Shown: positions 1-64,000 of the stretch, one piece after another | Numbering within the stretch: the first letter of the stretch is position 1 | How the letters are laid out: the number at the start of each line of letters is the position of its first letter | NCBI GenBank assembly: GCA_028279595.1 | Contig: JANQNK010000003.1 | Coordinates: 25,367-89,366, forward strand | Length of the DNA: 64,000 nt | Direction of reading: 5' to 3' | Origin: Thermoplasmatota archaeon | Lineage (GTDB): Archaea; Thermoplasmatota; JAKEGO01 | Program-made: the position numbers and the translations under genes | Notes under the pieces: generated by a model | Databases searched by the model: none | What the model was told of the DNA's origin: nothing | Seen by the model: the letters and a program-made list of their open reading frames with translations, nothing else

Positions 1-704
1 TCATCGGACGTATCCTGCCACCGCAGGACGTTCCGTTCACATGTGACGGTGTCACCCCAGACCTCATCGCAAACCCCCACGCTATCCCGTCCCGTATGAC
101 CGTCGCCCACGTTCTGGAGATGATCGGGGGCAAGATGGCATCCATGGAGGGCCGCTTCATCGACGGAACCGCGTTCAGCGGGGAGGTCGAGGAGGACCTG
201 AGGGGCGCGCTCAAGCGTGTCGGATTCAAGCCGAACGGCAAGGAGGTCCTTTACGACCCGATCACCGGGCGCAGGATAAGGGCCGAGATATTCGTCGGCG
301 TCATCTACTATCAGAAGCTGCACCACATGGTCAGCGGAAAGCTGCACGTGAGGTCCCGCGGACCTGTCCAGATCCTGACCAGGCAGCCGACCGAGGGGCG
401 CGCCCGCCAGGGCGGTCTCAGGTTCGGTGAGATGGAGCGCGACTGCCTCATCGGGCACGGAGCGTCCATGGTCATCAAGGACAGGCTCCTCGACCAGTCC
501 GACGGGGTCGTGCTTTACATCTGCGGCAACCCGAAGTGCGGTCACATCGGCATGATCGACAAGCGTGGTATGCTCCGCTGTCCGGTCTGCGGAAACACCA
601 CCAACGTCAACCCTGTGGAGACGAGCTACGCATTCAAGCTGCTCACTGACGAGTTGAAGTCGCTGGGCATCATGCCCAGGTTCCAGCTGGAGGAGTTCCA
701 ATGA
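1..704 (+). CDS. rpoB: DNA-directed RNA polymerase subunit B (B') C-terminal part, 5'-truncated by the window edge
   Basis: The frame is open from nt 3. The translation [43 protein letters not shown]...CPVCG carries the conserved RpoB C-terminal motifs and a Zn ribbon. The TGA overlaps the rpoA' ATG (ATGA). Confidence 0.9.
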
Positions 705-3361
705 GGGTCATAGGCATTCCCCGGAAGATAGCCGGGATAAGGTTCACCCTGCTCTCGCCCGACGAGATCAGGAAGATGTCCGCCGTGAAGATCATCACTC
801 CGGACACCTACGACGAGGACGGTTTCCCCTACGAGAAGGGCCTCATGGACCTTCACCTCGGGGTCATCGAGCCAGGTCTGCGCTGTCAGACCTGCGGCAA
901 GAAGGTCGACGAGTGCCCTGGCCACTTCGGCCACATCGACCTCGCCATGCCGGTCATCCATGTCGGCTACGTCAGCATGATCAAGGACTCTCTCCGGACG
1001 ACGTGTCAGGAGTGCGGCCGCTTCCTCCTCTCCGAGAACAGGAAGGAGGAGTACATGCAGGCGCTGACCGATTACAGGGAGAGCGGTCGGAAGAGCGTTG
1101 GCATCGGCCGGATACATTCCGCCATCGTCGGCGAGGCCTCGAAGAACACCGTCTGCCCCAACTGCGGGACGAAGCAGGAGAAGGTCATGCTCGACAAGCC
1201 CACCACGTTCAGGATGGGCTCGACGAAGCTCACCCCCCGCGAGGTGCGCGAGTGGCTCGAGCGGATCCCCGACGAGGACCTTTCACTGCTGAACATCTCC
1301 CCGACCGCGGCAAGGCCCGAATGGTCGGTCCTCACCGTACTGCCTGTGCCGTCGGTGTCCGTAAGGCCGTCCATCACGCTCGAGTCCGGTGACAGGTCGG
1401 AGGACGACCTCACCCACAAGCTCGTGGACGTCATCAAGATCAATCAGAGGCTCCAGGAGAACAGGGACACCGGTGCGCCCCAGCTCATCGTCGAGGACCT
1501 GTGGCAGCTGCTCCAGTACCACGTCACGACCTACTTCGACAACCAGACTGCCGGGATACCACCCGCCAGGCACAGGTCGGGCAGGCCGCTCAAGACCCTC
1601 TCCCAGAGGCTCAAGGGCAAGGAGGGAAGGTTCAGGTCGAATCTATCCGGTAAGCGCGTCAACTTCTCGTCCCGTACCGTCATCTCCCCGGACCCGTACA
1701 TCTCGATCAACGAGGTAGGGATACCCTGGGAGGTCGCACGTGAGCTCACCGTACCCATCCGCGTCACCAACCACAACCTCGAGGTCCTGAGGCAGATGGT
1801 GCTCGACGGACCAGTGCCCGAGGCACCCGGCTACAAGGCCGGCGTCAACTACGTCATCAGGTCCGACGGCCGCAGGGTCAGGGTCACGGACAAGAACGCC
1901 GACACGGTCGCCGAGGCGCTGTCGCTCGGTTCGATAGTCGAGAGGCAGCTCCAGGACGGCGACGTCGTCCTCTTCAACAGGCAGCCCTCGCTTCACAGGA
2001 TGTCCATGATGGCCCACAATGTCAAGGTCATGCCCTACCACACTTTCAGGCTCAACCTCCCCGACTGCCCGCCCTACAACGCGGACTTCGACGGGGACGA
2101 GATGAACCTCCATGTGGTGCAGGGAGAGGAGGCCCGGGCCGAGGCAATGATTCTCATGCGTGTCCAGGAGAACGTCCTCTCGCCGAGGTTCGGGGGTTCC
2201 GTCATCGGGGCCATCCACGACCACATCTCGGGAGGCTTCCTACTGACCCACAGGGACCAGCGCTTCACCAAGAGCGAGGTCATCTACCTGCTCACTCCGA
2301 TCGACTACGACCGCGAGTGGCTTCCTCCCAACGTCGATGACGACGGCAACGAGTACTGGACCGGCAAGCAGGTGCTCAGCATGGTCCTTCCGGACGGCCT
2401 GAACCTGCGGTTCAGGTCCTCGATCTGCGAGAACTGCGACACATGCAAGGAGGAGGAGTGCGAGTACGACGCCTTCGTGACCATCGAGAAGGGAGTGGTC
2501 CTCACCGGGACCGTGGACGAGAGGTCCATCGGCGCCTTCAAGGGAAACATCCTCGACAGGATCGCAAGGAAGTACGGTCCGGACCGGGTCAGGCACTTCC
2601 TCGACAACGTGACGAGGCTCTCCATCCGTGCTATCATGCTCAAGGGCTTCACCACCGGTATCGACGATGAGGACATACCGGAGGAGGCGAAGGTCCAGAT
2701 CGCAGACACGCTGGACGAGGCTACATCCGACGTCGAGCGCCTGGTCAAGGCCTACGAGGCGGACGAGCTCCAGCCCCTTCCGGGACGATCGATCGACGAG
2801 ACCCTGGAGGTCGAGGCCATGCGCATCCTTGGTAAGTCCCGTGACGCTGCGGGACGCATAGCAGGACGACATCTCGGTCTCGACAACTCGGCCGTCATCA
2901 TGGCCCGCTGCGGTGCGAGGGGGTCCATGCTCAACCTCAGCCAGATGGCCGCCTCCCTCGGTCAGCAGGCCGTAAGGGGCGAGCGGATCCAGCGCGGTTA
3001 CAAGGGACGGACGATATCCCACTTCCAGTGGAACGACCTCGGAGCAGGCGCGAAGGGATTCGTCGAGTCCTCTTACAAGAAGGGACTGACCCCGACCGAG
3101 TACTTCTTCCACAGCATGGGCGGGCGTGAGGGTCTGGTCGACACGGCCGTCAGGACATCGAGGTCCGGTTACATGCAGAGGCGTCTCATCAACGCTCTCG
3201 AGGACCTCAAGGTCGACCATGACAGGAGCGTCATCAACACCGCCGGAGTCGTCATCCAGAGCAAGTACGGCGAGGACGGGACCGACCCGTCCAGGTCCAT
3301 GGGAGGCGAGGCGGTGAACATCGATCTCGCGATCGACACCGCGCTGGGAGGGGGTGACTGA
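701..3361 (+). CDS. rpoA1: DNA-directed RNA polymerase subunit A'
   Basis: 886 aa. It has the N-terminal Zn-binding CxxC...CPGHFGHI clamp motif and the [10 protein letters not shown] catalytic aspartate triad, i.e. the canonical archaeal RpoA'. Confidence 0.95.
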
Positions 3362-5094
<1,733 letters not shown>

Positions 5095-5511
5095 ATGAAG
5101 CTGGACGGCGACGACCTCCGAGCGATGGCCCTTTTCGAGAGCATCACCGGAGCCAGGGTGATCGACTTCATGCCCACCGAGGAGTCCTTCCATTTCCTCA
5201 TAGACGCCGACGGAGCCGGTAAAGCCATCGGCAAGGGCGCCGAGAACCTGAAACGCTTCAGGGAACTGACCGGCAGGAGGGTGAACGTCTACGTCCACTA
5301 CAAGGACGAGAGGAAGTTCGTCAAGGCACTCTTCCGGCGGTTCGAGGTCGAGAGCATCGAGTTCACCGAGGACGAGAACGGCCGCGTTGCCGTCGTGAAG
5401 GTCGCGCCGAAGGACAAGGCACGTGCGATCGGTCGCAAGGGCCGGAACATCTCCATCATCGCCGAGATGGCCAAGAAGCACTCCGAGCTCGACAGCGTCC
5501 GGATAGCCTGA
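5095..5511 (+). CDS. nusA: Archaeal NusA-like transcription termination/antitermination protein (two KH domains)
   Basis: 138 aa. KH motifs (IGKGAENLKRFRELTGRRV and IGRKGRNISIIAEMAKKH) are present. It sits directly after L30e, as in archaeal rpo operons. Confidence 0.85.
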   Translation: MKLDGDDLRAMALFESITGARVIDFMPTEESFHFLIDADGAGKAIGKGAENLKRFRELTGRRVNVYVHYKDERKFVKALFRRFEVESIEFTEDENGRVAVVKVAPKDKARAIGRKGRNISIIAEMAKKHSELDSVRIA

Positions 5512-5682
5512 TCGCACCCCACATCTACGATTTTCGGCTCAATTATTTACTGTAATACGGTGGAGGCGCGCGACGACGACCCCGTCGGGTCGTCCATGCG
5601 CCTCGCTTGCACTGGCTCAAGCTTCTGGCTGTAAGCCAAAACTTTTATACGGTCCTCCGGTTAGGACTCAAAGTGGTAGCCA

Positions 5683-7667
5683 TGGCCAGGCGACGCAAGA
5701 TAACCAGTGACGGCAGCGGTGTATCGAAGAAGGCCAAATCGGAGCCGAAGGCACCGAAGGGAAAACCTAGGACACCTGTAAGGAACATCCCGTGGGGCGC
5801 AATAGCCTTCGCGGTCATCATAGCACTCGTGGTCGCCCTCTTCGTCGCGATGCGTCCCGTCGACGACAGCGACGATGATGACGAGCCAATTGTCCCGACC
5901 GAGCTCGTCCGTTCATACGAGGCTTCCATTTCCACGGATTCCGTGTTCCTCCTGACTGACAGGAACGATACGATCCAGATCGTCGTGAACAACACTGGTG
6001 AACTGGATGACGATTACAACATCACGGTCGACCATTCGGACCAACTGGACATTCACGTATCGGACAGCCTCTCCCTCGACCCCGGAGAGAACGAGACATT
6101 GAACCTCACCGTCGAATCCATCGGCACCTTCGGCCTGTACGAGGTCTACATCAACGTTACCGTGGTCATTCCGGTCGATGAGGCGAACACTACGGCGGAG
6201 AACACCGTCATCGTCAACCGGACCACGCAGGTCCAGCTCGAGTTCTCCGTATACGTCTCCCAGTTCAACCTGGACATCCGCGTCCTCGACGACGCGGAGA
6301 CCGCGGCCCCGGGCGAGTCGGTCATCTTCGTCATCGAGATCGAGAACAACGGCACCCTCGACACTAACGTCGACCTCACCATATCGAAGCTGAACGTGGA
6401 CAACGGCGGAAAGGAAAAATGGACCGGAGCCGCCCAGCTCGATGCGCATCAGCTGGCGATGTTCGAGAACGACATCACCCATGTGCGCATGAACGTCACC
6501 GTTCCACAGAATGCGAACCCGGACGGCGAGGTTGCCCATTTCACGATAACCGCGGAATCGGTGGATGCCATTGCAGCCGGAGTTCCTCTTGCTGTATCGA
6601 CCCAGGTGCATCTGACGATATCCAACATCGGATTCTACGCAACCCCCGACTCCTACGAGAAGGAGGTCCAGGAGGAGCACTGGGTGGAGTTCGATTGCGA
6701 GATACGCAACTCGGGGGGAACTGACGTCTACGTCAAGTACCGGGTGTCCGAGATACCTGCGGATTGGATGCGTGACCTAGATCCCTACCCTGAGGACGGC
6801 TGGTTCCTCGGTGACACTCCAGTCACATTCTCCATCGCTATGAGGCCCGAGAACGTCGATATCGGTGATTTCCACCGCTTCATCGTCGAGATCTACTCCG
6901 ACGACCACAACGAGACGAGCTTCTTCTCCGTCAACGTTACCATAGCCGAACCGAGGTTCGATCTGGTCGCGCAGAGCCAATATGTCCCGATAGACCTCGA
7001 ACCGTTCGAGCGAGGGATCGCGTACGAGCACGAGATAATCATATCCAACCTCGGCCTCCTCGAGTACCAGGTGAACCTGACCCTGGAGCATCCCCCCACG
7101 TGGGACATGGACATCGATCCGGGTTGGATCTGGCTCGAGCAGTATTCAGGCACAGAGTGGGAGACAGCCACCCTCCGTTTCCTGATGCCGACCAACACCT
7201 CGGCCGGTGAGCATCCGTTCCTGGTAGTCGGCGAGGCATGGGGCATCGAGGTGGAGCTGAACCTCATCGCCGTAGTGGAGGAGTACCTGAACGGGACCCT
7301 CCATCTTCCGGCTGTAGTGCCTGAGCTCAACCTCTCCCAACCGCCGATCAACGGTTCCTCCCAGGAGTCCCTCGAATTCGTCATTACCAACACCGGGAAT
7401 TCGGCGGCAACCTTCGAGATCGTCATCGAGAACTACCAGGACCTTGACCTTCCAGGATGGAAGATCAATCTCACATCGGGACAGCACGAGGGCGACGAAC
7501 GCATCGTCATAACGATCAATCCCGGGAAGAACAAATCGGTATTCCTGAATGCCAAGGTCAATGATGAGCACGAGGAGGAGGTACTGCACCCGAGCCTATC
7601 ATTCCTGGTGCACCGGGACCCCATATGGCAGATCGACCGTATGGACGCGATCGTTCAGATCCAGTAG
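5683..7667 (+). CDS. Signal-anchored extracellular glycoprotein with repeated CARDB/Ig-like beta domains
   Basis: The start is probably the internal ATG at 5683 (MARRRKI). A basic N-terminus is followed by one TM helix (GAIAFAVIIALVVALFVAM). There are more than 25 N-x-S/T sequons (NDT, NNT, NIT, NET, NLT, NVT...) and repeated beta-rich segments. There is no C-terminal anchor. Confidence 0.5.
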
Positions 7668-7983
7668 GACTGTTCAACCTGGCGACACTCCCGACGGGAC
7701 CGGGTGCTTAGGACCTCATTGATAGGTAATTCTAACACCCGGGCCAGTCGGGAGCACGGTAGCTAGAAGGAATGAAGAGGAGTGCTCCCGACGGGATTCC
7801 GGTGGACACACCGTGCCCACCTCTCCCTTAACTCTATCCAATCAGTTGAATAACGTTCAGGGATCGAACTTCGTTCGAATCCCGTATGGCCCCGACGGGA
7901 CCGGTGTATTAAGAACCCAAAGATCTGTCAGATTAATCACCGGGCCAGTCGGGAGCACATTAGCTAGAGGATAATGAAAGGAG

Positions 7984-8058
7984 TGCTCCCGACGGGATTC
8001 GAACCCGTGTCCCCAGCTCGAAAGGCTGGAATGATTGGCCGGGCTACACTACGGGAGC
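7984..8058 (-). tRNA. tRNA-Glu (anticodon TTC)
   Basis: The reverse complement folds as a cloverleaf. The acceptor stem is GCTCCCG/CGGGAGC, the anticodon stem-loop is CCAGC-CTTTCGA-GCTGG, the T-arm is ACGGG-TTCGAAT-CCCGT, and the discriminator is A. CCA is not encoded. A TATA box (TATATAAA, 8075-8082) lies upstream. Confidence 0.85.
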
Positions 8059-8158
8059 ACGTCGGGGGACACATTCACCAGCCGTATATAAACGTTTTAG
8101 ATGTACAGAACACACGAAATCCTTAAATCGCCTACGGGATATCGCCCAATCCCATTGT

Positions 8159-8245
8159 GTGGGGATAGCCAAGCCTGGTATGGCGATAGCCTGCTAAGCT
8201 ATTGGCGGTTACGCCTCGGGGGTTCAAATCCCCCTCCCCACGCCA
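8159..8245 (+). tRNA. tRNA-Ser (anticodon GCT)
   Basis: The acceptor stem is GTGGGGA/TCCCCAC and the D-arm is GCCA..TGGC. The anticodon stem-loop ATAGC-CTGCTAA-GCTAT gives anticodon GCT. It has a long variable arm (TGGCGGTTACGCCTC) and T-arm GGGGG-TTCAAAT-CCCCC. Discriminator G and CCA are encoded. A TTAAAT box lies ~31 nt upstream. Confidence 0.9.
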
Positions 8246-8270
8246 TTTATCAGTAATCTATTCCGAAGGC

Positions 8271-8398
8271 GTGGGGAGTTGGGTCTCGAACCCCGGAATG
8301 GGCGGGGTTGTTTCGAAATTGATAGCAGTATTCTCAAACCAATTTCGAAACCCAGGTGGCGCGTAGCGTCACCATGGCAAATCCCCCTCCCCACGCCA
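8271..8398 (+). pseudogene. tRNA-Ser-derived tRNA-like element (rearranged paralog, pseudogene or att-site remnant)
   Basis: It shares the 5' GTGGGGA and 3' CAAATCCCCCTCCCCACGCCA termini with tRNA-Ser(GCT). It keeps a GATAGC anticodon-stem remnant and a variable-arm-like hairpin, but no canonical D or T arm can be formed. It contains a perfect 12-bp inverted repeat (8310-8321 / 8340-8351). Confidence 0.4.
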
Positions 8399-8451
8399 TT
8401 TATAATAATATTCAGAAAACGGTTAAGTAAACTCCTGTATCTACCGAAGCG

Positions 8452-9471
8452 ATGGACCTTGTGTTCCTTTCGGTATCGGTCGGTTTCCTTGCGTTCCTTC
8501 TCTACCTCTCGGCATGGTTCGCGGGGTCCGAGACGGCATTGACCCATCTCACGGTCGGACAGGTCGCAGAGATGAAGAGGGACCGGGTCAAAGGCTACAG
8601 GTACATCGAATGGCTGAAGCTCGAGATGGACAGGAGCATCATCGCTATCCTGATCGGTAACAACATCGTGAACATTCTGATGTCTGTGGTGGCTGCCCTG
8701 ATCGCTGACTCACTGTTCTCCACTGTCGGCGTAACCATAGCGGTCGGCGTCATAACTTTCCTCATCATCGTCGTCGCGGACATCACACCGAAGTCGATAG
8801 CGATACTGGACACTGACAGGATAGTCCGGAGGAATGCACGGAGCATCTACTTCATGGTGAGAGCGTTGGGGCCTTTGGTGACCGTCTTCTCGCGATTGTC
8901 GATGGGGCTCATCCGGCTTCGCGGGCACAAACCTCGCAGGAAGAACCTCGTCGTCTCCGAGGAGAGGATAATGGCCCTAGCCACCCTGAGCGAGGAGGAG
9001 GGCGTCATCAAGGAGATCGAGAGGGAGATAATCCACAAGGTGTTCAAGTTCGGGGACAAGCGCGTCGCGGAGGTCATGGTACCGATCTCCGACGTCTTCA
9101 GCATCCCGTCCGGAACATCGCTCGAGGATTCTGCGATCAAGGTCTCGGAGAGCGGCTTCACCCGGGTTCCGGTGGTCAAGGACGGCCGCATCGAGGGGAT
9201 CCTCTACGGAAAGGACCTCCTTGTGGCGGATAGCCAAACCGCCGACGACCTCGCAAGGGAGCCGATGACCGTCGGTGCTGCCGACGAGATAACCGATGTC
9301 TTCGACAGGATGAGATCGAGTCACGTGCACCTGGCCGTCGTGATCGGCAAGGCCGGTGCACAGGTGGGGATAATCACCATGGAGGACATCATCGAGGAGC
9401 TTGTCGGCGAGATCGAGGACGAGTTCTCCGAAGTTCAGAGCGGGAAGACCCCTGCACGAACCGGACAATAA
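8452..9471 (+). CDS. CNNM/CorC/HlyC-family transporter (DUF21 membrane domain plus CBS pair)
   Basis: 339 aa. Four N-terminal TM helices are followed by a tandem CBS region (VAEVMVPISDVFSIP...VHLAVVIGKAGAQVGIITMEDIIEEL). This is the typical CorC/HlyC architecture. Confidence 0.8.
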   Translation: MDLVFLSVSVGFLAFLLYLSAWFAGSETALTHLTVGQVAEMKRDRVKGYRYIEWLKLEMDRSIIAILIGNNIVNILMSVVAALIADSLFSTVGVTIAVGVITFLIIVVADITPKSIAILDTDRIVRRNARSIYFMVRALGPLVTVFSRLSMGLIRLRGHKPRRKNLVVSEERIMALATLSEEEGVIKEIEREIIHKVFKFGDKRVAEVMVPISDVFSIPSGTSLEDSAIKVSESGFTRVPVVKDGRIEGILYGKDLLVADSQTADDLAREPMTVGAADEITDVFDRMRSSHVHLAVVIGKAGAQVGIITMEDIIEELVGEIEDEFSEVQSGKTPARTGQ

Positions 9472-9580
9472 GGATCATCATCCGCTTGATGTGGAGGGAA
9501 CTCCCAATAGGTCCCTCAAGCCATTTCTCAACACAAACGATTATTTCCCAATGGTCCCTTAGGGAAGATGGAGGCCTCGA

Positions 9581-10732
9581 ATGGGACGAAGGTACGCCAT
9601 TATCGGAGCGGGAAGGATCGGCATCGCTGCAGCATACGATCTTGCCATCAACGGGAATGCGGATGAAGTATCATTCATCGATCAGAACGTACAGATGGCC
9701 AGCGACGCCGCTGAACGTCTGAACAGGCTCTTGGACAGGGACGTCGGACAGATGGTGAAGATCGACGTCGAGGACATCACGAAGTTGAGGGGCGTTCTCC
9801 GCGGTGTGGATGCCATCGTCTCTGCTGTCCCATATCATCTGAACATGACGGTACAGCGGGCGGCCATCGATGTTGGGGCGCACATGTCAGACCTCGGAGG
9901 AAACACCGGCATCGTGCGGGCACAACTGGCCCAGTCCGGGGAAGCCAAGGATGCCGGCGTGACGATCGTTCCCGATTGCGGCATGGGACCGGGAATGAAC
10001 GTATCTCTCGCCATGCTCTCCACGACCCACGTCGAGAAGCCTGAGATTGTCCAGATCTGGGACGGCGGCCTGCCCCAGGATCCTGTTCCCCCATGGAACT
10101 ATGAACTCACGTTCAACGTCGGCGGACTGACCAACGAGTACTACGGAAGCGCTACCTTCCTGAAGGACGGAAAGGTGACCAACGTACCTGCATTAAGCGG
10201 TTACGAGGTCGTGGACATCCTGCCGCTCGGAGAACTCGAGGCCTTCGTGACCAGCGGCGGCCTGTCGACCATGCCCTGGACCATGGAGGGACGGCTCCAG
10301 CGACTGGAGAACCGGACCCTTAGATACCTCGGTCACCACGAGCGGATGGTCGCCTACGAACAGCTCGGCATGCTGGAGCTTGAGCCTGTCGAGGTAGGAG
10401 ATCTTGAGATCGTTCCGAGGGACGTCTTCCACTCACTTCTGGAGCCGAGGGTCACCCGACCCGACACGAGGGACATCTGTTTGATCAAGGTGTTTTGCCA
10501 GGGGAAGTCGAGTGAGGCCACGATCACACTGGTGGATCGCTACGACGAAGCCACGGGATTCACCGCAATGCAACGTCTTACGGGATGGCATGCCTCACTT
10601 GTCGCCCTCATGGCCGTCGACGGGAGGATCGATCGGGGTGCCGTATCGGTGGAGAATGTTGATCCTGAGGGAGTTCTGAAGGAGGCAAGGGACAGGGGAT
10701 TCCAGATCGACATCGTAGTTGAGGACACCTGA
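9581..10732 (+). CDS. Saccharopine dehydrogenase-like NAD(P)-binding oxidoreductase
   Basis: 383 aa. It has an N-terminal Rossmann motif (YAIIGAGRIGIAAAYDL) and the domain organisation of the Sacchrp_dh family. Confidence 0.7.
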   Translation: MGRRYAIIGAGRIGIAAAYDLAINGNADEVSFIDQNVQMASDAAERLNRLLDRDVGQMVKIDVEDITKLRGVLRGVDAIVSAVPYHLNMTVQRAAIDVGAHMSDLGGNTGIVRAQLAQSGEAKDAGVTIVPDCGMGPGMNVSLAMLSTTHVEKPEIVQIWDGGLPQDPVPPWNYELTFNVGGLTNEYYGSATFLKDGKVTNVPALSGYEVVDILPLGELEAFVTSGGLSTMPWTMEGRLQRLENRTLRYLGHHERMVAYEQLGMLELEPVEVGDLEIVPRDVFHSLLEPRVTRPDTRDICLIKVFCQGKSSEATITLVDRYDEATGFTAMQRLTGWHASLVALMAVDGRIDRGAVSVENVDPEGVLKEARDRGFQIDIVVEDT

Positions 10733-10828
10733 GCCGGCGGCGAATGGAATAACACAACGCCTCCCTACGCCTACTCTACAATGCCAGTTATCTTAACGAA
10801 TGTGATGACTTGCTCAGACCTTAACATA

Positions 10829-11383
10829 TCATTTTGTAACAGCGTCCCACAGGACGTCGAAACTATCTTCCAATTCCTTTTCATTGATCTTCTTTCGTTT
10901 AGAAAATTCCATTATGAAGACCTGATGCAGTGTAAACAGAATATTACCGAACATTTCATACGAATATTCTTTCAGGGTACCCTTCTTCATTTCCTCTTCA
11001 TATGCAACCCGATATTTCTTCAGCATTGCTGCAGATGCCAATTGGCTCTCCTTTGAGATGTATTTGGAATTCAGAAAGAGGGTAAAGAAGAGGTTGTAAT
11101 CCATATTCTTCAAGGACCACTTGGTATATCCTATCCAGAATTTCTTCAGTTTCAATTCAAAATCATCTTCTTCAACGTAATATGAGTTCATATCTTCGAG
11201 CATATCATTTTTAATGTGCATATACGCTGCATTCATCAGGGCTTCCTTTGTCTTATAATGGTAGAATAGCGTTCCTGAGGCTACGCCCGATTCTCTGGTG
11301 ATTTGAGCTGTGGGGGTGTTCTCGAATCCTTGTTCGACGAATAGTCTGATCGCGGTTTCCAGGATTTTCTGTTTATTATTCAT
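10829..11383 (-). CDS. TetR/AcrR-family transcriptional regulator
   Basis: 184 aa. It has an N-terminal HTH (ILETAIRLFVEQGFENTPTAQITRESGVASGTLFYHYKTKEAL). The gene is AT-rich (~38% GC) and lies 36 bp downstream of the hydrolase gene, so it is probably in the same operon. Confidence 0.85.
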   Translation of the reverse strand: MNNKQKILETAIRLFVEQGFENTPTAQITRESGVASGTLFYHYKTKEALMNAAYMHIKNDMLEDMNSYYVEEDDFELKLKKFWIGYTKWSLKNMDYNLFFTLFLNSKYISKESQLASAAMLKKYRVAYEEEMKKGTLKEYSYEMFGNILFTLHQVFIMEFSKRKKINEKELEDSFDVLWDAVTK

Positions 11384-11419
11384 TCAAGCACTTCAACGAT
11401 TATCATTGATGTATTCCGT

Positions 11420-12316
11420 TTACTTCATATACTTATCGAACCAGCCAAGAATGGGTTTTGGATTGGTACCAATCCAGTCGTAAGCAGCCATTCGGTTGAA
11501 GTTGGCATTCTTCAACTTGGGAATCTCTATCCAGAGCATTTTCTTCTCTACCTTCAGGTCATTGTAATATGTGTTAACAAATTTCTCATCAAGGTAGCCA
11601 TCGTTCTTGTTCTGAATTACTAATGTTGGAATATTGATCGTCTTCACATTATGCATAAATGTATTTGTCGAGTAATCGATCCCTGTTCGGTTTTTGATCT
11701 TTTTATTAACACTTTTAATAAATAATTTAGGCAATGCCCCAGCTTGAATGAACGTCTGATAATCCAGGGGTTGGACAGATACCATGGCTTTCAGATTCTT
11801 GTACTCCCTCAAGCCATCTTCATCCCCGAAAGCATTGGTGGATGCAGCCTGTCCCATACAGATGCTAAATAACCCGATCTTGGCATTTTCATATTCCTTA
11901 TGGTTCGATATGAATTTTACAGCGGCGATGATATCTTTCCTTTCTTCAAGACCCCAGGTGACCCAGGGAATGGTCCCCAAACCACTATTCCCGTGTGCTC
12001 TGAAATCATACATTAGAACGGAATATCCAGAATCATTGAGGTATTTCGCCTGTCTTAGGAAATGTACATCCTTGTGGTATCCTTTAACCATTCCCTTTCC
12101 CTCAAGCGTATAACCTGATCTGCTGCATTGAATCCCGAAATGAGATTGTATTATTACTTTATCCTTGGCGCCTTTGATCAACCATCCTGAAAGTTTTACG
12201 CCATCCGAAGTATCAAATTTGACGTTCTCATAATCAAGACCATACTCCTTTGGATCATCGAACACTTGACCCTGATAAGGTTTAATCATCGCATCTGTCA
12301 GTAAATTCGCAATCAT
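11420..12316 (-). CDS. Alpha/beta-hydrolase-fold protein (dienelactone-hydrolase/BAAT-like)
   Basis: 298 aa. The motif YDFRAHGNSG with a following nucleophile elbow (CMGQAAS) resembles an alpha/beta hydrolase. The gene is AT-rich and sits in the island. Confidence 0.55.
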   Translation of the reverse strand: MIANLLTDAMIKPYQGQVFDDPKEYGLDYENVKFDTSDGVKLSGWLIKGAKDKVIIQSHFGIQCSRSGYTLEGKGMVKGYHKDVHFLRQAKYLNDSGYSVLMYDFRAHGNSGLGTIPWVTWGLEERKDIIAAVKFISNHKEYENAKIGLFSICMGQAASTNAFGDEDGLREYKNLKAMVSVQPLDYQTFIQAGALPKLFIKSVNKKIKNRTGIDYSTNTFMHNVKTINIPTLVIQNKNDGYLDEKFVNTYYNDLKVEKKMLWIEIPKLKNANFNRMAAYDWIGTNPKPILGWFDKYMK

Positions 12317-12349
12317 TTATTCACTTCCTGGAATCACATCTACAACTTA

Positions 12350-12375
12350 ACTGAGTACTCAGTCAGTATTTAAAC
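12350..12375 (-). promoter_or_regulatory. Perfect 14-bp palindrome ACTGAGTACTCAGT next to a TATTTAAA box; putative TetR operator and promoter of the hydrolase-TetR operon
   Basis: A perfect palindrome at 12350-12363 lies between the TATA-like box (12368-12374) and the ATG at 12316. Its arms GAGT/ACTC resemble the palindromes at 15740 and 19595. Confidence 0.45.
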
Positions 12376-12506
12376 TTTATCCATAACTCCTGCACTTTCT
12401 ACGTTGAGAACTGTAGTAATTTACCTCGCACGGTATATAGTCCGATAGAACCGAGCTGAAGTCCCCACACTCTATACCAGTTTCATTGATTCATGGTGCA
12501 GTTCGA

Positions 12507-13073
12507 TCACTTCTTGATCATATCCCACAAGGTAGGGAAGAACTTCTCAATCACCTTCGGGTCCTTGAGCTTCCTTGACGATAGGTAGAGTATGGTAAAA
12601 TTGACGTGTGACATTATCGCCTCCGATAGATAATCCATCGGGAGGTCCTTGATGAGTCCCTCGTCGACAGACCTTTGATAAATGTCTCCCATAAGGTCAA
12701 ATTCCGCAGAGAATTCATCCATTGTGAGCTTGGTGATATATGGCGATGACTTATACATCGCTAGAAATTTCATCTGATTCGGATTCTTTATCCCCCAGGC
12801 GATGCCGATATCCCAGAATGTTTTCACAGCCTCCTCGTTCAACAAGGAATCCTCGGTCAATTGCGGGAAAATGCCCATGAACTCCTGCTTCGTCCCGAGG
12901 TAGAGTTCATTGATCAGTGCCTCCTTGTTCTCGAAGTAGGAGAAGAGTGTCCCAGTACCGACGCCAGCGTCCTTTGTGATACTGGTTGTGGACGTATTGT
13001 CGAATCCTCTTGTCACGAAGAGCTTCAGTGCGCTCCTCATGATGGCATCCCTCTTATTCATCTTTTCACTCAT
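12507..13073 (-). CDS. TetR/AcrR-family transcriptional regulator (paralog of 18126-18716)
   Basis: 188 aa with the HTH AIMRSALKLFVTRGFDNTSTTSITKDAGVGTGTLFSYF. It is ~70-75% identical to the ORF at 18126-18716. It lies 13 bp downstream of the RND exporter gene. Confidence 0.85.
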   Translation of the reverse strand: MSEKMNKRDAIMRSALKLFVTRGFDNTSTTSITKDAGVGTGTLFSYFENKEALINELYLGTKQEFMGIFPQLTEDSLLNEEAVKTFWDIGIAWGIKNPNQMKFLAMYKSSPYITKLTMDEFSAEFDLMGDIYQRSVDEGLIKDLPMDYLSEAIMSHVNFTILYLSSRKLKDPKVIEKFFPTLWDMIKK

Positions 13074-13086
13074 TGTACCACTTAAC

Positions 13087-15702
13087 TCACTTATTGTATT
13101 TTTTTCTATTGCCCGACCTCTGCCTTCGAGATGAGGATCGAGTCCTAGCGATTTTCTTGCGAGCTAGCGGATGGATACGACGTCCCTTCGCAGTAGTCCT
13201 AGCCCATACGACCAGTATGCTTGGCTGTATGAACACCGAGGCCAGTAACGAATAGAGGATCATAAGAGCGGTCAGAGTGCCGAACTGCTGCATCATTCCC
13301 TGCGGGGATAGCGCAAGGATGCCAAAGCCTACCATCGTGGTCACAGCTGCGCCGAAGAGTGCTGTGCCGGTGTGGCTAACTGTAGTGATCACAGCCTTCT
13401 CTATTCTACCATGGTCCTCGAGCTCTTCCGTGAATCGGTGGGTAACATGAATTGCATAGGTCACTCCGAGACCGATGCTGAGTGATCCGATGAGAAGCGT
13501 CATTACATTCAGAGATATGTCGAGGAGGAACATGGTGCCATGGATCCATATGAGTACTAAAATGACCGGGAGTGTGGTGATGATCCCCAAGCTCTTCGAT
13601 TTTACCGAGTTCCAGAATACCAGGGAAAGTACTACAGAGGAAACGACCACAGTGATAATGATCGATGTCAGCATAGAATCATTGATCGCTCCGAGAACGA
13701 GGTTCATTATCACTGGTTCTCCAGTAAGTATCACCCTGTTCACGGTACTCTTCGACTCGAGTCTCTCCAAGGGCGCGGCGTCATCTTCAATGTACGAGAT
13801 TATTTCATCGGTCTTGGAATGTCCCTGTGAGTCTACCCTGATCCGGATCAAGGCGACAGTATATTTTCCGCTATCTTCATCGAAGTACAGGACATTGTCG
13901 AGTTCTCCTGGGTGGTTCTCTGTGATGTACTCGAATAGAACGCTAACATTCGAATCCGGAACATTGTCATCATCAAGATCCTCTGCTCGATACATGGCCT
14001 CGAAATCGGGATCGTAGAGGTCCCCATCGGATACGGTGGACACGTTGGCGAGGTCTCTCATGACCGTAAGCGGGGATTCCACACCATTCCCACCTTGAAA
14101 GAGTATTATCTCTCTATCATCGTTCTCGATGTTCGTATGTGTGGCATCCATGGCCTCGAGCACCTCCGTGGTTGCTACGTTTTCACCTTCGACATAGATG
14201 ATCACGGATTCCTCGGAGAAGTCGAACTCGGTCTGCATGTACTCGAACTCGTCTCTGACCTCGCTACCCTCAGGCAATCCTGCCTCGACGAAATTGAATG
14301 TTGTGGATACCATAGTTGCCAATACCAGCAATATCAGGGTTATTGCAGTCGCTGCCGTCAGTGTCCATTTGGGATGGGATCCCGCAATCTTCCCCCCAAA
14401 ACCCATTGCTTTCGTAAATCCAACCGAGATCGGATTTCTGGTACCGATACCGGAAGCCCTGTCCTTGTTAGACGGTGAGAGGAGATCTTTCCCCTTCTTA
14501 ACTCTGTATGTGTCAATAAGAACCCTACAGGCTGGAACGAAGGTGACGAACACGATATAGGCCGCTAGGATACCTACTGCGACCGTGATCCCGAACTCGC
14601 GGATTGGACCTATATCGGATGTTCCGTTCGATAGGAAACCGATCATACTGGTGAAGGCAGCGAGGAGGAGGGCTGCTCCGGCGGAGACAATGGAGATATC
14701 CGCAGCCTTTCTCACTGTATCACCTTGGGCGATCCGTTCCCTGTATCTCATAGTAAGATGTATGCTGTAGTCCACCCCAAGTCCGATCAGCAAGATGGGG
14801 ACTATGGTGGCAGCCTCGGATGTGTAACCCATGTATATCATGAAGCCTTGGATCCATATCAGAGAGAAAACCAGAGCGAGCAGGCCTATCATCAGATCGC
14901 TTATCGTGCGGAACGTGATCCATAGAACGACGATGATCATTCCAAATGCAATGGGGAACAAGGTGTTCATGGTATAATCCCAACCCTCTTCCATCGTATC
15001 GTTGATCTTCGTGTTCGTGAGCGCGAATGGCCGAACGGAGGAATATTTCCTCTCGGAGACCACCTTGTCAATTCTCCGCTCGATGCGCTCGATCCTATCA
15101 TCTCGATCTTCAGATGTCTCACCAGGCAATATTGTCTTATCAACAGTGACCATCATGAGTGCAGAACGATATTGGCCACCATTTTCTGAGGATGTCAGAA
15201 TATGAATTAATGCTCCAAGGTCAGGGATCTCCAGAGAATCGTTGAATACGCTCCTCAATTCGCTGTTGGTCATATTTCCGTATGATGAGACCAGTGATGA
15301 ATGGTTCCCAGCTTCAGGAAACGCTAGAGGTGCGAGGAGTCGGGGAAGGCTGATGATCCCATCCTGGGAAAGGTTTCCAGATATGACGTCATCCTCTCTC
15401 AATGAAGATTCTAGCTCGAGCATACCGATGAAACAATCAGTCGAAATGATGTCCAGATCCTTATCGGGGGAATTCTCGTGAACCAATACAATGACGTTGT
15501 GGCTCTGGCTGAATTTCTCATCGATATCATCCCTCGCGTCAACCGCCTCATCCCCAGGTATCCATGCATCTTCACCCTGCAAGTCGGCGGCGGGAACGGT
15601 CAAGATGATACCCATCATTATCATCGTGACCAGTACTACGGCCCCGATCGTCAATTCTGGTCTTCCTGTGACCATCTTGCTGACGTTTTTCAATATCTTC
15701 AT
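13087..15702 (-). CDS. RND-superfamily exporter (MMPL domain, COG1033-like)
   Basis: 871 aa. It has two 6-TM bundles, each preceded by a large extracytoplasmic loop, and the typical MMPL/SSD region ...GIGVDYSIHLTMRYRE... and ...GLGVTYAIHVTHRF.... The gene is AT-rich. Confidence 0.85.
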   Translation of the reverse strand: MKILKNVSKMVTGRPELTIGAVVLVTMIMMGIILTVPAADLQGEDAWIPGDEAVDARDDIDEKFSQSHNVIVLVHENSPDKDLDIISTDCFIGMLELESSLREDDVISGNLSQDGIISLPRLLAPLAFPEAGNHSSLVSSYGNMTNSELRSVFNDSLEIPDLGALIHILTSSENGGQYRSALMMVTVDKTILPGETSEDRDDRIERIERRIDKVVSERKYSSVRPFALTNTKINDTMEEGWDYTMNTLFPIAFGMIIVVLWITFRTISDLMIGLLALVFSLIWIQGFMIYMGYTSEAATIVPILLIGLGVDYSIHLTMRYRERIAQGDTVRKAADISIVSAGAALLLAAFTSMIGFLSNGTSDIGPIREFGITVAVGILAAYIVFVTFVPACRVLIDTYRVKKGKDLLSPSNKDRASGIGTRNPISVGFTKAMGFGGKIAGSHPKWTLTAATAITLILLVLATMVSTTFNFVEAGLPEGSEVRDEFEYMQTEFDFSEESVIIYVEGENVATTEVLEAMDATHTNIENDDREIILFQGGNGVESPLTVMRDLANVSTVSDGDLYDPDFEAMYRAEDLDDDNVPDSNVSVLFEYITENHPGELDNVLYFDEDSGKYTVALIRIRVDSQGHSKTDEIISYIEDDAAPLERLESKSTVNRVILTGEPVIMNLVLGAINDSMLTSIIITVVVSSVVLSLVFWNSVKSKSLGIITTLPVILVLIWIHGTMFLLDISLNVMTLLIGSLSIGLGVTYAIHVTHRFTEELEDHGRIEKAVITTVSHTGTALFGAAVTTMVGFGILALSPQGMMQQFGTLTALMILYSLLASVFIQPSILVVWARTTAKGRRIHPLARKKIARTRSSSRRQRSGNRKKYNK

Positions 15703-15735
15703 TCAGATCACCACGGTGACTGTTATTCATATCCA

Positions 15736-15806
15736 TTTCGAGTGACTAATCACTCAATAACATTGGGAGTATATATAATTATTGATTGAGCAGTCACTCA
15801 ATAATT
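15736..15806 (-). promoter_or_regulatory. Conserved operator/promoter element, copy 1: palindrome GAGTGA-CTAA-TCACTC (15740-15755), TATA box (15768-15782) and palindrome ATTGAG-CAGTCA-CTCAAT (15785-15802)
   Basis: It lies 40-100 bp upstream of the RND exporter start. It is ~80% identical over ~75 bp to the element at 19591-19660. Confidence 0.5.
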
Positions 15807-15868
15807 CGGGTCGTATCAAATCTGATGAATGATCTCAGCGATGTCCATTCGATCCAACGGGTCTTGCT

Positions 15869-16861
15869 CTATGGGACGTTGAGCCTTTCCAATCCGACTA
15901 TACCATAACTGGAATCGACCAGTTTGTTTGCCTTTTCAATATCCCGGGCATTTGGATTGGGGGATTCCATCGGCCAACCGCCTTTCTTACATTGCTTGTC
16001 CCTGTAGAGCACACTCTGTTGGCTGAAATAGGCTCCCGAATGCCTCGGTGCGTCATCAGAGAGCAGACAGTGAAGTGACGTCTGAGCGGACTCCTCGTTG
16101 CTGTTGGTCCAGAAGGGATAGATCGGTGCCATCAGCACCCTCATGATCGTCATCAACAGACCTTTGCCACCGAAGTTCGACCTCGCCCAACCCGGATGTA
16201 CGGAAGCCGTTGTTACACCGGTACCCTCGAGCCGATTGGCAAGTTCTAAAGCGTATAATACATTCGCGACCTTTGCCTCTCCATAAGCCGCGAAGTTTTT
16301 GAATTTCCTTGATTGATAGTTCAGGTCTTCAAGGTGGACATCATGCCTGTTCTTTGGGCTGCCTGCATGAACGACGGACGAAAGAATTACTATCCTCGAA
16401 GGAGCGCTCTTCTTCAATACATCAAGCAGCAGTTCCGTCAACAGGAAATGGCCGAAATAGCTGACCCCTATGGTCATCTCTAGGTCATCCTTCGTACGCT
16501 GGATCTCCCGACCCATCGTCACAAGCCCTGCATTGCATGCTAGACCGTCCAGTCTGTCATATTTCTTCAAGAATTCAGCGACGAAATCCCTCACCGATTG
16601 GAGGTCGGCAAGATCTATCCTCATCACATCATAACTCCCTTTCAGTCCCTTGAAGCTCTTGGCCACCTCCTCTCCCGCTTCCGTTCTCCTACATGCCATG
16701 ACCACATGTCCACCCTGCTTCACAAGCTGTCTTGTCGTCTCAAGACCTACTCCCGAATTGGCCCCGGTTACGATGTACACCTTTCCGCTCATATCTTTAG
16801 CGAGGGTCTTCTCATCGACCCATATGACATCCTTTCTACCCATTCTCATCACCACTTTCAT
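15869..16861 (-). CDS. Short-chain dehydrogenase/reductase (SDR; retinol-DH/WWOX-like)
   Basis: The TGANSGVG cofactor motif and the catalytic YxxxK region (YGEAKVANVLYALE) are present. The N-terminus overlaps the upstream LtrA stop, so the true start may be at an internal Met (16849/16843). Confidence 0.8.
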   Translation of the reverse strand: MKVVMRMGRKDVIWVDEKTLAKDMSGKVYIVTGANSGVGLETTRQLVKQGGHVVMACRRTEAGEEVAKSFKGLKGSYDVMRIDLADLQSVRDFVAEFLKKYDRLDGLACNAGLVTMGREIQRTKDDLEMTIGVSYFGHFLLTELLLDVLKKSAPSRIVILSSVVHAGSPKNRHDVHLEDLNYQSRKFKNFAAYGEAKVANVLYALELANRLEGTGVTTASVHPGWARSNFGGKGLLMTIMRVLMAPIYPFWTNSNEESAQTSLHCLLSDDAPRHSGAYFSQQSVLYRDKQCKKGGWPMESPNPNARDIEKANKLVDSSYGIVGLERLNVP

Positions 16862-18125
16862 TTCTCCGATTGACAGTCAATTCATCCATTTCTTCTGGGA
16901 TCAGGCCTCTCATCCAAGTCATCATTGCCGCGATTATTGGTAGGAAGAGAAGTACGTTGGTGATTACGAGTATTTGGGTCGCCCCCAGGTCCAGAAGGCC
17001 GAAGGGGAGCAGCAGGATTGCCGCGATGGGTAATACCTTCCTGCCCACAGCCAACGGTCGTTCGAATTCTCTAGCTATCTGCAGGGTCTTGACCAAAAGA
17101 GCGATCGATACAAGAACAATGGAAAGGGATACGATTATCGACCAACGCACCCCATCGGGAAGATGGTCTCCCTCGTGTTCTATCATGTAAAGGATCGAGG
17201 CTCCGATGACGGTTATCCCTGCGGTCATTGGGAGATGGAGGTAGAACCATCTCATCGTGTTTGACATCCCCGGGCGGGGCAGTCGACTAGAGACCGTGTC
17301 GAAGTATGTCCACCAGATACCGACCGCCAAAAGGGTACCAAGCATCACCTTGGTGCCGAGCTCCCACGTGATATCATGGTGATCTGCAGCTCCGCTGACA
17401 ACGCTGAACACTATCTCTCCGAGGACGATGATGGTTAGGAGACCAAACCTTTCACTCAGTGAAGGGCTGACACTTGAACCGATCTCGAGCTGTTTCCGGG
17501 CTTCAGGATTCCTCCGACCGATCGCAATGAGCATGGTCGGAAGTATGAGGGAAAGGACGAAAGCGAGAGCCCAGAGATAGAACCGGGCCGGTGGTGCAAT
17601 GAAGATCGAACCCGCGAACAGGACGGTATTGAGTAGGAATACCGCTGAATACGGACCCGACAATGGACGGTGATCCGGGTCATGTACTCCCGTCCTCCAC
17701 CAGAGGAACGTCAGGATGAGCTGGAAACCGGCGTAGGAAAGGGCGAATCCCCGCGACGTATCACCCATGGCATCGTGCGCGAAGATCGCCATCATCACGA
17801 CAGTTGCCATCTGGAGGAAGGTGAAGACCCTCGTCCGGATGTCGTCGTTACCATGTACATCGTGGTACAGGGATCCGTTCAACCACGCCCACCAGACTAA
17901 GACGAACAGGAAGGAGAACTCACCGATGCCTACCCAGGTTATGTGGTGAACCAGCGCATGGGAGAGTTGAGCGATGAGTGCCACGTAGACGAGGTCGTAG
18001 AACAGTTCGAGGAACGTCACTGTTCGATGCTCGGGACGATCCCCTGCCCTTCTTGGTGGTTGCCACCAATGATGTAAGGTCCTAGGACGGGTCCTCATAC
18101 GCCGATGTCCCCCCTGTCGATCCAT
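16836..18125 (-). CDS. Low-temperature-requirement A (LtrA)-family integral membrane protein
   Basis: 429 aa and polytopic. The N-terminal motif VTFLELFYDLVYVALIAQLSH...WWAWLNGSLYHDVHG is characteristic of bacterial LtrA (PF06772). Confidence 0.65.
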   Translation of the reverse strand: MDRQGGHRRMRTRPRTLHHWWQPPRRAGDRPEHRTVTFLELFYDLVYVALIAQLSHALVHHITWVGIGEFSFLFVLVWWAWLNGSLYHDVHGNDDIRTRVFTFLQMATVVMMAIFAHDAMGDTSRGFALSYAGFQLILTFLWWRTGVHDPDHRPLSGPYSAVFLLNTVLFAGSIFIAPPARFYLWALAFVLSLILPTMLIAIGRRNPEARKQLEIGSSVSPSLSERFGLLTIIVLGEIVFSVVSGAADHHDITWELGTKVMLGTLLAVGIWWTYFDTVSSRLPRPGMSNTMRWFYLHLPMTAGITVIGASILYMIEHEGDHLPDGVRWSIIVSLSIVLVSIALLVKTLQIAREFERPLAVGRKVLPIAAILLLPFGLLDLGATQILVITNVLLFLPIIAAMMTWMRGLIPEEMDELTVNRRNESGDENG

Positions 18126-18716
18126 TCACTTCCGGATCATATCCCATCCGGTCGGAAAGAGATCCTCTATGACCTTCGGGTCCTTGATCTTCCTGGATGT
18201 GAGATAGAGTATCGTGGCATACATGTGAGAGGTCGTTGCCTCCATCAGGTAGTCGATGGGCAGGTCCTTTATCAGACCCTCCTCGATCGATCTTTGATAC
18301 AGGTCTCCCAGTAACTCCATTTCATCGGCGATCTCGGATTGCGTGAGCTTGGTGATGTAAGGTGAGGACTTGTACATCACGATGAACTTCATCTTGTCAG
18401 GATTCCTGATCCCCCAGTTGATGCCCAGGTCCCAGAACGTTCTGACGACCTCCTCGGTCAGTAGGGTATCGTCCGACAACGGCGGGAAGATTCCCATGAA
18501 CTCCTTCTTGGTCTCAAGATAGAGCTCGTTGATGAGCGCTTCCTTGCTGTCGAAGTAGTTGAACAGCGTCCCTGTCCCCACCCCGGCATTCTTGCTTATG
18601 TTGGCCGTGGACGTGTTGTCGAAGCCCTTGGTCGTGAAGAGCTTCAATGCGCTCCTCATGATCGCTTCCCTTTTGTCCTTTGGCTTACTCATCGCTACCG
18701 TATCCTCCTGAACCAT
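18126..18716 (-). CDS. TetR/AcrR-family transcriptional regulator (paralog of 12507-13073)
   Basis: 196 aa with the HTH EAIMRSALKLFTTKGFDNTSTANISKNAGVGTGTLFNYF. Its stop abuts the LtrA start. Confidence 0.85.
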   Translation of the reverse strand: MVQEDTVAMSKPKDKREAIMRSALKLFTTKGFDNTSTANISKNAGVGTGTLFNYFDSKEALINELYLETKKEFMGIFPPLSDDTLLTEEVVRTFWDLGINWGIRNPDKMKFIVMYKSSPYITKLTQSEIADEMELLGDLYQRSIEEGLIKDLPIDYLMEATTSHMYATILYLTSRKIKDPKVIEDLFPTGWDMIRK

Positions 18717-18750
18717 TTATTACTTGCTCCATACTCGAACATCCTGAGCT

Positions 18751-19575
18751 TCACCTGAAGGCCCGCCGGATCATCCGGTCGTATCCTCGGTCGCCAAAGA
18801 GCCTTCTCATCCAGATCATCGTCCTTGCCATCTGGCCCTTGACATATCTGGTCTTTGGTTTCCTCACGGTCGCAGCCTTAGCGATCGTCTCTCCAAGAAC
18901 CTCCGGATCGGTACCCATCGTTTGCATCCTCGGGCTGTCCATTAACTTGAGGTATGGATCAATCTGACCTTTGTATGCATTTCCATTATCGTACTTTTTC
19001 AACTGTTCTCCGACGACAGCACCAAAGTTCGTCCTTATCGCTCCCGGCTCGATGACCACTACGTCGATACCGAACTCCTTGACCTCGATCCGCAGGCAGT
19101 CAGAGAATCCCTCGATCGCGTGCTTGGTGGCATGGTACCACGCGCCAAGCGGCGTATAGATCTTGCCTCCCATCGAGGATATATTCACTATCCTTCCGGA
19201 CTTCTGCCTCCTCATGTGGGGAAGCACCATCTGGGTCAGCTCGACGAGGCCGAAGTAGTTCACATCGAACTGGTATCTACCATCCTCCATGGGAACGAGT
19301 TCCACGGGACCGTAGAGGCCGAAGCCGGCGTTGTTTATCAGTATGTCGATTCGACGGTCCTTTTCAAGGATCATATCCACCGCTCGCCTGTTGTCTTCGG
19401 TCTTTGAAACGTCCATGCCTATTGGTACGATCCCGAATCTCTTCAGGTCCTCCATCTTGTCGACGCTTCTCGCTCCTGCGTAAACCTTGTGTCCCTGTTT
19501 CGCGAGGATTTTGGCAGCTTCCTTCCCCATTCCGGAGGAGGCTCCCGTAATCAACACAATCTTCTTTTCCATCAT
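18751..19575 (-). CDS. SDR-family oxidoreductase (classical)
   Basis: 274 aa with TGASSGMG, NNAG and YHATKHA (YxxxK) motifs. Confidence 0.85.
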   Translation of the reverse strand: MMEKKIVLITGASSGMGKEAAKILAKQGHKVYAGARSVDKMEDLKRFGIVPIGMDVSKTEDNRRAVDMILEKDRRIDILINNAGFGLYGPVELVPMEDGRYQFDVNYFGLVELTQMVLPHMRRQKSGRIVNISSMGGKIYTPLGAWYHATKHAIEGFSDCLRIEVKEFGIDVVVIEPGAIRTNFGAVVGEQLKKYDNGNAYKGQIDPYLKLMDSPRMQTMGTDPEVLGETIAKAATVRKPKTRYVKGQMARTMIWMRRLFGDRGYDRMIRRAFR

Positions 19576-19590
19576 TTCCTCAACCTCCTT

Positions 19591-19660
19591 ATTGATTGAC
19601 TAATCAGTCATGTATGGGCTAGTATATATAGTTATTGATTGAATAGTCAGTCAACAATTT
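19591..19660 (-). promoter_or_regulatory. Conserved operator/promoter element, copy 2 (TGATTGACTAATCAGTCA palindrome, AGTATATATAG TATA box, ATTGATTGAATAGTCAGTCAACAAT)
   Basis: It lies 20-85 bp upstream of the SDR gene start (19575). It is ~80% identical to copy 1. Confidence 0.5.
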
Positions 19661-19726
19661 GTATAGGTACTGGCTCCCTATCAACCATAGAAAAATACTT
19701 GTAAATTGTCCTGAAATTCGCTTCAC

Positions 19727-21235
19727 TCAAGTATGTCGCCGCTTTCTCCGGTCGACTGCGATGAAGAGTGTTATGATCGCCAAGGCCACCGGCAGGATAG
19801 GCAGTTCAGGAACCTTCTGAGGTGCGCTGTTCTCGGTGTAGTTAATCAATGGATATCGATCCTCCGCACCTGCACTTCCATCGATAGAATATTCGGTCTC
19901 TCCGATGCCATCTCCGTTGCTGTCCGTTCCGTTATAATCTGACCAGTAGTTACCGTGGGTCCCGTTGTCCCAGGTGTTCTTACTGTTGTTGTCGTACCCT
20001 TGCGAGGTGCTCTCACCATTGCTGAGGAAGTTGTTGTGATGGATGACATTATCATAGCTGTCGGCGATGACGCAACCGTAGTCGGTATTGTTGAAGATCT
20101 CATTGTAAGAGACGGTGTTGTTGTTCGAGAAATCATCCAGATCGATCCCATGGATACCGTTCGAATTAACTGTATTGTTACCAATGTCGTTCCTGTAAGA
20201 TGAATCAGAATAGATCCCAGTTTCGTTGTTTGAGCTCACGATGTTATGTAGAAAAATATTGTTCCCGCCCTGATTGATATGGATGCCGTCACCGCTGTTC
20301 ATGCACACAGTGTTGTTCGAGACGTTGTTTCTGAATGCTTCGTAGAAGTATATCCCATACTCACCGTTGGAAATCGCGTTGTTATTACTTATTGAGTTGG
20401 GACCAAAAATGTATCTTAAGTATATTCCATATCGACCGTTCGAGGTCAAATCGTTATCTTTGATGATATTATTGTCACTTGATCTGCTGTAATTCGTTTT
20501 CACACTAAAAGTAGAAATGAGCTTGATACCCAGGTCAGAATTCGCACTTGCATTATTGTCCTTTATTGTGTTGTATGTCGAGGCATCGAGGTATATACCA
20601 AAATAATTTGAACTGACACTATTGTTCTCGATCACAGTGGTGTTGCTGTCGCGTTTAAGATAGATTCCAACATTATTGTGGGTAACGACATTGTTGGAAA
20701 TCGAATTGTTGTTCGAGCCCTTTTGGAAGATACCCGAATCAGTGTTCGAACCGATCAGATTGTACTCAACGGTATTGAAATTGCTCGAGGAGTTCAGGAA
20801 GATGCCATCTCCGCCGTTCCAGCTGATGTTACAATTGACGATCGTGCAGTTCTCTACAGAGGTTAGTAGGATGCCAGAATCAAGGTAGGCTGATCCTGAT
20901 CCAGTAATTTGAAGATGAGATAAATTGACATTATCCGCAGTTATGTTGAGCGTGATCCCACTACCAGTCGCATTTACTATGGTGTTCGAGGAACCATTCC
21001 CGATCAGTGAAAGACTCTTGTTCACAAGAACGTTCTCGAGATACGTCCCATTGAACACGTAGATCGTGTCCCCGTCCGATGATGCGTTAATAGCGTCCTG
21101 TATCGAAGAATGATCGGCCCAACCACCATCATCATCGACGGTAAAGGTCTCTGCTTTGATAGTTGGAAGCGCTTGAAGTGCTATCACGAGGACCATCATC
21201 GTGATCAGCAACCTGGCAATGAATTCCGTCGCCAT
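19727..21235 (-). CDS. Secreted right-handed beta-helix (NosD/PbH1 repeat) protein with a C-terminal TM and basic anchor
   Basis: 502 aa. There is an N-terminal signal peptide. The module TFTVDDDGGWADHSSIQDAINASSDGDTIYVFNGTYLENV is homologous to the N-terminus of the 2028-aa ORF. It has many N-x-S/T sequons and parallel beta-helix repeats. The C-terminus is PILPVALAIITLFIAVDRRKRRHT. The gene is AT-rich. Confidence 0.7.
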   Translation of the reverse strand: MATEFIARLLITMMVLVIALQALPTIKAETFTVDDDGGWADHSSIQDAINASSDGDTIYVFNGTYLENVLVNKSLSLIGNGSSNTIVNATGSGITLNITADNVNLSHLQITGSGSAYLDSGILLTSVENCTIVNCNISWNGGDGIFLNSSSNFNTVEYNLIGSNTDSGIFQKGSNNNSISNNVVTHNNVGIYLKRDSNTTVIENNSVSSNYFGIYLDASTYNTIKDNNASANSDLGIKLISTFSVKTNYSRSSDNNIIKDNDLTSNGRYGIYLRYIFGPNSISNNNAISNGEYGIYFYEAFRNNVSNNTVCMNSGDGIHINQGGNNIFLHNIVSSNNETGIYSDSSYRNDIGNNTVNSNGIHGIDLDDFSNNNTVSYNEIFNNTDYGCVIADSYDNVIHHNNFLSNGESTSQGYDNNSKNTWDNGTHGNYWSDYNGTDSNGDGIGETEYSIDGSAGAEDRYPLINYTENSAPQKVPELPILPVALAIITLFIAVDRRKRRHT

Positions 21236-21405
21236 ATGAATCCCGAACCTGGGTATGGATTTCGCTTAGTTAACAATGTCCATTTGGCCATTGAACCAGT
21301 CAATTTCACAAATAGCTGTATAATTATCTAAACATGGTTATATGACGGAAATCCGGTGATAACCCCACCAAGCATTATAAACGTCAACGAACGATATCGG
21401 AGACT

Positions 21406-24400
21406 ATGCGAGCCGTTGCAGTCGACCGCGCGCTCTGTATATGTATGTGTTTTGGGATCGTTCTCCTATTCCTGGGAACCGTCACAGCGGTTACCCGTAT
21501 AGTGGACGATGACGGTGGTGGATGGGCCGACTTCACGACTGTCCAGGACGCTGTCGACGCGTCCAGCAATGGCGATAGGATCCGTATCTTTACTGGCACA
21601 TACGTCGAGAACGTCGATGTCGATGTTCCAGTAACGATCATCGGGAACGGAACGGGTGCAGTCACCATCGATGGTGACGGGTCCGGCGACTCACTCCTGC
21701 TTTCCGCCGACTGGATCAATGTCAGCGGTCTGCGGACGTCACAGGCGGATGGATACCCGAACGCCGGCATACACATCACGGGTGACAACTGCAACGTGTC
21801 CGGCGTATTGACCCGCGACAACTATTTCGGTATATTCATCGACGGCGCAACCGATTGCGCCATCCACTCCTGCGAGGTCAGGGACAACTATGGCAGCGGG
21901 ATCCACCTCCAGGAGAGTCATGGCAACACGATCTGGGGCAATACCATCGTGGATAACAATCTCGTTACACCCTCGGACGCTGACCTTATCGGCGAATGGT
22001 CCATGGACGAAGCCTCATGGACAGGGACCCCCGATGAGGTCACTGATACTTCCGGCTCGGACCTGCACGGAACCTCGTCCGGCGGAGTGGACACCTCGGC
22101 GACATCGATAGCCGGCCGGTCCGGCCGGTTCGATGGCTCCGACGACCTGGTCACTGTGGGCGACGATCCGGCCCTCGACATCACCACGGAGATGACCCTG
22201 GAGGCCTGGATGTACGCCGAAGGTGATGTCGCATCCGGGGATATCCATTTCCCTTACTTCGAGTTCGACTACTCGAGCTCTGCCTATCCCGACATCCTGC
22301 ATCTCGATGGTAGACTATATGCCGTTCTCTACACGGGTCCAGGGTCGGATGGCTTCGTCAGGACCCTGTGGCTGTCCGACAACGGTGTCATCGAGGTCGC
22401 TGACAGCTACGAGTTCGACAACTCCTATGGCGGTTATCCCTCTGCGGTGAAGGTCACCGATGGGATCATCGCCGTGGCCTATCAGGGGCCCGGGAACGAT
22501 GGGTTCCTCGCGACCATCGGCTACTCTTCGGACGGTACGATAACGACCCCCGTCATCAATTCAGTCGAATTCCACACCTCCGACGGCAGAACGCCCGACA
22601 TCATCCACGTATCGGGCGACGTCTACGCGATCGCGTTCAGAGGACCCGGTTCCGACGGCTTCATAATCACCTACGAGATCGCCTCGGACGGGACCATAAC
22701 CACGCCTGCCATCGACCAGTACGAGTACGACACCTCCAGCGGTGAGTACCCTGACATGGTCCATGTGGCGGGTGACGTCTTCGCGGTGGTCTATCAGGGT
22801 GCCAGCGACGACGGATTCGTCAGGACCATCGAGATCGCGAGCGACGGGACGATCACAACGCCTTACATCGACTCCTACGAGTTCGATACCACTTATACGG
22901 GACTTCCCCGGATCGTCCAAGTGTCGGGAGATACGTTCGCGGTCACCCACAGGTCGTCCTCCCTCCAGGGATACCTGAGGACACTGGACATCGCTTCGAA
23001 CGGGACGATCTCAGGCCAGCTCGACTCCCTCGTGTTCGACAGCAACATGTGTTACGCTCCAGTGCCCATTCACATGACCGGGGATATCTTCGCGGTCGTC
23101 TACAGGGGGCCCGGCGACGATGGTTGGACCGTTACCCTAGATATCCCGTCGAACGGGGACCTCTCCGCCGGACTTACCGACAGGTTCGAGTTCGAACCGT
23201 CCACCGCCATCTATGGTGAACCGATCCGACTGGCGGACGGCATGGTCGCGGTCGCGTTCCGCGGTCCTGGTTCCGACGGCTTCATCAGTACGTTCGCAAT
23301 CGACGGGAGCGGGACCATGTCCGGTCACAGGGCGGTCCTCGAAGCCTCGAGCGCATACGAATCGAGCGCCGTTCACGTCAGCGGAGAGGTCTACGCGGTA
23401 GCATTCCGCGGTGCCTTCTCCACTGGACGTCTGGTGACTGTGACGATAGCCGACAATGGCACGATGGGAGCCGTGGTCGACACCGTCTTCTTCCAGGACG
23501 AATACGCGGTGAATCCGAACCTCATCCACATCTCCGGTACCACGTACGCCATCGCCCACACCGGACCGGGGAACCTGGGCGACCTGATCACCATCGACAT
23601 CGCAGCGGACGGGAACATCGGTGCCAGTCCACTGGACTCATACAGGTTCGACACCTCCTACTGCTACAAGCCGGACCTCCTCCACGTCTCCGGGGACATA
23701 TACGCCGTCGCCTACGAGGGGCGGAGCAGCGACGGATACGTCAGGACCCTGGAGATCGCATCCAACGGCACGATCGCACAATCTGCGGTGGACTCCTACG
23801 AGTTCCACACCTCGAACGGCAGGGACCCATCGATAGCCCATGTCTCCGGAGACGTCTACATCCTTGCGTTCAGGTCGGGCGGCAACGACGGTTTCGTCAG
23901 GACCTTCGACATGGCGTCCGACGGGAACATCGGAGGGACCATCGACACCTACGAGTTCGACACCTCCAACGGTTACGACCCTGACATCATCCACATCGCT
24001 GGAGATACATATGCCGTGGCCTACCAGGGATCTGGATCGGACGGCTTCATTCGGACGATCGAGGTGGAGACCGATGGTGACATCGATACTCCCTACAACG
24101 ACAGCCTGGAATACGACACATCGGCCGGCAGGACGCCGGACATCTTCCGGATCGACGGAGATACCTTCGGGATCGCCTACAGGGGCTCCAGCGACGACGG
24201 GTTCGTCCGGACCATGGACATCGCGGTCGATGGGTCGATCAGTGCGGTCGTAGATACCCTCGAGTTCGACACGAGCGACGGAGGCGAGCCCTGCGTTCTC
24301 ATGCTTTCCAGCGGGGTCTACGCAGCCTTCTACAGGGGCGGCGACATCGACGGCAAGGTAGCCTCGATGGACATATCGGATGCGGGAGCCGTGGGCGGGG

Positions 24401-27400
24401 TCATCGACACCCTGGCCTTCGAGGCGGACTCCATGAGGATGCCCAGGTTCATCCACATTTCCGGTGACGTCTACGCCATTGCCTACACCGGTGCGAACTC
24501 GGCCGGATTCGTATCGACGATCACCATGGACAGTGACGGAAAGGTATCCTCGGGTCCCATCGACAGATTGATGTTCGAGGCTGGGACCTGCTACGAGCCG
24601 TCCATTGTTCATGTTTCTGGAGACCATTTCGCAATCGCATACCGCGGACCCGACAACGACGGATTCGTGACTACCGTCGAGATATCCACTGATGGTTCCA
24701 TCCCGGGGATGGACGACGTCCTCGAGTTCACGACCGCCGAATGCTACGAGCCATCCATTGTCCACGTGTCCGGCGAATACTTCGCGGTCGCCTTCCGCGG
24801 GAACGGCAACGACGGCTTCATCGTGACCCTCGAGATCTCATCGACAGGAATGATCCTCAGTACCGTGGACATCCTCGAGTTCGACACCGTCGACGGCTAC
24901 TGGCCGGACATCGTCCATGTCGCCGGCGACACCTTCGCCGTAGCCGCACGGGGCCAGGGCGGGGACGGCTTCGTCACCACGGTCGGTATCGCCACCGATG
25001 GGACCATCAGCGGCGTCATCGATGCCCTCGAGTTCGATACATCGGAGTGCAATTACCCCGATCTGTTCCACGTCACAGCGAACCTCTTTGCGGTTGCATA
25101 CCGGGGGTCGGGGAACGACGGTTTCATCCGCTCGTTCACGATCTATCCGAACGGGACCCTGGGGCCGACATTGGACACCTTCGAGTTCGATACGTCGGAG
25201 TGCGCCCACCCCGAGGTCGTACTGATGTCGGGATCCCTGTTCGCGATAGCATATCAGGGTTCAGGATCCGATGGTTTCGTGACCACCATCATGATCTCCT
25301 CGGATGGCGCCATCAGCGACCCATATCTCGACAGGTTCGAGTTCGACGTGTCAGAGGGAAGGGAACCGTGCATCGTCAGACTGTCATCCTCGAACTTCGC
25401 CGTGGCATACCGCGGGTCATACATGGTCGGCTACGTGATCTCCGGCGGGCTCATCGACCTTACAGGCATCAAGGGCATCACCAAATCGGAGGCATACGGG
25501 ATCCATACCGATACCGGACTCGCCTACTGCACACTGAACGGAAACACACTGAGCGGACCCGTCGTACCCGGATGGAACCATGTCGCGATGACCTACGACA
25601 GGACGGCGCTATCGGACCAGCACAGGCTCTACATAAACGGTATCCTGGTCGACACAGCGAACGGGAACGACCCGATCGACACCAACTCCGCCGACCTGAG
25701 GATGGGAGACAGTTTCTGGGGATACATCGACGAGGTTAGGCTGCACGACGCGGCGCTCGACCCGGACGTCCTCAGGGCGGACGTTTCCGCCGGTATCCAT
25801 CTCTGGCTTTCGGAGAACAATACGATCGCCTTCAACGACATCGACGGCAATCGGTTCGGTATCCGCTCCGAGGGGTCGTGGAACGAGGTCGTCAGGAACA
25901 ACAACATCACCTCCAACACCTACTCGGGAATACTGTATACCAGGGATTGCGGCGACAACTCGGTCCTGTACAACATCATAGACGGGAATGGTGACGGGAT
26001 CGTCGTCAACGGAACCGGCAACGTCAATGCGACCCGTAACTACTGGGGATCGCCGGGCGGCCCCTCGGGGTCCGGTCCAGGATCGGGCGACAGCGTCAGC
26101 GGCAATGTGGACTACGGCCCATGGTATGCGACGGTGACGACCACTCCTTCGCGGGAATTCCACAACCTTTCGAAGGGATCCACGGACATCGCACTCTCCG
26201 ACTCCATTTCAGGGGTCATGTCCGCTGCGGAAGCTGGGGACGTCCTCACGATAGGAGCTGGTACGTTCTCCGAGAACATCGTCATCAGCGTATCGATGAC
26301 GGTGAGGGGCGGGGGATCCACAGTGTCAACGATATCCCCGGCAGCAGGCGACACCGTAACGGTATCAGCAGCAAATGTCAGAATAGACAACCTCACCCTC
26401 TCCGGGTCCGGAGACACGATTGTCGCCGGAAGCCAACCGGGGCTCGTCATCAGGGATTCGGTCATCACCTCGACCGGCGGGTTCGCGGTCAATGTCACCG
26501 GAGCCCAGGACGTGAATGCCAGCTACAACCACTGGGGGACCATCTCGCAGTCCGTCATCGAGAGCGGCATTTACGATTCCAATGACAATCCTGTGCTCGG
26601 GACCGTATCCATTGCGCCCTGGTACAATGCGGCCATGGACACGCTCTTCACTCCGGACGGAGACCCGCCGACGACCTCGATGACCATCGGAGACCCGAAC
26701 TTCGGGACCGATCCGATCCTCGTCCTGCCGACCACCAGGTTCACCCTCACCGCCGACGATGGTGCGGGAAGCGGAGTGAACATCACGGTCTACCATCTTG
26801 ACGGCGGCGCACCGGTCACATACACGAATCCCTTCGCTGTCGCAGCCCTCGGCGACCATACGATCGGGTATTACTCGATCGACCTCCTCGGGAACGTCGA
26901 GGCCGTCCACACGTTGAACATCACGGTCGACGACACGGTGCCCTCATCGATCTATCCCGATCTTCAACTATCGATCGCCACCACTCCTGAATACGTCACG
27001 CTAATAGACAGGAACATAACCGTCATCGCAGGAGTGTACAACTATGGCAACTTCACACGGACGGGCGACTACACCTACACCGATCCCGAGACCGGGGGCG
27101 TCGTCTCGGCGACGACAGACGACATCTTCATCATCTTCGAGTACAGCGACGACGGAGCGGTATGGACGGAGTTCGCATACAGACGTATCGATTCCTCTGA
27201 TGTCAGGCCCGGAGGGACCGGCGTCGGAATGGCGAACCACATGGTGACCTCAGACGACCGGTTGGAGTTCCGGGCAACGATCTGGTACGAGCCCAATGAC
27301 GCCACAGGGCAGTACGAACCGACGAACGCGCTCGGAGCCCGGATCCATCCTGATACCGAGGATGTCAATGTCGCGCTGATCGCAGAGAAGACCCAGACAG

Positions 27401-27492
27401 GCACCTCGTTCATGCCCGGGACAGCAGCCCTTGCCGTGGCGGCCGTCGCTGCCTCTGCAGTGATATGTCATGTCAGAAAGGATGAGGACTGA
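21406..27492 (+). CDS. Giant (2028 aa) surface protein: NosD-like beta-helix, a LamG jelly-roll split by ~22 tandem 47-aa repeats, more beta-helix, and a PGF-CTERM-like tail
   Basis: It has a signal peptide. The first LamG_3 half is at ~21976-22250 (GEWSMDEASWTGTPDEVTDTSGSDLHGTSSGG...LEAWMYAEGD). The second half is at ~25486-25770 (WNHVAMTYDRTALSDQHRLYINGILVD...GYIDEVRLHDAALDPDVL). The repeat consensus is YEFDTSxGxxPDIIHVSGDxYAVAYRGxGxDGFVRTxxIASDGTIxxxxIDS. The C-terminus MPGTAALAVAAVAASAVICHVRKDED has a P-G-T motif, a TM helix and basic residues. Confidence 0.75.
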   Translation: MRAVAVDRALCICMCFGIVLLFLGTVTAVTRIVDDDGGGWADFTTVQDAVDASSNGDRIRIFTGTYVENVDVDVPVTIIGNGTGAVTIDGDGSGDSLLLSADWINVSGLRTSQADGYPNAGIHITGDNCNVSGVLTRDNYFGIFIDGATDCAIHSCEVRDNYGSGIHLQESHGNTIWGNTIVDNNLVTPSDADLIGEWSMDEASWTGTPDEVTDTSGSDLHGTSSGGVDTSATSIAGRSGRFDGSDDLVTVGDDPALDITTEMTLEAWMYAEGDVASGDIHFPYFEFDYSSSAYPDILHLDGRLYAVLYTGPGSDGFVRTLWLSDNGVIEVADSYEFDNSYGGYPSAVKVTDGIIAVAYQGPGNDGFLATIGYSSDGTITTPVINSVEFHTSDGRTPDIIHVSGDVYAIAFRGPGSDGFIITYEIASDGTITTPAIDQYEYDTSSGEYPDMVHVAGDVFAVVYQGASDDGFVRTIEIASDGTITTPYIDSYEFDTTYTGLPRIVQVSGDTFAVTHRSSSLQGYLRTLDIASNGTISGQLDSLVFDSNMCYAPVPIHMTGDIFAVVYRGPGDDGWTVTLDIPSNGDLSAGLTDRFEFEPSTAIYGEPIRLADGMVAVAFRGPGSDGFISTFAIDGSGTMSGHRAVLEASSAYESSAVHVSGEVYAVAFRGAFSTGRLVTVTIADNGTMGAVVDTVFFQDEYAVNPNLIHISGTTYAIAHTGPGNLGDLITIDIAADGNIGASPLDSYRFDTSYCYKPDLLHVSGDIYAVAYEGRSSDGYVRTLEIASNGTIAQSAVDSYEFHTSNGRDPSIAHVSGDVYILAFRSGGNDGFVRTFDMASDGNIGGTIDTYEFDTSNGYDPDIIHIAGDTYAVAYQGSGSDGFIRTIEVETDGDIDTPYNDSLEYDTSAGRTPDIFRIDGDTFGIAYRGSSDDGFVRTMDIAVDGSISAVVDTLEFDTSDGGEPCVLMLSSGVYAAFYRGGDIDGKVASMDISDAGAVGGVIDTLAFEADSMRMPRFIHISGDVYAIAYTGANSAGFVSTITMDSDGKVSSGPIDRLMFEAGTCYEPSIVHVSGDHFAIAYRGPDNDGFVTTVEISTDGSIPGMDDVLEFTTAECYEPSIVHVSGEYFAVAFRGNGNDGFIVTLEISSTGMILSTVDILEFDTVDGYWPDIVHVAGDTFAVAARGQGGDGFVTTVGIATDGTISGVIDALEFDTSECNYPDLFHVTANLFAVAYRGSGNDGFIRSFTIYPNGTLGPTLDTFEFDTSECAHPEVVLMSGSLFAIAYQGSGSDGFVTTIMISSDGAISDPYLDRFEFDVSEGREPCIVRLSSSNFAVAYRGSYMVGYVISGGLIDLTGIKGITKSEAYGIHTDTGLAYCTLNGNTLSGPVVPGWNHVAMTYDRTALSDQHRLYINGILVDTANGNDPIDTNSADLRMGDSFWGYIDEVRLHDAALDPDVLRADVSAGIHLWLSENNTIAFNDIDGNRFGIRSEGSWNEVVRNNNITSNTYSGILYTRDCGDNSVLYNIIDGNGDGIVVNGTGNVNATRNYWGSPGGPSGSGPGSGDSVSGNVDYGPWYATVTTTPSREFHNLSKGSTDIALSDSISGVMSAAEAGDVLTIGAGTFSENIVISVSMTVRGGGSTVSTISPAAGDTVTVSAANVRIDNLTLSGSGDTIVAGSQPGLVIRDSVITSTGGFAVNVTGAQDVNASYNHWGTISQSVIESGIYDSNDNPVLGTVSIAPWYNAAMDTLFTPDGDPPTTSMTIGDPNFGTDPILVLPTTRFTLTADDGAGSGVNITVYHLDGGAPVTYTNPFAVAALGDHTIGYYSIDLLGNVEAVHTLNITVDDTVPSSIYPDLQLSIATTPEYVTLIDRNITVIAGVYNYGNFTRTGDYTYTDPETGGVVSATTDDIFIIFEYSDDGAVWTEFAYRRIDSSDVRPGGTGVGMANHMVTSDDRLEFRATIWYEPNDATGQYEPTNALGARIHPDTEDVNVALIAEKTQTGTSFMPGTAALAVAAVAASAVICHVRKDED

Positions 27493-27496
27493 CTAT

Positions 27497-28279
27497 TCAC
27501 GAATCGATACCGTCGATGAACTCCCGCAGGGCATCGGCCGTCTCAACGGGCCTCTCGATGGACGGTGAATGGCCGCAGTCCTCCATGACGACCCTTCTGG
27601 ACCCCTTTATCCCCTCGAGCAGGGCGTCCGAGTGGTAGAACCTGAGCATCCTGTCCTCAGTTCCGTGAATGATCAGTGTCGGTGTCTCGATCTCATTCAA
27701 CCTGTCGTTCGTGGACCATCTGACCATTCCCTTGATGCAGCCCCTGAGCCTGGTCTTCCTGTGGTTCACGACGATCTCGTCCAGGAGCTTGAGTCCCCGT
27801 TCGGGCGTCCTGGCTGCATTGACCGCATAGCGCCTCCCGAACCATCTCATGCACGGTTTGAAACCGAATACATACATGAGCGGCGACAGGGGGACCAGGA
27901 CCCACCAGTTCTTCTCCCTCTTCGGCACAGAGGTGGTGTCCATCAGGACGATGCCTGCTGCGGCCCTGGGGTGCGCGAGGACGATCTCCTGCGTCGTCAT
28001 CCCTCCCATCGAGTGGCCGCAGATCACCGGTCGGATGTCGAGCTCCACAATGAGGTCGTGGACCGTGTCGGCAAGGTCCGGGGGTCTGCATGGCACCTCC
28101 TTCCCGAGCTCCATCGACTCGCCGAAACCTGGCAGGTCCACCGCCACGCATCTGTAACCGTCAAGGAGTTCCGTCACCTCTTCGAAATAACGGGTACACG
28201 CGCCCCATCCATGGATGAACAGGATGACAGGGCCTTCGCCACCTGTGTCCGTGTAGAACATGCCTGAACGTGCTCGCAT
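27497..28279 (-). CDS. Alpha/beta hydrolase
   Basis: It has an HGWG oxyanion motif and a GHSMGG nucleophile elbow. The start is probably the internal Met (MRARSGMFYTD); the ORF extends to 28357. Confidence 0.75.
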   Translation of the reverse strand: MRARSGMFYTDTGGEGPVILFIHGWGACTRYFEEVTELLDGYRCVAVDLPGFGESMELGKEVPCRPPDLADTVHDLIVELDIRPVICGHSMGGMTTQEIVLAHPRAAAGIVLMDTTSVPKREKNWWVLVPLSPLMYVFGFKPCMRWFGRRYAVNAARTPERGLKLLDEIVVNHRKTRLRGCIKGMVRWSTNDRLNEIETPTLIIHGTEDRMLRFYHSDALLEGIKGSRRVVMEDCGHSPSIERPVETADALREFIDGIDS

Positions 28280-28389
28280 GTTGTCGGGTACTGTCAATGC
28301 AATGAAAAGGGTTCCGCTCCTGCGGGACCGAAGCGGGAATGCCTGACTGCCTGACATGTCATCGATAACCCTTTAAAACAAGGTCTCCA

Positions 28390-29781
28390 TTGCACGGCGG
28401 GGTATCGATGGACTTGGATATCGACAGGACGATGAACGCCGCCCTGAAGGCGGATGTAGAGTACTGCGACGTCAGGATGGAATCCACCTCCGGACTGAAC
28501 ATCGAGATGCGCGACAGGACGGTCGAGAAGGCCGTCCACGGGATCCAGGAGGGCATGGCCATCCGGGTCCTCAAGGGAGGCGCATGGGGCTTCTTCTCGA
28601 CGAACCTTCCAATGGACGGCGGGGAGATGGTCGAGAGGGCGGTCATGAACGCCGAGGTCGTGCAGAACGGCGACGCGATCATCGCCGAGGTGACGCCCGA
28701 GACCGGCGAGGTCAGCCTCCCGGTGAAGGTCAACCCGTTGGACGTACCGATCGAGGAAAAGCTCTCGTTCCTCAACGACCTCGTGGGATCGGTCCTCGGT
28801 GTCGAGAAGGCTTCGTCCGTCCAGATCACCTACGACGACGGTGTGAGGAACGTCCATATCGCAAGCACCGAGGGTACAGACGTCCGGAGCCAGGTCACAA
28901 CGACCATGGCGCAGGCGAACGTCACCGCAAGGGACGGCTCGGAGATGGTAGGCTACCGCCTCCGCGTCGGAGGGACCCAGGGCTTCGAGATGCTCGACGA
29001 CTCCGTGATCCAGGCGGGAGAGGAGACCGCAAGGAAGGCGGTATCCCTTCTGTCGGCCGGACATCCTCCATCAGGTTCATTCCCTATGATCACCGACCCG
29101 GAGCTCACCGGGGTCTTCGTCCACGAGGCAGTGGGACACGCGGTCGAAGCGGACCTCGTCGCCACTGGTGGGTCCATACTCGACGGCCGCCTCGGAGAGA
29201 TGATCGGCCACGAGTCCGTTTACATCTACGACGACCCCACCATTCCCGGGGCCTTCGGCAGCTTCCCCTTCGATCACGAGGGTGTTCGCAGCAAGAGGAA
29301 GGACATCATCGTTGACGGCCAGTTGATGGATTTCATCAACAACAGGGAGACCGCCGCAAGGCTCGGCATACCCGTCAACGGAGGTTCCCGCGCCATGAGC
29401 TACGGCGTCAGACCCATCGTCAGGATGAGCAACACGATGATGGGACCGGGCGATATGACCCTCGAGGAGCTCATCGAGGGCGTCAAGTACGGCGTTATCG
29501 CCAAGGGCACCCGCGGAGGTCACGTCGACACGGAGAAGGGCACCTTCCAGTTCAGCGCCTCGGAGGCTCATCTCATCGAGAAGGGTGAGCTCACCGAGGT
29601 CCTGCGCGACGTCTCCCTGACGGGGGACATCCTCAGCACCCTGAAGGACATCGACGGGATGACGAAGGAGACGATCCTCGGTCAGCCAGGGTTCTGCGGG
29701 AAGGGCGACATGCAGATCGTCCCCGTCGGCGACGGTGGACCGTTCGTCAGGTTCAAGAACGTCATGATAGGGGGTCGATAG
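28390..29781 (+). CDS. tldD: TldD-family metalloprotease
   Basis: 463 aa. It has the HExxxH-like HEAVGHAVEAD motif and the GxC..G C-terminal region typical of TldD/PmbA. It is followed 2 bp later by its partner gene. Confidence 0.85.
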   Translation: MHGGVSMDLDIDRTMNAALKADVEYCDVRMESTSGLNIEMRDRTVEKAVHGIQEGMAIRVLKGGAWGFFSTNLPMDGGEMVERAVMNAEVVQNGDAIIAEVTPETGEVSLPVKVNPLDVPIEEKLSFLNDLVGSVLGVEKASSVQITYDDGVRNVHIASTEGTDVRSQVTTTMAQANVTARDGSEMVGYRLRVGGTQGFEMLDDSVIQAGEETARKAVSLLSAGHPPSGSFPMITDPELTGVFVHEAVGHAVEADLVATGGSILDGRLGEMIGHESVYIYDDPTIPGAFGSFPFDHEGVRSKRKDIIVDGQLMDFINNRETAARLGIPVNGGSRAMSYGVRPIVRMSNTMMGPGDMTLEELIEGVKYGVIAKGTRGGHVDTEKGTFQFSASEAHLIEKGELTEVLRDVSLTGDILSTLKDIDGMTKETILGQPGFCGKGDMQIVPVGDGGPFVRFKNVMIGGR

Positions 29782-29782
29782 A

Positions 29783-31147
29783 ATGCCCCTGTACACGATC
29801 GATGAGCTGATCGGGACCGCCGACGATGTCATTGCCAGATGGAGGGACAGGCTGGACGGCCTCGAGCTCTTCATGCTCAGACATCACGGCAATTCCGTAT
29901 CCGCCGAGAAGGACAACATAGTGCGCTCGACGGGCAACGATGAGTTCGGCATCGGGATCCGGGCCGTGTCCGACGGCAAGCTCGGATTCTCCTACTGTAC
30001 CGATCCAGGAACGATCGACGCTGCTGTCGATTCCGCCATCTCCCTGTCACGGCTTGGACCCGAGGTCTCGGACCCGTTCAGGCCCTCCAGCGAGACCGAC
30101 GTGCCGGACCTGTTCGACAATCGGACGTCGGAGATCGGTGTCGAGGAGTTGAGGGACACGGTCCAGTCGCTCATCGACGGCGCGAAAGGGATCGACAGCG
30201 AGGTGATAGTGACCTCTGGCGGAGCGAGCGCATTCGTCGAGGAGATAGTGATCGCGAACACCGCTGGCCCCGCGGTCTCGCACAAGGGTACGTACGCCTC
30301 CGTGGGACTGGGCACCCTCTACAAGAGCGACCCCCCGGCGACAGGTTTCGACGGTACAGTGTCCCGAAGGGCTGACGCTGATGCAGCGGAGCTCGCCGAG
30401 AGGGCGGTCGAGATGGCCCGGATGAGCATGGACCCCGTCAAGGACAAGGGTGGTGCGAGGACCATCGTACTGAGGCACTCCGCCCTCTCCGACATCCTCG
30501 AGTTCACGCTCTATCCTGCACTGATCGGGGGTACCGCCCTCAAGGGCAATTCGATATTCAGCGAGAGGATCGGCCATAGCATCGGATCCGAGGTCCTGAC
30601 GATCACCGATGTCCAGGACATGCCCGGGGGATGCGGAGCCTCACCCTTCGATGACGAGGGAATGGCTTCGAGGAGACTGCCCCTCATCGAGAAGGGCGTT
30701 CTCAAGGCATATCTGCACGACCAGGGGAGCGCACAGGAGCACGGGGAAGAGAGCACCGCGAGCGCCAAGAGGAGCGAGAGATGGTCGTCCTCCAGGTCGT
30801 TCAGGGCGCCTCCGGCGCCGCGGACCAGGAACGTGTTCGTCGACGGCACTGTTGACGACGTCGTGGCCGAGGTCGACGACGGCATCTTCGTCGTTGCGGT
30901 CATGGGGGCACACACCTCCAACCCGGTGTCGGGCGACTTCTCCCTGAACACGAACATAGCTTTCAAGATCGAGAAGGGTGAGATCACGGACGCGCTGAGA
31001 CCCATGATGATCGCCGGGAACATCACCGATGTCCTGAATGGGACGTCTATGGTCGGAAGTGACCACCATTTCCACGCTGGCTCCATGTCGGCCGTGGGTG
31101 GATACCTCCCTTCGATCGTCGTCGACGGACTGAACGTCACAAGCTGA
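29783..31147 (+). CDS. pmbA: TldE/PmbA-family protein (partner of TldD)
   Basis: 454 aa and similar in length and fold. It lacks the HExxxH motif, as TldE/PmbA proteins do. It is in a tandem, coupled arrangement with tldD. Confidence 0.8.
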   Translation: MPLYTIDELIGTADDVIARWRDRLDGLELFMLRHHGNSVSAEKDNIVRSTGNDEFGIGIRAVSDGKLGFSYCTDPGTIDAAVDSAISLSRLGPEVSDPFRPSSETDVPDLFDNRTSEIGVEELRDTVQSLIDGAKGIDSEVIVTSGGASAFVEEIVIANTAGPAVSHKGTYASVGLGTLYKSDPPATGFDGTVSRRADADAAELAERAVEMARMSMDPVKDKGGARTIVLRHSALSDILEFTLYPALIGGTALKGNSIFSERIGHSIGSEVLTITDVQDMPGGCGASPFDDEGMASRRLPLIEKGVLKAYLHDQGSAQEHGEESTASAKRSERWSSSRSFRAPPAPRTRNVFVDGTVDDVVAEVDDGIFVVAVMGAHTSNPVSGDFSLNTNIAFKIEKGEITDALRPMMIAGNITDVLNGTSMVGSDHHFHAGSMSAVGGYLPSIVVDGLNVTS

Positions 31148-31161
31148 GGAGGAATGTTAAC

Positions 31162-31875
31162 ATGACAGAATGGAAGAGGGACCGCGAGGCCGTGGACAAG
31201 TGCATGGGCGACATCAACGAGCAGCTCGGCCTCTGGGTCAAGGGCGGAAAGGTCCTGGACCTCGGAGGCGGAAAGGGATGGTCGCTGAACAGGATCGAGG
31301 CCGAATCGAAGGTGATCGTCGACCTGGACCTCGACGAGCTGGTACAGTCCAAGTTCGAGACGGTCCACGGGAACGTCCTCGACCTTCCATTTTCGAACGG
31401 GACCTTCGACAGTGTCATCGCTCGCGGGGTGCTTCACCACGTCCCCAACGACCTCGAGAAGGCTCTGGACGAGGCCAGCAGGGTGCTCGTGGACGGCGGG
31501 ATGCTGTTCGTGCAGGACCCAGGCGGGCTAAATCCTCCGGCATACTTCGCCCGCAACCTCTTCCCGACGGACATCCACGTCCCGGACGAGAAGCCCTTCG
31601 ATCCGAGGTACCTGAGGGGCGAGATGGCCAAGCGGTTCGCCATCGTCGACGAGAGATATCACCATATCACGGGCTACCTTCTTCCGCATATGATCCCGCG
31701 GCTCGGACCGCTCGGTCCTGTCGTCCGGAGGAACGCGGACCAGATCAGGATGATGGAGGACGCCCTCCTGAGGAGGTCCTCCCTTCTCCAGCCATACGCT
31801 GGATACGTCCAGTTCGTGGGCATCAAGAACCCCATCTTACCTAACCCGCCCGTGGATGACGGAGGAGGGCTCTGA
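31162..31875 (+). CDS. Class I SAM-dependent methyltransferase
   Basis: Motif I VLDLGGGKGW and the downstream acidic-loop motifs match Methyltransf_11/25. Confidence 0.75.
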   Translation: MTEWKRDREAVDKCMGDINEQLGLWVKGGKVLDLGGGKGWSLNRIEAESKVIVDLDLDELVQSKFETVHGNVLDLPFSNGTFDSVIARGVLHHVPNDLEKALDEASRVLVDGGMLFVQDPGGLNPPAYFARNLFPTDIHVPDEKPFDPRYLRGEMAKRFAIVDERYHHITGYLLPHMIPRLGPLGPVVRRNADQIRMMEDALLRRSSLLQPYAGYVQFVGIKNPILPNPPVDDGGGL

Positions 31876-32397
31876 ATGCCGGAGCCCGGAATGGTCCACG
31901 TCTACACGGGTGCCGGCAAGGGGAAGACGACAGCCGCCCTCGGTCTTACGGTGAGAGCCCGCGGTCGAGGTCTGTCAGTGCTAATCGTCCAGTTCATGAA
32001 GGGGAACGTCGAGTACGGAGAGCTCGATCCCCTCAGGGACATCGGTGTCGAGATAGTCCAGTTCGGCAGGCCGGACTTCGTCGACCAGCACGATCCGGAC
32101 CCCGTCGATGTCAAGATGGCCCAGGAAGGTCTGGACTACGCCATCGACAGGATAGGCAGCGGCGATTACGATATGGTCGTCCTCGACGAGATCAACGTCG
32201 CGACATCGTGGAAACTGGTTTCCGTCGAGGACGTCCTGGACCTCATCGAGGGCAGGCCTGAGAAGGTCGAGCTGGTCCTGACCGGACGTTATGCACCCGA
32301 GGAGTTCATCGAGGCCGCCGACCTCGTCACCGAGATGGTCGAGGTCAAACATTACTTCAGAAAGGGTACCGAGGCCCGGGACGGCGTCGAGCGCTGA
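31876..32397 (+). CDS. cobO: ATP:cob(I)alamin adenosyltransferase (CobO/CobA/BtuR family)
   Basis: 173 aa. The P-loop VYTGAGKGKTTAALG and the motif ...VQFMKG...DMVVLDE... are typical of CobA/BtuR. Confidence 0.8.
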   Translation: MPEPGMVHVYTGAGKGKTTAALGLTVRARGRGLSVLIVQFMKGNVEYGELDPLRDIGVEIVQFGRPDFVDQHDPDPVDVKMAQEGLDYAIDRIGSGDYDMVVLDEINVATSWKLVSVEDVLDLIEGRPEKVELVLTGRYAPEEFIEAADLVTEMVEVKHYFRKGTEARDGVER

Positions 32398-32398
32398 A

Positions 32399-33172
32399 CT
32401 AGTTGATCACCATCAACAGGATGAAGGCCATTATCGCGAAGAACGTTATCAGGACCACCGCCAGCCCCCACGCCGACTTGTTCGACACGCGGTCTATGAC
32501 CCCGTCAGCCCAGTCGTCCATCATGGAGTCGTCCGACGGTGTGAACTCGTCCTCACCGTGGTAGGCGTAGCTCCTCTTGACGATCCCGGAATGCCCGGTG
32601 GACCCGTGCCTGTCTCGGTGGATGCTGTCGTAGTGCTTGAACTCCACCCGCTCGGTCTGTCTCTGGTACTTGGGTCCGTGGGGCGAGAACCTCTGCTTCT
32701 TGTACGTCGGGATGCGGCTGTACCGCTCGCCGTACTTCTTCTTGACGCCCTCGGTGTAGGACGGGCTCTGGGAGACGAACCTGTCGTACCAGATCTGGGA
32801 CAGCTCGCCGAACTTGTCGAAGTCGGTGTCCCGTCGGCGCCCTCTCTCCTTCCGTAGATCGGCCCTTCCCCCGACCCTCGTCACCCGTCCCGTGCCGGCC
32901 TTCGAGAACTTGGTCGGGTACTTCATCTCCTGGAACTCATCGCCCGCCTTCTTCCTCTCCTCGCGGACCTTCCTGTCGTAGGCTCGCCTCTTGATGGGAT
33001 CGGACAGTACCTGGTAGGCGTCGGAGACCTCGTCGAATCGGAGTTCTGCGTCGGCGCCCTTGTAGATGTCGGGATGGTATTTCCTGGCGGCCTTCCGGTA
33101 TGCCTTCTTGATGGCATCCCGGGTGGCATCAGGCTTCAACCCGAGCACGGCGTAGTAGTCCTTCAGAAGCAC
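32399..33172 (-). CDS. J-domain (DnaJ-like) protein with a C-terminal TM anchor
   Basis: The N-terminal J-domain DYYAVLGL...[12 protein letters not shown] carries the HPD motif. The C-terminus is hydrophobic ([21 protein letters not shown]). Confidence 0.8.
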
Positions 33173-33236
33173 ACCCTCATCCTTTCGTGGATTACGAATG
33201 GGATGAAGTCTATAAAAACTGTGTGCCGTCGATGGA

Positions 33237-33686
33237 TCAGACCGAGAGTTCCGTGGTTCCCCTCATCTCCTCCGCGAGCTCCTCCAGCTTCTCAAGGATA
33301 TTCCCGTCGGTCAGTGCGAGGATCCTTGCCGCCAGGATGGCGGCGTTCTTGCCATTGTCGAGCCCGACCGCTCCCACTGGTATCCCAGGGGGCATCTGGA
33401 CGATGGAGAGGATAGAATCCATGTTGACCTTCCCAGAGACGGGGATCCCGACGACAGGCTTATGGGTGTGGGCGGCCACGACTCCGGGGAGCGCGGCGGA
33501 AAGCCCGGCTATCGCTATGAAGACGTCTGCTTCCGATCCCGTGACAATGGCATGGACGGAACCAGGGTCCCTGTGCGCTGACGCGACCGACACCTGGTAT
33601 CCTATACCCAGACGGTCCAGCATGGCCGTGGCCTTCTCTGCGACCTTCATGTCCGATTTGCTTCCCATGATTATGTGTACGCCCAT
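33237..33686 (-). CDS. purE: N5-carboxyaminoimidazole ribonucleotide mutase (PurE)
   Basis: The HIIMGSKSD...VASAHRDP...[18 protein letters not shown]...VGIPV motifs are canonical for PurE. The ORF extends to 33695. Confidence 0.8.
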
Positions 33687-33696
33687 GGCAAACACC

Positions 33697-34647
33697 TCAA
33701 GCGACCCTCATGACCATCTCCGGGGTCAGTCCCTTCTCCGTTATCGAGTAGAATAGGATGGCGTTCTTGTCCGGTCTGTTCCTGACCTTCTTGATGATGA
33801 GACGGTTCTCGAAGGTGGAACCGACACGGGAGATCTCCAGTTCGACGACGATGTCGCACGCTGCCTGGAGCGCGTGCTCGATCCTCGTTTCCCAGGAGTC
33901 CTTGACGGATGTCAACAGGAGTGTCCCTCCCTGGCTCTGGACGTAGGCCTTCAGGGACCTTAGCCCCGCGATGACCTCCTCGTGCGGATAGTGCTCCAGG
34001 AAGAAATCGACCGAATCGATGATTATCCTGAACGGCGGCTGGAGGGATGTGGCGTCGTAGAGGAGCTCGTCCAGGAAGTTGATGCTCCTGTACTCGTCGA
34101 GCTCGATCTCCTCTGTCATGTCCATCTCGGCGATGTCCGATATCGTGATGCCGTCCCTCTGTAACTTTGCGACCTCCAGCTCCTTCTGGAGGACCTTCTC
34201 GTAATACTGGGTGAAGATGTCGACGATGGTCATGTTGGTCGGCCAGTCGAAGTACTTCATCGTGGCGATGACCTCTCCGGCGCTCTCGTTGGTAGCGTAG
34301 TAGATGACGTTCTCAGCACCGATCCCTGCCATGGCGAACTGCTTGGCCAGGAGCTCGAATCCGGATCCCGGGGTACCCATGCCAAGCATCGAGTATCCCC
34401 TCGGTATGCCGTTCATGAGCAGGTCGTCCAGCTTCTCGATGCCGGTCGGAAGTACGTCGTCGAGGTCGAGCTGGGGAAGGGGTTTCGACTCGCCCTCCTC
34501 CTCGTCGGAGGGAGCGACATCCGTAGAAAGCGCGGTCTCCTCTGCCTGCTTCTCGATATCCTCACCCGAGACCCTCTCGAGCTTTCCCTTGCCACGCTTC
34601 TTCCATCGCTCGAGAATCTCGCTTATGTCCTTCTTGCTGCTGGACAT
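33697..34647 (-). CDS. KaiC/RecA-superfamily ATPase-like protein with a degenerate Walker A (probable pseudo-ATPase)
   Basis: It has an acidic N-terminal ~90 aa. The RecA-like core reads GMGTPGSGFELLAKQ; the P-loop Lys/Thr are replaced, giving GSGFE. It is similar to archaeal KaiC/FlaH-like modules. Confidence 0.55.
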   Translation of the reverse strand: MSSSKKDISEILERWKKRGKGKLERVSGEDIEKQAEETALSTDVAPSDEEEGESKPLPQLDLDDVLPTGIEKLDDLLMNGIPRGYSMLGMGTPGSGFELLAKQFAMAGIGAENVIYYATNESAGEVIATMKYFDWPTNMTIVDIFTQYYEKVLQKELEVAKLQRDGITISDIAEMDMTEEIELDEYRSINFLDELLYDATSLQPPFRIIIDSVDFFLEHYPHEEVIAGLRSLKAYVQSQGGTLLLTSVKDSWETRIEHALQAACDIVVELEISRVGSTFENRLIIKKVRNRPDKNAILFYSITEKGLTPEMVMRVA

Positions 34648-34656
34648 CGGACCACC

Positions 34657-35466
34657 TCATTCGTCGTCTTCGTCCTCGTCATCATCGTCCCCGCCGCGCC
34701 TGAACAATCCGAAGATAGTCTTCAGGATGGTCACAGGGATCCAAAGGATGATCCTGATGATCCAAAGGACGAGGTCGATGACGGTCAGAATCAGCTTGAG
34801 TATGATGTTGGTCGGAGGTTTCCTGCTCTGCAGGAACTTCCACTGCTTGATCTCGAAGAATCCGACGGGCTCCATCTCCTCGGGCTCTGGCTTCGCCGCC
34901 TTCTTCTTCTTTTTCTTCTTCTTCTTTTTCTTGCCCTTCTTCGGCTTCTTGGGCTCCTCGGCCGCGACCTCCTCCACCTCCACCACCGGCTCTACGTCCG
35001 GGGTGGTCTCGGGTACATCCGGTACCGCAATGGATTCGGGCTTTCCGACCTTGACCTTGGGGGCCACCGGGACTCCGAGTGACTCGCCGTACTTCTCCTT
35101 GAACTTCTTCTGGACGCCGGACTCGCCGCCCATCAGGTAGTCCATCTTGCGCTCGATCTCGGGGACCCTGGATGTGTCGACGGGAAGGTCGGGGACCTCG
35201 ATCTCCTGCTCGACGACCGTGACGTCCTCGCTCACGACCTCGAACTCCGGGACCTCTCCCTCCTCTTCTGTAACGGTCTCGAACTCCGCTGGCTCCGAGT
35301 CGCCGAGGGCGCGGGACAGTCTCGCCTCCTTCTTCTGGAGCTTGCGCTGTACCTTGGTCATCTTCTTCTCGAGCTTGCGATGCTTCTTGGAAGACTTCCG
35401 CTCACGCTTGAGAACCTTCTTCTCGTGTTTACGCTCCTTTTTCGCCTCTTTCCAGTTCTCTGCCAT
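34657..35466 (-). CDS. Lys/Glu-rich low-complexity protein with a C-terminal TM segment and an acidic tail
   Basis: The start was chosen at ATG 35466 (MAENWKEAKKE), which has a GGGGAGG SD-like sequence 8 nt upstream. It contains the run KKPKKGKKKKKKKKKKKAAK, then two TM helices, then DDDDEDEDDE. It lies 9 bp upstream of the KaiC-like gene. Confidence 0.45.
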   Translation of the reverse strand: MAENWKEAKKERKHEKKVLKRERKSSKKHRKLEKKMTKVQRKLQKKEARLSRALGDSEPAEFETVTEEEGEVPEFEVVSEDVTVVEQEIEVPDLPVDTSRVPEIERKMDYLMGGESGVQKKFKEKYGESLGVPVAPKVKVGKPESIAVPDVPETTPDVEPVVEVEEVAAEEPKKPKKGKKKKKKKKKKKAAKPEPEEMEPVGFFEIKQWKFLQSRKPPTNIILKLILTVIDLVLWIIRIILWIPVTILKTIFGLFRRGGDDDDEDEDDE

Positions 35467-35671
35467 CGGAGTTTCCTCCCCAATCCAGATAGCCTTTCCG
35501 TACTTAATGCTTTTTGAGATTGACCGTACGATGCACCATATGAAAAGATGCAGAAAGTTGCATTTCTCATCCGGTTTTTTCACATGCCTGGCCAATGATG
35601 ATGGGTTCGCCTGACATCCCTGTCGAATCCTTATATATGTGCGCCGGGATATCCAACCCGAAGGTGCGACC

Positions 35672-36046
35672 ATGATGCCGGGAATGGGCAGGATGAATCC
35701 CCGCCAGATGAAGAAGATGCTCAAACGTCAGGGCATCGACATCGACGAACTGGACGACGTGATCGAGGTTATCATCAGGATGCCCGACCGGACCCTCGTG
35801 TTCGACGCACCAGCAGTCACGATCATGAAGGTTCAGGGCCAGGCCACGTACCAGATAGTCGGCGACCCCAGGGAGTCCGCCGGCGGAGGAACGCCATCCG
35901 AGGCCGCCCCAGAACCGCCCGAGTTCCCCGAGGACGACATCAGGCTCGTCGTCGACAACACCGACGCCGACCGCGAGAAGGCGATCGAGACGCTCCGCGA
36001 GTGCAACGGGAACCCGGCCGACGCAATCATCAAGCTGACGGGATAG
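35672..36046 (+). CDS. nac: Nascent polypeptide-associated complex protein (NAC alpha, archaeal)
   Basis: It has the NAC domain (MMPGMGRMNPRQMKKMLKRQGIDIDELDDVIEVII...) and a C-terminal UBA-like domain (REKAIETLRECNGNPADAIIKL). A TATA box TTATATAT lies ~35 nt upstream. The ORF track starts at GTG 35639. Confidence 0.85.
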   Translation: MMPGMGRMNPRQMKKMLKRQGIDIDELDDVIEVIIRMPDRTLVFDAPAVTIMKVQGQATYQIVGDPRESAGGGTPSEAAPEPPEFPEDDIRLVVDNTDADREKAIETLRECNGNPADAIIKLTG

Positions 36047-36047
36047 A

Positions 36048-38858
36048 ATGGTCTTCGATGTCATAGCCAGGTTCATTGAGAAACACGCGAGGGAGATCCT
36101 CGTCATAGAGGTGCTCTTCACTGCGCTACTCGTTGTCAAGATCACTGAACCAGAGGCATTCCAGTTTGAGAGCGATCTCAACAAATTTCTGCCGGAGAAC
36201 GAAGAGACCCAGGCTCATGAACGTCTTCAGGACAGATTTGGGCATGATCCCTCTACTTACTTCGTTCAAGTCGAACCAAAGAACGGTGATGATGTAATTA
36301 CCGTTGATTCTGTCCGGGACCAATATCGAATCCAAGCTCTGATCGGCAGTGAAGATACCTCCTATATCAGGAATGGAAAGGTGACAGGCGTTCTCAGCTT
36401 CGCAACCCTCGTCGAGGCAATCCTTCAATTGAACAATTCGGAAGCTTCATTGCTCGAGGCCTCAGATGAAGATCTCGCGAACGCCATACATAATACATGT
36501 TCATTTCTGAACTCGAACGATCCAGACAATTATCGAAGCAAATGGAAACATCTCAATGCCCAATCGGAGGATAGCAACAACGCAGCGAAAACGATGTCTC
36601 CGGAGGACCTGATGGTCCTGAGGAACATACTCTTCTCAAAGGATTTCTATCATAGCGATAGCAACAGGATATCAGAGGCCTCCTCCACCTTGATACTGAT
36701 ATGGATCAATGGATCTCATGATCCCACTGAGCGGCGGGAGGTCGCCGTCTCAATAAGAGACGATCTCGATGGTCTCTCACTGCAGCACGTAACCATCAAA
36801 GAGACCGGCGCTGACCTCCTGGCTCATGATGTCGATGAAATGACAAAGATATCCAATATGATCCTTGGTGTCGGCATCCTGTTGATCATCCTTGTCGTCC
36901 TCTACCTGTCCTTCAGAAGCATATCCTACATGCTGCTTCCCGTCCTAACGATGCTCCTTGCTATCGTATGGACGATTGGAACCATGATACTCATCGATGT
37001 TACCTTCACCGCTATCGATGTCGCTGCGATCCCACTTATCGTGGGTTTAGGCGTCGATGACTCCGTCCATCTATCCAAACGTTATCAAGAGGAACTGAAG
37101 AAGAGCGGGAATCCAGCCGTAGCGCTGGTCACATCGATAGACAAGATCGGTACAGCAATATTCCTCACGTCACTCACGACCGCTCTCGCCTTCATGTCGA
37201 ATCTAGTATCCCCTGTAGGTCCGATCCGTGATTTCGGTCTGATCTGCGCTACTGGCATCGCATATGCATTCATCCTCACGATCACTTTCCAAGCTGCACT
37301 CAGATATGAATTGGACAGGTATGAGGCCAATGTCCTTGAGACACAGACCAATAAGGCCCCAAAGCTTGAGTCCGGGATGCACAAGTTCGGTGCTAAGGTC
37401 ATCGACAATCCGAAACCCGTCGTTGCGATCGTCCTATTGCTTACCGTCTCCTCGTTATGGGCATCAGGATATGTCAGAACCGATTTCCGGGTCGAGGATT
37501 TCCTCCCGGACGACTGGGAGACAGTGGAGACCTATCAGGACATTGAATCTTCGTATACAGCCGCAAGCCAGAGCCGGGTCTATTACGTCATCGAAGGTGA
37601 TGTCGAAACGGTGGATATGGCATGGACGCTCTTAAGACTCGAGAACGAAACGGAGAACGATAAACGGATCGTTAGCGTCGATATGGATGCGAATAATTCA
37701 CTCGATGACGTTTACCTGATGGAATCCATTCTTGACTACGTCGAACTTGCATTCTGGCTCAACAATTCAATGGCTGACGAATACAATTGGGAATATCGGG
37801 AGAACGATAGTACAGGTCAGACCATAATGTATCCCCAATCCGATTGCACGGACGAGGACATCTCGGACCTGTATGACTATCTTCGCAATAACGACACTTT
37901 CAAATATCTGACGAGAAAGGTTCTTCGAGGCCGTAATATCGGCAACGGTGAGTGGGAGTTCAGGATAACCATCGTTCGTATGTTCGTCGACGCCAGATCG
38001 GAGACCTCCAAGGCGAAGGATGTGGTCGATGACCTGGATCGCAATTTCGAGGTCATCAATTTCCCATCCGGTGTCAAGGTCACCAAGGCCGGCTACGTCA
38101 TATCCACAATTTCGACCATCGAAGCCATCCAGAGGAGCCAGATCGAGTCCACCATCATCTCGATCATCGTCTCCGCGCTCATCCTGATGTTCATCTACCG
38201 GTCGGCAACGGTCGGCATCCTCGCCGCCTTACCCGTAGCCATCTCCGCCTCATGGGTCCTGGGAACGATGGCATTCACGGAATACATGTATGCCAACGTC
38301 TCGACCACTTTCCCTGACATCAGTCTCAACGTTCTCACTGTCATGGTGACTGCGCTAACGATAGGTCTAGGCATAGACTACTCGATCCATATCATTCAAA
38401 GGTTCAAGGAGGAGCGCGAGGAGCAGGGCGCCGAGGTGAGGGAGGCGATGCTGACGTCGATCTCTCACAGCGGGACAGCGATCTTCATCTCGATGATAAC
38501 GACGGTCCTCGGATTCGTCGTTCTGCTGTTCTCGCCGATGCCGATAACCCAGCACTTCGGGCTCATAACATCCGTGACGATGATATTTGCCTTCTTCCTG
38601 TGCATATTCTTCCTGCCGATATTCCTGATGATATGGGCGAAGAGGGAGGAGGCAAGGATAGCCGAGGGAGGCGGCAAGGAGAGCTTCCTTTCCAGGTTGA
38701 AGCCGAAACCGAAGCCTGTCGAGATATCGATCGCAGGCGAGGTCGTCGAGGAGGAGACCACCGCTACCGGGGAGGACAGCGTCGTCGTATCGGAGGATGC
38801 CTCAGAAGTCGCTGAAGAAGAGGATGCTTCCGTCGTAGTTATCGTCGGCGAGGAATGA
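36048..38858 (+). CDS. RND-superfamily exporter (MMPL domain), second copy
   Basis: 936 aa. It has two 6-TM bundles, with GLGVDDSVHLSKRYQEE and GLGIDYSIHIIQRFKEE motifs. Its architecture is similar to 13087-15702. Confidence 0.8.
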   Translation: MVFDVIARFIEKHAREILVIEVLFTALLVVKITEPEAFQFESDLNKFLPENEETQAHERLQDRFGHDPSTYFVQVEPKNGDDVITVDSVRDQYRIQALIGSEDTSYIRNGKVTGVLSFATLVEAILQLNNSEASLLEASDEDLANAIHNTCSFLNSNDPDNYRSKWKHLNAQSEDSNNAAKTMSPEDLMVLRNILFSKDFYHSDSNRISEASSTLILIWINGSHDPTERREVAVSIRDDLDGLSLQHVTIKETGADLLAHDVDEMTKISNMILGVGILLIILVVLYLSFRSISYMLLPVLTMLLAIVWTIGTMILIDVTFTAIDVAAIPLIVGLGVDDSVHLSKRYQEELKKSGNPAVALVTSIDKIGTAIFLTSLTTALAFMSNLVSPVGPIRDFGLICATGIAYAFILTITFQAALRYELDRYEANVLETQTNKAPKLESGMHKFGAKVIDNPKPVVAIVLLLTVSSLWASGYVRTDFRVEDFLPDDWETVETYQDIESSYTAASQSRVYYVIEGDVETVDMAWTLLRLENETENDKRIVSVDMDANNSLDDVYLMESILDYVELAFWLNNSMADEYNWEYRENDSTGQTIMYPQSDCTDEDISDLYDYLRNNDTFKYLTRKVLRGRNIGNGEWEFRITIVRMFVDARSETSKAKDVVDDLDRNFEVINFPSGVKVTKAGYVISTISTIEAIQRSQIESTIISIIVSALILMFIYRSATVGILAALPVAISASWVLGTMAFTEYMYANVSTTFPDISLNVLTVMVTALTIGLGIDYSIHIIQRFKEEREEQGAEVREAMLTSISHSGTAIFISMITTVLGFVVLLFSPMPITQHFGLITSVTMIFAFFLCIFFLPIFLMIWAKREEARIAEGGGKESFLSRLKPKPKPVEISIAGEVVEEETTATGEDSVVVSEDASEVAEEEDASVVVIVGEE

Positions 38859-38867
38859 TCGAATTGG

Positions 38868-39305
38868 TCAAGCGAGCTTTCTGGCCCTCATCAACGAGAA
38901 TGCCATGCTCAGCGCTATCGAGATCGTGATCGACGGCCAGAAGACGAACCTGTAGGCGGTCGCCAGAAGACTAGCGACGATGAGGATCCCGAGGAGCGAG
39001 TATCTGATATCGCTCCTGACCTCGTTCAACGGAGACATGGCCTTCTTGGGGTCGCGCCACAGTTCTCGGTCCGAGGCTATCGACCTTCCGCAGACCGGAC
39101 ACCGCTCCGCGTCCATCATGATGAAACTACCGCAGCCTGGACACTTGATCCGTCCCTCCAGGTAACGGTTGTGATACCCGATGAACGAAATCCCACCGAC
39201 GTATCCGAAGGGCTGGAGGAGATCCGTGATCGTGGCGGTGACCTTCGAGAGACTGATTGAGGGTCTGCGTGGCTTCGGTCTCTTCTCACGCTTCCCGACC
39301 TTCAT
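38868..39305 (-). CDS. Zinc-ribbon membrane protein (hypothetical)
   Basis: 145 aa. It has a CPGCG...CPVCG Zn ribbon followed by two TM helices. Confidence 0.45.
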   Translation of the reverse strand: MKVGKREKRPKPRRPSISLSKVTATITDLLQPFGYVGGISFIGYHNRYLEGRIKCPGCGSFIMMDAERCPVCGRSIASDRELWRDPKKAMSPLNEVRSDIRYSLLGILIVASLLATAYRFVFWPSITISIALSMAFSLMRARKLA

Positions 39306-41653
39306 CAGGCACCTCCCTCGTAATCGCGGACGGCTCGCAGGGCGATGGCCGCCTGGCCGAGCGAGATCCCTCCGTCACCGTTGGGGACCTGGTTGTGAAG
39401 GATCGGCCTGAGACCCCATGACTTCGTGATCCCCGTGAACATGTCGACGATTGGTATGTTGTAGCTTACTCCGCCGGACAGACCGATGCGCTTGTCCAGG
39501 TTCCCGTCGAGGATCGTCGTGTAGGCATCCTCCAGGAGTGCCTCCATCGTGGCGTAGACCATGGAATAGATGACGTCAGCCTTCTCGGAGAATGTGTTCG
39601 CCTTGATCTGGGCGCCCTGCGCCAGGATGTGCGATGTGGAGATCCTTGCGGGTGTCCCCACCTTCTTGATCTCGAAGCTGTAGATCGGCTCCCCCTTGGC
39701 CAGATAGGGCTCCAGCTTCATGGCCGGCTCGCCGTTGTAGGTCCTCTCGACGCAGATGGTGTAGTAAGCCGAGATCGCATCGAGGAATCGTCCGAATCCC
39801 GATGAGAGCGGAGCTCCCTTCGCGGCGTTGCGGAGCAGATTGGCCTGATCGTCCCCGATCATCGGCAACTCCAGGCTTTCCTTGTCCAGCATCGCGAACG
39901 CTATCCTCTCCGGGAACAGGATCGCCTTCTCCCCTCCGATGAGCGGTATCTGCTCGAGCCCCGAGAGCCACTTCGACGTGCGCAGGCTCGCGTGGAGGAC
40001 CTCGCCGCCCCATGCGGTGCCGTCAGGGCCGTAGCCCGTGCCGTCGAGGGTGAGGAACGAGAACGTCCCATCCCAGGATGCCGGACTGATCGAATCGATT
40101 ATCAGGGAGGCTGCGTGGGCGTGATGGTGCTGGACCTCGACGAGGGCGGAACCGTACTTCTCGGCCAGCTTCTCGCCGATCCTCCTCGTCCGGTACTTCG
40201 GATGCATGTCGACGGCGATGATCTCCGGTTCCTTGATCCTCTGGAACCTCCTCATTATCTTCGAGGCGTTCTTCCCGAAGTCCATGACACCGAAGCCCTC
40301 GGCGTTCCCGATGTACTGGGTCAGGTAGCCCATCCCGTCCTTCCCCACGCACATTGTCAGGTTCTCCTCGGCGCCGAGGGCGAACACGCTCCTCTTCCCG
40401 CCGATCTTGACCGCCTCTGGGACGAAGCCCCTTGACTTCCTGAGGAAGAAGACGTTGTCGTGGTATGTCCTGAGCAGGGTGTCGTCGGTCCTGTTGACTA
40501 TCTCCCTGTCGTGTAGCAGGTAGTAATCGGCGTTGAGACCGAACACCTCGTCGTTGCTGGTTATCATCGGCTCCCCTCTGCGGTTCGCCGACGTCACTAT
40601 CATGAAATCGCTCTCCATGAAGTAGAACAGGATGTAATGGAGTCCGGTATACGGGAGGAACACTCCTATTGTGTCGAGGCCGGGCGAGATCCCGTCCATC
40701 ATCTCGTCCCATGGCGGTTTCAACCGTTTCTTCTTAACCAGGACGATCGGACGTCCAGGATGTATGAGCATGGACCTCTCGTCATCAGAGAGGTCTGCGA
40801 TGGCCTCGATCGAATACAGGTCCCTGGCCATGAGGGCGAACGGCTTCTCCCGCCGCCGGTACCATTCTCTCAGGTCCCACACCTTCTCGAAGAGGGATGC
40901 GATGTGCATTCCGCCCCAGCTCTTCATGACACCGATGTTGCCCGAGTCGACCAGGTTGGCGAACTCCTTCAGGGGCTTCCATCCCCTGTCGTCGAGCTTG
41001 ACGCCCTTGTTGTCGAACAGCGTGTAGTTCGGGCCGCAGGTCGGACAGGACGTGGTCTGCGCGTGGAACCTCCGGTCCATCGGGTCCTCGTACTCCGCAA
41101 AACAGTCAGGGCACATCTTGAACGTACCCATCGCCGTGTTCTTGCGATCGTACGGAAGGTCTGATGTCACGGTGAACCTCGCTCCGCATGATGTGCAGTT
41201 GGTGAACGGGAAAAGGTGTCGCCGGTTCCCCTCGTCGAATAGCTCGGCGACGCAATCCTCGCATAGGGCGGTGTCCATAGGGATGCCCGCGGACACGCCG
41301 CTCATCTCGCCCTCCGTCGATCTAACGATCCTGAACTCCGTGAACTCGTCCGGCACGGCTCCGGGGAGCTGTTCGATCTTCTCGATCGTCGCCAGGAGTG
41401 GCATCTCCGACATCAGACGGTCTATGAAGCCCTGAACGTTCCTGTCGATCACTATCTCGACGTAGTTGCCCCTGTTGTGGACGTATCCCTTGAGTCCCAT
41501 CGAGGTAGCGATCCTGTAGACAGTGGGTCTGAATCCCACTCCCTGCACGGTGCCGTAGATGTGGAGCTTCACGCCCTTCCGTAGCGCTGAATCTTTATAA
41601 GTAAATTTGTCAATCCGCCGCCCACCCTGGGTGACGTCAGGTACCACATCCAC
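39305..41653 (-). CDS. hypF: [NiFe]-hydrogenase maturation carbamoyltransferase HypF
   Basis: 782 aa. It has an acylphosphatase domain (VKLHIYGTVQGVGFRPTVYRIA), two CxxC Zn-finger pairs, and YrdC-like and Kae1/HypF C-terminal carbamoyltransferase domains. Confidence 0.9.
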   Translation of the reverse strand: MDVVPDVTQGGRRIDKFTYKDSALRKGVKLHIYGTVQGVGFRPTVYRIATSMGLKGYVHNRGNYVEIVIDRNVQGFIDRLMSEMPLLATIEKIEQLPGAVPDEFTEFRIVRSTEGEMSGVSAGIPMDTALCEDCVAELFDEGNRRHLFPFTNCTSCGARFTVTSDLPYDRKNTAMGTFKMCPDCFAEYEDPMDRRFHAQTTSCPTCGPNYTLFDNKGVKLDDRGWKPLKEFANLVDSGNIGVMKSWGGMHIASLFEKVWDLREWYRRREKPFALMARDLYSIEAIADLSDDERSMLIHPGRPIVLVKKKRLKPPWDEMMDGISPGLDTIGVFLPYTGLHYILFYFMESDFMIVTSANRRGEPMITSNDEVFGLNADYYLLHDREIVNRTDDTLLRTYHDNVFFLRKSRGFVPEAVKIGGKRSVFALGAEENLTMCVGKDGMGYLTQYIGNAEGFGVMDFGKNASKIMRRFQRIKEPEIIAVDMHPKYRTRRIGEKLAEKYGSALVEVQHHHAHAASLIIDSISPASWDGTFSFLTLDGTGYGPDGTAWGGEVLHASLRTSKWLSGLEQIPLIGGEKAILFPERIAFAMLDKESLELPMIGDDQANLLRNAAKGAPLSSGFGRFLDAISAYYTICVERTYNGEPAMKLEPYLAKGEPIYSFEIKKVGTPARISTSHILAQGAQIKANTFSEKADVIYSMVYATMEALLEDAYTTILDGNLDKRIGLSGGVSYNIPIVDMFTGITKSWGLRPILHNQVPNGDGGISLGQAAIALRAVRDYEGGA

Positions 41654-41700
41654 GCAGAACCCTTATTAACGGCCCAACGGATTCGTCGACGGTGGGATAG

Positions 41701-42267
41701 ATGGACCTGACGAAGCTGATCGAGAGCATGAGGGACGCGCCGATCGTCCCCAAGGGAGATTACAACTACTACGTGTTCTCCATCACCGACGGTGTTCCGG
41801 CGATCGAGGTGGACGTTCTGGAGGAGGTCATCGACGGGATCATGGGGATCGCCGACACCGACGTCGACAGGATCGTCACCATGGAGGCGATGGGGATCCC
41901 GATAGCAACGGCCCTCGCCCTCAGGACGGGAATACCATTCTCCATCATCAGGAAGCGCGCCTACGGCCTAGAGAACGAGTGCATCGTCGAGCAGGAGACC
42001 GGATACTCCCAGAACACAATGTACATCAACTGCCTAGAGCCCGGTCTCAGGGTGCTCCTGGTGGACGACATCATCAGCACCGGCGGTACGCTCATAGCCG
42101 TCCTGAAAGCGCTCAGGCACATGGAGGTCGACATCGCCGACGTTGTGATGGTCGTCGACAAGGGCGATGGTGCCAGCAGGGTGCTTCAGGAGACTGGATT
42201 CAAGGTCAAATCCCTCGTGAGGGTCGAGCCCACTGACGGGGCACCCCGTGTTGAACCCCTGCACTGA
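41701..42267 (+). CDS. Purine phosphoribosyltransferase (archaeal HGPRT/APRT-like)
   Basis: The PRPP-binding motif VLLVDDIISTGGTL is present. Confidence 0.75.
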   Translation: MDLTKLIESMRDAPIVPKGDYNYYVFSITDGVPAIEVDVLEEVIDGIMGIADTDVDRIVTMEAMGIPIATALALRTGIPFSIIRKRAYGLENECIVEQETGYSQNTMYINCLEPGLRVLLVDDIISTGGTLIAVLKALRHMEVDIADVVMVVDKGDGASRVLQETGFKVKSLVRVEPTDGAPRVEPLH

Positions 42268-42311
42268 GTCGGTGCATATTGTCTTTTTACCGACAATGCG
42301 TTACGGGATTC

Positions 42312-43232
42312 ATGGACCGCCAGGGAAAGGCCTATGCATATGCCATCGCGGCAGTGCTGATCTGGTCCACGGTAGCGTCCGCGTTCAAGCTTTCCCTGCG
42401 GTACCTGGAGCCGATGCAGCTCCTCTTCTACTCCTCCGCCGTCTCGCTAGTCGTCCTGCTCGGGATGCTGGCGGTCCAGGGGCGGTTGAAGGACCTGTTC
42501 GGTCTGTCGAGGAGGGAGTACCTCTTTTCTGCCGCTCTCGGACTGCTGAACCCTTTCCTCTACTACGTCGTCCTGTTCGAGGCATACGACCGGCTCCGGG
42601 CACAGGAGGCGCAGCCGCTCAACTACACGTGGGCCGTCGCCCTTGTGCTGCTGTCCATCCCGATACTGAAGCAGAGGATAGGGGTCCGGAGCATCGGGGC
42701 GGTGTTCGTAAGCTACGCAGGTGTGCTGGTGATCGCTACCAGAGGGGACGTCCTCGGAATGAACTTCACGAACGGGACCGGTGTGGCCCTCGCCCTGATC
42801 AGCACGGTGATATGGGCCCTGTTCTGGATCTATAACGTCAGGGACAAGCGGGACCCCGTTCTGAAATTGACACTGGTGTTCATCTTCGGTTTCATCCCTG
42901 TCGCGATCCTGACCGCCTTGACGTCTGGATTCGATCACGGCGGGACCGAAGGTCTGGCCGGTGCGGCCTACGTCGGCGTTTTCGAGATGGGCATCACGTT
43001 CGTCCTCTGGCTCAGGGCGTTGAGCCTCTCGAAGACGACGGCCCAGGTCGGTATCCTCATCTACCTCTCTCCCTTCGTTTCCCTCTTCCTGATCAGGTTC
43101 CTGGTGGGCGAGACCATTGCCATCTCGACCATTGTCGGCTTGGTCCTCATCGTCGCCGGTATACTGATACAGAGGACCGATCCGGTCGGGAAGAGGAAGA
43201 AAAGGAAAAGGTTGAAGCGGAAAAAGAATTGA
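42312..43232 (+). CDS. DMT-superfamily (EamA-like) transporter
   Basis: It has 10 predicted TM helices and two EamA repeats. The start is probably the internal Met at 42312; the ORF track starts at 42279. Confidence 0.75.
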   Translation: MDRQGKAYAYAIAAVLIWSTVASAFKLSLRYLEPMQLLFYSSAVSLVVLLGMLAVQGRLKDLFGLSRREYLFSAALGLLNPFLYYVVLFEAYDRLRAQEAQPLNYTWAVALVLLSIPILKQRIGVRSIGAVFVSYAGVLVIATRGDVLGMNFTNGTGVALALISTVIWALFWIYNVRDKRDPVLKLTLVFIFGFIPVAILTALTSGFDHGGTEGLAGAAYVGVFEMGITFVLWLRALSLSKTTAQVGILIYLSPFVSLFLIRFLVGETIAISTIVGLVLIVAGILIQRTDPVGKRKKRKRLKRKKN

Positions 43233-43298
43233 CCCGCACTCGCCCGATCCGAGTGCTTCCCGCCCACCCATTGGTGGTTATACTGGTTATTGGTCCAA

Positions 43299-44138
43299 TC
43301 AAGGTAATACCGGAGGGTCCATGACTCTCATGAGGACAGCTTCGGGATCATCGACTGATATCAGTGGTGTGTAGACAGGGATGTCCGTGGAGATACCAGT
43401 GACCGCCTTGACGTTCTGCGATGTCTTTCCGAGTACCAGTCCCTTCGCCTTGCCCTTCCGGACCATCGCCTCAGCCTCCTCGATCCCGCCTTCCTCGATC
43501 CTCAGTCTCCTGTCCCATGCCCGGAGCGGTTCGGCCCTTCCGGCCTCCCCGAATGCGACGACGGGGCATCCCCTGCGCATCATCATCCACGCCGCAGCGA
43601 GTCCGTTATCGTCGTTGATCAACGCCGCCAGCTGCTTCTGGCTTCCGAGCGGATACCCGCCGAGGCCGTCGACCTTATCGGTGTAAAGATAGGATTGGTT
43701 GCCCCTGACCTCTATGTACAGGATATCATTGGGATTGGTCAGGTCGACCTTCAGACCATGTTCCTCGACGATGTCGGCGCCGATCCGAGCTGCCAGCTCC
43801 ATCGAGGTGTAATCGTGGGTCCCCGTCCTCCTTGCCCTCACGGCGAACGGGCCGTCGAAATCGGCGCTCATCTCGAGGGCGAGCTTCGATATCTCCTCCG
43901 GGTCGTCCGATGTGTCCTCTGTCATGCTGAACGATCTGATGCCGAAGGTCCTCTCGAGGATCCTGTCGGCGGGCTCGTCTGTGAGAAGGTAGAGATGACC
44001 GCCATCGGAACGGACCTTCCCGGCCATGCCGGCTGTCTCGAGGTGGTCCAGGATGTTCCTCTTCAGAAGGTTGACCATCCTCGTACGGACTGGACGGCTC
44101 TTGAGGCCAATTTCGCTGTATCTGATCATGTAGCGCAT
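43299..44138 (-). CDS. THUMP-domain protein, ThiI-like but lacking the SGGxDS PP-loop
   Basis: The N-terminus MIRYSEIGLKSRPVR is a ThiI-type THUMP start. The C-terminal Rossmann-like region (AALINDDNGLAAAWMMMRRGCPVVAFG) has no PP-loop signature. Confidence 0.55.
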   Translation of the reverse strand: MRYMIRYSEIGLKSRPVRTRMVNLLKRNILDHLETAGMAGKVRSDGGHLYLLTDEPADRILERTFGIRSFSMTEDTSDDPEEISKLALEMSADFDGPFAVRARRTGTHDYTSMELAARIGADIVEEHGLKVDLTNPNDILYIEVRGNQSYLYTDKVDGLGGYPLGSQKQLAALINDDNGLAAAWMMMRRGCPVVAFGEAGRAEPLRAWDRRLRIEEGGIEEAEAMVRKGKAKGLVLGKTSQNVKAVTGISTDIPVYTPLISVDDPEAVLMRVMDPPVLP

Positions 44139-47100
44139 CTATTCCACCGTCCGGCGTCTCCTCCAGACGTAGGTGACAGCGACGGCGGCGACCACGACGC
44201 CCACGGTGATGTAGACGTAGTTGCCGTAGCCCTCTATGGCTCCTGGGTGATCGCTCGCACCGAAGGGCGTGTGCCATCCCACCTGGGGACCGCCTGACGC
44301 CTCCATTATGACAGGTTTCTCCCACGAGTACTCGGGGACGAACACGTAGAGGTCAGGGTCCCCGAAGTAGACCACGTTCTCGAAGATGTCCCACCACCAC
44401 TGGTTGGTGAGGTACTCGATGCCCACGTGGTGCATCCCCTCGGAGTAGGCCTCGCCCACGGAGTCGCCAAGCGCCACTTGGCGCATGAACATCTCGATGG
44501 CGAATGCAGAGTACCATGAGGTAAGCCATGGGTCGATGACCTGGAAGATAGAACCGTGGCGGACCATGGTCAGGTGAAGGTAGGTGTTCGCGATGAGGCA
44601 GGAACCGGCTATGAATCCGACGGAGTGGATGTTCCTCATGGCATCATCCATCATCGTCCCGGTGACGAGGTTGGTCTGTGTCACCTGCTGCCCGATGGCT
44701 ATGATGACGCCGTCATGGTCCTCGTACAGCTCCCCGGTGATCGGGTCGCTCCCGACGGCCGGGAAGACGTCGATGCCTGCCTGCTTGCTCATGGTGTAGG
44801 TGTCCGGCCCGAGCCTGTCCGTCGGGTTCTCCTCCGTACAGCCGTTGAGCTCGTAGCCGCGCCAAGGGTTGGGTTCCGGCTGCCCTGGAACGCCCCTGCT
44901 GGTGCCGTCGTCGTTCCAGAATCCCACAACCCCGGAGCCATCGCCGTAGCTCTGGTGGCCGCCGTGCATTACCTCGAACCACATGATGGAGCCCCTGTTG
45001 AGGTTCTCCATGGTCTCGTCGAAGGCGGTCGTGAAGACGGAGGAGTATCCAGCGTAATCGGCGTAATGGGGCACGACCTCGGATGTGGTCATGTCGGGAT
45101 AGTAGGAACCGGGCCCCCTCGAGCCGGGATAGTTTGTGTTGCCCTCGTCGATCGGATGGCCGGTCTCGTCCCAGTACGGCGTGACACCGCTCGCCCCTAC
45201 GTAATTCGTACCCCAGTAGAGCGAGGCGCGCTCGTTGAACCTGTGCTGGTAGGATACCCAGGACTGTGCGACAGGGAACTCCGCCTCGATCTCCATCTCG
45301 GGCTGGATGAGCGGTCCTGGACCATTCGACTTCGATCCGGTTATCCTAAGGGAATTGTGTTCATCGATGTCGGGGTTCACACCCGGGTTCGCGTAGATCA
45401 TGAGCGGGTACATCGCATTTCGCGAGACCCACATCGACTGGTCGACGGGGGAACCGAAGATGCGTCCCGGGTCAGCCGCGCCGACGAAGACGCGGTCCCA
45501 TGCCTGTCCGATATTGAGATGGCCGGCCACAGTGACGATGCTCTCCTTCTCGAGCCCGTCAAGCCCCATCTCCCCGAGGAACTCGTAGACCATCCTGCCC
45601 GTCAGGACCATGGAGCCGACGCCTGGAGGCAGCCTGTTCCTGTAGGCGTTCGCCCAGTAGACGTTGTTCCACGCGGCCGGTCCAGACAGTTCGGGATGCA
45701 CCTCCGTGACGAGCATCGGGGCTCCGTGGACGGCTGCGGTGTAGGCCGCGGGTCCGATGGAGGTGCCCTTCTCATGGACCCCCTCCGGCCCGTCGCTCCC
45801 GGGATACCAGTACTTCCAACCGCCGACCGTGGTGAACACGATGTCGTTCTCTCCCGACATCGTCCTGATCATGTTGTAGGCCTTCTTGTACGAGGTGATC
45901 TCGGTGACGTCCAGCGGAGTCTCGTCCCACTCCCGGTAATCGAACTTTCCCTTGACCCCCGAGTAGTCGCCGAGGTTGACCAGTGTCACCTTCTCGACGC
46001 CGAGCGTATCGAGCGCCTTCTTGGCGGATGACGGGACGCTTCCGGTCCCGACGTAGATGAGCGGCTGGTTCTTCATGGCCGCGATGACGGCGCCCTGTCC
46101 CGCCGACGCCAGCATGTGAGCGACGACAGGCTTCTCGGTGTGCTTCCATGAATAATCGATGGTGAAGTCGCCGCCTGCGCCCTCCCGCAGGGCCACGACA
46201 GCGATGCTGTAACTCCCAGTTCCGAGCTCGGGCAGCTCGAGGACCTTGGGGTTGGAGTCGTCGAGGATTGTATCTACCTGCTCCCCCGCGGGACCGAGGA
46301 GGATGAGGCCCATGTCCTCAGCTCCGTCGAGCTCGATCGTGATGTCGGATGGCGTGTACTTGAACTCGTCGGGGATATCCAAGACGGTCCCCGGGAAGAG
46401 ACGGACCCTGATGTTGTAGTAGGCGCGCGAGTCCTCGGTCGTCAGCGGCCACGGCTCATCCTCGATGGATTTCGTGGGCATGTAGGTGACCGTCGCCTCC
46501 CAGTCCCCCGGATTGAAGGCGTATGACTTGCAGATCTCGTGTGGAGGCTGGAACGGACGGTTGAGGTTCTCCTGGACGACGTTCCAGAACTCGGATGCGG
46601 CCACCTCGCCGATGGACATGTCATACAGCTGGAGGTCGAGGTCCTTCCCCCGCTCCGTCGCCGCCGACCCGTCCGGGCCGATGGTCTGACCGGCCCAGGT
46701 CCAGTTCAGGAGGGCCTCGACGTACGAGTATCCATCGGGAACCTCGAACTCGTGAACGTCGGGCTCCACCGGGTCCGGCAGTTTGCTCCCCTGGAAATTG
46801 TATTCCACCAGCGGTTCGCTGGCCAGTGATCCGCTCATCGTCCCTATGACAGCATCCATCGAGGACGACAGACCCGAGGCGATCGGTACGACCACCGCCT
46901 CCTTCGAGTAGCGCCAGTTGTGGAGCGCAAGGTCCGATGAGGTCTTGAACGGGCTCATCGCGTAGACGTTCGTGTCTTCCCCGGAGTAAGGGACGATGTT
47001 GCTCTCCCCGATTATGTCGACCTGGTCGAGGCTCCCCTCGTTGGCCGTCAGGTAGTCCTCCATGAAGTAGTGGATCCCCTGCGTGTCGTTGAGGGCCCTT

Positions 47101-47399
47101 GATTCGGTGTCCGTGCCCAGATGAGGTTCCTGGTAGTACAGGACGGGCGATGCATAGAGTGAATCCCCTCCCGCGAACACTGCTGTGGGGATCGAGGCAA
47201 GGTACAGGAGGTCGTCATCGTACGTGTATTCATCGTACTCCACTATCGTCGCCCTGGACATCGGTACGATCGGCAGCCACCCGCTGTTGGCCTCTCCTGC
47301 AATGGAGACGCGCTCCCTAGAAGGGACCTCCGGCTCTATGCATCCGGAGAACGCCATAAGGACCATCATTACGGAAAGTGCAGCTGCTAGACCTCTCAT
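44139..47399 (-). CDS. Large (about 1086 aa) secreted, C-terminally anchored protein; possible S-layer protein or cysteine-peptidase-like domain
   Basis: It has a signal peptide with a lipobox-like FSGC. The C-terminal TM plus RRRR (VGVVVAAVAVTYVWRRRRTVE) suggests an anchor. The candidate catalytic dyad MHGGH...AGSC gives only a weak suggestion of C25/C11-like proteases. The ATG at 47399 is preferred over GTG 47408. Confidence 0.4.
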   Translation of the reverse strand: MRGLAAALSVMMVLMAFSGCIEPEVPSRERVSIAGEANSGWLPIVPMSRATIVEYDEYTYDDDLLYLASIPTAVFAGGDSLYASPVLYYQEPHLGTDTESRALNDTQGIHYFMEDYLTANEGSLDQVDIIGESNIVPYSGEDTNVYAMSPFKTSSDLALHNWRYSKEAVVVPIASGLSSSMDAVIGTMSGSLASEPLVEYNFQGSKLPDPVEPDVHEFEVPDGYSYVEALLNWTWAGQTIGPDGSAATERGKDLDLQLYDMSIGEVAASEFWNVVQENLNRPFQPPHEICKSYAFNPGDWEATVTYMPTKSIEDEPWPLTTEDSRAYYNIRVRLFPGTVLDIPDEFKYTPSDITIELDGAEDMGLILLGPAGEQVDTILDDSNPKVLELPELGTGSYSIAVVALREGAGGDFTIDYSWKHTEKPVVAHMLASAGQGAVIAAMKNQPLIYVGTGSVPSSAKKALDTLGVEKVTLVNLGDYSGVKGKFDYREWDETPLDVTEITSYKKAYNMIRTMSGENDIVFTTVGGWKYWYPGSDGPEGVHEKGTSIGPAAYTAAVHGAPMLVTEVHPELSGPAAWNNVYWANAYRNRLPPGVGSMVLTGRMVYEFLGEMGLDGLEKESIVTVAGHLNIGQAWDRVFVGAADPGRIFGSPVDQSMWVSRNAMYPLMIYANPGVNPDIDEHNSLRITGSKSNGPGPLIQPEMEIEAEFPVAQSWVSYQHRFNERASLYWGTNYVGASGVTPYWDETGHPIDEGNTNYPGSRGPGSYYPDMTTSEVVPHYADYAGYSSVFTTAFDETMENLNRGSIMWFEVMHGGHQSYGDGSGVVGFWNDDGTSRGVPGQPEPNPWRGYELNGCTEENPTDRLGPDTYTMSKQAGIDVFPAVGSDPITGELYEDHDGVIIAIGQQVTQTNLVTGTMMDDAMRNIHSVGFIAGSCLIANTYLHLTMVRHGSIFQVIDPWLTSWYSAFAIEMFMRQVALGDSVGEAYSEGMHHVGIEYLTNQWWWDIFENVVYFGDPDLYVFVPEYSWEKPVIMEASGGPQVGWHTPFGASDHPGAIEGYGNYVYITVGVVVAAVAVTYVWRRRRTVE

Positions 47400-47554
47400 G
47401 CTATCCACGATTCTATGGCAACCACGTAAATAACGATTATGGTTAACTGGACCCAGTTAGGTTATTGATTTCCCGCAAAGGGTGGTGAGACACGCGCGCC
47501 GGATATCCGAGCGGCCGGCCATGCGTGTCAAATATCGAGGAATTGGTTGGCGTC

Positions 47555-47965
47555 CTAGCGTCTTCGAAGGCTTCCGGTGTAATGCCAGCGCTGGACCTTG
47601 AACATGTTCCTCCAGAAGGTCCCTTCGGTGATCCATGTCACGTAGTAGCACCAGAAGACGATGGTCATCGGAAGGTACACCAGGGACATCTTCCTTTCCT
47701 CCACGTCGGAATCGCCGCTGAAGAATATCCACCATATCCTGAAACCGATCAGGAATATCGGTATGGAAATGAGTATCCACCACCTGGCCATGGACGGGTC
47801 CAACCGCTTCTTTCCGATCGTGTAGTCGTCCTCGTCGCCCATTATACCGATCCTTCGCTGGTCGTAGGTCTCCTGGGTGTCCCCGTCGTAGTTGTCCCTC
47901 AACCTGGCGAGATAATCCTCGGTGGACTCGTCCACCCTGGTCCCCATCTCCTTCTTGATCCCCAC
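47555..47965 (-). CDS. Small membrane protein (hypothetical); tandem paralog of 48003-48449
   Basis: 136 aa with two TM helices. It shares the motif EDYLARLRDNYDGD (SDYIQSLKEKYSDE in the neighbor) with the adjacent ORF. Confidence 0.4.
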   Translation of the reverse strand: MGIKKEMGTRVDESTEDYLARLRDNYDGDTQETYDQRRIGIMGDEDDYTIGKKRLDPSMARWWILISIPIFLIGFRIWWIFFSGDSDVEERKMSLVYLPMTIVFWCYYVTWITEGTFWRNMFKVQRWHYTGSLRRR

Positions 47966-48002
47966 GTCTTATCATATGGATCGCCAAAGAAAAGCGTTTC
48001 GT

Positions 48003-48449
48003 TCAGCGGCCGAAGACCTTTCGACGGTATCGCCTCTTCCCACCGCCTCCGTGCGACATGAAGTAGAATGCCGTCAGGACCACGGCCAACGCGAAGAGGA
48101 GCATCTGGACTATCGATATGAGCATGCCTTCCCAGCCGGCCATTATTATATGCACCGTCAGGACCAGGACCCAGAGGAATCCGAGGATCATCAGTGGAAG
48201 GTAGTCGCCGATCGATCCGCGGGGCGTCTCCACCCGCCAGTCCTGGTCCGATTCGAACGTTCCGAGGGACCTCTGCCTGGGGGCGCCTTTGTGCTCGTCA
48301 GAATATTTCTCCTTGAGGCTCTGGATGTAATCGGACGTGTCTTCGTGGTCCTCCTCCTGAACCTGACGCGCTCTGGGTATCGAGTGCTGCCTCCTTGCAG
48401 AACCGCGTCCTCCGGGGCGCGGTCGGTCCTGTCCGCGCCGTTCAGGCAT
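48003..48449 (-). CDS. Small membrane protein (hypothetical); tandem paralog
   Basis: 148 aa with two or three TM helices. The N-terminus is Arg-rich. Confidence 0.4.
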   Translation of the reverse strand: MPERRGQDRPRPGGRGSARRQHSIPRARQVQEEDHEDTSDYIQSLKEKYSDEHKGAPRQRSLGTFESDQDWRVETPRGSIGDYLPLMILGFLWVLVLTVHIIMAGWEGMLISIVQMLLFALAVVLTAFYFMSHGGGGKRRYRRKVFGR

Positions 48450-48453
48450 CCGT

Positions 48454-49398
48454 TCACTCCTTCAGGAACTCCATGATCTGCCGTCTGATGAGGTGGTAGG
48501 CGACGATGTTCCCGTACTCCTTCGAGAGCTCGTGTCCGCGCTTCATCAGGCTCTCGTGGAACCCGGAAGGCAGGAAGATGGGCCCGTGCTCGAGCTCCAG
48601 TCCGCCGAAGCCCGCTTCTATGACAATGCGTATGAGCTGGAGGATGGAGTCCTCGCCGTACCCCTTCGGGATCACGGTGATCTCGATGGAATCGTCCCCG
48701 TACTCGAGGGTGTGGATGACGTGCTCCCTGAGCAGGTGACGCTTCGGGAGTCTCGGCAGCAGTATCTCGATCGGCTTCGATCCAGCCTCGTCGACCAGCA
48801 CCTCGCGCTTTCCCCTCTTCATGTGCCAGAGCCTCACCTTGGCCTTCCTGTCCCTGTCCACCCTTATGGTGCTGTTCTCGGTGAGGTGACGGCCGGTGAC
48901 TATCCACCGTTCGTCGATGAGTATCTCTATCGGTATGGGTGAGGGCAACGGGTATACGCCTCCCGACCTCGCGGCCTCGACGACGTCCTGCGGTTTCAGG
49001 ACTATGCCGCTGTACTTACGCAGTGATACAGCGTCCTCGGAGACTGTGTGCGCGTACTCCTCGAGCTGATGCTGGACCCATGCTATGACCGGTGCGGATA
49101 TCCTCTCGGCTCCGGCTCGTTTCATTATCCGCCGGACGGGGGATCGGAAAAGGACGTCCTGCTCGGACCACTCGAACGACCTCGCCTTCGGCTTCAACCG
49201 GAGGGTGGCCTCCTCTACGTCCTTGGGTTTGATGATCTTCCGTCTGTCCTCGTGACAGATGCGCACTGCCTCCTCTCCGATGCGCAGAGCGTACTCCTCC
49301 AGGGCGCTCCTCATGTAGAGCGTCCCGGTCAACCTGACCCGGTCTGCCCCTCCCTGCTTCAGGAGTCGTCTGACCGGTGCTACGAAGAGTTCTGGCAT
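48454..49398 (-). CDS. Tandem histone-fold (doublet) protein fused to a ~180-aa C-terminal domain of unknown function
   Basis: Two HMf-like folds are present: ELFVAPVRRLLKQGGADRV...AVRICHEDRRKIIKPKDVEEA and VLFRSPVRRIMKRAGAERI...AVSLRKYSGIVLKPQDVVEAA. For comparison, HMfB has LPIAPIGRIIKDAGAERV...RKTIKAEDIELA. Confidence 0.7.
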   Translation of the reverse strand: MPELFVAPVRRLLKQGGADRVRLTGTLYMRSALEEYALRIGEEAVRICHEDRRKIIKPKDVEEATLRLKPKARSFEWSEQDVLFRSPVRRIMKRAGAERISAPVIAWVQHQLEEYAHTVSEDAVSLRKYSGIVLKPQDVVEAARSGGVYPLPSPIPIEILIDERWIVTGRHLTENSTIRVDRDRKAKVRLWHMKRGKREVLVDEAGSKPIEILLPRLPKRHLLREHVIHTLEYGDDSIEITVIPKGYGEDSILQLIRIVIEAGFGGLELEHGPIFLPSGFHESLMKRGHELSKEYGNIVAYHLIRRQIMEFLKE

Positions 49399-49444
49399 CA
49401 CTACCGAACCCCTTATTATTGGTAGGGTAGTTAACGATTATGGT

Positions 49445-49918
49445 ATGCAGGCCAGTGGGTCGAACGATGTGGTCGTTTTGGACGCCTCCTCCCTCTCCGC
49501 GGGATGGCAGCCGGAGCCCGGTTCCCGGGTGGTCACTCCGTCGAGGGTCTGGCGCGAGATGGAGGAGCTCGGAGCCCCTCCCTTCGAGGTCGGGATCGCC
49601 GAGCCGAGCCCGGGATCCCTTGATTCGGTGAGGGCCGCTTCTGCCGGTACGGGCGACGACATTCGACTCTCCAACGCCGACTTTGACCTACTCGCCCTCG
49701 CATCGGACATGGGTGCCCTTCTGGTCACCGAGGATTTCTCTGTCCAGAACCTCGCAGAGACCCTTTCGATCCCGTGGACGAGCGTCGGAAGACCCATTTC
49801 CGAGGTCCGGAAATGGCGGTACCGTTGCAAGGGATGCCTCAAGGTGTTCGACGAGAGATATGACGACTGCCCGGTCTGCGGGTCTGAGCTCCGCAGCTAC
49901 GGGGGAAAGCGTCGATGA
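49445..49918 (+). CDS. nob1: Nob1-like PIN-domain endonuclease with a C-terminal zinc ribbon
   Basis: It has a PIN domain (VVLDASSL...D...LVTEDFSVQN) and a CKGC...CPVCG Zn ribbon. Confidence 0.7.
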   Translation: MQASGSNDVVVLDASSLSAGWQPEPGSRVVTPSRVWREMEELGAPPFEVGIAEPSPGSLDSVRAASAGTGDDIRLSNADFDLLALASDMGALLVTEDFSVQNLAETLSIPWTSVGRPISEVRKWRYRCKGCLKVFDERYDDCPVCGSELRSYGGKRR

Positions 49919-50310
49919 AGGACCTCCCGTTCGGGATCGTGTACGCCGCTCAAGCGGAGTTCCTTTTAGGAATTATCTTCCTAGGAGGCGGTGGGATCCT
50001 GTTCTTCAATGCGGACAATCTGACCGGGACACCGACACTTCTGGGAGCCGTAGGAAGCGGGACCCTGGCAATGATCGGACTAGCACTCGTTTCCATAGGT
50101 CTGCTTGACATACTCGCAGCATTCTTCCTTACCAGATTGAGAGCACTAGGGTTCGGCGGTGTGATGTTCTGTTGCGTGACCTCGGCAAGTATATCTGCGT
50201 ACCTCCTGACAATCGGATTCACGATGGGAGCGATGAATCTGTTCCTGAACATCGGAATACCATTGTATCTGTTGAGATGGGATGTCCGACAGGAATACAT
50301 ACCGAGATAG
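49915..50310 (+). CDS. Small integral membrane protein (hypothetical)
   Basis: 131 aa with four predicted TM helices. Its start is coupled to nob1 by an ATGA overlap. Confidence 0.35.
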   Translation: MKDLPFGIVYAAQAEFLLGIIFLGGGGILFFNADNLTGTPTLLGAVGSGTLAMIGLALVSIGLLDILAAFFLTRLRALGFGGVMFCCVTSASISAYLLTIGFTMGAMNLFLNIGIPLYLLRWDVRQEYIPR

Positions 50311-50311
50311 A

Positions 50312-50932
50312 CTACTTCTTCACCATGAACGACAGACCGTCGAAGTTCGGCCTATGTCCGGGCAGGAACGTATGGAGATGTACGGTTTCGATGTCAGGAT
50401 GATCCCAGGACACGTCCAGGAACTCGCCTCCAGAGACGAAGGCGGTGTTGTCGAAGACCATCAGGCCCCCCGACCTGAGTACGGGGATCGTGAGCTCCAT
50501 GCTCTCGATGTAGTACTCCTTGTCGACATCGATGAATGCGACGTCAACGCTCTCCTTCTCGATCTTCTCGAGAACCCCTCCGGCATCGCCGGTGACGACT
50601 TCGACGGTGTCCGAGAAACCCGCCTCCTTGATGTTCCCCCTCGCCCTCTCGGCCATCTCCGGGTCCCACTCCACAGTCACGAGGTTCCCTCCTTTGGGTT
50701 CCAGCGCCCTGGCCATCCAGATGGCGCTGTATCCCGTACAGGTACCTAGCTCTAGCACGGAATTGGCGTTCGAGGTCTTCACGAGCAGGTAGAGCAGCCG
50801 TCCGACCACCGGCCCGATGATCGGAAGACCCTGGTCGTCGGCCTCCGCTTCCAGCTGGCCCAGGATCCCTCCTTCCTTTGGAAGGTACTTCTCGAAATGC
50901 TCTGCGCCGTGTGTCTCGGTCGGGTCGGACAT
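50312..50932 (-). CDS. Class I SAM-dependent O-methyltransferase (family 3, CCoAOMT-like)
   Basis: It has VLELGTCTGYSAIWMA (motif I) and the ...VDVAFIDVDKEYY... motif. Confidence 0.8.
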   Translation of the reverse strand: MSDPTETHGAEHFEKYLPKEGGILGQLEAEADDQGLPIIGPVVGRLLYLLVKTSNANSVLELGTCTGYSAIWMARALEPKGGNLVTVEWDPEMAERARGNIKEAGFSDTVEVVTGDAGGVLEKIEKESVDVAFIDVDKEYYIESMELTIPVLRSGGLMVFDNTAFVSGGEFLDVSWDHPDIETVHLHTFLPGHRPNFDGLSFMVKK

Positions 50933-51009
50933 GCGATCTCCTCGGTCGTCAGGACCGGTCTACCACGATTAATACGTTGCCCCCAAACGGATGACATAAA
51001 TATCGGCCA

Positions 51010-52098
51010 GTGCATCAACGGATTGTGACCGAGACGCGGAAACGGCCCAGGGCCCATAGGAAGAAGGCGTCCGACACGAACAGGGAGCTCACCGACTACA
51101 TCAAGGGAGTTGCTATCCTCGTCGTCGTCGCCAACCATTTCCTTAATGCATACGTCTCGCGGCAGTATTCGGGCTACAGCAACGGGGTGATCGCGTTCTT
51201 CTTCGTTCTCAGCGGGTACGGCCTGTACCATTCGATGCAGCGAGACAGGGGCAGGCTCGATCCCCGCTCTCTCGTCCGGTTCTTCCGGAAACGGTTCGAA
51301 CGTATCTATCCGATCTACTGGATAGGATACGCGGTCTACCTGGCGTTCGGGATAATCGCCATCAGCGTGGTGGAGCTCTTCGCCGTCCAGTTCACCCAGC
51401 CCAGGTTCCTGTGGTTCATCCCTGCCATGGTCCAGTGTTACATCGCGGCTCCCTTCCTCTACGCGGCGTTCAGACGTTTCGGAAAGGGGAAGTTCATCGT
51501 TCTCAGTGTGCTGGGAATCGCCGTACTCAACGTGGTGTTCCATCTCGCAGAGGTCCCGACGGTCAAGGTCTGGTCCTACAGGGGCGTCTACATGTCCCAC
51601 ATCCTGCTCTTCGCGATCGGATTGGCGCTCCCATCACTACTGAGCGGATCCTTGCCGTTAAAGGGGTGCAGCCCCGGTCATGCGAGGGTCTTTTTGGGGG
51701 GTTCCCTGGTCCTCTTCCTTTTCGCCCTCCAGGAGACCACGCCGAGGGCTCACGAGTTCCCCGGGTCAGAGGTCCTGTTCGGATCCCTGCTGGTGGTCTC
51801 TGTCCTGCTCGTCACCTACCACGCGCTTCTCCTCGCATGCAAAGTGCCCCTGATGGATATATTCAGGAGGGTGGGCATCTATACGTACAGCATATACGTC
51901 TTCCACGGCCTCTTCTTCGACGGTCTGAACCGGATCGGTCTCATCGAAAGGCATGGAAGCGGAGCAAAAGGGACGGTCGCCGTGATCATCCTCGTTCCCA
52001 TCTTCATCCTCGCCGCGTCCCTCCTCGAGGAGATCGTTTCGAACCGTTTTTCAATGGGGAAGGCTGTGCGGAATTGGCGCGACAACATTTTCCATTAA
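51010..52098 (+). CDS. Acyltransferase-3 family (OatA-like) membrane acyltransferase
   Basis: It has 10-11 TM helices. The N-terminal motif YIKGVAILVVVANHF and a conserved His match Acyltransf_3. Confidence 0.75.
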   Translation: MHQRIVTETRKRPRAHRKKASDTNRELTDYIKGVAILVVVANHFLNAYVSRQYSGYSNGVIAFFFVLSGYGLYHSMQRDRGRLDPRSLVRFFRKRFERIYPIYWIGYAVYLAFGIIAISVVELFAVQFTQPRFLWFIPAMVQCYIAAPFLYAAFRRFGKGKFIVLSVLGIAVLNVVFHLAEVPTVKVWSYRGVYMSHILLFAIGLALPSLLSGSLPLKGCSPGHARVFLGGSLVLFLFALQETTPRAHEFPGSEVLFGSLLVVSVLLVTYHALLLACKVPLMDIFRRVGIYTYSIYVFHGLFFDGLNRIGLIERHGSGAKGTVAVIILVPIFILAASLLEEIVSNRFSMGKAVRNWRDNIFH

Positions 52099-52510
52099 TG
52101 TTACTGTTTTCAACCATCGCTCTCATTTCATTATTCGTGCTGCAGTCCGGTTTTCAGGTACTGGCTCCCCCGATTTCGGGCTGTTCCACGGGTTCCACCG
52201 GAAATCCGATTGTAACATGTTTTCTAATGTGTATATATACTCAATTTTACGAACGTATTCTCACAGGGGAGGGAATTGGAGAACGCTCCGGATGATCTTC
52301 GTTCACCCGAACATCCGGCCCGGTTTTCGATTGCCTCGCTCTCCACAAAGGGGGGAGCATGAATATCCGTCCGACGGACAGACCATCCACCTGCTCGTTC
52401 GGGCCTGTCACCTCGCATTCGTTTTGCACCCCCCGCCCCACTCCCCAGCGTCGTCCATTTTAGAAACCTTTTACAACCAATTCACACATCCTTGACATGG
52501 GGACCCTGTT

Positions 52511-53092
52511 ATGATTCCCGATGATGGATTGACCAGATGCTCTTGGTGCCTGAGCGATGAACTGTACAGACGATATCACGACGAGGAATGGGGGGTACCC
52601 GTCCACGACGACAACACACACTTCGAATTCCTGGTCCTCGAGGGTGCCCAGGCTGGCCTCAGCTGGGCCACCGTTCTGAAGAAACGGGATGCATACAGGC
52701 AGGCCTACGAAGGATTCGACCCTGCAAAGGTTGCCGAATATGACGAAGAGAGGATCGAAGAGCTCCTCGGGAACCCAGGGATCATCCGAAACCGCATGAA
52801 GATCAACTCATCCGTCAACAACGCCAAGCGTTTCCTCGAGGTCCAGGAGGAGTTCGGTTCGTTCAATGCCTATCTCTGGAACTTCGTCGAATGGAAGCCA
52901 GTCGTGAACAGGTGGAAGACGCTCGAGGAGATACCCGCGAAGACCGAGCTCTCTGACAGGGTCAGCAAGGACCTGAAGAAGAGAGGGTTCAACTTCGTCG
53001 GATCGACCATTATGTATGCCCACCTGCAGGCCGTCGGAATCGTGAACGATCATCTTATTGATTGCTTCAGGCACAGCGAACTGTCACCCTAG
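52511..53092 (+). CDS. tag: DNA-3-methyladenine glycosylase I
   Basis: The motifs CSWC...YHDEEWGVPVHDD...FEFLVLEGAQAGLSWATVLKKR are the canonical Tag Zn-binding and HhH glycosylase motifs. Confidence 0.85.
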   Translation: MIPDDGLTRCSWCLSDELYRRYHDEEWGVPVHDDNTHFEFLVLEGAQAGLSWATVLKKRDAYRQAYEGFDPAKVAEYDEERIEELLGNPGIIRNRMKINSSVNNAKRFLEVQEEFGSFNAYLWNFVEWKPVVNRWKTLEEIPAKTELSDRVSKDLKKRGFNFVGSTIMYAHLQAVGIVNDHLIDCFRHSELSP

Positions 53093-53195
53093 AAATGAAG
53101 GGCTCGCGGGGACCGGACGCTTAAGAATGAATTGACCTGTTGGTATAACGTCCGGGCCTAGCGAGCCCGCGTTACCGAGAAGATAATGTGAGGAG

Positions 53196-53269
53196 CGGGC
53201 TCGCGGGGATTTGAACCCCGGTTTGAGGCTCCGGAGGCCCCAGTGATATCCAGGCTACACTACGAGCCC
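53196..53269 (-). tRNA. tRNA-Arg (anticodon CCG)
   Basis: The reverse complement has acceptor GGGCTCG/CGAGCCC, anticodon stem-loop GGGGC-CTCCGGA-GCCTC (anticodon CCG), T-arm CGGGG-TTCAAAT-CCCCG and discriminator G. A TATATATAT box lies at 53291-53299 upstream. Confidence 0.85.
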
Positions 53270-53442
53270 GCAGTGGTCAAGTCCACTCTCTATATATATG
53301 GCTTTTCGGCAGGACGTTCCTTCTGATGGGGATGATCGGCGCTCGCTGACAGCTCTTTCCGTCAGCAACGCGTCTCACCAATGTAGATCCTATTGATGGC
53401 GGATTCATAGGTATTATATGCCGGGTCGGCTGTCATGTCGGC

Positions 53443-54219
53443 ATGGACCCCGTGTTCCTCTACATAGTCGGAACGGCAGGCTCCGGAAAGAGCACCCTGA
53501 CAGGCTCTCTTCGAGAGTGGATGATAGCCCAGGGCTATGAGGCGATCACCGTCAATCTCGATCCCGGAGCGGACGAACTGCCCTACACACCTGACATCGA
53601 CATAAGGCACTACGTCAACCTCGCCGACGTGATGGACGAGTTTGGGCTCGGACCGAACGGAGCCCAGGTGGCCGCCGCCGACCTCGTTGCCCTGAACCTT
53701 GAACCGATCAAGGAGGCCGTCGAGGAGATGACCGACGGGTTCATTCTCGTGGACACCCCGGGACAGATAGAACTGTTCACCTTCAGACAGAGCACGAAGC
53801 AGATAATCGATTCCCTCTGGCCCGAGCGGAGCGCGATCCTCTTCCTGTTCGATCCGTTCCTCTCATCGACGCCGAACGGATTCATCACGCTTCAGATGCT
53901 GTTCGCGACGACGAGGTTCAGGTTCGACCTGCCTATGACAGGCGCTCTGACGAAGATAGACCTGCTCGAGGAGGACAAGATGGCCGAGATACTCTCATGG
54001 ATCAACCATCCTGATATCCTCTATGATACTGCAATGAGCAAGAGCGCATCGATGGAGAAGGAGATGGGACTCGTCGTGTTCAGGATGCTGGAGGAGATGT
54101 CCGCATCGGGAAACCTCATACCGGTATGTTCCGCCGACAGCTACGGGATGCCTGACATCTACAACTACCTTCAGCAACTCTTCATCGGCGGCGAGGACGT
54201 CGAGACCGGGTTCCGTTGA
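53443..54219 (+). CDS. GPN-loop GTPase
   Basis: It has a P-loop (VGTAGSGKST), the GPN motif (NLDPGA) and DTPGQIELF. Confidence 0.85.
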   Translation: MDPVFLYIVGTAGSGKSTLTGSLREWMIAQGYEAITVNLDPGADELPYTPDIDIRHYVNLADVMDEFGLGPNGAQVAAADLVALNLEPIKEAVEEMTDGFILVDTPGQIELFTFRQSTKQIIDSLWPERSAILFLFDPFLSSTPNGFITLQMLFATTRFRFDLPMTGALTKIDLLEEDKMAEILSWINHPDILYDTAMSKSASMEKEMGLVVFRMLEEMSASGNLIPVCSADSYGMPDIYNYLQQLFIGGEDVETGFR

Positions 54220-54224
54220 CCGGA

Positions 54225-54503
54225 TCACTTGCGGTCCAGTATCTCCGCCTTCTTGTCCTGGTATTCCTCTCGAGAGATATCTCCCCTGGCGTACCTTCTG
54301 TCCAGTATGTCGATGGCACTTCCGGACGTTTGCCTTCTTGATCCTTGCCTGTTCAGAGGCCTGTTCTCACCGAACAGATAGAGGATGAATAGGAACATGA
54401 ACATCAACAGGATCATTCCGATCCCCATCCAGACGTATCCGAACCAGAAGCTCCCACCGCAGCTGGCGGTGTCGTTCAGCAGCCACTCGAACGAGAAGCC
54501 CAT
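54225..54503 (-). CDS. SHOCT-domain small membrane protein
   Basis: It has an N-terminal TM helix and a C-terminal RRYARGDISREEYQDKKAEIL (SHOCT) motif. Confidence 0.6.
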   Translation of the reverse strand: MGFSFEWLLNDTASCGGSFWFGYVWMGIGMILLMFMFLFILYLFGENRPLNRQGSRRQTSGSAIDILDRRYARGDISREEYQDKKAEILDRK

Positions 54504-54602
54504 ATCATCACCGTTCTTTCACCGACCCGAGACTGCATATAGTTAACACCGAAATCGCTCGATTTGCACAATGAAATTCCCTAGTACCAACAATCGATTT
54601 GA

Positions 54603-55616
54603 TCACAATTCGTCGTTGAGCCAGATGGCATGGACCAGCCCGTATCCGTAGTGGTCGTCGTGCGGGGTGTTCTGGCCTGGACACTTCTCGTTGCTGTCCA
54701 TCATCGCCTGCTTGAACTCGGTGACCTTGTCCTCGTCCACCAGCTTGTAGTCCGGATGGGCGTCCAGTTCCAGTGCGACGATGGCCGCCACGAACGCTGT
54801 GGCCTGCGATGTCCCTGATGCCTTGACGTAATCTCCGCCCTTCCAGCAGGAGGTTATGTCGACCCCGGGTGCCACGCACTCGGGCTTCTTGTCCGGGTCC
54901 TCCCTGTCCTCCTCCTCGGGGATGAACGGGATATCGCCCTCGTTGTCTCCCTGCGAGCTGAACGAAGCGATGCGTTTGTTCCTGTCGATCGCTCCTACCG
55001 CGATGACCTTGGGATAGTTGGCTGGAGAGGATACCTCCCCATCATCATTCTCGCCGTCGTTACCTGCTGCGGCCACGACGATAACACCCTGGTCGATGGC
55101 GTCGGCGCATGCGCTCCTCGTCTGGTCACCGAGGTTCAGGAGCCTGGGTTCTCCTCCGAGGGACAGGCATATGACATGTGCTCCCTCATCGACGCACCAG
55201 TCTATGGCAGATGCGACGTCCGCGTCGGTACCGGCACCGTCGCGGTCCAGTGCCTTTGCGACAACGAGCTCAACACCTATGGCTCCACCTTTGATGTCAC
55301 CGGTCCCAGCTATGATCCCCGCGACGTGACTCCCGTGTCCATGGTCGTCGTATGGATCATCCCTGTTGTCTATGAAATCCCGCCAGGCGACGATGCTGGT
55401 CCTCTTGAAGCTCTCGTGACCCTTGTCGATGCCAGTGTCCACGATCCCGACGATGATGCCGGTACCGTCGTAGCCCTTGTCGTTCATCTCGTCGATGTGG
55501 GTGATGTCGAATGCCCACTGCGTTCGGCTGTGGGAATCGCCATTCTCCTCGAAACATCCGGACGCTGCGATGGTCGATAACACTATCAGGGTTATCATCA
55601 GGGTTCGGGCTGACAT
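54603..55616 (-). CDS. Subtilisin-like serine protease (peptidase S8), lipoprotein or signal-anchored
   Basis: The catalytic triad motifs are VGIVDTGID (Asp), HGHGSHVAGII (His) and GTSQATAFVAAIVAL (Ser). The signal peptide ends in a lipobox-like ASGC. The start was chosen at the internal ATG 55616. Confidence 0.85.
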   Translation of the reverse strand: MSARTLMITLIVLSTIAASGCFEENGDSHSRTQWAFDITHIDEMNDKGYDGTGIIVGIVDTGIDKGHESFKRTSIVAWRDFIDNRDDPYDDHGHGSHVAGIIAGTGDIKGGAIGVELVVAKALDRDGAGTDADVASAIDWCVDEGAHVICLSLGGEPRLLNLGDQTRSACADAIDQGVIVVAAAGNDGENDDGEVSSPANYPKVIAVGAIDRNKRIASFSSQGDNEGDIPFIPEEEDREDPDKKPECVAPGVDITSCWKGGDYVKASGTSQATAFVAAIVALELDAHPDYKLVDEDKVTEFKQAMMDSNEKCPGQNTPHDDHYGYGLVHAIWLNDEL

Positions 55617-55734
55617 CACCGAATCTATCCCTTTCTCGGTTAAAACCTTTACTGAAGCCGTGTAATATCCCCGATTCGGGTCATGTCCAATCTTTATATA
55701 GGTGAAGCACTTTTGAGCGCAAGAGGTCATCACC

Positions 55735-56616
55735 TTGGCAGAGAAGAGAAGCAGGGCAGCCGCCCGTCAGTTGCGCGATCGATGGCGAATGAAGGCGTGG
55801 TACAATCTCACCGCGCCAGACATGTTCAACAGGGCATCCCTAGGCGAGACCCTGTCGGACGAACCGGAGAAGCTCGTGGGAAGGAAGACAGTCGTATCGC
55901 ACCAGGACCTCTCTGGGGACTATTCGAAGGCGCACGTCAAGCTGGCCTTCGAGGTCTATGCCATCAAGGGGAACGATGCCCTTACACGTTTCATAGGTCA
56001 CGATTTCAGGAAGGATTACGTCATCCGTCTGGCCAGGAGGCGCCGGACGAAGATCGACGGGGTCTTCGACCTCAAGACCAAGGACGGCTACGTCGTCCGG
56101 GTAAAACCCCTCGCAATAGCCGAGAAGCGGATCAAGACCACCCAGGAGAAGGGGATACGCGAGGCAATGGGGGTCATCGTCGACGAGTGGGCCCAGAAGA
56201 TGACGTTCAGCGAGTTCGTCAAGGCCATGCTCTCCGGCGAGGTCGCGGACGCTGCCACGAAGCAGTGCAGGACCATATTCCCGGTCAGGAAGCTCGAGAT
56301 CAAGAAGTCCCAGGTAATTTCCTTCCCGGAGATCATCGAGAGGATCGTCGATGAGCCCGAGGAGGACGAGGAAGCTGAGGACGCGGTCGAGGAGGAGGTC
56401 GTCGAGGAGGAGCCCACTCCCGAGGAGATCGGGTCCCGCGAGGACGTGCTAGAGCTGTTCACCAGCCTCAAGGGCATAGGCCCCATGAAGGCCGAGGCGC
56501 TCTACGACGCCGGCTTCGAGAGCCTCGACAAGCTCAAGGAGGCCACCACCGACGACATAGCCAACGTCGAGGGTTTCTCGCCGAGCCTGGCCAAGAAGGT
56601 CATCGAACAGCTCTGA
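55735..56616 (+). CDS. rps3ae: 30S ribosomal protein S3Ae (S1e) fused to a C-terminal acidic linker and an (HhH)2 domain
   Basis: The first ~200 aa match the S3Ae core (RWRMKAWYNLTAPDMF...). They are followed by an EEDEEAEDAVEEEVVEEE linker and LKGIGPMKAEALYDAGFESLDKL...VEGFSPSLAKKVIEQL HhH motifs. Confidence 0.8.
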   Translation: MAEKRSRAAARQLRDRWRMKAWYNLTAPDMFNRASLGETLSDEPEKLVGRKTVVSHQDLSGDYSKAHVKLAFEVYAIKGNDALTRFIGHDFRKDYVIRLARRRRTKIDGVFDLKTKDGYVVRVKPLAIAEKRIKTTQEKGIREAMGVIVDEWAQKMTFSEFVKAMLSGEVADAATKQCRTIFPVRKLEIKKSQVISFPEIIERIVDEPEEDEEAEDAVEEEVVEEEPTPEEIGSREDVLELFTSLKGIGPMKAEALYDAGFESLDKLKEATTDDIANVEGFSPSLAKKVIEQL

Positions 56617-56803
56617 ACCCGGCCCCCACGTTCAATTTCCACCTTTTCAGCCATAGCTAGGTCTCGTTGGTGAAGGTCATCCCGTTCTGAGGGTGAATTA
56701 CGTTCAAAACGGTGGTGTATCATGATTATAACCCTCCAAAAACGGTACTCACCAAGTTTCGTATATAAGGCATGAAGGAATTTGTTGGGTTGGAGGCGCA
56801 ACA

Positions 56804-57001
56804 ATGGCGAACGAGGCTCATAGGAAAACAATGGCGAAAGCTCCGGTGGTCGTCGGTGCTGTAGGTGCGGTCCAGGTGGCGGAGGTCAGACAGCGGCTCG
56901 ACGAATTGGTGGCGATGGGGTACGAGCAAATGCTCCAGGAGCGATTGGTGAACAACCAGTCTTCCAAGGACAAATCACGATTGAAGTTCCTTCTGCTCTG
57001 A
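56804..57001 (+). CDS. Small hypothetical protein (65 aa)
   Basis: A TATA-like box (CGTATATAAGG, ~56759) lies ~40 nt upstream and a GGAGG sits 7 nt upstream of the ATG. It has no recognisable family. Confidence 0.25.
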   Translation: MANEAHRKTMAKAPVVVGAVGAVQVAEVRQRLDELVAMGYEQMLQERLVNNQSSKDKSRLKFLLL

Positions 57002-57079
57002 ACCGATCGTCTAGAGTGCGCCTTCCTCCTTTTTTTCGGGGGTCTTGGTCCCAGTGTGGACGAAACCCCTGATCGATAA

Positions 57080-57730
57080 TTATCTGGCTTTACGCCAGTA
57101 GTATATACCTGCTGCGAAGCACAGGGCAGCTCCTATCGGCAGGAACCAGAACGTCTCCTTGTACGGACGGGTCTTCACCTCGAACGAGGTCTCGGGGATC
57201 GTTCCATGGACGCCCTCCGGGTAGGTGCCGTTCAGCATATCCATGAACTCCTCGCCGGTGAAGTAGCCCCGGGACCAGAACTCGGCCTTTTCCCCCTTCC
57301 TGAGGAACGAGAGCCTCATTCGTATGACGTATACGCCTGCCGGGGTCGTCTTGTCGGTATCCACGTTGAACTTGATGTTTATCTTCTCCTTCGAGTCCAC
57401 GTCTCCCAGGATGTACTGGTCGACCACTCCCGAATAGGTATCGTAGTCGCCCGAACCTATTGGGTGCATCTCCGGCGGATTGGAGACCTCGTGGATCCTT
57501 TGCTCATCGTCTTCCAGGAGTCGAAGGTAGACCTCGAGTTCCAGGACAGCGTCGATGAGATCGAAGTTGAGGCGGTTCTTGAAGGTGAAGTTCATCTCCA
57601 TGTCCCCGCCAGGGTTGACAACGACCTTCTTGACCTCGTCTATCGTCGGCCAGTACTTGATCTTCCACGCTCCGGCGGAACCTGCGGTGACCAGGATCAT
57701 GATGATGACACCGATGGCCGCCCAACGCAT
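57080..57730 (-). CDS. Membrane-anchored hypothetical protein (N- and C-terminal TM helices, extracytoplasmic beta-rich domain)
   Basis: 216 aa. It has a signal or TM segment at the N-terminus and a TM helix at the C-terminus (FWFLPIGAALCFAAGIYYWRKAR). Confidence 0.4.
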   Translation of the reverse strand: MRWAAIGVIIMILVTAGSAGAWKIKYWPTIDEVKKVVVNPGGDMEMNFTFKNRLNFDLIDAVLELEVYLRLLEDDEQRIHEVSNPPEMHPIGSGDYDTYSGVVDQYILGDVDSKEKINIKFNVDTDKTTPAGVYVIRMRLSFLRKGEKAEFWSRGYFTGEEFMDMLNGTYPEGVHGTIPETSFEVKTRPYKETFWFLPIGAALCFAAGIYYWRKAR

Positions 57731-57763
57731 GGAACGTGAAACGTCATCCGCCTTAAAAACACT

Positions 57764-58387
57764 TTACCCCGGACATCGGTAGACCAGCAGGACGCCTCCG
57801 TCGAGCCTTCTGCTCTCAACGAACTCGAGATCCACCATGTCATCCATCGTGAACGCGCCCTCTCCGGTGGCAAGGCTCACCGCCTTCCCGCCTATTATCC
57901 TGTCCGCCACGAAGACCTGGAGGACGTCGAAGAGACCCCTTCGGAGGAATTCCGAGATCACCGTCCCCCCGCCCTCCACCAGCATCTCCCTGATGTCCAT
58001 CGCCCCGAGGTCCCTCAGGACCATCCTGATGTCCACGAGGTCTCCGTCAAGTGGGTAGTTGCGAACGATGACCCCCTCGGGGGCGTCCATCGAGGCCGTC
58101 GGTCCAAGGGCGATCAACGTCCTCGGCGGAGCCTTCATAACGAGAGCGTCCTCTGGAGTCCTTCCGTTGGTGTCCAGCACTATCCGGACGACGTCCTCGT
58201 TCGGGCTCAGCCTGGGATCGTCGGAAATGACCGTCCCGACACCCACGAGGATCGCGCCTACCGAATTCCTCAGCTCCTTCACCCTCGCCATGTCCTCGTC
58301 GCTGGATAGCCTCGTCTGCTCTCCTGTGTTGAGTGCCAGCCTGCCGTCGAGGCTCATCGCGGCGTTGATGGTGACATAGGGACGCAT
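57764..58387 (-). CDS. RibD C-terminal-domain reductase (archaeal riboflavin-pathway diaminohydroxyphosphoribosylaminopyrimidine reductase)
   Basis: The motifs MRPYVTINAAMSLDGRLA...ILVGVGTVISDDPRL...LVEGGGTV are the typical dihydrofolate-reductase-like RibD_C fold. Confidence 0.8.
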   Translation of the reverse strand: MRPYVTINAAMSLDGRLALNTGEQTRLSSDEDMARVKELRNSVGAILVGVGTVISDDPRLSPNEDVVRIVLDTNGRTPEDALVMKAPPRTLIALGPTASMDAPEGVIVRNYPLDGDLVDIRMVLRDLGAMDIREMLVEGGGTVISEFLRRGLFDVLQVFVADRIIGGKAVSLATGEGAFTMDDMVDLEFVESRRLDGGVLLVYRCPG

Positions 58388-58513
58388 CCGCTGCGAATCC
58401 GCACGGTAATAGAAAAAGATTGGTAACGATGCTAACGATCATTTCGGCGGACGCGCTCGCCCGCGGCGCTGTCGGCGGGCAACACGTCTCGATAATAGTG
58501 ATGATCGGATTCT

Positions 58514-61500
58514 CTACGCCGCAAAGATGACGTCGAGCCCCATCCTGTAGGCCCACATCTCGATGGTCCTCTCGACCTCCGCCCATTCGCCCTCGAACTC
58601 CTCGATCGTCAGTCTGGACACCTGCTCGCGGGCCTTGAACGCGGCCTTCATCTCCGCCCCGTGGAAGACGACGTAGCAGTTCGTCATGCCGAACTTCCTC
58701 TTGATGTCGTCGTAGAGGTACTGGAAGAGCTGGTCCTTCGGCGAGAGGACGAACCGCCTCTCGATCTCCTGTTCCCTCACCGATCCGACGTCCTCCGCCA
58801 GCATCCAGTGGACGACCTCGCTCCCCTCGACGAGCAGCCCCTTTACGAGGAATCCCTCGTCCTCGAGCTCGCGAAGTATACGGCGCAGCTCGAGCATGCC
58901 CATCCTGTGCTTGGTGTACGACGCCAGTCTCTCGGCCGAGAACATGCCGAAGTTGCCGAAGATGCGCCTCATCACCCACTTCCTGGCCTCCGGCGGCTCG
59001 ATCTCCGGCTCCGGGACGAGCGTGTAGCGGCCCCTGGCGTCCTTGACGATGTACAATCCCTCGTAGAGCTTCTTGAGGTTGGACGTGAAGTCCTCCGGCG
59101 TCATCGTGGTCTTCTTCTGCAACTTCGTCCTGCTGATGCCGAACTCGGGCACCCGCATGTAGATGTGCTTCATCATCGGCGTGAGCTGGGCGTCCTTCGC
59201 GGCCCTGTACTTCGGAAGGTCCTCGTGATTTGTGAGCGTCAGGTAGTCGGGAATGAGCAGCGCCTTCGGCAGGTCGCTGGAGCGGTGATAGCCGTCGAGC
59301 GATACCGGACGCCCCTGCAGGCGTAGCGCCAGTTCCATCTCGGACCTGATCCCGCCCATGGTGGCCAGGACCTCCTTGATGGTGCCGAATCGTTTGTTCT
59401 CGGGTATGTGCTGCCTGTCCAGGACGTACGAGACGATGTCCCGCTCCGAGAACGACTCGGACGTGCCGACGCCCGAGACCAGGTTCCTTCCGACCCGTGA
59501 GAACCCCTTCTCTATGAACATCATGTATGTGTCGGGGTCCATCTCCTCCACAGGTACCGAATTGACGGCCTTGATCCTGACGACGTCCATGTAGTAGTTT
59601 CGGTAGTATTCCCACGTCCTCTCCAGCGCGTCCAGGAGGCCAGGGAGCTTCTCCGGCGGCACCAGGATGTCCCTTACGTCCACGGCGCCGCTCATGGGCC
59701 ACATGTGGATGGCCCCGATGACCTCGCTCCCCTCCGTGACCACCGAGTACCAGCCGTCGCCGAACCGCGAGAGCACCTCGAACCTGTGCCTGAAGGTGAA
59801 TGCGTCCCTGAGGGAAAGGGCCCTTATACCTTCGGGAGTGCCGGCCTTTCCAAGCCTGTCCAGGTATTCAGTGAGCACGTACATCTCCATGTCGTGCTCT
59901 GCCGAGATTATGCGCGTGACGGCGTCCTCCTCCTCGAGCCTGTCAAGTGCGTCGAGCACCTCCTGGTAGGGGAGTTTCAGGAAACCCCGGATACCCACCA
60001 GGGGCGCGACCCCGAACACCTTGAGCATGGTCCTCACCGTGTCGACGATCGGCTCCTCCGGCCATTCCTCGACATCGAGGGCGTAGTACCTGTTTATCGT
60101 GCTCCAGTAGTTGCCGCTGGGCGGCTTGCGATGAATGTAGAGATTGTAATCGAGCCTCGTGATGATGTCCATGACCTCCCATCTCTCGAGGTCGAGATAC
60201 TCCGCGACCTCGGAACGTGAGGACCCGGGATTCTCGTTTATAATCCTGAGGACATCCATCTCCACCTCGTTCAGCTCCTCCCGACGATAGGTGCCGATGT
60301 AGATGGGGGCGTCCTCGGCAAGGACGTAGGACACCTGGCCGCCCACGAACCGCCCCTGGATTATCCTGCCCTCGGCGAGGAGCTCTATCCATCTGTCGAA
60401 ATCAAAGTCGCGCACCCGCAGGGCGATCGAGCGCACTCCGGTCGCGAAACGGTATCTCTCGAAGTACTCCTCGATGGTGTCGACCTCTGTCAACATGATC
60501 TCAGTGACGAAGTCGGAGATCGCCTGGGCACCGAAGACAGGTTCCTCGCCCCCCCGCTCGATGGATATCAGGTCCCTGGTGAGGATGTACTGGCGCGGGG
60601 CCTTGGTCCCGATGAAGAAACCGGACCTGACGAGACCGGAGCGCTCCAGGTCCTCGAGGGTCGTGTCGACCAACTGTTCCTCGAGCGAGAGCGCGAAGGA
60701 GATCTCCTCAAGGACGGAGGGTCCGTGGAACTCCAGGTATTTCGTGCAAAGGTCCTGTACGGCTCCCTCGACCTGCCTCACGGCAATGTCCGATGGGGCG
60801 TAGACCACGCTCCCATCCTCGGTGAACCCCCTCGTGACCAGATAGGCCTCCTCGAGGAGCTTGATGTCGTCGCTGGACGCCTTTCCCTTTTCGAACTTCT
60901 CGAGCAGCTTGTCACCGTCGATCCTCTTCGCGTAGACGGAAGCGTAGAGTTCCAGCCTGTCGGTCGGGACCCACTTGAGCCCCTTGATCCAGGCGGATGA
61001 GATCAGCCCATCGTCGACGAGCTCCGCAGCCCACTCCAGGACCTCCTCCCTCGGGAGTTCGGTGAAGTCCATGATGTTCTCCCCCCGCTCCCTGAAGACG
61101 GTCATCGCTCCGAAGGCCTTCAGGGCTGCGAGTATGTCCTCCTTGTCCACGACGGCCGGCCTCTTCGAGCGGTAGTGCACGTCGACGTTCTTCTCCGGCA
61201 GCGCCGCCTCCCCTTCACCCAGTACCTTCGAGAGCACCTTCCGGTGCAGCTCCCTGAGCAGGGCCGACCTGTCCTCCATGAGGACTATGTCGGATTTACC
61301 CGCAAGGACCACCGAATGGCCGAACGGGGACGGTGAATCCGTGTAGCCGAGCACGTCGAACGATATCTCGCCCGACTCGATCCCCTCGAGCACCTCGGCG
61401 GCGTTGTCCAGGTCCATCACGTCGTGCAGGATCTCGTTGTACGTCTCGTCCAGGACCGGAAAGTTGTCAGCCTTGTGAAGCGCCTCCAGGAGCCTCTGGG

Positions 61501-63799
61501 AGCGGAGCTGCTGCTTCTTCACGGAGATCTCGTGGCCCTTGAAGTTGCGGAGGATCATCATGGACCGCGCGCCGGTGTGCCTGAACCTCTGCTTGAACAG
61601 CTCCGTCTGCCTGATCGCCTTCCTCAGGACGGTCCCCAGGTCCTTTGACGAGACCATTCCCCTCAGGTCGTCGAGCTCGATCCTCTTCGGAAGTGTGAGC
61701 ATGAAGTTGTCGTCCGTTAGCGAGACCTTGACGTTCTTCTTGTACTGCCTCGAGAGCTCGAAGGCGTAGGCACGGGACAGCGCGTCGTTCACCCTCCTCC
61801 CGAAAGGGAAGTGGAAGACGACGTTCACCCTGCCCTTCTCGTCCTCGAATCCCTCCACGAGCACCCTGCTGTTGGTCGGGACCGCCTCGACGGACCCGAT
61901 CTGCTGTCTGAAGTAGGATATCACGGTCTTCGCGGCGCCCAGGTCCGTGTGGTATTCCTCCATGAGGAGACCTTCCATCTCCTCGTCCGGGGTATCGGCC
62001 AGTATCATCTCCGTTAGCCTGTTCCGGAACTTCCCGACCTCGACCGAGAGGTCGAAGGTCCTGGGGAGCATCTCGCCGGACCAGGAGGGAACCGTCGGCT
62101 TCTTTCCGTGTGCGTCCTTGACGTAGACCCTGTTCCCGCGGACGCTGGTGAGCTCGTAGGTCTTGCCCCCGAGCAGGAATATATCCCCCGTCCTGAGCCG
62201 TTCGACGAACTTCTCGGCGAGGTCCCCCAGGGGCATCCCGTACTCTAGGAACACCCTGTATGAGATCTCCTGCGGGATTGTCCCGATGTTCATGAAGTAG
62301 ATCATCCTGGTGCCCCTGCGGGCTCCGAAGACCCTCTCGTCCGGGTCGTACCAGATCTTGCCGTAAATGCCGCTGTCCTCGTAGGAGTGGCGGCCGGCGG
62401 CGAAGTTGAGGACGTCGATGAACCTGTCACGGTCGATGTCCCGGTACGGGTAGGAACGACGGACCAGTTCGAGAGCCTCGTCGACCTCCCATTTCCTCTC
62501 GAGGGACATTCCGATGAGCGCCTGGGCGAGGACGTCGAGGGACCCGAAGAGGAAGTTGGTGCGGTCGATGGTGTTGTCCATCGCGCACTTCGTCAGGACC
62601 ATCGTCTCCACGAGGTCGTTCTCCTCGAAGACAACGATGCGCCCGACCGAGGTCTCGTGAAGGGCGTGGCCGGCGCGTCCCACGCGCTGGATCCCCTTGG
62701 CGATGCTCTTCGGGGAGCCGATCTGGATGACGAGGTCGACGTAGCCTATGTCGATGCCGAGCTCCAGGGATGTGGATGTGACGACCGCCTTCATCTCGCC
62801 CGCCTTGAGCCGCTCCTCCACCTCGAGACGGATCTCCTTAGAGAGCGAGCCGTGGTGGGCCGAGATGTCCTCCACACCACGCTCCTTCAACTTGTGGACG
62901 ACGGCCTCTGTGCCCGACCTGGTGTTGGTGAAGATGAGCGTGGTACGGTTCTGGTCGATGAGGTCCTTCAGGACGTCGTACATCTTCTCGTTCACGATCT
63001 CGAACGGAAGGGCCGTCATGTCTGCGACCGGCGTCATCACCGCGAGGTCCATGCTCTTCTGCGCTCCGATCTCGACGATGTTGACATCGCGCATCTCGCC
63101 GTTGTCGAATCCCACGAGATACGCGCCGATCTCCTCGATGGGCGACTGCGTCGCCGACAGTCCGACGCGGACCACGTCCTCCGACGACATGTCCGCTAGA
63201 CGTTCTACCGAAAGTGCGAGGGAGACACCCCTCTTCGAGGACGAGATCTCGTGGATCTCGTCGACGATCATGTACTTGACCCCCTTGAGGCGTTCGACGA
63301 ACTTCGTGGTCGAGAGCACGAGCGAGAGCGTCTCCGGCGTGGTGATCAGGATATGCGGGGGCTTCCTGACCATCTTCTGCCGCATGTAGCTGGTCGTGTC
63401 TCCTGTCCTCACGGCCACCCTGACAGGGGATATGTCGTCGAAACCCGCCTTCTCCAGGTACTCGTTGATTTCCGCGAGCGGGGTGTTGAGGTTCCTCTCT
63501 ATGTCGTTGGCCAGCGCCTTCAACGGAGAAACGTACACGCAGTAGATCTTGTCCTCCAGAGTTCCTTCCTTCGACTTGATGATCAGTTCGTTAAGAATGG
63601 AGAGGAACGCTGTTAGGGTCTTTCCGGAACCTGTCGGAGCCGCCACTAGGACGTTCTTCCCCTCGTGGATGTACGGGATCGCATAGGCCTGCGGGGGCGA
63701 GATGTCCTCGAAACGCTCCGTGAACCACTCCCCAACGGTGTCATCGAGCAGAGAGAGGACCTCGTCCTTCGAATGAGGTCTATCTATCCTATGTATCAT
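58514..63799 (-). CDS. lhr: Lhr-family ATP-dependent DEAD/DEAH-box helicase, unusually long (1761 aa)
   Basis: The N-terminal helicase core has APTGSGKT (Walker A), DEIH (motif II) and QRVGRAGH (motif VI). These are followed by Lhr-type WH/beta-barrel domains and a ~700-aa C-terminal extension. Confidence 0.85.
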   Translation of the reverse strand: MIHRIDRPHSKDEVLSLLDDTVGEWFTERFEDISPPQAYAIPYIHEGKNVLVAAPTGSGKTLTAFLSILNELIIKSKEGTLEDKIYCVYVSPLKALANDIERNLNTPLAEINEYLEKAGFDDISPVRVAVRTGDTTSYMRQKMVRKPPHILITTPETLSLVLSTTKFVERLKGVKYMIVDEIHEISSSKRGVSLALSVERLADMSSEDVVRVGLSATQSPIEEIGAYLVGFDNGEMRDVNIVEIGAQKSMDLAVMTPVADMTALPFEIVNEKMYDVLKDLIDQNRTTLIFTNTRSGTEAVVHKLKERGVEDISAHHGSLSKEIRLEVEERLKAGEMKAVVTSTSLELGIDIGYVDLVIQIGSPKSIAKGIQRVGRAGHALHETSVGRIVVFEENDLVETMVLTKCAMDNTIDRTNFLFGSLDVLAQALIGMSLERKWEVDEALELVRRSYPYRDIDRDRFIDVLNFAAGRHSYEDSGIYGKIWYDPDERVFGARRGTRMIYFMNIGTIPQEISYRVFLEYGMPLGDLAEKFVERLRTGDIFLLGGKTYELTSVRGNRVYVKDAHGKKPTVPSWSGEMLPRTFDLSVEVGKFRNRLTEMILADTPDEEMEGLLMEEYHTDLGAAKTVISYFRQQIGSVEAVPTNSRVLVEGFEDEKGRVNVVFHFPFGRRVNDALSRAYAFELSRQYKKNVKVSLTDDNFMLTLPKRIELDDLRGMVSSKDLGTVLRKAIRQTELFKQRFRHTGARSMMILRNFKGHEISVKKQQLRSQRLLEALHKADNFPVLDETYNEILHDVMDLDNAAEVLEGIESGEISFDVLGYTDSPSPFGHSVVLAGKSDIVLMEDRSALLRELHRKVLSKVLGEGEAALPEKNVDVHYRSKRPAVVDKEDILAALKAFGAMTVFRERGENIMDFTELPREEVLEWAAELVDDGLISSAWIKGLKWVPTDRLELYASVYAKRIDGDKLLEKFEKGKASSDDIKLLEEAYLVTRGFTEDGSVVYAPSDIAVRQVEGAVQDLCTKYLEFHGPSVLEEISFALSLEEQLVDTTLEDLERSGLVRSGFFIGTKAPRQYILTRDLISIERGGEEPVFGAQAISDFVTEIMLTEVDTIEEYFERYRFATGVRSIALRVRDFDFDRWIELLAEGRIIQGRFVGGQVSYVLAEDAPIYIGTYRREELNEVEMDVLRIINENPGSSRSEVAEYLDLERWEVMDIITRLDYNLYIHRKPPSGNYWSTINRYYALDVEEWPEEPIVDTVRTMLKVFGVAPLVGIRGFLKLPYQEVLDALDRLEEEDAVTRIISAEHDMEMYVLTEYLDRLGKAGTPEGIRALSLRDAFTFRHRFEVLSRFGDGWYSVVTEGSEVIGAIHMWPMSGAVDVRDILVPPEKLPGLLDALERTWEYYRNYYMDVVRIKAVNSVPVEEMDPDTYMMFIEKGFSRVGRNLVSGVGTSESFSERDIVSYVLDRQHIPENKRFGTIKEVLATMGGIRSEMELALRLQGRPVSLDGYHRSSDLPKALLIPDYLTLTNHEDLPKYRAAKDAQLTPMMKHIYMRVPEFGISRTKLQKKTTMTPEDFTSNLKKLYEGLYIVKDARGRYTLVPEPEIEPPEARKWVMRRIFGNFGMFSAERLASYTKHRMGMLELRRILRELEDEGFLVKGLLVEGSEVVHWMLAEDVGSVREQEIERRFVLSPKDQLFQYLYDDIKRKFGMTNCYVVFHGAEMKAAFKAREQVSRLTIEEFEGEWAEVERTIEMWAYRMGLDVIFAA

Positions 63800-64000
63800 T
63801 GCTTCTAAGCTCCCCCATTAATCCGTGTCGTATCGGAGACGTATTATAAAAGCTGAATGGAAATTGTCGTTACTGTTCCTCTCTCTCCCTTCTCCGATTG
63901 ATATGCATCCTCAATAGGTTCCATTTGATCTGCCTCGACGTCTGGTCCTCGAGTCTAGCCTCGGAAAGTCTTCTCCTTTCGATCATTTCTTTCCGTTTCT

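Follow-up and report, generated by a model that had tools for sequence, protein, structure and literature searches.

Structured RNAs linked to tRNA genes are known from E. coli (3'ETS-leuZ), from herpesviruses (the tRNA-miRNA TMERs) and from Haloferax, where a tRNA-like element precedes the 5S rRNA. To our knowledge, none of these copies a tRNA end in both orientations or co-evolves with it, and we know of no earlier tRNA precursor with a co-evolving cis element that can pair with its own acceptor/T-stem strand. Integron attC and CTX-phage attP(+) are folded single-strand sites that preserve their structure and certain unpaired bases better than their sequence; attC carries the consensus R''/R' boxes RYYYAAC ... 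GTTRRRY at its hairpin base, with IntI nearby, and the attP(+) stem mimics the chromosomal target duplex. Within the Thermoplasmatota, the casposon of Aciduliprofundum boonei targets a tRNA 3' end, with a 15-bp duplication and a 5-bp overlap with the tRNA; casposons are recognized by a 14-15-bp target duplication at the tRNA 3' border, terminal inverted repeats and Cas1 (PMC5137440).

Here we describe copies of a conserved module of about 97 bases, consisting of a short linker and a long hairpin, downstream of tRNA-Glu and tRNA-Arg in an uncultured Thermoplasmatota archaeon; the whole 64,000-nucleotide stretch that was analysed is referred to as the window. The two hairpins after tRNA-Glu, H1 and H2, and the copy after tRNA-Arg represent a conserved, lineage-specific module of tRNA 3' flanks in this Thermoplasmatota clade, with the following features:

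7983..8058, minus strand: intact tRNA-Glu(UUC) (ARAGORN; Rfam tRNA model, 59.7 bits)
About 30 nt upstream of tRNA-Glu, minus strand: archaeal-type BRE/TATA AAAACGTTTATATA, read from the sequence
7997 to 7983, minus strand: X1, the last 15 nt of tRNA-Glu (U60 to nt 74)
7959..7982, minus strand: linker 1, 24 nt, pyrimidine-rich on the tRNA strand, UCCUUUCAUUAUCCUCUAGCUAAU
7886..7958, minus strand: hairpin H1, loop type alpha (covariance model, 80 bits), with X' at 7958 to 7945 (GUGCUCCCGACUGG), a 20-nt apical loop and X2 at 7900 to 7888 (UCCCGUCGGGGCC)
7800..7885, minus strand: inter-unit segment (inverted repeat; alignment with L007 and L003)
7860-7885, minus strand: tail hairpin with antisense and sense T-loop-like arms
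7801-7821, minus strand: 9-bp hairpin 'hp', abutting the tRNA fragment
7782..7799, minus strand: 18-nt copy of the tRNA-Glu 3' end, T-loop to nt 74, GAAUCCCGUCGGGAGCAC (exact match)
7758..7781, minus strand: linker 2, 24 nt
7685..7757, minus strand: hairpin H2, loop type beta (covariance model, 86.5 bits), with X' at 7757 to 7744 and X2 at 7699 to 7687
53195..53269, minus strand: tRNA-Arg(CCG), the second module-bearing tRNA in the window (ARAGORN)
53098..53194, minus strand: tRNA-Arg module, with a 24-nt linker (53171-53194) and H-Arg (53098-53170), loop type gamma

Each unit starts with X1, the last bases of the tRNA, and continues with a pyrimidine-rich linker and an imperfect hairpin, H, of 72-74 nt. 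The linker measures 24 nt in 7 of 7 complete units and has a conserved UCCU start and G.UAAY end. H opens with 14 nt (X') that are antisense to tRNA positions 61-74, exact save for a fixed pyrimidine-pyrimidine mismatch opposite C63, while the last 13 nt (X2) repeat tRNA positions 60-72 in the sense orientation. Between them lie an 11-bp upper stem with one bulge and a partly conserved 20-nt loop, and all H cores are of identical length. X' can thus pair either with X1, in a 13-bp helix closed by the 24-nt linker, or with X2, in the H hairpin. The predicted folding energies are -33.5 kcal/mol for H1 (z -4.0), -41.3 kcal/mol for H2 (z -6.2) and -36.5 kcal/mol for H-Arg (z -5.5). In H-Arg, X' is antisense to the 3' end of tRNA-Arg, of which X2 repeats 13 nt. 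In the second tRNA-Glu unit, the part of X1 is played by the 18-nt fragment at 7782-7799, which has no tRNA body upstream and at which neither ARAGORN nor Rfam calls a tRNA.

A preliminary description had read this region as two tandem units of about 200 bp made of degenerate tRNA-Glu sequence. Since tRNA-Glu(UUC) lies on the minus strand (7983/7984-8058; ARAGORN, Rfam), the units were rightly placed downstream of it, at lower coordinates. Their mutual similarity holds up: aligning the region with itself yields a gap-free direct repeat of 110 nt (7690-7799 versus 7891-8000) at 75% identity and a spacing of 201, although only about 110-120 nt of each 201-nt unit can be aligned. We rejected a simple tandem repeat, given this partial 110-nt match and the result of Tandem Repeats Finder, which reports none in the window even at a min_score of 30. 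The smaller motifs were found as described, with CCGACGGGA(C/T) copies at 7691, 7788, 7892 and 7989 and exact 24-nt spacers at 7758-7781 and 7959-7982; the plus-strand 18-mer GTGCTCCCGACGGGATTC also recurs, at 7782-7799 and 7983-8000, so that its first position had been misplaced at 7784. The repeats are beyond chance, because the 19-mer GTGCTCCCGACTGGCCCGG, with up to 3 mismatches permitted, matches twice against 0.05 expected, and the core pattern GGCCCGG-N3-TTA-N22-TAA-N4-CCGGTCC matches three times against 0.00 expected, the third match being the one downstream of tRNA-Arg. By contrast, the segment taken for a tRNA 5' half proves to be the reverse complement of the tRNA 3' end: past the seven acceptor bases, its sequence continues as the complement of positions 65-64 and not as tRNA positions 8-9, and it additionally spans the discriminator and nt 74. 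Nor has the neighbouring RNAP-NusA operon lost its rps12/rps7 continuation through a local disruption, as three related contigs share the order rpoA''-L30e-nusA-Ig-like protein-tRNA-Glu.

For comparison, we used the related Thermoplasmatota metagenome contigs L003, L006/L007, L008 and L009. The architecture of the module recurs in L003, L006/L007 and L009, and L008 contains part of a copy; a metagenome scan with the H core pattern returned one contig, L003, and the P0128 and P0003 contigs hold no tRNA near the marker genes. The units are conserved at orthologous loci, which is one half of the outcome that the preliminary description had named as speaking against its reading, namely the same sequence as a conserved functional RNA. 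At tRNA-Glu, two units stand in the same order both in the window and in L006/L007; at tRNA-Arg, a single unit is present in the window as well as in L009. The L007 orthologues of H1 and H2 lie at 10643 to 10570 and at 10424 to 10351, the latter with three compensatory pairs in the upper stem, and the L009 orthologue of H-Arg at 250 to 177. The tail, hpC and hp hairpins likewise have conserved equivalents in L007 and L003.

The module co-evolves with its tRNA. In L007, tRNA-Glu differs at 7:66 and 49:65, and X', X2 and the fragment of both units have changed to match. Within each genome, the two units are identical in X1 (18/18) and X' (14/14), while the remainder is 55-65% identical. H is also far better conserved than neutral sites: 64 of 71 positions are identical in H-Arg (19 of 20 in the loop), 58 of 71 in H1 and 55 of 71 in H2, which amounts to 77-90% identity between lineages whose four-fold sites are 42-60% identical (0.42 for the window versus L009, 0.54-0.60 versus L007).

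Covariation is evident in both of the helices that X' can form. Across nine distinct full-length copies, the H hairpin has 24 pairs with 89.4% of cells paired, compared with 28-49% in slid controls; 11 of the 24 pairs have changed on both sides, and the covariation score is 0.41 versus 0.16 in shuffles (0/500). The mismatch opposite C63 (U.C, or A.C in the H-Arg of the window), the C.U mismatch opposite U60 and one bulge are kept in 9 of 9 copies. The X1:X' helix, assessed in seven units, has 13 pairs, 97.8% of them Watson-Crick versus 26-41% in slid controls, with 6 of the 13 changed on both sides and no wobble pair at all. It includes the discriminator and nt 74, neither of which is matched by X2, and in L009, X' tracks its own tRNA (G64) while X2 retains C64. 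The bases after X2 are not the tRNA discriminator; therefore, X2 is not simply the displaced original end.

These data bear directly on the view, taken by the preliminary description, that the repeats are functionless relics of tRNA duplication or old att scars, a view already disfavoured and in our judgement the least probable of those considered here. The stems would then owe their origin and their continued pairing to short-tract gene conversion and to quasi-palindrome (template-switch) mutation. Templated mutation can yield compensatory changes without selection, and the sequence is indeed tRNA-Glu-derived and duplicated, as had been stated. 'Decayed tRNA copies', however, does not fit a length-invariant hairpin family that also follows tRNA-Arg and is conserved in relatives. 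The conservation far exceeds the neutral level even in the unpaired loop, core and linker lengths are invariant, and the mismatches and the bulge persist in all nine copies, where palindrome correction would erase them. ARAGORN and the Rfam tRNA model match the intact genes only and detect no tRNA in H. We accordingly rejected a tRNA pseudogene, as the similarity of H to the tRNA is limited to positions 60-72 and their complement, and as H does not evolve at a neutral rate and shows strong covariation.

Our preferred, though tentative, reading is a co-transcribed RNA in the tRNA 3' trailer with alternative pairing, X1:X' versus X':X2. X' can pair either with X1 or with X2, to the exclusion of the other, covariation backs both helices, and the competition between them appears real, as the minimum free energy fold of the precursor (tRNA-Glu, linker and H1) uses X1:X' and displaces the acceptor stem. 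The module always has the orientation of the tRNA and always stands at 24 nt from it, on the same strand and directly 3', with no promoter or strong terminator between. The wobble-pair bias also favours the tRNA strand, with 13 G.U pairs on this strand against 3 A.C cells, which would be G.U on the other. T-runs in the linker do not exceed 4. An own promoter for H was rejected, because the module lacks a TATA-like box of its own and no BRE/TATA stands at the right distance; L007 does not share the TATA-like string that precedes the hp hairpin in L003. The recurrence of the same architecture and core length after tRNA-Glu (twice), after tRNA-Arg and in relatives, the co-evolution with the tRNA and the constraint far above that on four-fold sites all argue for this trailer RNA.

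Transcription, the choice between the two helices in vivo and any effect on tRNA maturation are inferred. The module would be transcribed by read-through, which we assume to start from the tRNA promoter, and would act in cis as RNA. With the tRNA folded and X1 buried, X' would pair with X2, and the resulting hairpin would cap and define the trailer and show its conserved loop to a partner. If X1 were free, X' would capture it and divert the precursor from normal end-processing. Copy number could grow via unequal exchange between the 13-nt direct repeats. Several observations sit poorly with a trailer RNA. The comparison covers just three tRNA species of one narrow clade, and no member of the H family accompanies the adjoining tRNA-Ser. 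Unit 2 is preceded by a tRNA 3' fragment alone, without a body whose folding could be sensed, which the idea of a folding sensor does not account for, and L003 has two tandem H copies, Hb and Hc, without X1 or linker. The composite of H, tail, two hairpins, T-loop fragment, linker and H recurs in L003 with a different tRNA specificity, resembling a transposed element more than a regulatory RNA. Furthermore, the lack of wobble pairs in X1:X' would be expected from a DNA copying process, and the high identity across divergent genomes might reflect recent horizontal spread. Finally, we know of no benefit of regulating tRNA-Glu or tRNA-Arg by such a module.

A further but unlikely explanation is that H copies are small-RNA genes on the tRNA transcript, cut out by RNase P and tRNase Z, with the 20-nt loop as the working part. 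By analogy with tRNA-linked hairpins elsewhere, an acceptor/T-stem-like base of 7+5 positions may permit the cutting. The lower stem comprises exactly the 12 positions of the acceptor and T-stem stack, the fixed C.U mismatch stands where the T-loop would begin, the loops are conserved (19 of 20 positions in H-Arg) in three classes, and H shares the tRNA's strand without a promoter of its own. Structure-specific processing enzymes, however, need no sequence identity with the neighbouring tRNA, and the better match of X' to X1 than to X2, including nt 73-74, would be left unexplained. Moreover, the base after X2 is not conserved, and H has no evident mimic of a T-loop or elbow. As to interactions of the loop, inspection by eye revealed no stretch of the linker or of the cognate tRNA with which the apical loop could pair.

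It is still less likely that H serves the convergent protein genes, or both transcription units, as a 3'-UTR stabiliser or bidirectional insulator. In every locus, a convergent ORF has its stop codon 5-38 nt from the end of H (an Ig-like protein, a Tag glycosylase, and a Tag-like ORF in L009); for H2, the distance to the Ig-like ORF (5607-7667) is 17 nt. The reverse complement of H also folds almost as well as H itself. Such a role would, however, explain neither the tRNA-specific stems nor the fixed 24-nt distance. It runs against the wobble bias towards the tRNA strand, neither strand has a U-tract after the hairpin, and H1 adjoins no ORF.

The main rival to the trailer RNA is a family of miniature, non-autonomous integrative elements aimed at the tRNA T-loop and 3' end, which we consider possible but doubtful. 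Here, the unit of about 97 nt, or a composite of about 200-220 nt, would be inserted by site-specific recombination supplied in trans and would accumulate in tandem. The X':X2 stem would re-create the target duplex in the manner of a folded single-strand attachment site, or X' would be a target guide. Consistent with such an origin, a fixed 13-nt direct repeat (U60-nt 72) flanks every unit at a constant 97-nt spacing, an 18-20-nt fragment shows identity that begins in the T-loop, and the arrays are tandem, with copy numbers of 1 at Arg, 2 at Glu and 3 in L003. Loop lineages cross tRNA specificities, since L003 shares type beta with Glu and type gamma with Arg, and the entire composite is kept at two specificities. 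The combination of an imperfect hairpin and fixed mismatches is also reminiscent of folded recombination sites. In L011 (P0130), a Thermoplasmatota contig of more distant relationship, 3.4 near-identical 99-nt tandem units follow tRNA-Lys; this contig has no H.

The adjoining tRNA-Ser lends further weight to an integrative element, as it is a proven insertion hot spot. It is followed by an arrangement that is related to the module but not homologous:

8159-8245, plus strand: tRNA-Ser(GCU)
8246..8403, plus strand: the arrangement as a whole (direct/inverted repeats)
8246-8267, plus strand: spacer, 22 nt by coordinates (23 nt between arms in the repeat search)
8268-8295, plus strand: 28-nt inverted copy of the tRNA-Ser 3' end
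8378-8403, plus strand: 26-nt direct copy of the tRNA-Ser 3' end

Three internal hairpins lie between the inverted and the direct copy, and the arrangement folds with -70.1 kcal/mol (z -6.5). It is absent from the relatives, which hold other units there: about 6.1 kb with five called genes extend from tRNA-Ser to the contig end, tRNA-Ser 3' fragments are found near both ends of this stretch, and its last gene (peptidase M10) is the one directly upstream of CNNM in another of the relatives' contigs. Thus, tRNA-Ser is a genuine integration hot spot.

For tRNA-Glu, the footprints of integration proposed by the preliminary description stand in part. Unit 2 does open with 18 nt of the tRNA-Glu 3' end, and the match begins within the T-loop, as in attR-type remnants; yet the scanned ORFs contain no integrase, and presence/absence polymorphism is confined to the tRNA-Ser flank. 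More broadly, a Pfam scan of 32 of the 50 window ORFs (at least 90 aa), among them every ORF that flanks one of the three H copies, found no recombinase, integrase, transposase or Cas1, and the precomputed Pfam lists of the related loci show no integrase, transposase or Cas1 beside the copies; this counts for the trailer RNA and against an integrative element. The covariance model likewise detects no H copy away from a tRNA in about 225 kb, and no copy was found in IMG/VR or in phage or plasmid collections. Integration also sits uneasily with the orthologous positions and order kept across lineages 40-58% diverged at four-fold sites, with compensatory stem changes made in place, with the non-discriminator bases after X2 and with the lack of terminal inverted repeats.

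The module matches no described RNA or mobile-element family among those searched here. Rfam 15, at E<=5-10, returned only tRNAs and noise for the window region, L003 and L007. A C/D-box or H/ACA guide was rejected, as the H alignment has no conserved RUGAUGA/CUGA pair, box-like strings are not conserved between copies and Rfam gives no match. With blastn, only the tRNA part matched phages and plasmids. IMG/VR held no match to patterns of the H 5' arm, the H core, the hp hairpin or the gamma and beta loops, and the pattern of the tRNA 3' end hit one unrelated viral tRNA-like gene. A tRNA-Glu 31-mer had no match among species-representative genomes, and we found no description of such an element in the full-text literature.

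Taken further, the trailer RNA and the integrative element could both be cast as a programmable module that recognizes the 3' end of one tRNA by base pairing, a possibility we put forward with reserve. As a trailer switch, it would read the folding of its own tRNA and steer 3'-end maturation; as a guide-bearing miniature mobile element, it would retarget between tRNA genes by rewriting the target copies X' and X2. Either, if true, would be a kind of element not described before. An RNA device would mean that tRNA maturation or quality control in Archaea has a further, new layer. A mobile element would be a minimal one whose target specificity is written in a target-mimicking hairpin, and would bear on programmable recombination and on the way in which integrative elements select their tRNA targets and move from one to another. 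In any case, the family is clean and testable, with nine distinct full-length copies, strong covariation and fixed geometry, and was missed by tRNA finders and Rfam; 'tRNA fragments' downstream of tRNA genes are thus not automatically integration scars.

Among known systems, the module shares features with att-site remnants of tyrosine-integrase elements, whose direct repeats of tRNA 3' segments also start in the T-loop and stack downstream of an intact tRNA, a pattern that the neighbouring tRNA-Ser shows in classic form. Such repeats are present here as the 18-nt repeat at 7782-7799 and the 13-nt repeats (U60-nt 72) that end each H. Unlike att remnants, the module has neither integrase nor cargo, is of a fixed length of only 97 nt, holds an antisense copy of the core and is conserved with covariation at orthologous loci. 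The A. boonei casposon likewise has a fixed-length duplicated tRNA 3' segment, with the T-loop region as 'leader', and tandem arrays are predicted for it (PMC5137440). A casposon or mini-casposon was nonetheless rejected, since the repeat of the module is 13 nt long and wholly inside the tRNA, its ends are not inverted repeats and the scanned ORFs include no Cas1.

H shares with attC and attP(+) the form of an imperfect hairpin of 60-150 nt with fixed unpaired bases. However, where attC has its RYYYAAC/GTTRRRY boxes, the base of H is tRNA-specific and variable while the mid-stem is conserved, which is the opposite of attC; as H also lacks an IntI or Xer context and no integrase was found in the scanned ORFs, integron attC was rejected. 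The succession of a 3'-acceptor strand, a linker and a 5'-acceptor strand recalls permuted and split archaeal tRNA genes (PMC3218864, PMC3978253), which differ in that here, no bulge-helix-bulge is present, no D-arm or anticodon arm follows X' and an intact tRNA lies upstream. A T-loop intron and a permuted or split tRNA were rejected, because the predicted helices are continuous and interrupted by 1x1 or 2x2 mismatches, not by 3-nt bulges at a distance of 4 bp; the discriminator bases after X2 are non-cognate, and the parts do not complete a cloverleaf. A retroelement primer-binding site, which would be complementary to the mature tRNA 3' end with its CCA, was also rejected, as the complementarity of X' ends at nt 74 and the next base is U or C, never the required G.

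Like the tRNA-linked non-coding RNAs, H would be a structured RNA directly 3' of a tRNA, on the same strand, without a promoter of its own and plausibly freed by tRNA-processing enzymes. Attenuators and T-box leaders reside in mRNA leaders, whereas the module is archaeal, lies in a tRNA trailer, has its first segment inside the tRNA and ends without a terminator U-tract; with these regulators it shares a second segment that can pair with either the first or the third, exclusively, and a programmable segment matched to a tRNA.

The intact tRNA-Glu gene is followed on its own strand by two units, each containing a 24-nt linker and a hairpin, H:

8058->7983, minus strand: tRNA-Glu(UUC), intact (ARAGORN and Rfam)
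7982->7959, minus strand: linker 1, 24 nt, pyrimidine-rich, directly after tRNA-Glu
7958->7886, minus strand: H1, imperfect 73-nt hairpin (fold -33.5 kcal/mol, z -4.0 against shuffles)
between H1 and the fragment, minus strand: inter-unit segment, 86 nt, with two small hairpins
7799->7782, minus strand: fragment, an 18-nt copy of the tRNA-Glu end (18-mer recurrence)
7781->7758, minus strand: linker 2, 24 nt
7757->7685, minus strand: H2 hairpin (fold -41.3 kcal/mol, z -6.2 against shuffles)

The self-similarity noted in the preliminary description holds in formal alignment: in a repeat search, 7690-7799 and 7891-8000 align gap-free over 110 nt at 75% and a spacing of 201, and the 18-mer recurs at 7782-7799. 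Tandem Repeats Finder reported no repeat, since alignment is possible over only about half of each 201-nt unit. Both hairpins fold much more strongly than shuffled sequences, and their bases are built from the tRNA end (X1, positions 60-74; in unit 2, the fragment). Each hairpin opens with 14 nt (X') that are reverse-complementary to tRNA positions 61-74 and closes with 13 nt (X2) that repeat positions 60-72. What had been described as a segment resembling the tRNA 5' half is actually X', which copies the 3' end in antisense: beyond the seven acceptor bases, it tracks the complement of positions 65-64 rather than positions 8-9, and it additionally spans nt 74 and the discriminator. The distance from the end of H2 to the stop codon of the Ig-like ORF, which is convergent, is 17 nt; that H serves the convergent genes seems quite improbable to us.

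Just after H1 lies a small hairpin (7860-7885; plus strand GGGATCGAAC ttc GTTCGAATCCC), the arms of which are antisense and sense T-loop-like sequence; its first part (GGGAT.ACGAAC) is kept after both hairpins in the related contigs L007 and L008. In the Logan assembly, a contig from the same strain (L001) begins within tRNA-Glu (bases 1-30, window about 8031), and the repeats probably break short-read assemblies at this point.

A third copy of H follows another tRNA in the window:

53269->53195, minus strand: tRNA-Arg(CCG) (ARAGORN and Rfam)
53170->53098, minus strand: H-Arg hairpin after a 24-nt linker, its base made from tRNA-Arg's own end

The core pattern GGCCCGG-N35-CCGGTCC with internal TTA and TAA matches exactly three times in the 64 kb (H1, H2 and H-Arg; expected 0.00), and the copies of the tRNA-derived 13-mer are spaced by 97 nt at all three. 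The names attached to homologues of its proteins put the organism in Thermoplasmatota. Close relatives are few (the JGI contigs L006/L007, and L008, L009 and L003). In L006/L007, tRNA-Glu is followed by a linker, H1', inter-unit hairpins, the fragment, a second linker and H2'. L008 terminates within the last hairpin. L009 carries tRNA-Arg, linker and H, with a GPN GTPase 83% identical to that in the window, and in L003, a 1-kb metagenome contig found by the core pattern, the 3' fragment comes from a tRNA of different specificity and is followed by a linker and three tandem H. The window and L006/L007 also share the gene order rpoB-rpoA'-rpoA''-L30e-nusA-Ig-like protein, then tRNA-Glu and tRNA-Ser; the absence of rps12/rps7 after nusA, remarked on in the preliminary description, is therefore a lineage trait and no disruption particular to the window. 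In their place, a 686-aa Ig-like protein (5607-7667, plus strand), probably located at the surface, comes after the RNAP-L30e-NusA cluster; this order is conserved in three related contigs, with the Ig-like protein only 67-70% identical versus 94% for RpoA'.

Altogether, nine distinct H copies have cores of equal length and align without gaps; a covariance model built from them found no further copy in about 225 kb searched. Across the nine, the 24 pairs of the hairpin are formed in 89.4% of cells, compared with 28-49% when the partner is slid, and 11 pairs show changes on both sides. For instance, the upper stems vary between GGGTG/CACCC, GGACG/CGTCC and CCTTACG/CGTAAGG. Covariation is 0.41 versus 0.16 in shuffles (0/500). 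Two mismatches and one bulge are retained in 9/9 copies, namely a pyrimidine-pyrimidine mismatch opposite tRNA C63 (A.C in H-Arg of the window) and a C.U opposite U60. Wobble pairs are biased towards the tRNA strand (13, versus 3 A.C cells, which would be the wobble pairs if the opposite strand were read). Judged by these comparisons, the structure of H is under constraint.

As a neutral yardstick, we used identity at four-fold sites of protein genes in the same genome pairs. Between the window and L007, this is 0.54 (RpoA') and 0.60 (NusA), against 58/71 identical positions in H1 and 55/71 in H2; between the window and L009, it is 0.42 (GPN), against 64/71 in H-Arg, with 19/20 in the loop. 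Linker identity in these comparisons is 12-18/24. We consider it very improbable that H represents neutral relics.

H also changes together with its tRNA. tRNA-Glu of L007 differs from that of the window at 7:66 (A:U vs G:C) and 49:65 (U:A vs A:U), and X' reads CCCATC and X2 GATGGG in both its hairpins and the fragment, compared with CCCGAC and GTCGGG in the window. Across seven complete units, the 13 pairs of the X1:X' helix are 97.8% Watson-Crick, versus 26-41% when slid, with both-sided changes in six pairs and no wobble pairs. Units of one genome agree fully in X1 (18/18) and in X' (14/14), and are 55-65% identical in the remainder. In L009, X' agrees with its own tRNA (G64) while X2 retains the other state; what is better preserved, therefore, is the complementarity with the tRNA end upstream. 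Decayed tRNA-Glu copies, as initially proposed, are thus excluded by the family at three places, the conserved layout at the relatives' loci, the covariation and constraint of the paired stem, the co-evolution through tRNA-matching changes, and the conservation above that of four-fold sites.

Our tentative reading, from sequence, is that the module is an RNA device in the tRNA trailer, in which X' would have two alternative partners, the 3' strand of its own tRNA and X2. It best explains the sequence-level match of the three segments, the reach of X' as far as nt 73-74, the constant distance of 24 nt, the orientation, the wobble bias and the conservation in place. In the minimum-free-energy fold of tRNA-Glu, linker and H1, X1:X' (11 bp, 24-nt loop) replaces the acceptor stem; as modelled, the competition between the two is thermodynamically real. 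A variant, in which H would be a processed sRNA, appears unlikely. The leader bases GU before tRNA-Glu (8059-8060) and GC before tRNA-Arg (53270-53271) are complementary to the discriminator and nt 74, as in L007 (10744-10745) and L009 (350-351); such pairing would lengthen the precursor acceptor stem to 9 bp, which is unusual among RNase P substrates.

The start of L003 is homologous to the inter-unit segment of L007, the common parts being, in order, a tail GGATGA(C)GAACCC, a hairpin GTTYGGAAAC...GTTTCCRAAC, a hairpin GATGAYGCGAAGCRTCATC, and AMGG-TCGAATCCC with a tRNA-specific end. The 'tRNA fragment' and its upstream hairpins are thus themselves a conserved part, occurring with two different specificities. 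The H loops form three lineages: alpha (Glu H1), beta (Glu H2, L003 Hb) and gamma (Arg, L009, L003 Ha/Hc). Loops of a single lineage can therefore sit on bases matched to different tRNAs. A second reading, also tentative and only slightly less likely than the trailer device, is that H is a miniature integrative element, the hairpin of which would mimic the target or serve as a guide. This best explains the loop lineages common to different specificities, the composite found again at another tRNA, the direct repeats of constant 13-nt length, the break of the fragment in the T-loop and the tandem arrays of variable copy number. Pfam scans of 32 of the 50 window ORFs of at least 90 aa, among them every ORF that flanks one of the three H copies, showed genes of an ordinary chromosomal kind, with no integrase, transposase, Cas1 or reverse transcriptase.

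Elsewhere in the window, 11000-21000 has a GC content of 0.40-0.52 (about 0.60 in the remainder) and encodes TetR regulators, a hydrolase, an MMPL transporter, two short-chain dehydrogenases, LtrA and a NosD/beta-helix protein; no recombinase was seen in this possible genomic island. A 315-aa ORF (48454-49401, minus strand) appears to be a histone-fold fusion protein, with the archaeal fold (CBFD_NFYB_HMF) only in its first 65 residues. Two ORFs are very long (21406-27492, plus strand, 2028 aa; 58514-63799, minus strand, 1761 aa).

A different arrangement flanks the neighbouring tRNA-Ser:

8159-8245, plus strand: tRNA-Ser(GCU) (ARAGORN, Rfam)
8246-8403, plus strand: 22-nt spacer by coordinates (23 nt between arms by repeat search), then an inverted copy of the tRNA-Ser 3' end (28 nt, 75% complementary), and an exact 26-nt direct copy 153 nt on

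Here, a 130-nt stretch forms an 11-bp closing stem around three hairpins (-70 kcal/mol, z -6.5). By its layout, the arrangement follows the same design idea as H, but is non-homologous; it is missing from the relatives. From tRNA-Ser to the contig end, L007 has about 6.1 kb of sequence in which five genes are called (cation efflux, FTR1, MntP, a 901-aa protein and peptidase M10), and the same peptidase M10 gene lies immediately upstream of CNNM in L005; in the window, tRNA-Ser adjoins CNNM. Fragments of the tRNA-Ser 3' end (AAATCCCCCTCCCCACG), arranged in units of ~100-110 nt, are present both directly behind tRNA-Ser and upstream of CNNM. The tRNA-Ser flank is, on this comparison of contigs (L007 10926-17769; L004 5880-6020; L005 1690-1820), a true insertion hot spot.

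In a more distant Thermoplasmatota contig, L011 (GCA_017973855.1 JAEMOG010002337, 10780-11110, minus strand), a tandem array of 99-nt units (3.4 copies, 99% identical) comes after tRNA-Lys(CUU). Each unit starts with CTCCTTTTTGATAATTT and ends with the last ~11 nt of the tRNA, and the array extends to the stop codon of the GPN GTPase gene, which is convergent; by the H covariance model, this array is not homologous. A 236-kb viral contig (IMGVR_UViG_3300005544_000020, 557-640, minus strand) carries a tRNA-like gene with a body unlike tRNA-Glu, the T-arm and acceptor 3' strand of which (24 nt) are identical to the window's tRNA-Glu.

The H hairpin has no match in Rfam, phage and plasmid collections or IMG/VR, and full-text literature searching turned up no description of such an element. 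H was compared with attC sites, tRNA introns, permuted tRNAs, guide sRNAs, primer-binding sites and casposons (PMC5137440), and lacks their defining features. H would work most like a three-segment alternative-pairing RNA, or else like a folded hairpin attachment site, and is a member of neither class.

Follow-up and report, generated by a model that had tools for sequence, protein, structure and literature searches.

Transfer RNA genes are classic landing sites of integrating elements, with the T-loop as the usual identity block of the integrase attachment sites they contain, and the usual footprint of such an event is a direct repeat only. Recombination of a folded hairpin site, formed by a single strand, with a double-stranded target leaves behind the order direct copy, cargo, inverted copy, loop, direct copy; to our knowledge, single-strand hairpin recombination has so far been known from integrons and from phages that exploit Xer. 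Integron cassettes follow the order core site, cargo, inverse core, attC loop, core site, and in the integrated CTX phage a dif hybrid is followed by attP2 and attP1, the hairpin of attP(+) being used by XerCD (PMC3089051). Short att sites are known at archaeal tRNA genes, as illustrated by the 14-nt att of SNJ2 (PMC8371274).

The repeats described here may well be small, non-autonomous modules that have inserted at attachment sites in the 3' ends of tRNA genes in one Thermoplasmatota lineage, a reading that we hold with moderate confidence. Beyond the direct repeat, their footprints contain the target once more as an exact inverted copy, always at the same spacing, together with a structured interior that is conserved and with ends that vary and co-evolve with the tRNA. 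The window, i.e., the whole 64-kb stretch of DNA that was analyzed, contains three tRNA genes (Glu, Ser and Arg; Table 1), with TTTATATA-type boxes ~27 nt upstream. Its gene order includes rpoA'-rpoA''-L30e-NusA, and the nearest named relatives of its proteins come from Thermoplasmatota MAGs; taken together, the boxes, the gene order and these relatives assign the DNA to an archaeon of this phylum.

The original prediction had proposed that a conserved 24-nt motif, TCCTnnCATTATCnTCTnnnTAA, located 3' of both tRNA-Glu and tRNA-Arg and followed by 10-11 nt complementary to the tRNA 3' end, constitutes a processing, termination or regulatory element. The trailer sequences behind both tRNAs are exactly as given there, and all predicted sites are present, with small shifts in position: the Glu 24-mer starts and ends one base before the predicted 7960-7983, and the third copy, placed at ~7760-7783, lies at 7758-7781. 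The motif is nevertheless not a free-standing trailer signal, but the left edge of a larger hairpin-forming repeat of 97 nt, termed T1, that is enclosed by direct copies of the tRNA 3' end. In tRNA sense, T1 follows the order X1, 24-nt spacer, X', Y stem, 29-nt loop, Y', X2. X1 is the tRNA 3' end itself, from the T-loop through the base after the discriminator; the spacer is the 24-nt motif; X' is a perfect complement of tRNA positions 64/65-74, after which two mismatches enclose a GG:CC pair; Y is a 7-bp inner stem (CCGGnnG), with Y' as its return strand; the loop carries a conserved TTA..TC..TC.TAA; and X2, a direct copy of tRNA positions 60-72, closes each unit. The stretch from X' through X2 forms a 69-nt imperfect hairpin, the base of which is made by X' and X2. 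For the 24-nt motif itself, only the description as the conserved, pyrimidine-rich left segment of T1 can be stated, although it may double as a tRNA terminator region.

Table 1. Positions of tRNA genes, T1 units and T2-type modules in the window.
Feature	Position	Strand	Remarks
tRNA-Glu(UUC/ttc)	7983-8058	-	ARAGORN; Rfam tRNA 59.7 bits
tRNA-Ser(GCU/gct), CCA encoded	8159-8245	+	ARAGORN; Rfam
tRNA-Arg(CCG/ccg)	53195-53269	-	ARAGORN; Rfam; 3' end is X1 of T1-Arg
T1-B	7886-7982	-	directly behind tRNA-Glu
T1-B spacer (TCCTTTCATTATCCTCTAGCTAAT)	7959-7982	-	
T1-B X' (GTGCTCCCGAC)	7948-7958	-	perfect complement of tRNA-Glu positions 64-74
T1-B rest of hairpin	7888-7947	-	junction TGGC, Y stem, loop, X2
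T1-B inner stem Y, CCGGTGA/ACACCGG	7937-7943 and 7901-7907	-	
T1-B loop	7908-7936	-	29 nt
T1-B X2 (TCCCGTCGGGGCC)	7888-7900	-	degenerate direct copy of tRNA positions 60-72
Inter-unit element	7800-7887	-	degenerate T2-like module between T1-B and T1-A X1
T1-A	7685-7781	-	behind 18-nt tRNA-Glu fragment
T1-A X1 (GAATCCCGTCGGGAGCAC)	7782-7799	-	18-nt tRNA-Glu 3'-end fragment without tRNA body
T1-A spacer (TCCTCTTCATTCCTTCTAGCTACC)	7758-7781	-	
T1-A X'	7747-7757	-	
T1-A inner stem	7736-7742 and 7700-7706	-	
T1-A loop	7707-7735	-	
T1-A X2	7687-7699	-	
T1-Arg	53098-53194	-	behind tRNA-Arg
T1-Arg spacer (TCCTCACATTATCTTCTCGGTAAC)	53171-53194	-	
T1-Arg X'	53160-53170	-	
T1-Arg inner stem, CCGGACG/CGTCCGG	53149-53155 and 53113-53119	-	
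T1-Arg loop	53120-53148	-	
T1-Arg X2 (TCCCCGCGAGCCC)	53100-53112	-	identical to tRNA positions 60-72
T2 at tRNA-Ser	8246-8403	+	23-nt spacer, inverted copy, three hairpins, second direct repeat
T2 inverted copy of tRNA-Ser 3' end	8268-8295	+	first 11 nt perfect; 28 nt at 75%

T1 occurs three times in the window, twice behind tRNA-Glu and once behind tRNA-Arg. The predicted complementarity of each trailer to the 3' strand of its own tRNA is borne out as inverted repeats of 10-14 nt that begin exactly 24 nt from the tRNA end: at tRNA-Glu the arms 7945-7958 and 7983-7996 are complementary at 93% of 14 nt, and at tRNA-Arg the arms 53161-53170 and 53195-53204 are complementary at 100% of 10 nt, with 24 nt between the arms in both cases. 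X1 of T1-B consists of the last 15-18 nt of tRNA-Glu (T-loop position ~57 to position 74), and the target of its X' comprises the last two bases of the T-stem, the 3' strand of the acceptor, the discriminator and the next base. In the case of tRNA-Arg, a direct repeat (53100-53112 and 53197-53209, 13 nt at 100%) encloses the unit. The serial order at tRNA-Glu is tRNA, T1-B, a T2-like element, an 18-nt tRNA fragment and T1-A; the two units are repeats of each other (7690-7799 and 7891-8000, 110 nt at 75%), and in the element between them, part of a T-arm is present in inverted orientation (7873-7885), while the hairpin GGTGGGCACGGTGTGTCCACC adjoins the following tRNA fragment. The second tandem copy at tRNA-Glu follows a fragment and not a tRNA, and the motif is lacking at the third tRNA of the window, tRNA-Ser, which carries a different, lineage-specific module (T2; see below). 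No credible open reading frame was found inside the inserts (84-130 nt). The module hairpins lie 8-40 nt past the stop codons of convergent genes: T1-A ends ~20 nt from the stop codon (7667) of a gene of 686 aa, and T1-Arg ends 8 nt from that of a convergent upstream ORF, likely a DNA-3-methyladenine glycosylase ('Tag'). By eye, a GTTA is seen 3' of the T1 hairpin on the + strand in only four of six T1 copies, without a paired partner.

That two AT-poor trailers resemble each other by chance is extremely improbable. The sole point in favor of this explanation is that the search pattern, TCCTNNCATTATCNTCTNNNTAA, was built from its own two matches. It matches 7960-7982 (-) and 53172-53194 (-) only, even with 3 mismatches allowed, and shuffled sequences give 0.09 matches per window; because the pattern was derived from the two hits, a fixed-offset test was added, in which the distance from the tRNA end was held and the spacers of four species/tRNA combinations were compared. 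Non-orthologous Glu and Arg spacers agree at 15-20 of 24 positions in this comparison (P ~1e-4 to 5e-9), so that the similarity does exceed background, as had been proposed. Against chance also stands the gap-free alignment of six complete T1 copies over 115 nt. In addition, a covariance model of T1, searched over the 64-kb window and 67 kb of relatives (131 kb), scores the copies at 83-109 bits (the three of the window at 102-109), compared with ~10-13 bits at unrelated sites; the next matches, at <=25 bits, are the opposite strand of the same loci. Within these 131 kb, the model found no T1 copy away from tRNAs.

Orthologous T1 copies were found, in gap-free alignment, in two related Thermoplasmatota metagenome lineages. 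In L019, where the neighboring GPN GTPase is 83% identical at the protein level, T1 lies behind tRNA-Arg between the same two genes as in the window. In L021 and L022, a lineage with an S-layer-like protein 67% identical and a CNNM 92% identical to those of the window, the arrangement T1-A, inter-unit element, T1-B, tRNA-Glu, tRNA-Ser is preserved, and the partial L023 ends within T1-A. Among these relatives, an empty T1 site was not encountered; T1 occupies the same place in every one recovered and thus appears old and stable, not visibly mobile. More distant relatives (L020 and L024-L028; CNNM 53% and GPN 54-59% identical) carry the orthologous genes without an adjacent tRNA and are therefore uninformative on the wider distribution of T1. 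The two Logan contigs of the window's own organism (sample SRR20820740) both break off inside tRNA-Glu. Partial tRNA-end repeats and near-palindromes around tRNAs break short-read assemblies, and such repeats could mislead the annotation of tRNAs and mobile elements.

Comparison of these copies separates the interior of T1 from its ends. Non-orthologous Glu and Arg units are equal in length to the base and agree at 15-21 of the 29 loop positions in addition to the spacer positions given above, but at only 4-6 of the 11 positions of X'; therefore, they represent one interior family whose ends belong to the local tRNA. In line with this, the 3' end of tRNA-Glu in L022 reads CCCGATGGGAGCAC, vs CCCGTCGGGAGCAC in the window (Glu positions 65/66), and the matching change is present in all six X copies of the L022 locus (X1, X' and X2 of both units). 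Across the six T1 copies and three lineages, the complementarity of X1 and X' is such that 97% of cells are paired and 6 of 13 pairs have changed on both sides. These pairs are strictly Watson-Crick, with neither one-sided nor G-U states, which fits a copied DNA inverted repeat better than a selected RNA helix. Pairing in the X'/Y hairpin amounts to 90%, both partners having changed in 7 of 20 pairs, and none of 500 shuffles reached the observed pairing percentage or covariation score, slid registers scoring far lower. Two compensatory double changes distinguish the inner stem of unit A in the window from that in L022 (CCGGGTG/CACCCGG vs CCGGACG/CGTCCGG). Furthermore, the loop is identical at 26 of 29 positions between the window and L019, where the neighboring intergenic DNA has accumulated indels, suggesting a constraint beyond that expected of a dead scar. 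In L022, X2 and its flank are the same in units A and B, a sign that one unit has been converted by the other. G-T mismatches favor the tRNA-sense strand in unit A of the window and the opposite strand in L019.

T1 is not the only family: T2, of ~130-150 nt, is arranged like T1 but built from another sequence, and it occurs at tRNA-Ser and tRNA-Glu. At tRNA-Ser of the window, it is enclosed by a perfect 26-nt direct repeat (8225-8250 and 8378-8403), the first copy of which consists of the last 21 nt of the tRNA, including CCA, plus 5 trailer nt. Its three hairpins are predicted to form a four-way junction (-70 kcal/mol; z -6.2 as RNA, -6.5 as DNA). This T2 aligns over its full length with the inter-unit element at tRNA-Glu of L022, with which it shares CGAACCCCG, the hairpin GrTGrCGCGwAGCGTCAyC and another, long hairpin, GTTyGGAAA. 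The window's own inter-unit element matches it less well, and in each case the ends fit the local tRNA. The tRNA-Ser of L022 lacks T2 and is followed instead by a different unit of ~95 nt bounded by AAATCCCCC... repeats, beyond which a gene block of ~6.5 kb precedes CNNM. In L017 and L018, remnants of tRNA-Ser 3' ends pile up beside CNNM, and the upstream genes differ. The absence of T2 at one orthologous tRNA-Ser, the presence of another unit in its place and the remnants in L017 and L018 suggest that the 3' end of tRNA-Ser is an active insertion site in this lineage, at which T2 probably arrived recently in the branch of the window.

Several features common to both families can be explained by insertion. 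T1 and T2 are flanked by direct repeats that derive from the 3' portion of the tRNA (13 nt at 100% for Arg, 26 nt at 100% for Ser, and fragments of 18-21 nt for Glu), the longer ones beginning within the T-loop, and the tRNA itself remains complete; in each module, an inverted copy of the last ~11 nt of the same tRNA is found at a fixed place. The layout is therefore that of a direct copy, a 24-nt 'cargo', an inverted copy, a stem-loop and a direct copy. Repeats starting in the T-loop, serial units, lineage-specific turnover and shared interiors are hallmarks of site-specific insertion at tRNA attachment sites, and together with the inverted-copy layout they favor non-autonomous insertion modules. 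It also agrees with this hypothesis that each family recurs at different tRNAs and that nothing but the ends derived from the tRNA is exchanged. T1 and T2 would be two families of small, non-coding, hairpin-forming modules specific for the 3' ends of tRNA genes, which is the reading that we prefer with moderate confidence. The two trailers are homologous, and the non-chance part of the original prediction is retained; the features of the modules point first to insertion or recombination, and they may also have a processing, termination or regulatory role.

Under the insertion hypothesis, the modules would be non-autonomous mini-elements or eroded remnants of larger elements, and a site-specific recombinase encoded elsewhere would have inserted them. 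The hairpin stem would rebuild the target duplex, so that in this proposal the stem is tRNA-specific, and the exact match of X' to the tRNA could persist because the arms of the near-palindrome correct each other (through template switching or gene conversion), because modules re-insert, or for both reasons. As single-stranded DNA, the module hairpins are significantly stable on both strands (z -3.6 to -6.5), including the 69-nt hairpin of T1 (z -3.6 to -4.4 on either strand, compared with -2.3 to -5.1 as RNA). A double-stranded circle of 97 bp is physically implausible, so that a single-strand or replicative route must be assumed; recombination through a single strand, the identity of the recombinase and any present-day mobility of T1 are points that we infer. 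The presence of T1 at the same place in every relative recovered and the conservation of its loop count against insertion, as do two further points. The hypothesis does not account for the gain of a new tRNA-specific inverted copy on a change of target, and X2 reaches only to position 72, with a T as the next base in 4 of 6 copies, unlike a simply displaced original tRNA end with its discriminator.

Searches for a parent element or a recombinase gave no candidates, which likewise counts against insertion. Pfam searches covered the ~29 larger ORFs of the window, among them the neighbors of the tRNAs, and revealed no integrase, transposase or other recombinase, and neither an IntI-type integrase nor an attI was found in the 64 kb. 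Among viral contigs, the strict T1 loop pattern and the T2 core had 0 matches each, and the bare 23-nt motif had 9, about the number expected by chance on a rough estimate, none of them near a tRNA. A pattern combining T-loop and inner stem had 3 chance matches among genome contigs of GTDB representatives, in actinobacteria and without a tRNA, so that the source species, whose own copies fit this pattern, is not one of these representatives; the 3' half of the spacer combined with the inner stem had 3 chance matches among metagenome contigs; and blastn of the Arg module against phages and plasmids gave no match. A full-text literature search returned no description of such modules.

The lack of a recombinase gene nearby would equally be expected if the modules were passive by-products of local DNA rearrangement, with neither a dedicated recombinase nor a function. 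According to this explanation, which we regard as unlikely, template switching during replication at the T-arm and acceptor palindromes of hairpin-rich, highly transcribed tRNA genes would create direct-inverted-direct triplications of the 3' end, ectopic gene conversion via the conserved T-loop would carry the flanks from one tRNA gene to another, and the arms would stay identical through quasi-palindrome correction. Such a process is consistent with the alternation of tRNA 3'-end copies (direct, inverted, direct, inverted), with the L022 junction GGGAGCTCCC, which is palindromic with zero spacer, with the perfect Watson-Crick pairing of the inverted repeats and with the apparent conversion between the L022 units. 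Nevertheless, it leaves unexplained why there are two module families with a conserved interior and loop and a fixed length that recur at different tRNAs, as well as the compensatory changes in the interior hairpins.

The third alternative places the function of the module at the RNA level. A cis-acting element in the tRNA 3' trailer, acting as a three-segment switch on tRNA folding, is possible but, in our judgment, not probable. In this model, pairing of X' with X1 would unfold the acceptor stem and block RNase P/Z, CCA addition or charging, whereas pairing of X' with X2 would free the tRNA, the trigger being either a factor bound to the conserved 29-nt loop or the timing of transcription through X2; in a simpler version, the hairpin would be a shared 3'-end stabilizer or terminator for the convergent tRNA and protein genes. 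The alternative hairpin of the original prediction is thermodynamically real in silico: transcripts truncated just after X' form X1:X' and lose the acceptor stem at 4/4 loci, and in the full Arg transcript X' pairs with the distal X2, such that the cloverleaf is restored and coexists with the module hairpin. In the longer Glu transcript, the repeated segments compete among themselves. Additional support comes from the persistence of both pairings through double changes in three lineages, from the compensatory changes in the inner stem of unit A, from the conservation of loop and module length between species and from the tracking of lineage-specific changes of tRNA-Glu by X'. Moreover, no strong oligo-T terminator is present between the tRNA and X', and the short distance of the hairpin from the convergent stop codons suits the simpler version. 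On the other hand, T1-A possesses the full X1/X'/X2 set behind its 18-nt fragment, where there is no tRNA to regulate; the changes in X1:X' are strictly Watson-Crick; and the mismatches give contradictory strand signals. Likewise, the module at tRNA-Ser is unrelated and does not occur there in the sister lineage, and its direct repeats run 5 nt past CCA, for which there is no RNA rationale. Finally, the modules match no Rfam family: in Rfam 15, only the three tRNAs were found at the gathering threshold, and nothing credible was found at E<=10 in 7500-8500.

A number of other candidates were considered by eye and rejected. An ORF starting from the ATG at 7974, antisense to tRNA-Glu, was discarded because in the Arg copy the ATG is directly followed by TGA. 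No C/D-box or H/ACA sRNA pattern is kept across the copies, and neither a bulge-helix-bulge intron nor a permuted tRNA is indicated, as the tRNAs are complete without excision and the X1:X' and X':X2 helices lack 3-4-3 geometry. In the case of tRNA-primed reverse transcription, for which X' would resemble a PBS, X' matches the genomic base after the discriminator and not CCA. A casposon- or DDE-type MITE does not fit the repeat-bounded ends, which lack terminal inverted repeats, and an attC does not fit the missing RYYYAAC/GTTRRRY core boxes or the tRNA-specific hairpin ends (GTGCTCCC..., GCGGGCTC...). As for an archaeal promoter, the spacer contains only a weak TATA-like ATTAT, incomparable to the TTTATATA boxes upstream of the tRNAs.

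Returning to the insertion modules, a more far-reaching proposal, which we put forward as speculative and consider doubtful, is that they are new archaeal foldback modules that would dock at tRNA 3' ends via a folded-hairpin single-strand site, form arrays and have their stem re-templated by the tRNA, resulting in target-programmed ends without a guide RNA; or else that the X1/X'/X2 triad would have been co-opted as a folding switch of tRNA-Glu and tRNA-Arg. If the hairpin-site reading is true, single-strand hairpin recombination extends to archaeal tRNA targets and a tRNA-anchored array of mini-cassettes has been identified. If the RNA reading is true, the trailer exerts a previously unreported control of tRNA maturation from the 3' side.

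Among known regulatory RNAs, the closest parallel is provided by attenuators and riboswitches (1:2 vs 2:3), since the pairings of X1, X' and X2 are mutually exclusive and their outcome in silico depends on the third segment. Unlike attenuators, the module lies 3' of a tRNA and not 5' of an ORF, it follows no known ligand or leader logic, and one complete unit has no tRNA. Like prokaryotic MITEs and foldback elements, the modules are small and non-coding, occur in several copies and form a hairpin through their long terminal inverted repeats. In contrast to MITEs, their outer arms vary and equal the 3' end of the neighboring tRNA (hence the 4-6/11 agreement of X' between Glu and Arg), there is no ordinary short target-site duplication, and all copies found in the 131 kb are tRNA-linked.

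With the tRNA att duplications generated by tyrosine integrases (SSV/pNOB8/pTN3-type and SNJ2), the modules share an insert at the tRNA 3' end between direct repeats starting in the T-loop, an intact tRNA, arrays of partial 3' ends and neighboring strains that differ in the insert. They differ from these elements in that their inserts measure 84-130 nt and contain neither an integrase nor another gene, in that they carry an exact inverted att copy at fixed spacing, and in that one interior is found with different tRNA-specific ends, T1 being kept at orthologous sites across species. The product topology, i.e., target copy, cargo, inverted copy, loop and target copy, is that of integron attC and CTX attP(+) sites, as are the imperfect hairpin, the stem that rebuilds the target duplex and the internal mismatches at a fixed place; as in integron cassettes, short units are arrayed behind one anchoring site. 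Unlike attC and CTX sites, the modules lack RYYYAAC/GTTRRRY boxes and IntI, their target is a tRNA end and not attI or dif, the stem differs with the target, the cargo is 24 nt long, the host is an archaeon, and single-strand recombination is putative. Thus, att-flanked insertions at tRNA genes are the known part of these modules, and the added tRNA-matched foldback is the new one.

Beyond the two families of hairpin module at the window's tRNA genes, a third kind of unit, of approximately 95 nt (TTCATTTACCAGTGAATTTAC...TACCGGTAAAACCGTGCTG), lies 3' of tRNA-Ser in the sister lineage, where it is flanked by tRNA-Ser 3'-end fragments (AAATCCCCCTCCCCACG) and is without an inverted copy. The same unit is found twice adjoining the CNNM gene, and the approximately 6.5 kb that intervene encode cation efflux, FTR1, MntP, a 901-aa protein and peptidase M10; no integrase was called in this block. 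Upstream of the tRNA-Ser remnants at the CNNM gene, gene content differs between contigs L017 and L018 of one lineage: one encodes a 1308-aa protein there, the other peptidase M10 (L017 shares its sample with L022, the sister-lineage contig). This difference is strain-level variation at the tRNA-Ser remnant site.

Coordinates of the units, elements and genes
Feature	Source	Position	Strand	Location
Third-kind unit	L022	10926-11010		tRNA-Ser / CNNM sites
Third-kind unit	L017	5880-6010		tRNA-Ser / CNNM sites
Third-kind unit	L018	1680-1815		tRNA-Ser / CNNM sites
36-nt element	window	53337-53372	+	between tRNA-Arg and GPN-GTPase gene
36-nt element, two copies	L019 (relative)	417-452, 481-516	+	
TetR-family gene	window	10829-11383	-	
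TetR-family gene	L001	4477-5043		

The CCA end of the window's tRNA-Ser is gene-encoded (8243-8245) and present in both direct-repeat copies, whereas CTCC follows tRNA-Glu (7980-7982) and tRNA-Arg (53192-53194) in place of CCA. The tRNA-Ser of L022 lacks an encoded CCA (CACGTTCATTT).

A separate 36-nt element, located between tRNA-Arg and the GPN-GTPase gene, consists of CGGCGCTCGC, a variable hairpin and CAACGCG, and occurs once in the window versus twice in the relative. Its stems vary while pairing is kept (CTGAC/GTCAG, CCGCCC/GGGCGG, CCAGC/GCTGG), and none of 100 shuffles produced a chance occurrence. The element opens with 10 nt that are similar to the 3' end of tRNA-Arg read in antisense (GCGGGCTCGC).

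Downstream of a saccharopine-dehydrogenase-like gene, a hydrolase gene sits between two TetR-family genes. The translated product of 10829-11383 appears unusually Lys/Asn/Ile-rich beside its neighbours, which hints that this gene may be of foreign origin.

In the source sample, short-read (Logan) contigs break off within tRNA-Glu, at the border of the repeated tRNA-end modules: contig L001 begins at window position ~8031 and L029 stops at ~8060. Loci carrying such modules are likely under-assembled in metagenomes.

Follow-up and report, generated by a model that had tools for sequence, protein, structure and literature searches.

The window analysed here is a 64-kb stretch of DNA from an uncultured Thermoplasmatota archaeon; homologues of the neighbouring proteins are labelled Thermoplasmatota or Thermoplasmata by their sources. 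Its upstream part holds an RNA polymerase, L30e and NusA gene block. An intact tRNA-Ser(GCT) lies on the forward strand at 8159-8245 with a genome-encoded CCA (8243-8245), as originally predicted from position 8159 onwards. It is called by ARAGORN and by Rfam (RF00005, 60.9 bits), with a 3' limit at 8245 or 8242. Directly behind this gene stands a short non-coding element, which is adjoined downstream by a CorC gene.

The 3' end of tRNA-Ser occurs twice. A 26-nt sequence, CAAATCCCCCTCCCCACGCCATTTAT, is found at 8225-8250 and again at 8378-8403, both on the forward strand. These are its only two exact copies in the 64 kb, no third copy was detected with three mismatches allowed, and the chance expectation was 0 (100 shuffles). 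The repeat opens within the T-loop, at C56, covers the tRNA 3' end and the CCA, and closes with TTTAT, thus running 8 nt beyond the discriminator and 5 nt beyond the CCA. We refer to each copy as a core. The repeat period, from 8225 to 8378, is 153 bp, with 127 bp of non-coding DNA between the copies. This direct repeat had been reported in the original prediction; the observation at tRNA-Ser is real and lies far outside chance.

The first core is followed by a spacer (8251-8267, forward strand), which together with ATTTAT makes 23 nt separating the paired arms, and then by sequence related to the tRNA end in inverted orientation. The 5' half of the element reproduces the T-arm and the acceptor 3' strand of tRNA-Ser imperfectly, as an inverted copy. 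It opens with GGCGTGGGGAG (8268-8278), here called the anti-core, which was recognised from inverted repeats and from the fold. This is the reverse complement of CTCCCCACGCC, made up of the last T-stem base, the acceptor 3' strand, the discriminator and CC. The anti-core can pair with 8387-8397 or, alternatively, with the 3' end of tRNA-Ser itself (8234-8244). The second element does start with GTGGGGA (8271-8277) and end with TCCCCAC-G-CCA, as had been noticed, but the closing stem is longer than the shared acceptor termini described at that time, and reaches 11 bp between GGCGTGGGGAG and CTCCCCACGCC.

Fold prediction for 8268-8398 (131 nt) returned this 11-bp stem closing three hairpins. As RNA the segment had a predicted energy of -70.3 kcal/mol (z -7.46), against -69.5 kcal/mol (z -6.96) for the opposite strand; DNA parameters gave a z of -7.61, and the fold was equalled by none of 200 shuffles. 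Behind the anti-core, an inverted T-arm-like stretch and hairpin 1 occupy 8279-8309, where GAACCCCG and GGGT blocks are conserved in alignments. Hairpin 1 itself (8289-8309) reads AACCCCG-GAATGGG-CGGGGTT, and its 3' strand, CGGGGTT, resembles the 5' strand of a tRNA T-stem plus T54 and T55. Hairpin A (8310-8351) is a perfect 12-bp stem with an 18-nt loop. Its strands are the inverted repeat GTTTCGAAATTG/CAATTTCGAAAC (8310-8321/8340-8351) of the original prediction, which was recovered in our inverted-repeat list. Hairpin B (8352-8377) consists of an 8-bp stem with three outer pairs. Its cap, GCGTAGC (8361-8367), conforms on the tRNA-sense strand to the mini-hairpin motif GCGNAGC.

The element downstream of tRNA-Ser is not a tRNA. 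No tRNA was called on 8268-8398 by Rfam RF00005, either at the gathering threshold or at E<=10, or by ARAGORN at default settings with and without intron search. The element matched no Rfam 15 family, and only the three tRNAs of the window pass the gathering threshold. Sub-threshold Rfam matches were miRNA-precursor-like noise only, because of the long hairpins. At lowered thresholds, ARAGORN gave intron-tRNA calls in the repeats behind tRNA-Glu and across 8254-8483, all of which were spurious.

An alternative is a working tRNA that is permuted, split or interrupted by unusual introns, and the context of the insert speaks for it: 68 nt stand between CGGGGTT and CAAATCCCCC, and archaeal tRNA introns occur at T-loop-like positions. 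However, the 7,381 single deletions of the element per strand yielded no tRNA by ARAGORN, whereas a positive control, tRNA-Ser with the 68-nt interior put in its T-loop, was recovered 275 times. Loose BHB-like candidates numbered 6, compared with 5.2 +/- 2.8 in shuffles, and none was located at the insert borders (8309/8310 and 8377/8378). Moreover, when the insert is removed, about 26 nt are left from acceptor stem to T-stem, too few for D and anticodon arms. The original prediction had named BHB introns that restore a normal tRNA as the finding that would make this an ordinary intron-containing gene; since the BHB and deletion scans were both negative, that explanation falls. A single-intron tRNA is ruled out by these two scans, and the wider group of intron-bearing, permuted or split tRNAs is extremely improbable.

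The element had also been proposed to be a disrupted tRNA-Ser paralogue, that is, a decayed pseudogene with only its ends kept. It does have its 5' GTGGGGA and its 3' 21 nt in common with tRNA-Ser; hairpin B is vaguely variable-arm-like, and GATAGC also appears in the loop of hairpin A (read by eye). Against this, the exact repeat continues past the CCA into non-tRNA sequence, and perfect stems of 11 and 12 bp are unlike decay products. The interior, furthermore, is homologous to units that carry Glu and Arg-like tRNA ends, and not to tRNA-Ser. This homology, described below, nearly refutes the paralogue, which we consider very improbable.

The anatomy of the Ser element held up as it had first been described, but the element is not an isolated case, since tRNA-Glu and tRNA-Arg have equivalent structures downstream. 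On the reverse strand, tRNA-Glu(TTC) (7983-8058; ARAGORN and Rfam) is followed, in this order, by a 24-nt spacer (7959-7982), a short hairpin unit named E1 (7885-7959), a degenerate stretch (7800-7884), a second copy of the tRNA-Glu 3' end (AATCCCGTCGGGAGCAC) with its spacer (7759-7799), and a second short hairpin unit, E2 (7684-7758). The second 3' end copy was recognised from its sequence and from a 201-nt direct repeat. E1 and E2 score 80.9 and 85.7 bits, respectively, with R1, the covariance model of the short hairpins, and the outer stem of E1 copies the acceptor and T-stem of tRNA-Glu. The degenerate stretch appears to be a counterpart of the interior of the Ser element. It gave a weak match (7791-7889, 8.8 bits, E 0.82) to R2, the model of this long-type interior, and contains the palindrome GGGATTCGAAC-GAA-GTTCGATCCC, and 13 nt of the Glu T-loop/T-stem recur in it in inverted form; the positionally equivalent stretch of a relative (L092) reaches 114 bits with R2.

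The third tRNA, tRNA-Arg(CCG), also lies on the reverse strand (53195-53269; ARAGORN and Rfam). Behind it, after the spacer CTCCTCACATTATCTTCTCGGTAAC of about 24-25 nt, comes a 75-nt short hairpin unit (53097-53171, reverse strand; R1, 89.6 bits). The 5' strand of this hairpin is GC-GGGCTCG-C, and in its 3' strand 13 nt of the tRNA-Arg 3' end are repeated exactly (53100-53112). The three tRNAs of the window (Ser, Glu and Arg) thus all show the same layout of 3' end, spacer of about 24 nt, anti-core, interior and 3' end copy, and all units are oriented as their tRNA. Judging from the sequence comparisons, the Ser element is the long form of the unit type found behind tRNA-Glu and tRNA-Arg.

Nine short hairpins from four loci could be aligned without gaps. 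In this alignment 93.5% of the stem positions are paired and 10 of the 17 pairs show compensatory changes, a level reached by none of 500 shuffles; slid controls gave 30-48%. The pattern GGCCCGG-N35-CCGGTCCC is invariant in the Glu and Arg short hairpins, and the 35-nt interior is of constant length. A bulged T and a C/T 1x1 mismatch are constant at fixed places while the stems covary. When R1 was run on the 64 kb with filters off, it matched the three tRNA-adjacent copies only. G-U pairs number 18 on the sense strand and 9 on the opposite strand, and in two degenerate copies the sense fold is better by 4-6 kcal/mol.

The long-type interior was also found behind different tRNAs on two other contigs, both from Thermoplasmatota. 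One relative (L092/L093) has an orthologous tRNA-Glu/tRNA-Ser pair, with a neighbouring surface protein 67% identical to that of the window. Between its Glu hairpins, L092 reads GGACTCGGGT / GTTCGGAAAC...GTTTCCGAAC CCGGATGACGCGAAGCGTCATCAAGG / TCGAATCCCGATGGGAGCAC, which is the 3' part of tRNA-Glu with an insert in the T-loop; this insert is homologous to window positions 8310-8377. In L096, a second locus, a homologous insert precedes an Arg-like 3' end, and a spacer and then three short hairpins come after that end. Three loci in all are matched by R2 at 100-114 bits (114 for the Glu locus of L092/L093 and 100 for the Arg-like end of L096). On the 64 kb with filters off, its significant matches were tRNA-adjacent only, next to the weak positional counterpart behind tRNA-Glu. 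Over the window, L092 and L096, hairpins A and B are 100% paired, with five compensatory pairs, three of them in hairpin A (between the window and its L092 and L096 homologues) and two in hairpin B (over the three loci). On the tRNA-sense strand in every case, hairpin B is capped by GCGTAGC in the window, and by GCGAAGC in both L092 and L096. PMC13037366 describes GCGNAGC as an extraordinarily stable DNA mini-hairpin motif.

Short units share their interiors as well. The Arg loop type of the window is present in L096 and in L097, and the E2 type in L096. By sequence, then, interiors are common to different tRNAs and genomes, and outer stems are tRNA-specific. In a more distant metagenome-assembled genome (L099), three near-identical 117-nt units stand behind tRNA-Lys, each ending in the tRNA 3' end. 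A metagenome scan with the hairpin pattern returned one true locus, L096, and one chance match (L095). A full-text literature search found no description of tRNA-matched downstream hairpin families, which is weak evidence of novelty. Short, strongly folding units placed directly behind tRNAs apparently form an undescribed family in this archaeal lineage.

One way to read this family is as functional structured RNAs in tRNA sense. They could be read-through co-transcripts cut by RNase P/tRNase Z at the acceptor-like stem, or else trailer structures such as a terminator, an insulator or a hairpin sequestering the 3' end. The Ser element would then be a cloverleaf-shaped member of about 130 nt. 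The very strong folds (z -7.5), the covariation of the short hairpins and of hairpins A and B, the uniform tRNA orientation, the mild sense-strand excess of G-U pairs with the better sense folds of the degenerate copies, and the conservation of loop sequences across genomes are all in line with an RNA. Several observations argue in the other direction. In a close relative the orthologous tRNA-Ser lacks the Ser element, which also weakens the tRNA-ended small RNA, processed by RNase P/Z, that the original prediction had offered as an option. Copy number is variable, and there are decayed copies. Between tRNA and unit lies a stretch rich in pyrimidines and T; therefore most tRNA transcripts may stop ahead of the unit. 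Inspection by eye revealed no archaeal promoter-like TATA at the right distance. In addition, the base 3' of the hairpin strand differs from the tRNA discriminator, the anti-core is better matched to the upstream tRNA end than to its hairpin partner, the GCGNAGC cap is a DNA-hairpin motif, and no Rfam family matches. Altogether, we regard functional RNAs as unlikely. A scan for bacterial-type terminators found none.

The content of the tRNA-Ser site varies between relatives. At the tRNA-Ser of L092, the element of the window is absent and a different unit of about 98 nt is found instead, ending in a partial copy of the tRNA end. Two strains of the relative, L082 and L083, have a CorC gene 92% identical to that of the window, preceded by the 98-nt unit type with AAATCCCCCTCCCCACG, a tRNA-Ser 3' fragment. 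In L082 the 6 kb upstream were without a tRNA-Ser, as was the 3.2-kb contig L083. In L082, units with the tRNA-Ser 3' fragment flank a 4.5-kb gene block (209-nt repeats, 91% identical) which is not in the window. Such units would also flank a block estimated at 6.3 kb, likewise not in the window, between tRNA-Ser and CorC. This estimate comes from comparing L092 with L083: both have a peptidase gene, 99% identical, after which their sequences part at a palindromic C-run. Thus, the occupancy of a bounded segment at tRNA-Ser is polymorphic among L092, L082 and L083. No clean empty site was seen at tRNA-Ser in these three relatives, nor at the Arg or Glu loci compared. Transposase fragments are present in L082.

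The orthologous tRNA-Arg locus of a relative (L097; flanking GTPase 83% identical) was informative in another manner. Here the T-stem of the tRNA has changed and the anti-core matches the new sequence (tRNA and anti-core being CCCGGCGAGCCC and GGGCTCGCC, respectively), whereas the 3' strand of the hairpin keeps TCCCCGCGAGCCC, the state of tRNA-Arg in the window. A related asymmetry was observed in all seven informative units (7/7). Their anti-cores are complementary to the upstream tRNA end at 10-11 of 11 positions, the discriminator and the next base included, and to their own hairpin 3' strand at only 8-10 of 11.

Our main reading, to which we assign a rough probability of 0.45, is that the units may have accreted as non-coding mini-insertions, through site-specific recombination at the T-loop or 3' end of tRNA genes. 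We infer a small circle, double- or single-stranded, which would carry a tRNA 3' end core, a spacer of about 24 nt, an anti-core and a conserved interior. Crossing-over of this circle with the tRNA gene would be the work of a site-specific recombinase supplied in trans, and would fall in the T-loop in the case of long units, but at the T-loop/T-stem border in short ones. The product would consist of the tRNA 5' part, the core of the element, spacer, anti-core, interior, displaced chromosomal core and old flank. The tRNA would be left intact, and its old 3' end would be turned into the 3' strand of the hairpin. At tRNA-Ser, the 153-bp period would then be the footprint of one miniature insertion, with the copy at 8378-8403 as the displaced original 3' end. 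The model predicts an empty-site junction in which tRNA-Ser runs through CACGCCATTTAT into AATAATATTC, and a circle junction, head to tail, of CACCATGG / CAAATCCCCC...CCATTTAT / CAGTAATC. Arrays could be built through repeated events or unequal crossing-over, and larger gene blocks could come to occupy the space between such sites. Observation supports the anatomy, the family, its covariation, its confinement to tRNA 3' ends and the variable occupancy in relatives, whereas the circle, its strandedness, the recombinase and the direction of events are inferred.

Several features favour mini-insertion. The repeat starts in the T-loop, which is reportedly a sublocation of recombination in tRNA-integrating elements. 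The better fit of the anti-core to the upstream tRNA end is predicted by the model, because core and anti-core would arrive together, and the hairpin strand of L097, which retains the tRNA-Arg state of the window while the anti-core follows its own tRNA, is as expected. The common layout at all three tRNAs, with interiors common to different tRNAs and genomes, points the same way, as do the arrays of three hairpins in L096 and of three 117-nt units in L099. Of the three options put forward in the original prediction, the att-site one is the best supported: the att-like repeat from the T-loop, the variable occupancy and the units behind other tRNAs agree with it. The part which fits less well is that of a random remnant: the element looks like a complete and recurrent mini-unit, and no integrase was found in the ORFs scanned.

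Other findings weigh against mini-insertion. No recombinase turned up in the scanned ORFs of the window (47 of 50), and no free element in viral, phage and plasmid collections. A double-stranded circle of 97-153 bp would be physically awkward. A pure scar requires neither covarying stems nor highly conserved loops, and no empty site was found at Arg or Glu. Finally, the window and L092 have an identical two-unit order behind tRNA-Glu, yet at pairs 7:66 and 49:65 the bases of the extra 3' copy and of both strands of the Glu hairpins are those of the respective lineage. To explain these copies, gene conversion or parallel insertions are needed; a selected structure fits equally.

The units can also be read as products of local origin without a mobile element, through tandem duplication of tRNA 3' ends, fold-back or template-switch errors at the T-arm palindrome, and slippage at short direct repeats. 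Template switching creates and repairs quasi-palindromes without selection. Near-identical tandem copies exist in L099 and in the 201-nt repeat behind tRNA-Glu, and the Glu copies evolve in concert with their tRNA in two lineages. Such an origin leaves unexplained why the same interiors (the three loop types, and hairpins A and B) stand behind different tRNAs and in different genomes with tRNA-specific outer stems, and it does not account for the constant spacer of about 24 nt and the constant 35-nt interior. We find local origin quite improbable, and the accompanying idea that gene conversion then keeps the units tRNA-like improbable to the same degree.

The searches for a recombinase and for a free form of the units covered the window and several collections. 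Of the 50 long ORFs in the 64-kb window, 47 were scanned with Pfam, and none of these matched an integrase, a transposase, an HUH (rolling-circle) nuclease or Cas1; the other three ORFs are RNA polymerase subunits, recognised by homology with L092, and a 1761-aa ORF at 58514-63799. IMG/VR, which holds few Thermoplasmatota elements, gave no true match to the core, the loop, hairpin B or the 98-nt unit of the relative; two viral matches (L090, L091) were chance 17-mers. In BLAST searches of INPHARED and PLSDB, where Thermoplasmatota elements are also few, only the body of tRNA-Glu was matched.

Three further identities were considered and rejected. A low-GC block at 10.8-21.5 kb might have been an island integrated at tRNA-Ser, but neither an integrase nor an additional repeat copy lies in it. 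A riboswitch or leader of CorC has no Rfam match, and homology with relatives restarts about 50 nt before the ATG, 3' of the element. A casposon-like or MITE-like target duplication was ruled out because the duplicated lengths vary (13, at least 17 and 26 nt) and no terminal inverted repeats occur at the insert ends. When compared with genome contigs, the CorC protein had bacterial homologues only, at no more than 37% identity.

A more speculative proposal, to which we give some weight but which we hold to be rather unlikely, is that the units represent an undescribed recombination system that recognises structure and enters at tRNA gene ends, or a new class of tRNA-matched hairpin RNAs. In the former case, small single-stranded DNA circles would form hairpins mimicking the duplex 3' end of one particular tRNA gene and would be inserted by one strand exchange, and the same sites could bound gene cassettes, as in L082 and L083. 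We know of no described hairpin family that is re-specified for each tRNA.

tRNA 3' ends are classic landing sites of mobile DNA, and the usual footprints are plain 3' fragments left by large integrase-encoding elements. In the window, by contrast, all tRNAs carry non-coding units of 75-200 nt, and unit types and gene blocks swap between near relatives. If the units are mini-insertions, they would represent a very small mobile unit, served by a trans-acting recombinase, and a hot spot of gene gain beside tRNA-Ser in an uncultured archaeal lineage. If RNAs, the units would form a new tRNA-matched family. On the practical side, such units cause false "tRNA-like" calls and assembly breaks.

Among known systems, archaeal non-canonical introns and permuted or split tRNAs resemble the Ser element in two ways, in that the T-loop context holds extra sequence and a 5' acceptor strand comes after a 3' piece; unlike them, the element has no BHB and no restorable tRNA. 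With the DNA mini-hairpin GCGNAGC (PMC13037366), the units share the cap at the apex of hairpin B, a common motif and not a common system. The cap may be taken as a hint, but no proof, of DNA in single-stranded form.

Integron attC and CTX phage attP(+) are folded single-strand recombination sites. Like them, the units are imperfect hairpins with a stem imitating a duplex target (for context see PMC4792948), in which structure is kept, sequence is variable and certain unpaired bases are constant, and they form hairpin arrays beside one entry site. A single-strand exchange would yield core, rest of the circle, anti-core, loop and core. The units differ in having a tRNA gene as target, no R-box (GTTRRRY, by eye) and no link to IntI or Xer, and the window yielded no IntI. 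The likeness would thus be an analogy in logic only, with membership unsupported.

The units also resemble CIME-like elements, which have att sites and no integrase, and MITEs, all of these being short, non-coding and palindromic with shared interiors; by this analogy, they would presumably be moved in trans. Unlike MITEs, they are not dispersed, as matches to R1 and R2 in the 64 kb lie at tRNA 3' ends only. Moreover, their duplicated segment of 13-26 nt is tRNA-specific and is no target duplication of fixed length, and their outer stem is re-specified by the tRNA.

The closest comparison is with the tRNA-integrating elements, which include tyrosine-recombinase islands, archaeal proviruses and plasmids. 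The units are unlike these in having only 127 bp of non-coding DNA between the repeats, with no integrase in the scanned ORFs of the window, in carrying an inverted complement of the tRNA end together with a covarying hairpin interior, and in occupying every tRNA of the window. They are like them in their att sites, in that the repeat runs from the T-loop over the 3' end, the tRNA is left whole with a displaced 3' fragment behind it, and the content between the repeats differs among relatives. tRNA fragments of this type are known from archaeal genomes (PMC9897764, PMC3293823).

At tRNA-Ser, the close relative carries another type of unit, ~98 nt in length. This unit was found in three of its contigs, which come from sister samples (L082, 1136-1344 and 5690-5898; L083, 1560-1830; L092, 10600-10700). 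It contains a 22-bp inverted repeat (ACATAGTAAATATACCGGTAAA / TTTACCGGTGAATTTACTATGT), the loop of which holds the tRNA fragment AAATCCCCCTCCCCACG. Copies of the unit flank gene blocks of 4.5 and ~6.3 kb.

The first part of L082 (1-1100) contains a truncated N-terminal transposase fragment, presumably IS1182/IS5-like by its sequence; its neighbour is a short ORF whose N-terminal motif is IS1634-like. A perfect tandem duplication of 29 nt is located at 899-956, and the tRNA-Ser-fragment repeat of this contig adjoins all three features. A C-run/G-run palindrome, CCCCCCCCTTCAAGGGGGG, marks the exact point at which the three sister-sample contigs part (L092, ~17568; L083, ~1596; L082, ~1127). Beyond it, the L092 sequence matches the L082 flank in reverse-complement orientation. 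The coincidence of the divergence with the palindrome and this entry into the reverse-complemented flank suggest that the sequence was inverted, or the assembly broken, at a recombination site.

In the window, the region 10800-21600 has a G+C content of 37-52%, whereas its surroundings are at ~60%. Its genes, nearly all on the minus strand, encode three TetR regulators, an MMPL transporter, two short-chain dehydrogenases, LtrA, a hydrolase and a NosD/beta-helix protein. The block looks like acquired DNA; neither an integrase nor a copy of the tRNA-Ser repeat was found within it. Elsewhere in the window, two very large ORFs were observed (21406-27492, plus strand, 2028 aa; 58514-63799, minus strand, 1761 aa), as well as a 315-aa ORF (48454-49401, minus strand) with an archaeal histone fold confined to its first 65 residues and no match in Pfam past residue 65.

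Among the four tRNA genes compared, only the window tRNA-Ser has a genome-encoded CCA (8243-8245), and both copies of its 26-nt repeat include it. The CCA is not encoded at the ends of tRNA-Glu (window 7980-7983), tRNA-Arg (window 53192-53195) and the relative's tRNA-Ser (L092 10602-10604). The orthologous tRNA-Arg(CCG) of a relative (L097 275-349, minus strand) displays a changed T-stem and the T-loop TCCGAAT, with C in place of the near-universal U55. These changes could result from replacement of the 3' part of the tRNA.

The trailers of different tRNAs open identically with CTCC(T) (window 7982-7959 and 53194-53172; also L096, L097 and L099) and have a pyrimidine-rich pattern in common, with CTCCTnnCATTATCnTCTnGnTAAnG in Arg and Glu. 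Because these features are shared between different tRNAs, the spacer either belongs to the repeated unit or is a trailer signal across the lineage.

In L099, from a distant Thermoplasmatota MAG (GCA_017973855.1), three tandem units, nearly identical to one another and each ~117 nt long, lie behind tRNA-Lys(CTT) (4790-5095, minus strand). Each unit starts with CTCCTTTTTGATAA, contains the hairpin GGAATTTG-TTTTA-CAAATTCC and ends with the tRNA-Lys 3' end CCTCGAGCCCG. Thus, the tRNA-end unit phenomenon reaches this distant MAG.

Follow-up and report, generated by a model that had tools for sequence, protein, structure and literature searches.

The window, that is, the whole stretch of 64,000 nucleotides that was analysed, carries archaeal host markers (split RpoA'/A'', NAC, and histone fold). 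It holds a hypervariable locus that starts from the tRNA-Ser(GCU) gene and reaches as far as an alpha/beta-hydrolase gene (27.5 kb). The genes and features of the locus are as follows.

8159-8245, + strand: tRNA-Ser(GCU) (ARAGORN; Rfam 60.9 bits), left anchor of the hypervariable locus
8225-8250, + strand: direct repeat copy 1, CAAATCCCCCTCCCCACGCCATTTAT, the tRNA-Ser 3' end plus 5 nt
8269-8297, - strand: inverted, diverged tRNA 3'-half-like fragment (T-arm and acceptor strand) in the 127-bp spacer, read from the sequence and also visible as inverted pairing
8378-8403, + strand: direct repeat copy 2, att-like relic directly upstream of the CNNM cassette
8452-9471, + strand: CNNM/CBS transporter gene, inside segment 8414-9505, a cassette common to the closest relative
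9581-10732, + strand: saccharopine-dehydrogenase-like gene (SacDH), host-like GC of 0.589
10829-11383, - strand: TetR1 (Pfam), second gene of the hydrolase operon, in GC block A, GC 0.39
11420-12316, - strand: alpha/beta hydrolase (Pfam), esterase-like, SICMG elbow with Cys153
12348-12376, - strand: hydrolase-TetR1 promoter, candidate palindromic operator AACTGAGTACTCAGTCA (12349-12365) abutting the TTTAAATA TATA box
12413-12467, + strand: eroded cassette-boundary repeat (…CCGATAGAACCGAGCTGAAGTCCCC…), a copy of the relative's repeat (nhmmer)
12507-13073, - strand: TetR2 (Pfam)
13087-15702, - strand: MMPL/HAE3-type RND exporter (Pfam), 871 aa, about 12 TM
15739-15800, - strand: MMPL-TetR2 promoter, palindromes 15739-15759 and 15780-15800 flanking TATATATAA (15770-15778)
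15869-16861, - strand: SDR1 (Pfam), motifs TGANSGVG and YGEAK
16836-18125, - strand: LtrA-family membrane protein (Pfam); called in the public record as 16836-18020, 394 aa
18126-18716, - strand: TetR3 (Pfam)
18751-19575, - strand: SDR2, PRK06182 subfamily, above cutoff
19593-19653, - strand: SDR2-TetR3-LtrA-SDR1 promoter, palindromes GATTGACTAATCAGTCA (19594-19610) and GATTGAATAGTCAGTCA (19637-19653) flanking TATATATAG (19623-19631)
19727-21235, - strand: NosD502, NosD/beta-helix surface protein, 502 aa, GC 0.447
21406-27492, + strand: repeat-rich surface protein of 2028 aa, host-like GC, final variable gene ahead of the conserved flank
27497-28357, - strand: alpha/beta hydrolase, with which the conserved right flank opens

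Pfam annotation bore out the island genes listed in the earlier note on this DNA (3 TetR, 2 SDR, MMPL/RND, LtrA, and hydrolase). A ninth gene, NosD502, was missing from that note's title; it has a signal/TM at the N-terminus and a TM anchor at the C-terminus. All nine genes lie in one orientation and are tightly packed, with intergenic gaps of at most 190 nt, and every ORF is intact, with its domains covered over their full length. Neither an integrase, which the note had also failed to see, nor a recombinase is in the window, and the island held neither genes nor gene remnants for replication, conjugation, capsid, or integrase.

The GC content was 47.6% (0.476) in 10751-21405 and 59.4% (0.594) in 41 kb of archaeal core sequence, and none of 300 core windows of the same size was as low (core minimum 0.570), a dip that far exceeds chance expectation. 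For the dinucleotide signature distance (delta*), this stretch scored 95, whereas the core null did not exceed 39. The edges were sharp, the GC falling from 0.56-0.59 to 0.37-0.45 inside 200 nt on the left (~10.75 kb) and rising from 0.41-0.45 to 0.56-0.58 on the right (~21.4 kb). The AT-rich stretch first described is real. GC3 was 0.72-0.88 in flanking genes and 0.46-0.78 in island genes. Inside the stretch there were four GC blocks (39.5, 48.4, 51.9, and 44.2%), and the intermediate GC noticed earlier at 16-19.6 kb was measured at 0.519. Block A (GC 0.395, genes' GC3 0.46-0.49) had a foreign dinucleotide signature (delta* 180, null maximum 140). A second MMPL gene, MMPL2 (36048-38858), is also low in GC, yet it is syntenic in the relative with 78% identity; low GC by itself is therefore no proof of recent acquisition.

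Comparison was made with the sole close relative found, represented by JGI metagenome contigs with about 80% nucleotide identity on both flanks; its locus is on separate contigs, not physically joined (tRNA-Ser side, L089/L090; CNNM side, L093). The left flank (1-8254) was collinear at 81.7% (blastn), including the same tRNA pair, collinearity ended at 8254, and it returned from 27507, where the right flank (27507-41607) showed 78.2%. Between the flanks only the CNNM cassette (8414-9505; 90.1% nucleotide and 92% amino acid identity) and the NosD502 C-terminus (19726-20104; 74.9% nucleotide identity) were shared. In the relative, the CNNM cassette sits in two other neighbourhoods, giving three different ones overall, with the break inside the repeat. 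NosD502 belongs to a native variable surface-protein family, its positional homologue being a 490-aa gene of the relative (45.6% amino acid identity), while the 2028-aa surface protein had no orthologue there. The presence/absence comparison proposed in the earlier note showed that 9506-19725, from SacDH to SDR2, is missing from the relative at the same locus. As this segment takes in the GC-normal SacDH and leaves out NosD502, the GC edges are not the presence/absence edges. With one relative lineage, gain here and loss in the relative are inseparable by parsimony.

The relative's counterpart genes are also low in GC (0.39-0.52, against 0.59-0.66 in its core), and its low-GC cassettes are parted by at least seven direct repeats of ~150 nt in the same orientation. 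Each repeat holds an exact 27-mer. In most copies this is joined by the 3' end of tRNA-Ser (TCCCCACG), and in some by its downstream flank as well. The relative's population demonstrably exchanges cassettes at this locus. For the window, the earlier remark that flanking direct repeats were not seen needs correcting, as the 26-bp tRNA-Ser 3'-end repeat is present in two exact copies (0 expected by chance); the pair encloses 127 bp only, not the island, whose GC edge is 2.3 kb further right. Where the window has 8378-8403, a degenerate tRNA-3'-like core occupies the relative's locus. The relic at 12413-12467 (nhmmer E=5e-4 over the whole window, 1e-5 when only intergenic DNA is considered; a short match of 55 nt and 14.7 bits) sits where block A (0.395) gives way to block B (0.484). 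On neither side of 9506-19725 is there an intact repeat. The idea of acquisition in several steps gained support from the mosaic of four GC blocks and from this eroded boundary repeat exactly between two of them.

The island contains three operons (hydrolase-TetR1; HAE3/MMPL exporter-TetR2; SDR2-TetR3-LtrA-SDR1), all with archaeal TATA-box promoters. A candidate operator motif gave 13 matches where 1.4 were expected, and 12 of the 13 make up five palindromic sites, found only in the three promoter regions beside TATA boxes. The MMPL-TetR2 and SDR2 promoters are 87% identical over 39 nt, and TetR2 and TetR3 are 69% (amino acid) and 74% (nucleotide) identical; judged by this likeness, the two regulators, like the promoter-operator that goes with them, arose by duplication inside the island. 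Operons of a TetR-family repressor with RND/MMPL efflux genes are known, such as AcrR-AcrAB and the TetR regulators of mycobacterial mmpL genes. The arrangement here resembles them in having a TetR_N HTH regulator co-operonic with the transporter and promoter palindromes as putative operators. It differs in that the transporter is archaeal and HAE3-like, with no periplasmic adaptor or outer-membrane partners, and in that the putative operators bracket an archaeal TATA box and not -35/-10 elements. The closest MMPL homologues elsewhere have no adjoining TetR. Both the archaeal-type MMPL and the archaeal promoters call for correction of the earlier note, which had counted such exporters with TetR repressors among families typical of bacterial accessory genomes.

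Donor taxonomy was based on a handful of named matches, not on trees. LtrA matches were 52-61% identical, the named ones being Chloroflexota, and LtrA (60%) and SDR1 (53%) matched adjoining genes of a Chloroflexi bacterium contig (locus L085; gene order hydrolase/TetR/TetR/SDR/SDR/LtrA; GC 0.526, similar to block C). Against genes on Vibrio and Acaryochloris plasmids, the hydrolase showed 46-50% identity; with SDR2 (49.6%) it matched adjoining genes of a Vibrio plasmid (hydrolase 49.5%), in which the SDR2 homologue follows the hydrolase homologue, and an Acaryochloris plasmid has a TetR-SDR-hydrolase cluster. These bacterial clusters share the family set of the island (hydrolase, TetR, SDR, and LtrA), but their gene order differs, an archaeal MMPL operon is interposed in the island, and identity between the TetRs of the island and those of L085 is only 26-28%. 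The best MMPL matches were 45-50% identical, the named top ones all archaeal (MG-III, Thermoplasmata, and haloarchaeal plasmids), and the best NCBIfam model was HAE3, which places MMPL, by sequence, among RND proteins of the archaeal HAE3 type. Among plasmid database entries, LtrA matches were all bacterial and MMPL top matches were haloarchaeal. SacDH best matches (57-60%) were from Thermoplasmata and bacteria. The description of the island as bacterial-type thus fits LtrA, SDR1, the hydrolase, and SDR2, but not MMPL or NosD502. All island proteins were singletons at 90% clustering, and none had a match above 61% identity in the sampled sequences; recent transfer from any sampled donor is therefore unsupported, and the transfers would be either old or from unsampled donors.

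Archaeal tRNA-linked islands and tandem integrated mobile elements have been reviewed in an account of archaeal tyrosine recombinases, including the loss of integrase after integration (PMC8371274). The locus is like them in its tRNA 3'-end anchor, 3'-end duplicates as direct repeats, deviant composition, content varying among close relatives, and tandem units. It is unlike them in that no unit, in the window or in the relative's array, has integrase, replication, or virion genes, each unit consists of just 1-3 ordinary cellular genes (1.3-6.4 kb), and the window's repeats are almost fully eroded, the 26-bp duplicates bracketing 127 bp only. Archaeal integrons and CALINs (attC clusters without integrase) have been proposed as a cross-domain gene-capture route (PMC9668308), and the locus shares with CALINs small promoter-less or self-contained cassettes between recombination-site-like repeats with no mobility genes inside. 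In contrast to CALINs, the repeats of the relative have almost the same sequence throughout, include the tRNA 3' end, and show no attC-type hairpin folding (z-scores -2.1 to +0.1); cassette genes are on both strands, no IntI was seen, and the window's operons have their own promoters.

The best explanation, which we hold to be likely, is that an accessory island was put together step by step, by horizontal transfer, in a recombination hotspot anchored at a tRNA gene. Composition, absence in the relative, and bacterial affinities favour the horizontal acquisition that the earlier note suggested, while the lack of a sampled recent donor and the host-like composition of SacDH weigh against it. 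It is unlikely that the SacDH-to-SDR2 block is ancestral and was deleted by the relative, its low GC reflecting either weak codon selection in rarely expressed membrane and accessory genes or an ancient acquisition that has ameliorated only slowly. Such vertical inheritance would agree with MMPL2 as a low-GC gene stably syntenic in both genomes, with the GC of SacDH, with the archaeal promoters, and with island best matches (45-61%) no closer than those of the flanking SacDH, but the composition of block A (GC 0.395, GC3 0.46-0.49, delta* 180), the cassette exchange in the relative's population, the boundary-repeat relic between two GC blocks, and the neighbours that LtrA/SDR1 and hydrolase/SDR2 share with bacteria argue against it.

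The lack of replication, conjugation, capsid, and integrase genes or remnants in gaps of at most 190 nt, the internal relic at 12413-12467, and an IMG/VR search with no match to the boundary repeat or the tRNA 3'-end motif make it quite improbable that an integrative element (plasmid, ICE, or provirus) entered in one event and has since lost its integrase, the GC mosaic coming from the donor element. Integrase loss of this kind is documented in archaeal elements (PMC8371274), the nine genes are co-oriented and tightly packed, and the TetR2/TetR3 paralogy with its duplicated promoter ties blocks B and C; however, since the relative carries a positional homologue of NosD502, the co-oriented genes do not form a single insert. 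A bacterial fragment mis-joined into the archaeal contig by assembly or binning is very improbable, although the window is from a metagenome-assembled record and two Logan contigs meet within the MMPL gene with an overlap of just 30 nt. These independent contigs of run SRR20820740 (L081, 8031-15391; L091, 15362-28098) cross both GC edges at 100% identity and reproduce both junctions, the MMPL ORF runs without a break and matches its homologues over their full length (98% coverage), and within the island the MMPL and NosD genes are archaeal-type and the promoters archaeal.

As a stepwise assembled island, the locus is a genomic island of a known, ordinary kind in an unusually clear cassette-like setting, with regulator-controlled genes of export and detoxification type. 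The low-GC stretch would be the interior of a ~19-kb hypervariable locus (8.25-27.5 kb) of an archaeal chromosome, probably of Thermoplasmatota, running from the tRNA-Ser(GCU) 3' end to a conserved alpha/beta-hydrolase/TldD/PmbA block, with genes drawn piecewise from the lineage's AT-richer flexible gene pool. The likeliest route would be site-specific or homologous recombination at repeats with the tRNA-Ser 3' end, which are intact in the closest relative and eroded in the window. Segment 9506-19725 would bring three self-contained TetR-repressed operons. In the hydrolase-TetR1 and SDR2-TetR3-LtrA-SDR1 operons, the genes other than the regulators probably came from across the domain boundary, since they stand in a TetR/SDR/hydrolase/LtrA association that recurs in bacteria. 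Each TetR may bind the palindromes bracketing the TATA box of its operon and block transcription, and a hydrophobic ligand may free it, turning on MMPL export of a proposed lipid or hydrophobe cargo, SDR carbonyl reduction, ester hydrolysis, and LtrA. Together, the three operons may serve the archaeon as an accessory envelope-lipid or xenobiotic response.

Sliding-window analysis (1 kb) showed a GC content of about 0.58-0.63 across most of the 64 kb, with a trough of 0.40-0.55 at about 10.5-21.5 kb and a smaller second trough at 36-38.5 kb. The edges of the larger trough were sharp at 200-nt resolution (about 10.75 and about 21.4 kb). GC3 was 0.46-0.78 in the nine genes at 10829-21235, all on the minus strand, and 0.72-0.88 in the flanking genes (RpoB/A'/A'', an Ig-like protein, the CBS transporter CNNM, the saccharopine-dehydrogenase-like SacDH, a 2028-aa repeat surface protein, TldD, and PmbA). 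The region had a GC of 0.476, below 300 of 300 random same-size windows taken from 41 kb of core sequence of the same window (minimum 0.570), and a dinucleotide-signature distance of 95 versus a null maximum of 39. The low-GC dip described in an earlier note was thus borne out by sliding-window GC, GC3, the core null and the dinucleotide distance. Its gene list (three TetR, two SDR, MMPL/RND, LtrA, and hydrolase) also stood, each gene being matched by Pfam; beyond that list, the region contained a gene for a 502-aa NosD/beta-helix protein (NosD502). The composition of the region was as follows:

Compositional blocks of the low-GC region
10751-12440, block A, GC 0.395
12441-15868, block B, GC 0.484
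15869-19725, block C, GC 0.519
19726-21405, block D, GC 0.442

Window 8031-15391 and window 15362-28098 were each matched at 100% identity by a Logan contig of run SRR20820740, and both compositional junctions are therefore present in an independent assembly of the reads.

A second low-GC islet (36048-38858) carried a second MMPL/SSD transporter, MMPL2 (936 aa, GC 0.508, GC3 0.64), which shared only about 28% identity with the MMPL of the island. MMPL2 was syntenic in the closest relative (NAC-MMPL2-HypF, 78% identical), where its GC of 0.544 was below that of its neighbours (about 0.6-0.66). Being GC-poor yet syntenic in both genomes, it is an old acquisition or a case of gene-specific bias, and GC alone is therefore not decisive. 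A minus-strand ORF at 34657-35724, for a highly charged low-complexity protein with an 11-lysine run and an acidic D/E tail, coincided with a local drop in GC (0.46 at 35.4-35.7 kb); at the equivalent place, the relative had a 253-aa gene without Pfam match.

Domain analysis showed TetR_N (PF00440) at 50-56 bits (cutoff 24) in TetR1, TetR2, and TetR3. MMPL was matched by PF03176 in two stretches (144 bits) and also by SSD and Patched, with transmembrane (TM) clusters at 243-474 and 665-834; it had the HAE3/MMPL layout of the RND superfamily, namely two MMPL/SSD TM repeats, about 12 TM segments, and large extracytoplasmic loops. HAE3 (TIGR00921) was its best NCBIfam model, but the score of 255.9 bits was below the cutoff of 351.9, and the protein is therefore termed HAE3-like; its PDB relatives (Dispatched, NPC1, HpnN, and MmpL5) are lipid/sterol transporters. 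LtrA, a membrane protein with about 10 hydrophobic (TM) segments, matched PF06772 at 242.7 bits (gathering score 31.9) over profile positions 2-352 of 356, and a PDB sequence search gave no relative with a solved structure. Both SDRs kept intact TGxxxGxG and YxxxK motifs (SDR1: TGANSGVG at 32 and YGEAK at 193, Pfam adh_short 104 bits; SDR2: TGASSGMG at 10, NNAG at 81 and YHATK at 147, adh_short 164 bits). The hydrolase had a weak match to Hydrolase_4 (29.8 vs 27) and no GxSxG, with SICMG at 151-155 placing a Cys at the nucleophile-elbow position, while its PDB match, esterase 5g59, covered residues 21-160 only.

The three larger intergenic gaps in the eight-gene run from TetR1 to SDR2 each contained an AT-rich TATA element and palindromes of one family, giving five predicted palindromic operators next to TATA boxes in three promoter regions:

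Predicted operators in the three promoter regions
12349-12365, operator palindrome AACTGAGTACTCAGTCA, adjoining TTTAAATA
15739-15759 and 15780-15800, two operator palindromes around TATATATAA
19594-19610 and 19637-19653, two operator palindromes around TATATATAG

A search with the operator motif returned 13 strand-matches versus 1.4 expected, 12 of which were in the three promoters. In the double-operator layout the TATA box had one palindrome on its upstream side, covering the BRE, and another on its downstream side, covering the start site; operators flanking the TATA box are the usual archaeal repressor layout, blocking TBP/TFB or RNA polymerase. TetR2 and TetR3 were 69% identical and the two double-operator promoters 87% identical over 39 nt, a sign that a regulator-plus-promoter module was duplicated inside the island, and cross-regulation between TetR2 and TetR3 is possible. 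Judged from their sequences, the structural genes (MMPL, the SDRs, the esterase-like hydrolase, and LtrA) point to hydrophobic substrates, and the island may be a ligand-inducible set for envelope-lipid or xenobiotic handling.

The window is archaeal: RpoB is followed by a split RpoA'/RpoA'', and NAC, HypF, Lhr, and a histone-fold protein are encoded as well. The best named matches of SacDH and MMPL were from Thermoplasmata, MG-III, and unclassified 'archaeon', which makes a Thermoplasmatota archaeon the probable host. A histone fold (CBFD_NFYB_HMF) stood at the N-terminus of a minus-strand ORF (48454-49401) open for 315 aa from GTG; either its start is mis-set or it encodes an archaeal histone with a long extension at the C-terminus. 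A 1761-aa Lhr-type helicase (58514-63799, minus strand; DEAD, Helicase_C, WH_Lhr, and DEAD_assoc) was fused to an AlkZ-like DNA glycosylase domain, and sizeable ORFs at 44139-47408, 42447-43271, 47457-47987, and 50282-51600, one of 1089 aa, had no Pfam match at E<=1e-3.

No close genome was found in the GTDB-representative collection. JGI metagenome contigs of one close lineage (L089/L090, L093, and L095) were reached through 90%-identity cluster mates of RpoA', CNNM, and a methyltransferase, those of the latter two recovering the right flank, for which a TldD scan of metagenomes had given a single distant locus only. SacDH was rejected as a synteny anchor, as the contig scan and protein search showed nothing above 60% identity and its neighbourhood was not shared. 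Presence and absence were called with this one relative as comparator. Core proteins were 66-92% identical between the two, and the following segments were aligned by blastn:

Window segments aligned with contigs of the relative and of a third strain (L094)
1-8254, L089/L090, 81.7% identity
8414-9505 (CNNM), L093 and L094, 90.1% identity
19726-20104, L093 7432-7810, 74.9% identity
27507-41607, L095, 78.2% identity

L093 and L095 overlapped by 5.4 kb at 100% identity, which connects the abhydrolase/TldD/PmbA flank of the relative with its CNNM region. Left collinearity stopped at the 3' end of tRNA-Ser(GCU) (8159-8245), the last collinear position being 8254, and a divergent tRNA-Glu/tRNA-Ser pair was common to both genomes; right collinearity resumed at the stop codon of the alpha/beta-hydrolase gene (27.5 kb). 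The low-GC part begins 2.5 kb beyond tRNA-Ser(GCU), the start of the variable locus. Between these anchors the window contained CNNM, SacDH, the eight genes from TetR1 to SDR2, NosD502, and the 2028-aa repeat protein. On the tRNA side the relative contained CDF, FTR1, MntP, and one large surface protein; its contig joining the right flank encoded a protein of 1308 aa, a 65-aa fragment from the N-terminus of NosD, CNNM, a protein of 490 aa, and two NosD giants (1527 and 1127 aa). In the one relative compared, the homologous locus lacked window 9506-19725. NosD502 was the positional homologue of the 490-aa gene (45.6% aa identity over the full length, C-terminal anchor conserved), and the window-specific DNA is therefore 9506-19725 together with the 2028-aa gene. 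The bounds that had been proposed for the island, 10750-21350, do not coincide with this segment. The relative's variable genes were AT-rich too (GC 0.39-0.52 versus 0.59-0.66 in its core); in both genomes, therefore, low GC characterizes the gene pool of this locus.

The NosD-family surface proteins of both genomes had conserved N-terminal (signal) and C-terminal (anchor) modules and divergent beta-helix cores, a pattern that, with the relative's 65-aa fragment, looks like recombination-driven surface variation. About 20 tandem repeats of 51-52 aa, with a period of 153/156 nt at roughly 22.3-25.4 kb, made up part of the 2028-aa protein (21406-27492). This protein also had a signal/TM segment at its N-terminus, a TM anchor at its C-terminus, and NosD/beta-helix repeats close to residues 1450-1545, and it resembled the relative's NosD-family proteins in its first ~190 residues only.

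The 3' end of tRNA-Ser was present as an exact 26-bp duplicate, CAAATCCCCCTCCCCACGCCATTTAT (8225-8250 and 8378-8403; 0 expected by chance), the two copies lying 153 bp apart and the second directly upstream of CNNM; no third copy was found in the window at up to 3 mismatches. In the relative, an exact 27-mer, ACCGGTAAAACCGTGCTGAAATCCCCC, occurred at six distinct intergenic sites, and profile searches revealed at least seven copies of a ~150-nt repeat unit, all on one strand whatever the gene orientation, one of which directly preceded the conserved abhydrolase gene. In most copies the 27-mer ran on into the tRNA-Ser 3' end, TCCCCACG, and two of these continued into the same ~90 nt found downstream of the genuine tRNA-Ser; such copies, running into the tRNA-Ser 3' end and its downstream flank, are attR-like junctions. 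The array spanned tRNA-Ser to the conserved abhydrolase gene, and every cassette in it was delimited by intact repeats, the units being 1.3-6.4 kb long with one to three ordinary genes and no integrase. Repeats and cassettes were located as follows:

Repeats and cassettes of the related lineage (CDF/FTR1/MntP, CNNM, NosD giants, and others)
L089, 17568-20675
L093, 1219-14177
L094, 1577-3203
L095, 2061-6129

In the third strain an identical CNNM unit followed a Peptidase_M10 gene, the homology breaking off inside the repeat, and cassette-level reshuffling was therefore directly observed. The CNNM cassette (8414-9505) had three different upstream neighbours in three assemblies and was 90% identical to that of the relative in nucleotides (92% aa), with conserved flanks at 78-82%, which suggests that lineages have exchanged it recently.

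Within the island, a profile search detected an eroded copy of the boundary repeat at 12413-12467 on the same strand (E=5e-4 window-wide, 1e-5 among intergenic DNA); it lay within the 190 nt that separate TetR2 from the hydrolase, at the border of blocks A and B. Repeats at the breakpoints 9505/9506 and 19725/19726 were chance 9-mers only. The boundary repeat and the tRNA-Ser 3' end had no matches in IMG/VR, and so there was no candidate virus or plasmid with attP. An attC-like folding of the boundary repeats was rejected, four copies folded as ssDNA giving no single long hairpin (z -2.1 to +0.1); palindromes in the window's intergenic regions were of the operator type only.

The stretch 8251-8403 (127-bp spacer and second 26-bp copy) had a very strong predicted RNA fold (-70.1 kcal/mol, z = -6.1), in which an 11-bp acceptor-like stem with a CCA end closes a four-way junction resembling a cloverleaf, and contained an inverted, diverged tRNA 3'-half at 8269-8297. 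A novel tRNA-like or ncRNA gene was rejected, as there was no Rfam family match or ARAGORN call and inverted fragments of the tRNA 3' end account for the fold. We read the stretch as probable att-site debris, with a tRNA-like RNA as the other possibility.

No island protein had a 90%-identity cluster mate outside this organism. Best identities were 45-50% for MMPL, 52-61% for LtrA, and 60% for the hydrolase, and those of the flanking SacDH were similar (57-60%). The hydrolase family was rare (42 members at E<1e-30 among 1.84 billion representatives, best match 60%), and no near-identical donor was found in that set; recent transfer from a sampled donor is not demonstrable for the island genes. 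Named LtrA matches were a Chloroflexi bacterium MAG and Candidatus Leptofilum, and the LtrA matches listed from the plasmid database were all bacterial. A Chloroflexi contig (L085, GC 0.526) had the order abhydrolase, TetR, TetR, SDR, SDR, LtrA, with an SDR 53% identical to SDR1 and an LtrA 60% identical to that of the island; two more LtrA loci had an alpha/beta hydrolase nearby, one with SDR genes and the other with a TetR gene. The hydrolase was 46-50% identical over its full length to Vibrio and Acaryochloris plasmid genes; the gene following the Vibrio homologue was 49.6% identical to SDR2, and the Acaryochloris order was TetR-SDR-hydrolase. Named MMPL matches were archaeal and the best plasmid matches haloarchaeal, and the closest homologues stood among genes for NosD, PKD, and other large surface-type proteins, with TetR absent. 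The description of the genes as bacterial-type accordingly applies to LtrA, SDR1, SDR2, and the hydrolase, which had bacterial matches or neighbours, and not to MMPL or NosD502.

As a rather improbable reading, we propose that the tRNA-Ser locus is a new type of gene-capture platform, dedicated and integron-like, and not a series of decayed tandem elements; tandem integration and integrase loss have been described in archaea (PMC8371274). Single genes and small operons, bacterial ones included, would be inserted, excised, and reshuffled as integrase-less cassettes, with the ~150-nt repeats mimicking the tRNA-Ser 3' end as recombination sites and a recombinase encoded elsewhere acting on them, and the low-GC island would be an old, partly eroded run of such cassettes. 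With a single comparator, the reading that the block is ancestral in the lineage and was lost in the relative keeps a low probability; the low-GC yet syntenic MMPL2 speaks for it, but it accounts neither for block A's foreign signature, nor for the repeat relic inside the island, nor for the conserved bacterial gene pairs. Insertion of one integrative element in a single event is unlikely, as there are no mobility genes or remnants and the co-oriented run takes in the native NosD502. An assembly artefact is also unlikely, given that the Logan contigs span the edges and the MMPL ORF is intact across their junction.

The island is an accessory region of atypical composition in a hotspot anchored at a tRNA gene, a kind already known. 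It resembles tRNA-targeted genomic islands in its atypical composition, its absence from the relative, and a variable locus that starts at a tRNA gene (tRNA-Ser(GCU)). Unlike a classic integrase-borne island, it has no integrase, and the repeats found in the window, the 26-bp pair and the eroded copy at 12413-12467, do not clearly flank it; the reported lack of an integrase was confirmed by a domain search, which found no Phage_integrase or other recombinase domain in the ORFs tested across the window, the island gaps being at most 190 nt. Unlike an integron or CALIN (PMC9668308), the locus has no attC hairpins, and no IntI was found within the 64-kb window. The more unusual feature is the relative's array of small integrase-less cassettes between repeats bearing the tRNA 3' end.

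The case is a solidly documented instance of mosaic archaeal/bacterial gene acquisition, unsurprising in kind. LtrA, the SDRs, and the esterase-like hydrolase, the genes of bacterial affinity, have been fitted with archaeal TATA promoters and predicted TetR operators. The conserved association of TetR, SDR, hydrolase, and LtrA, found in Chloroflexota, on cyanobacterial and Vibrio plasmids, and in this archaeon, suggests that LtrA has a common biochemical role. The locus is a concrete, well-delimited case of an uncultured archaeon building accessory functions from a mixed archaeal/bacterial pool at one hotspot.
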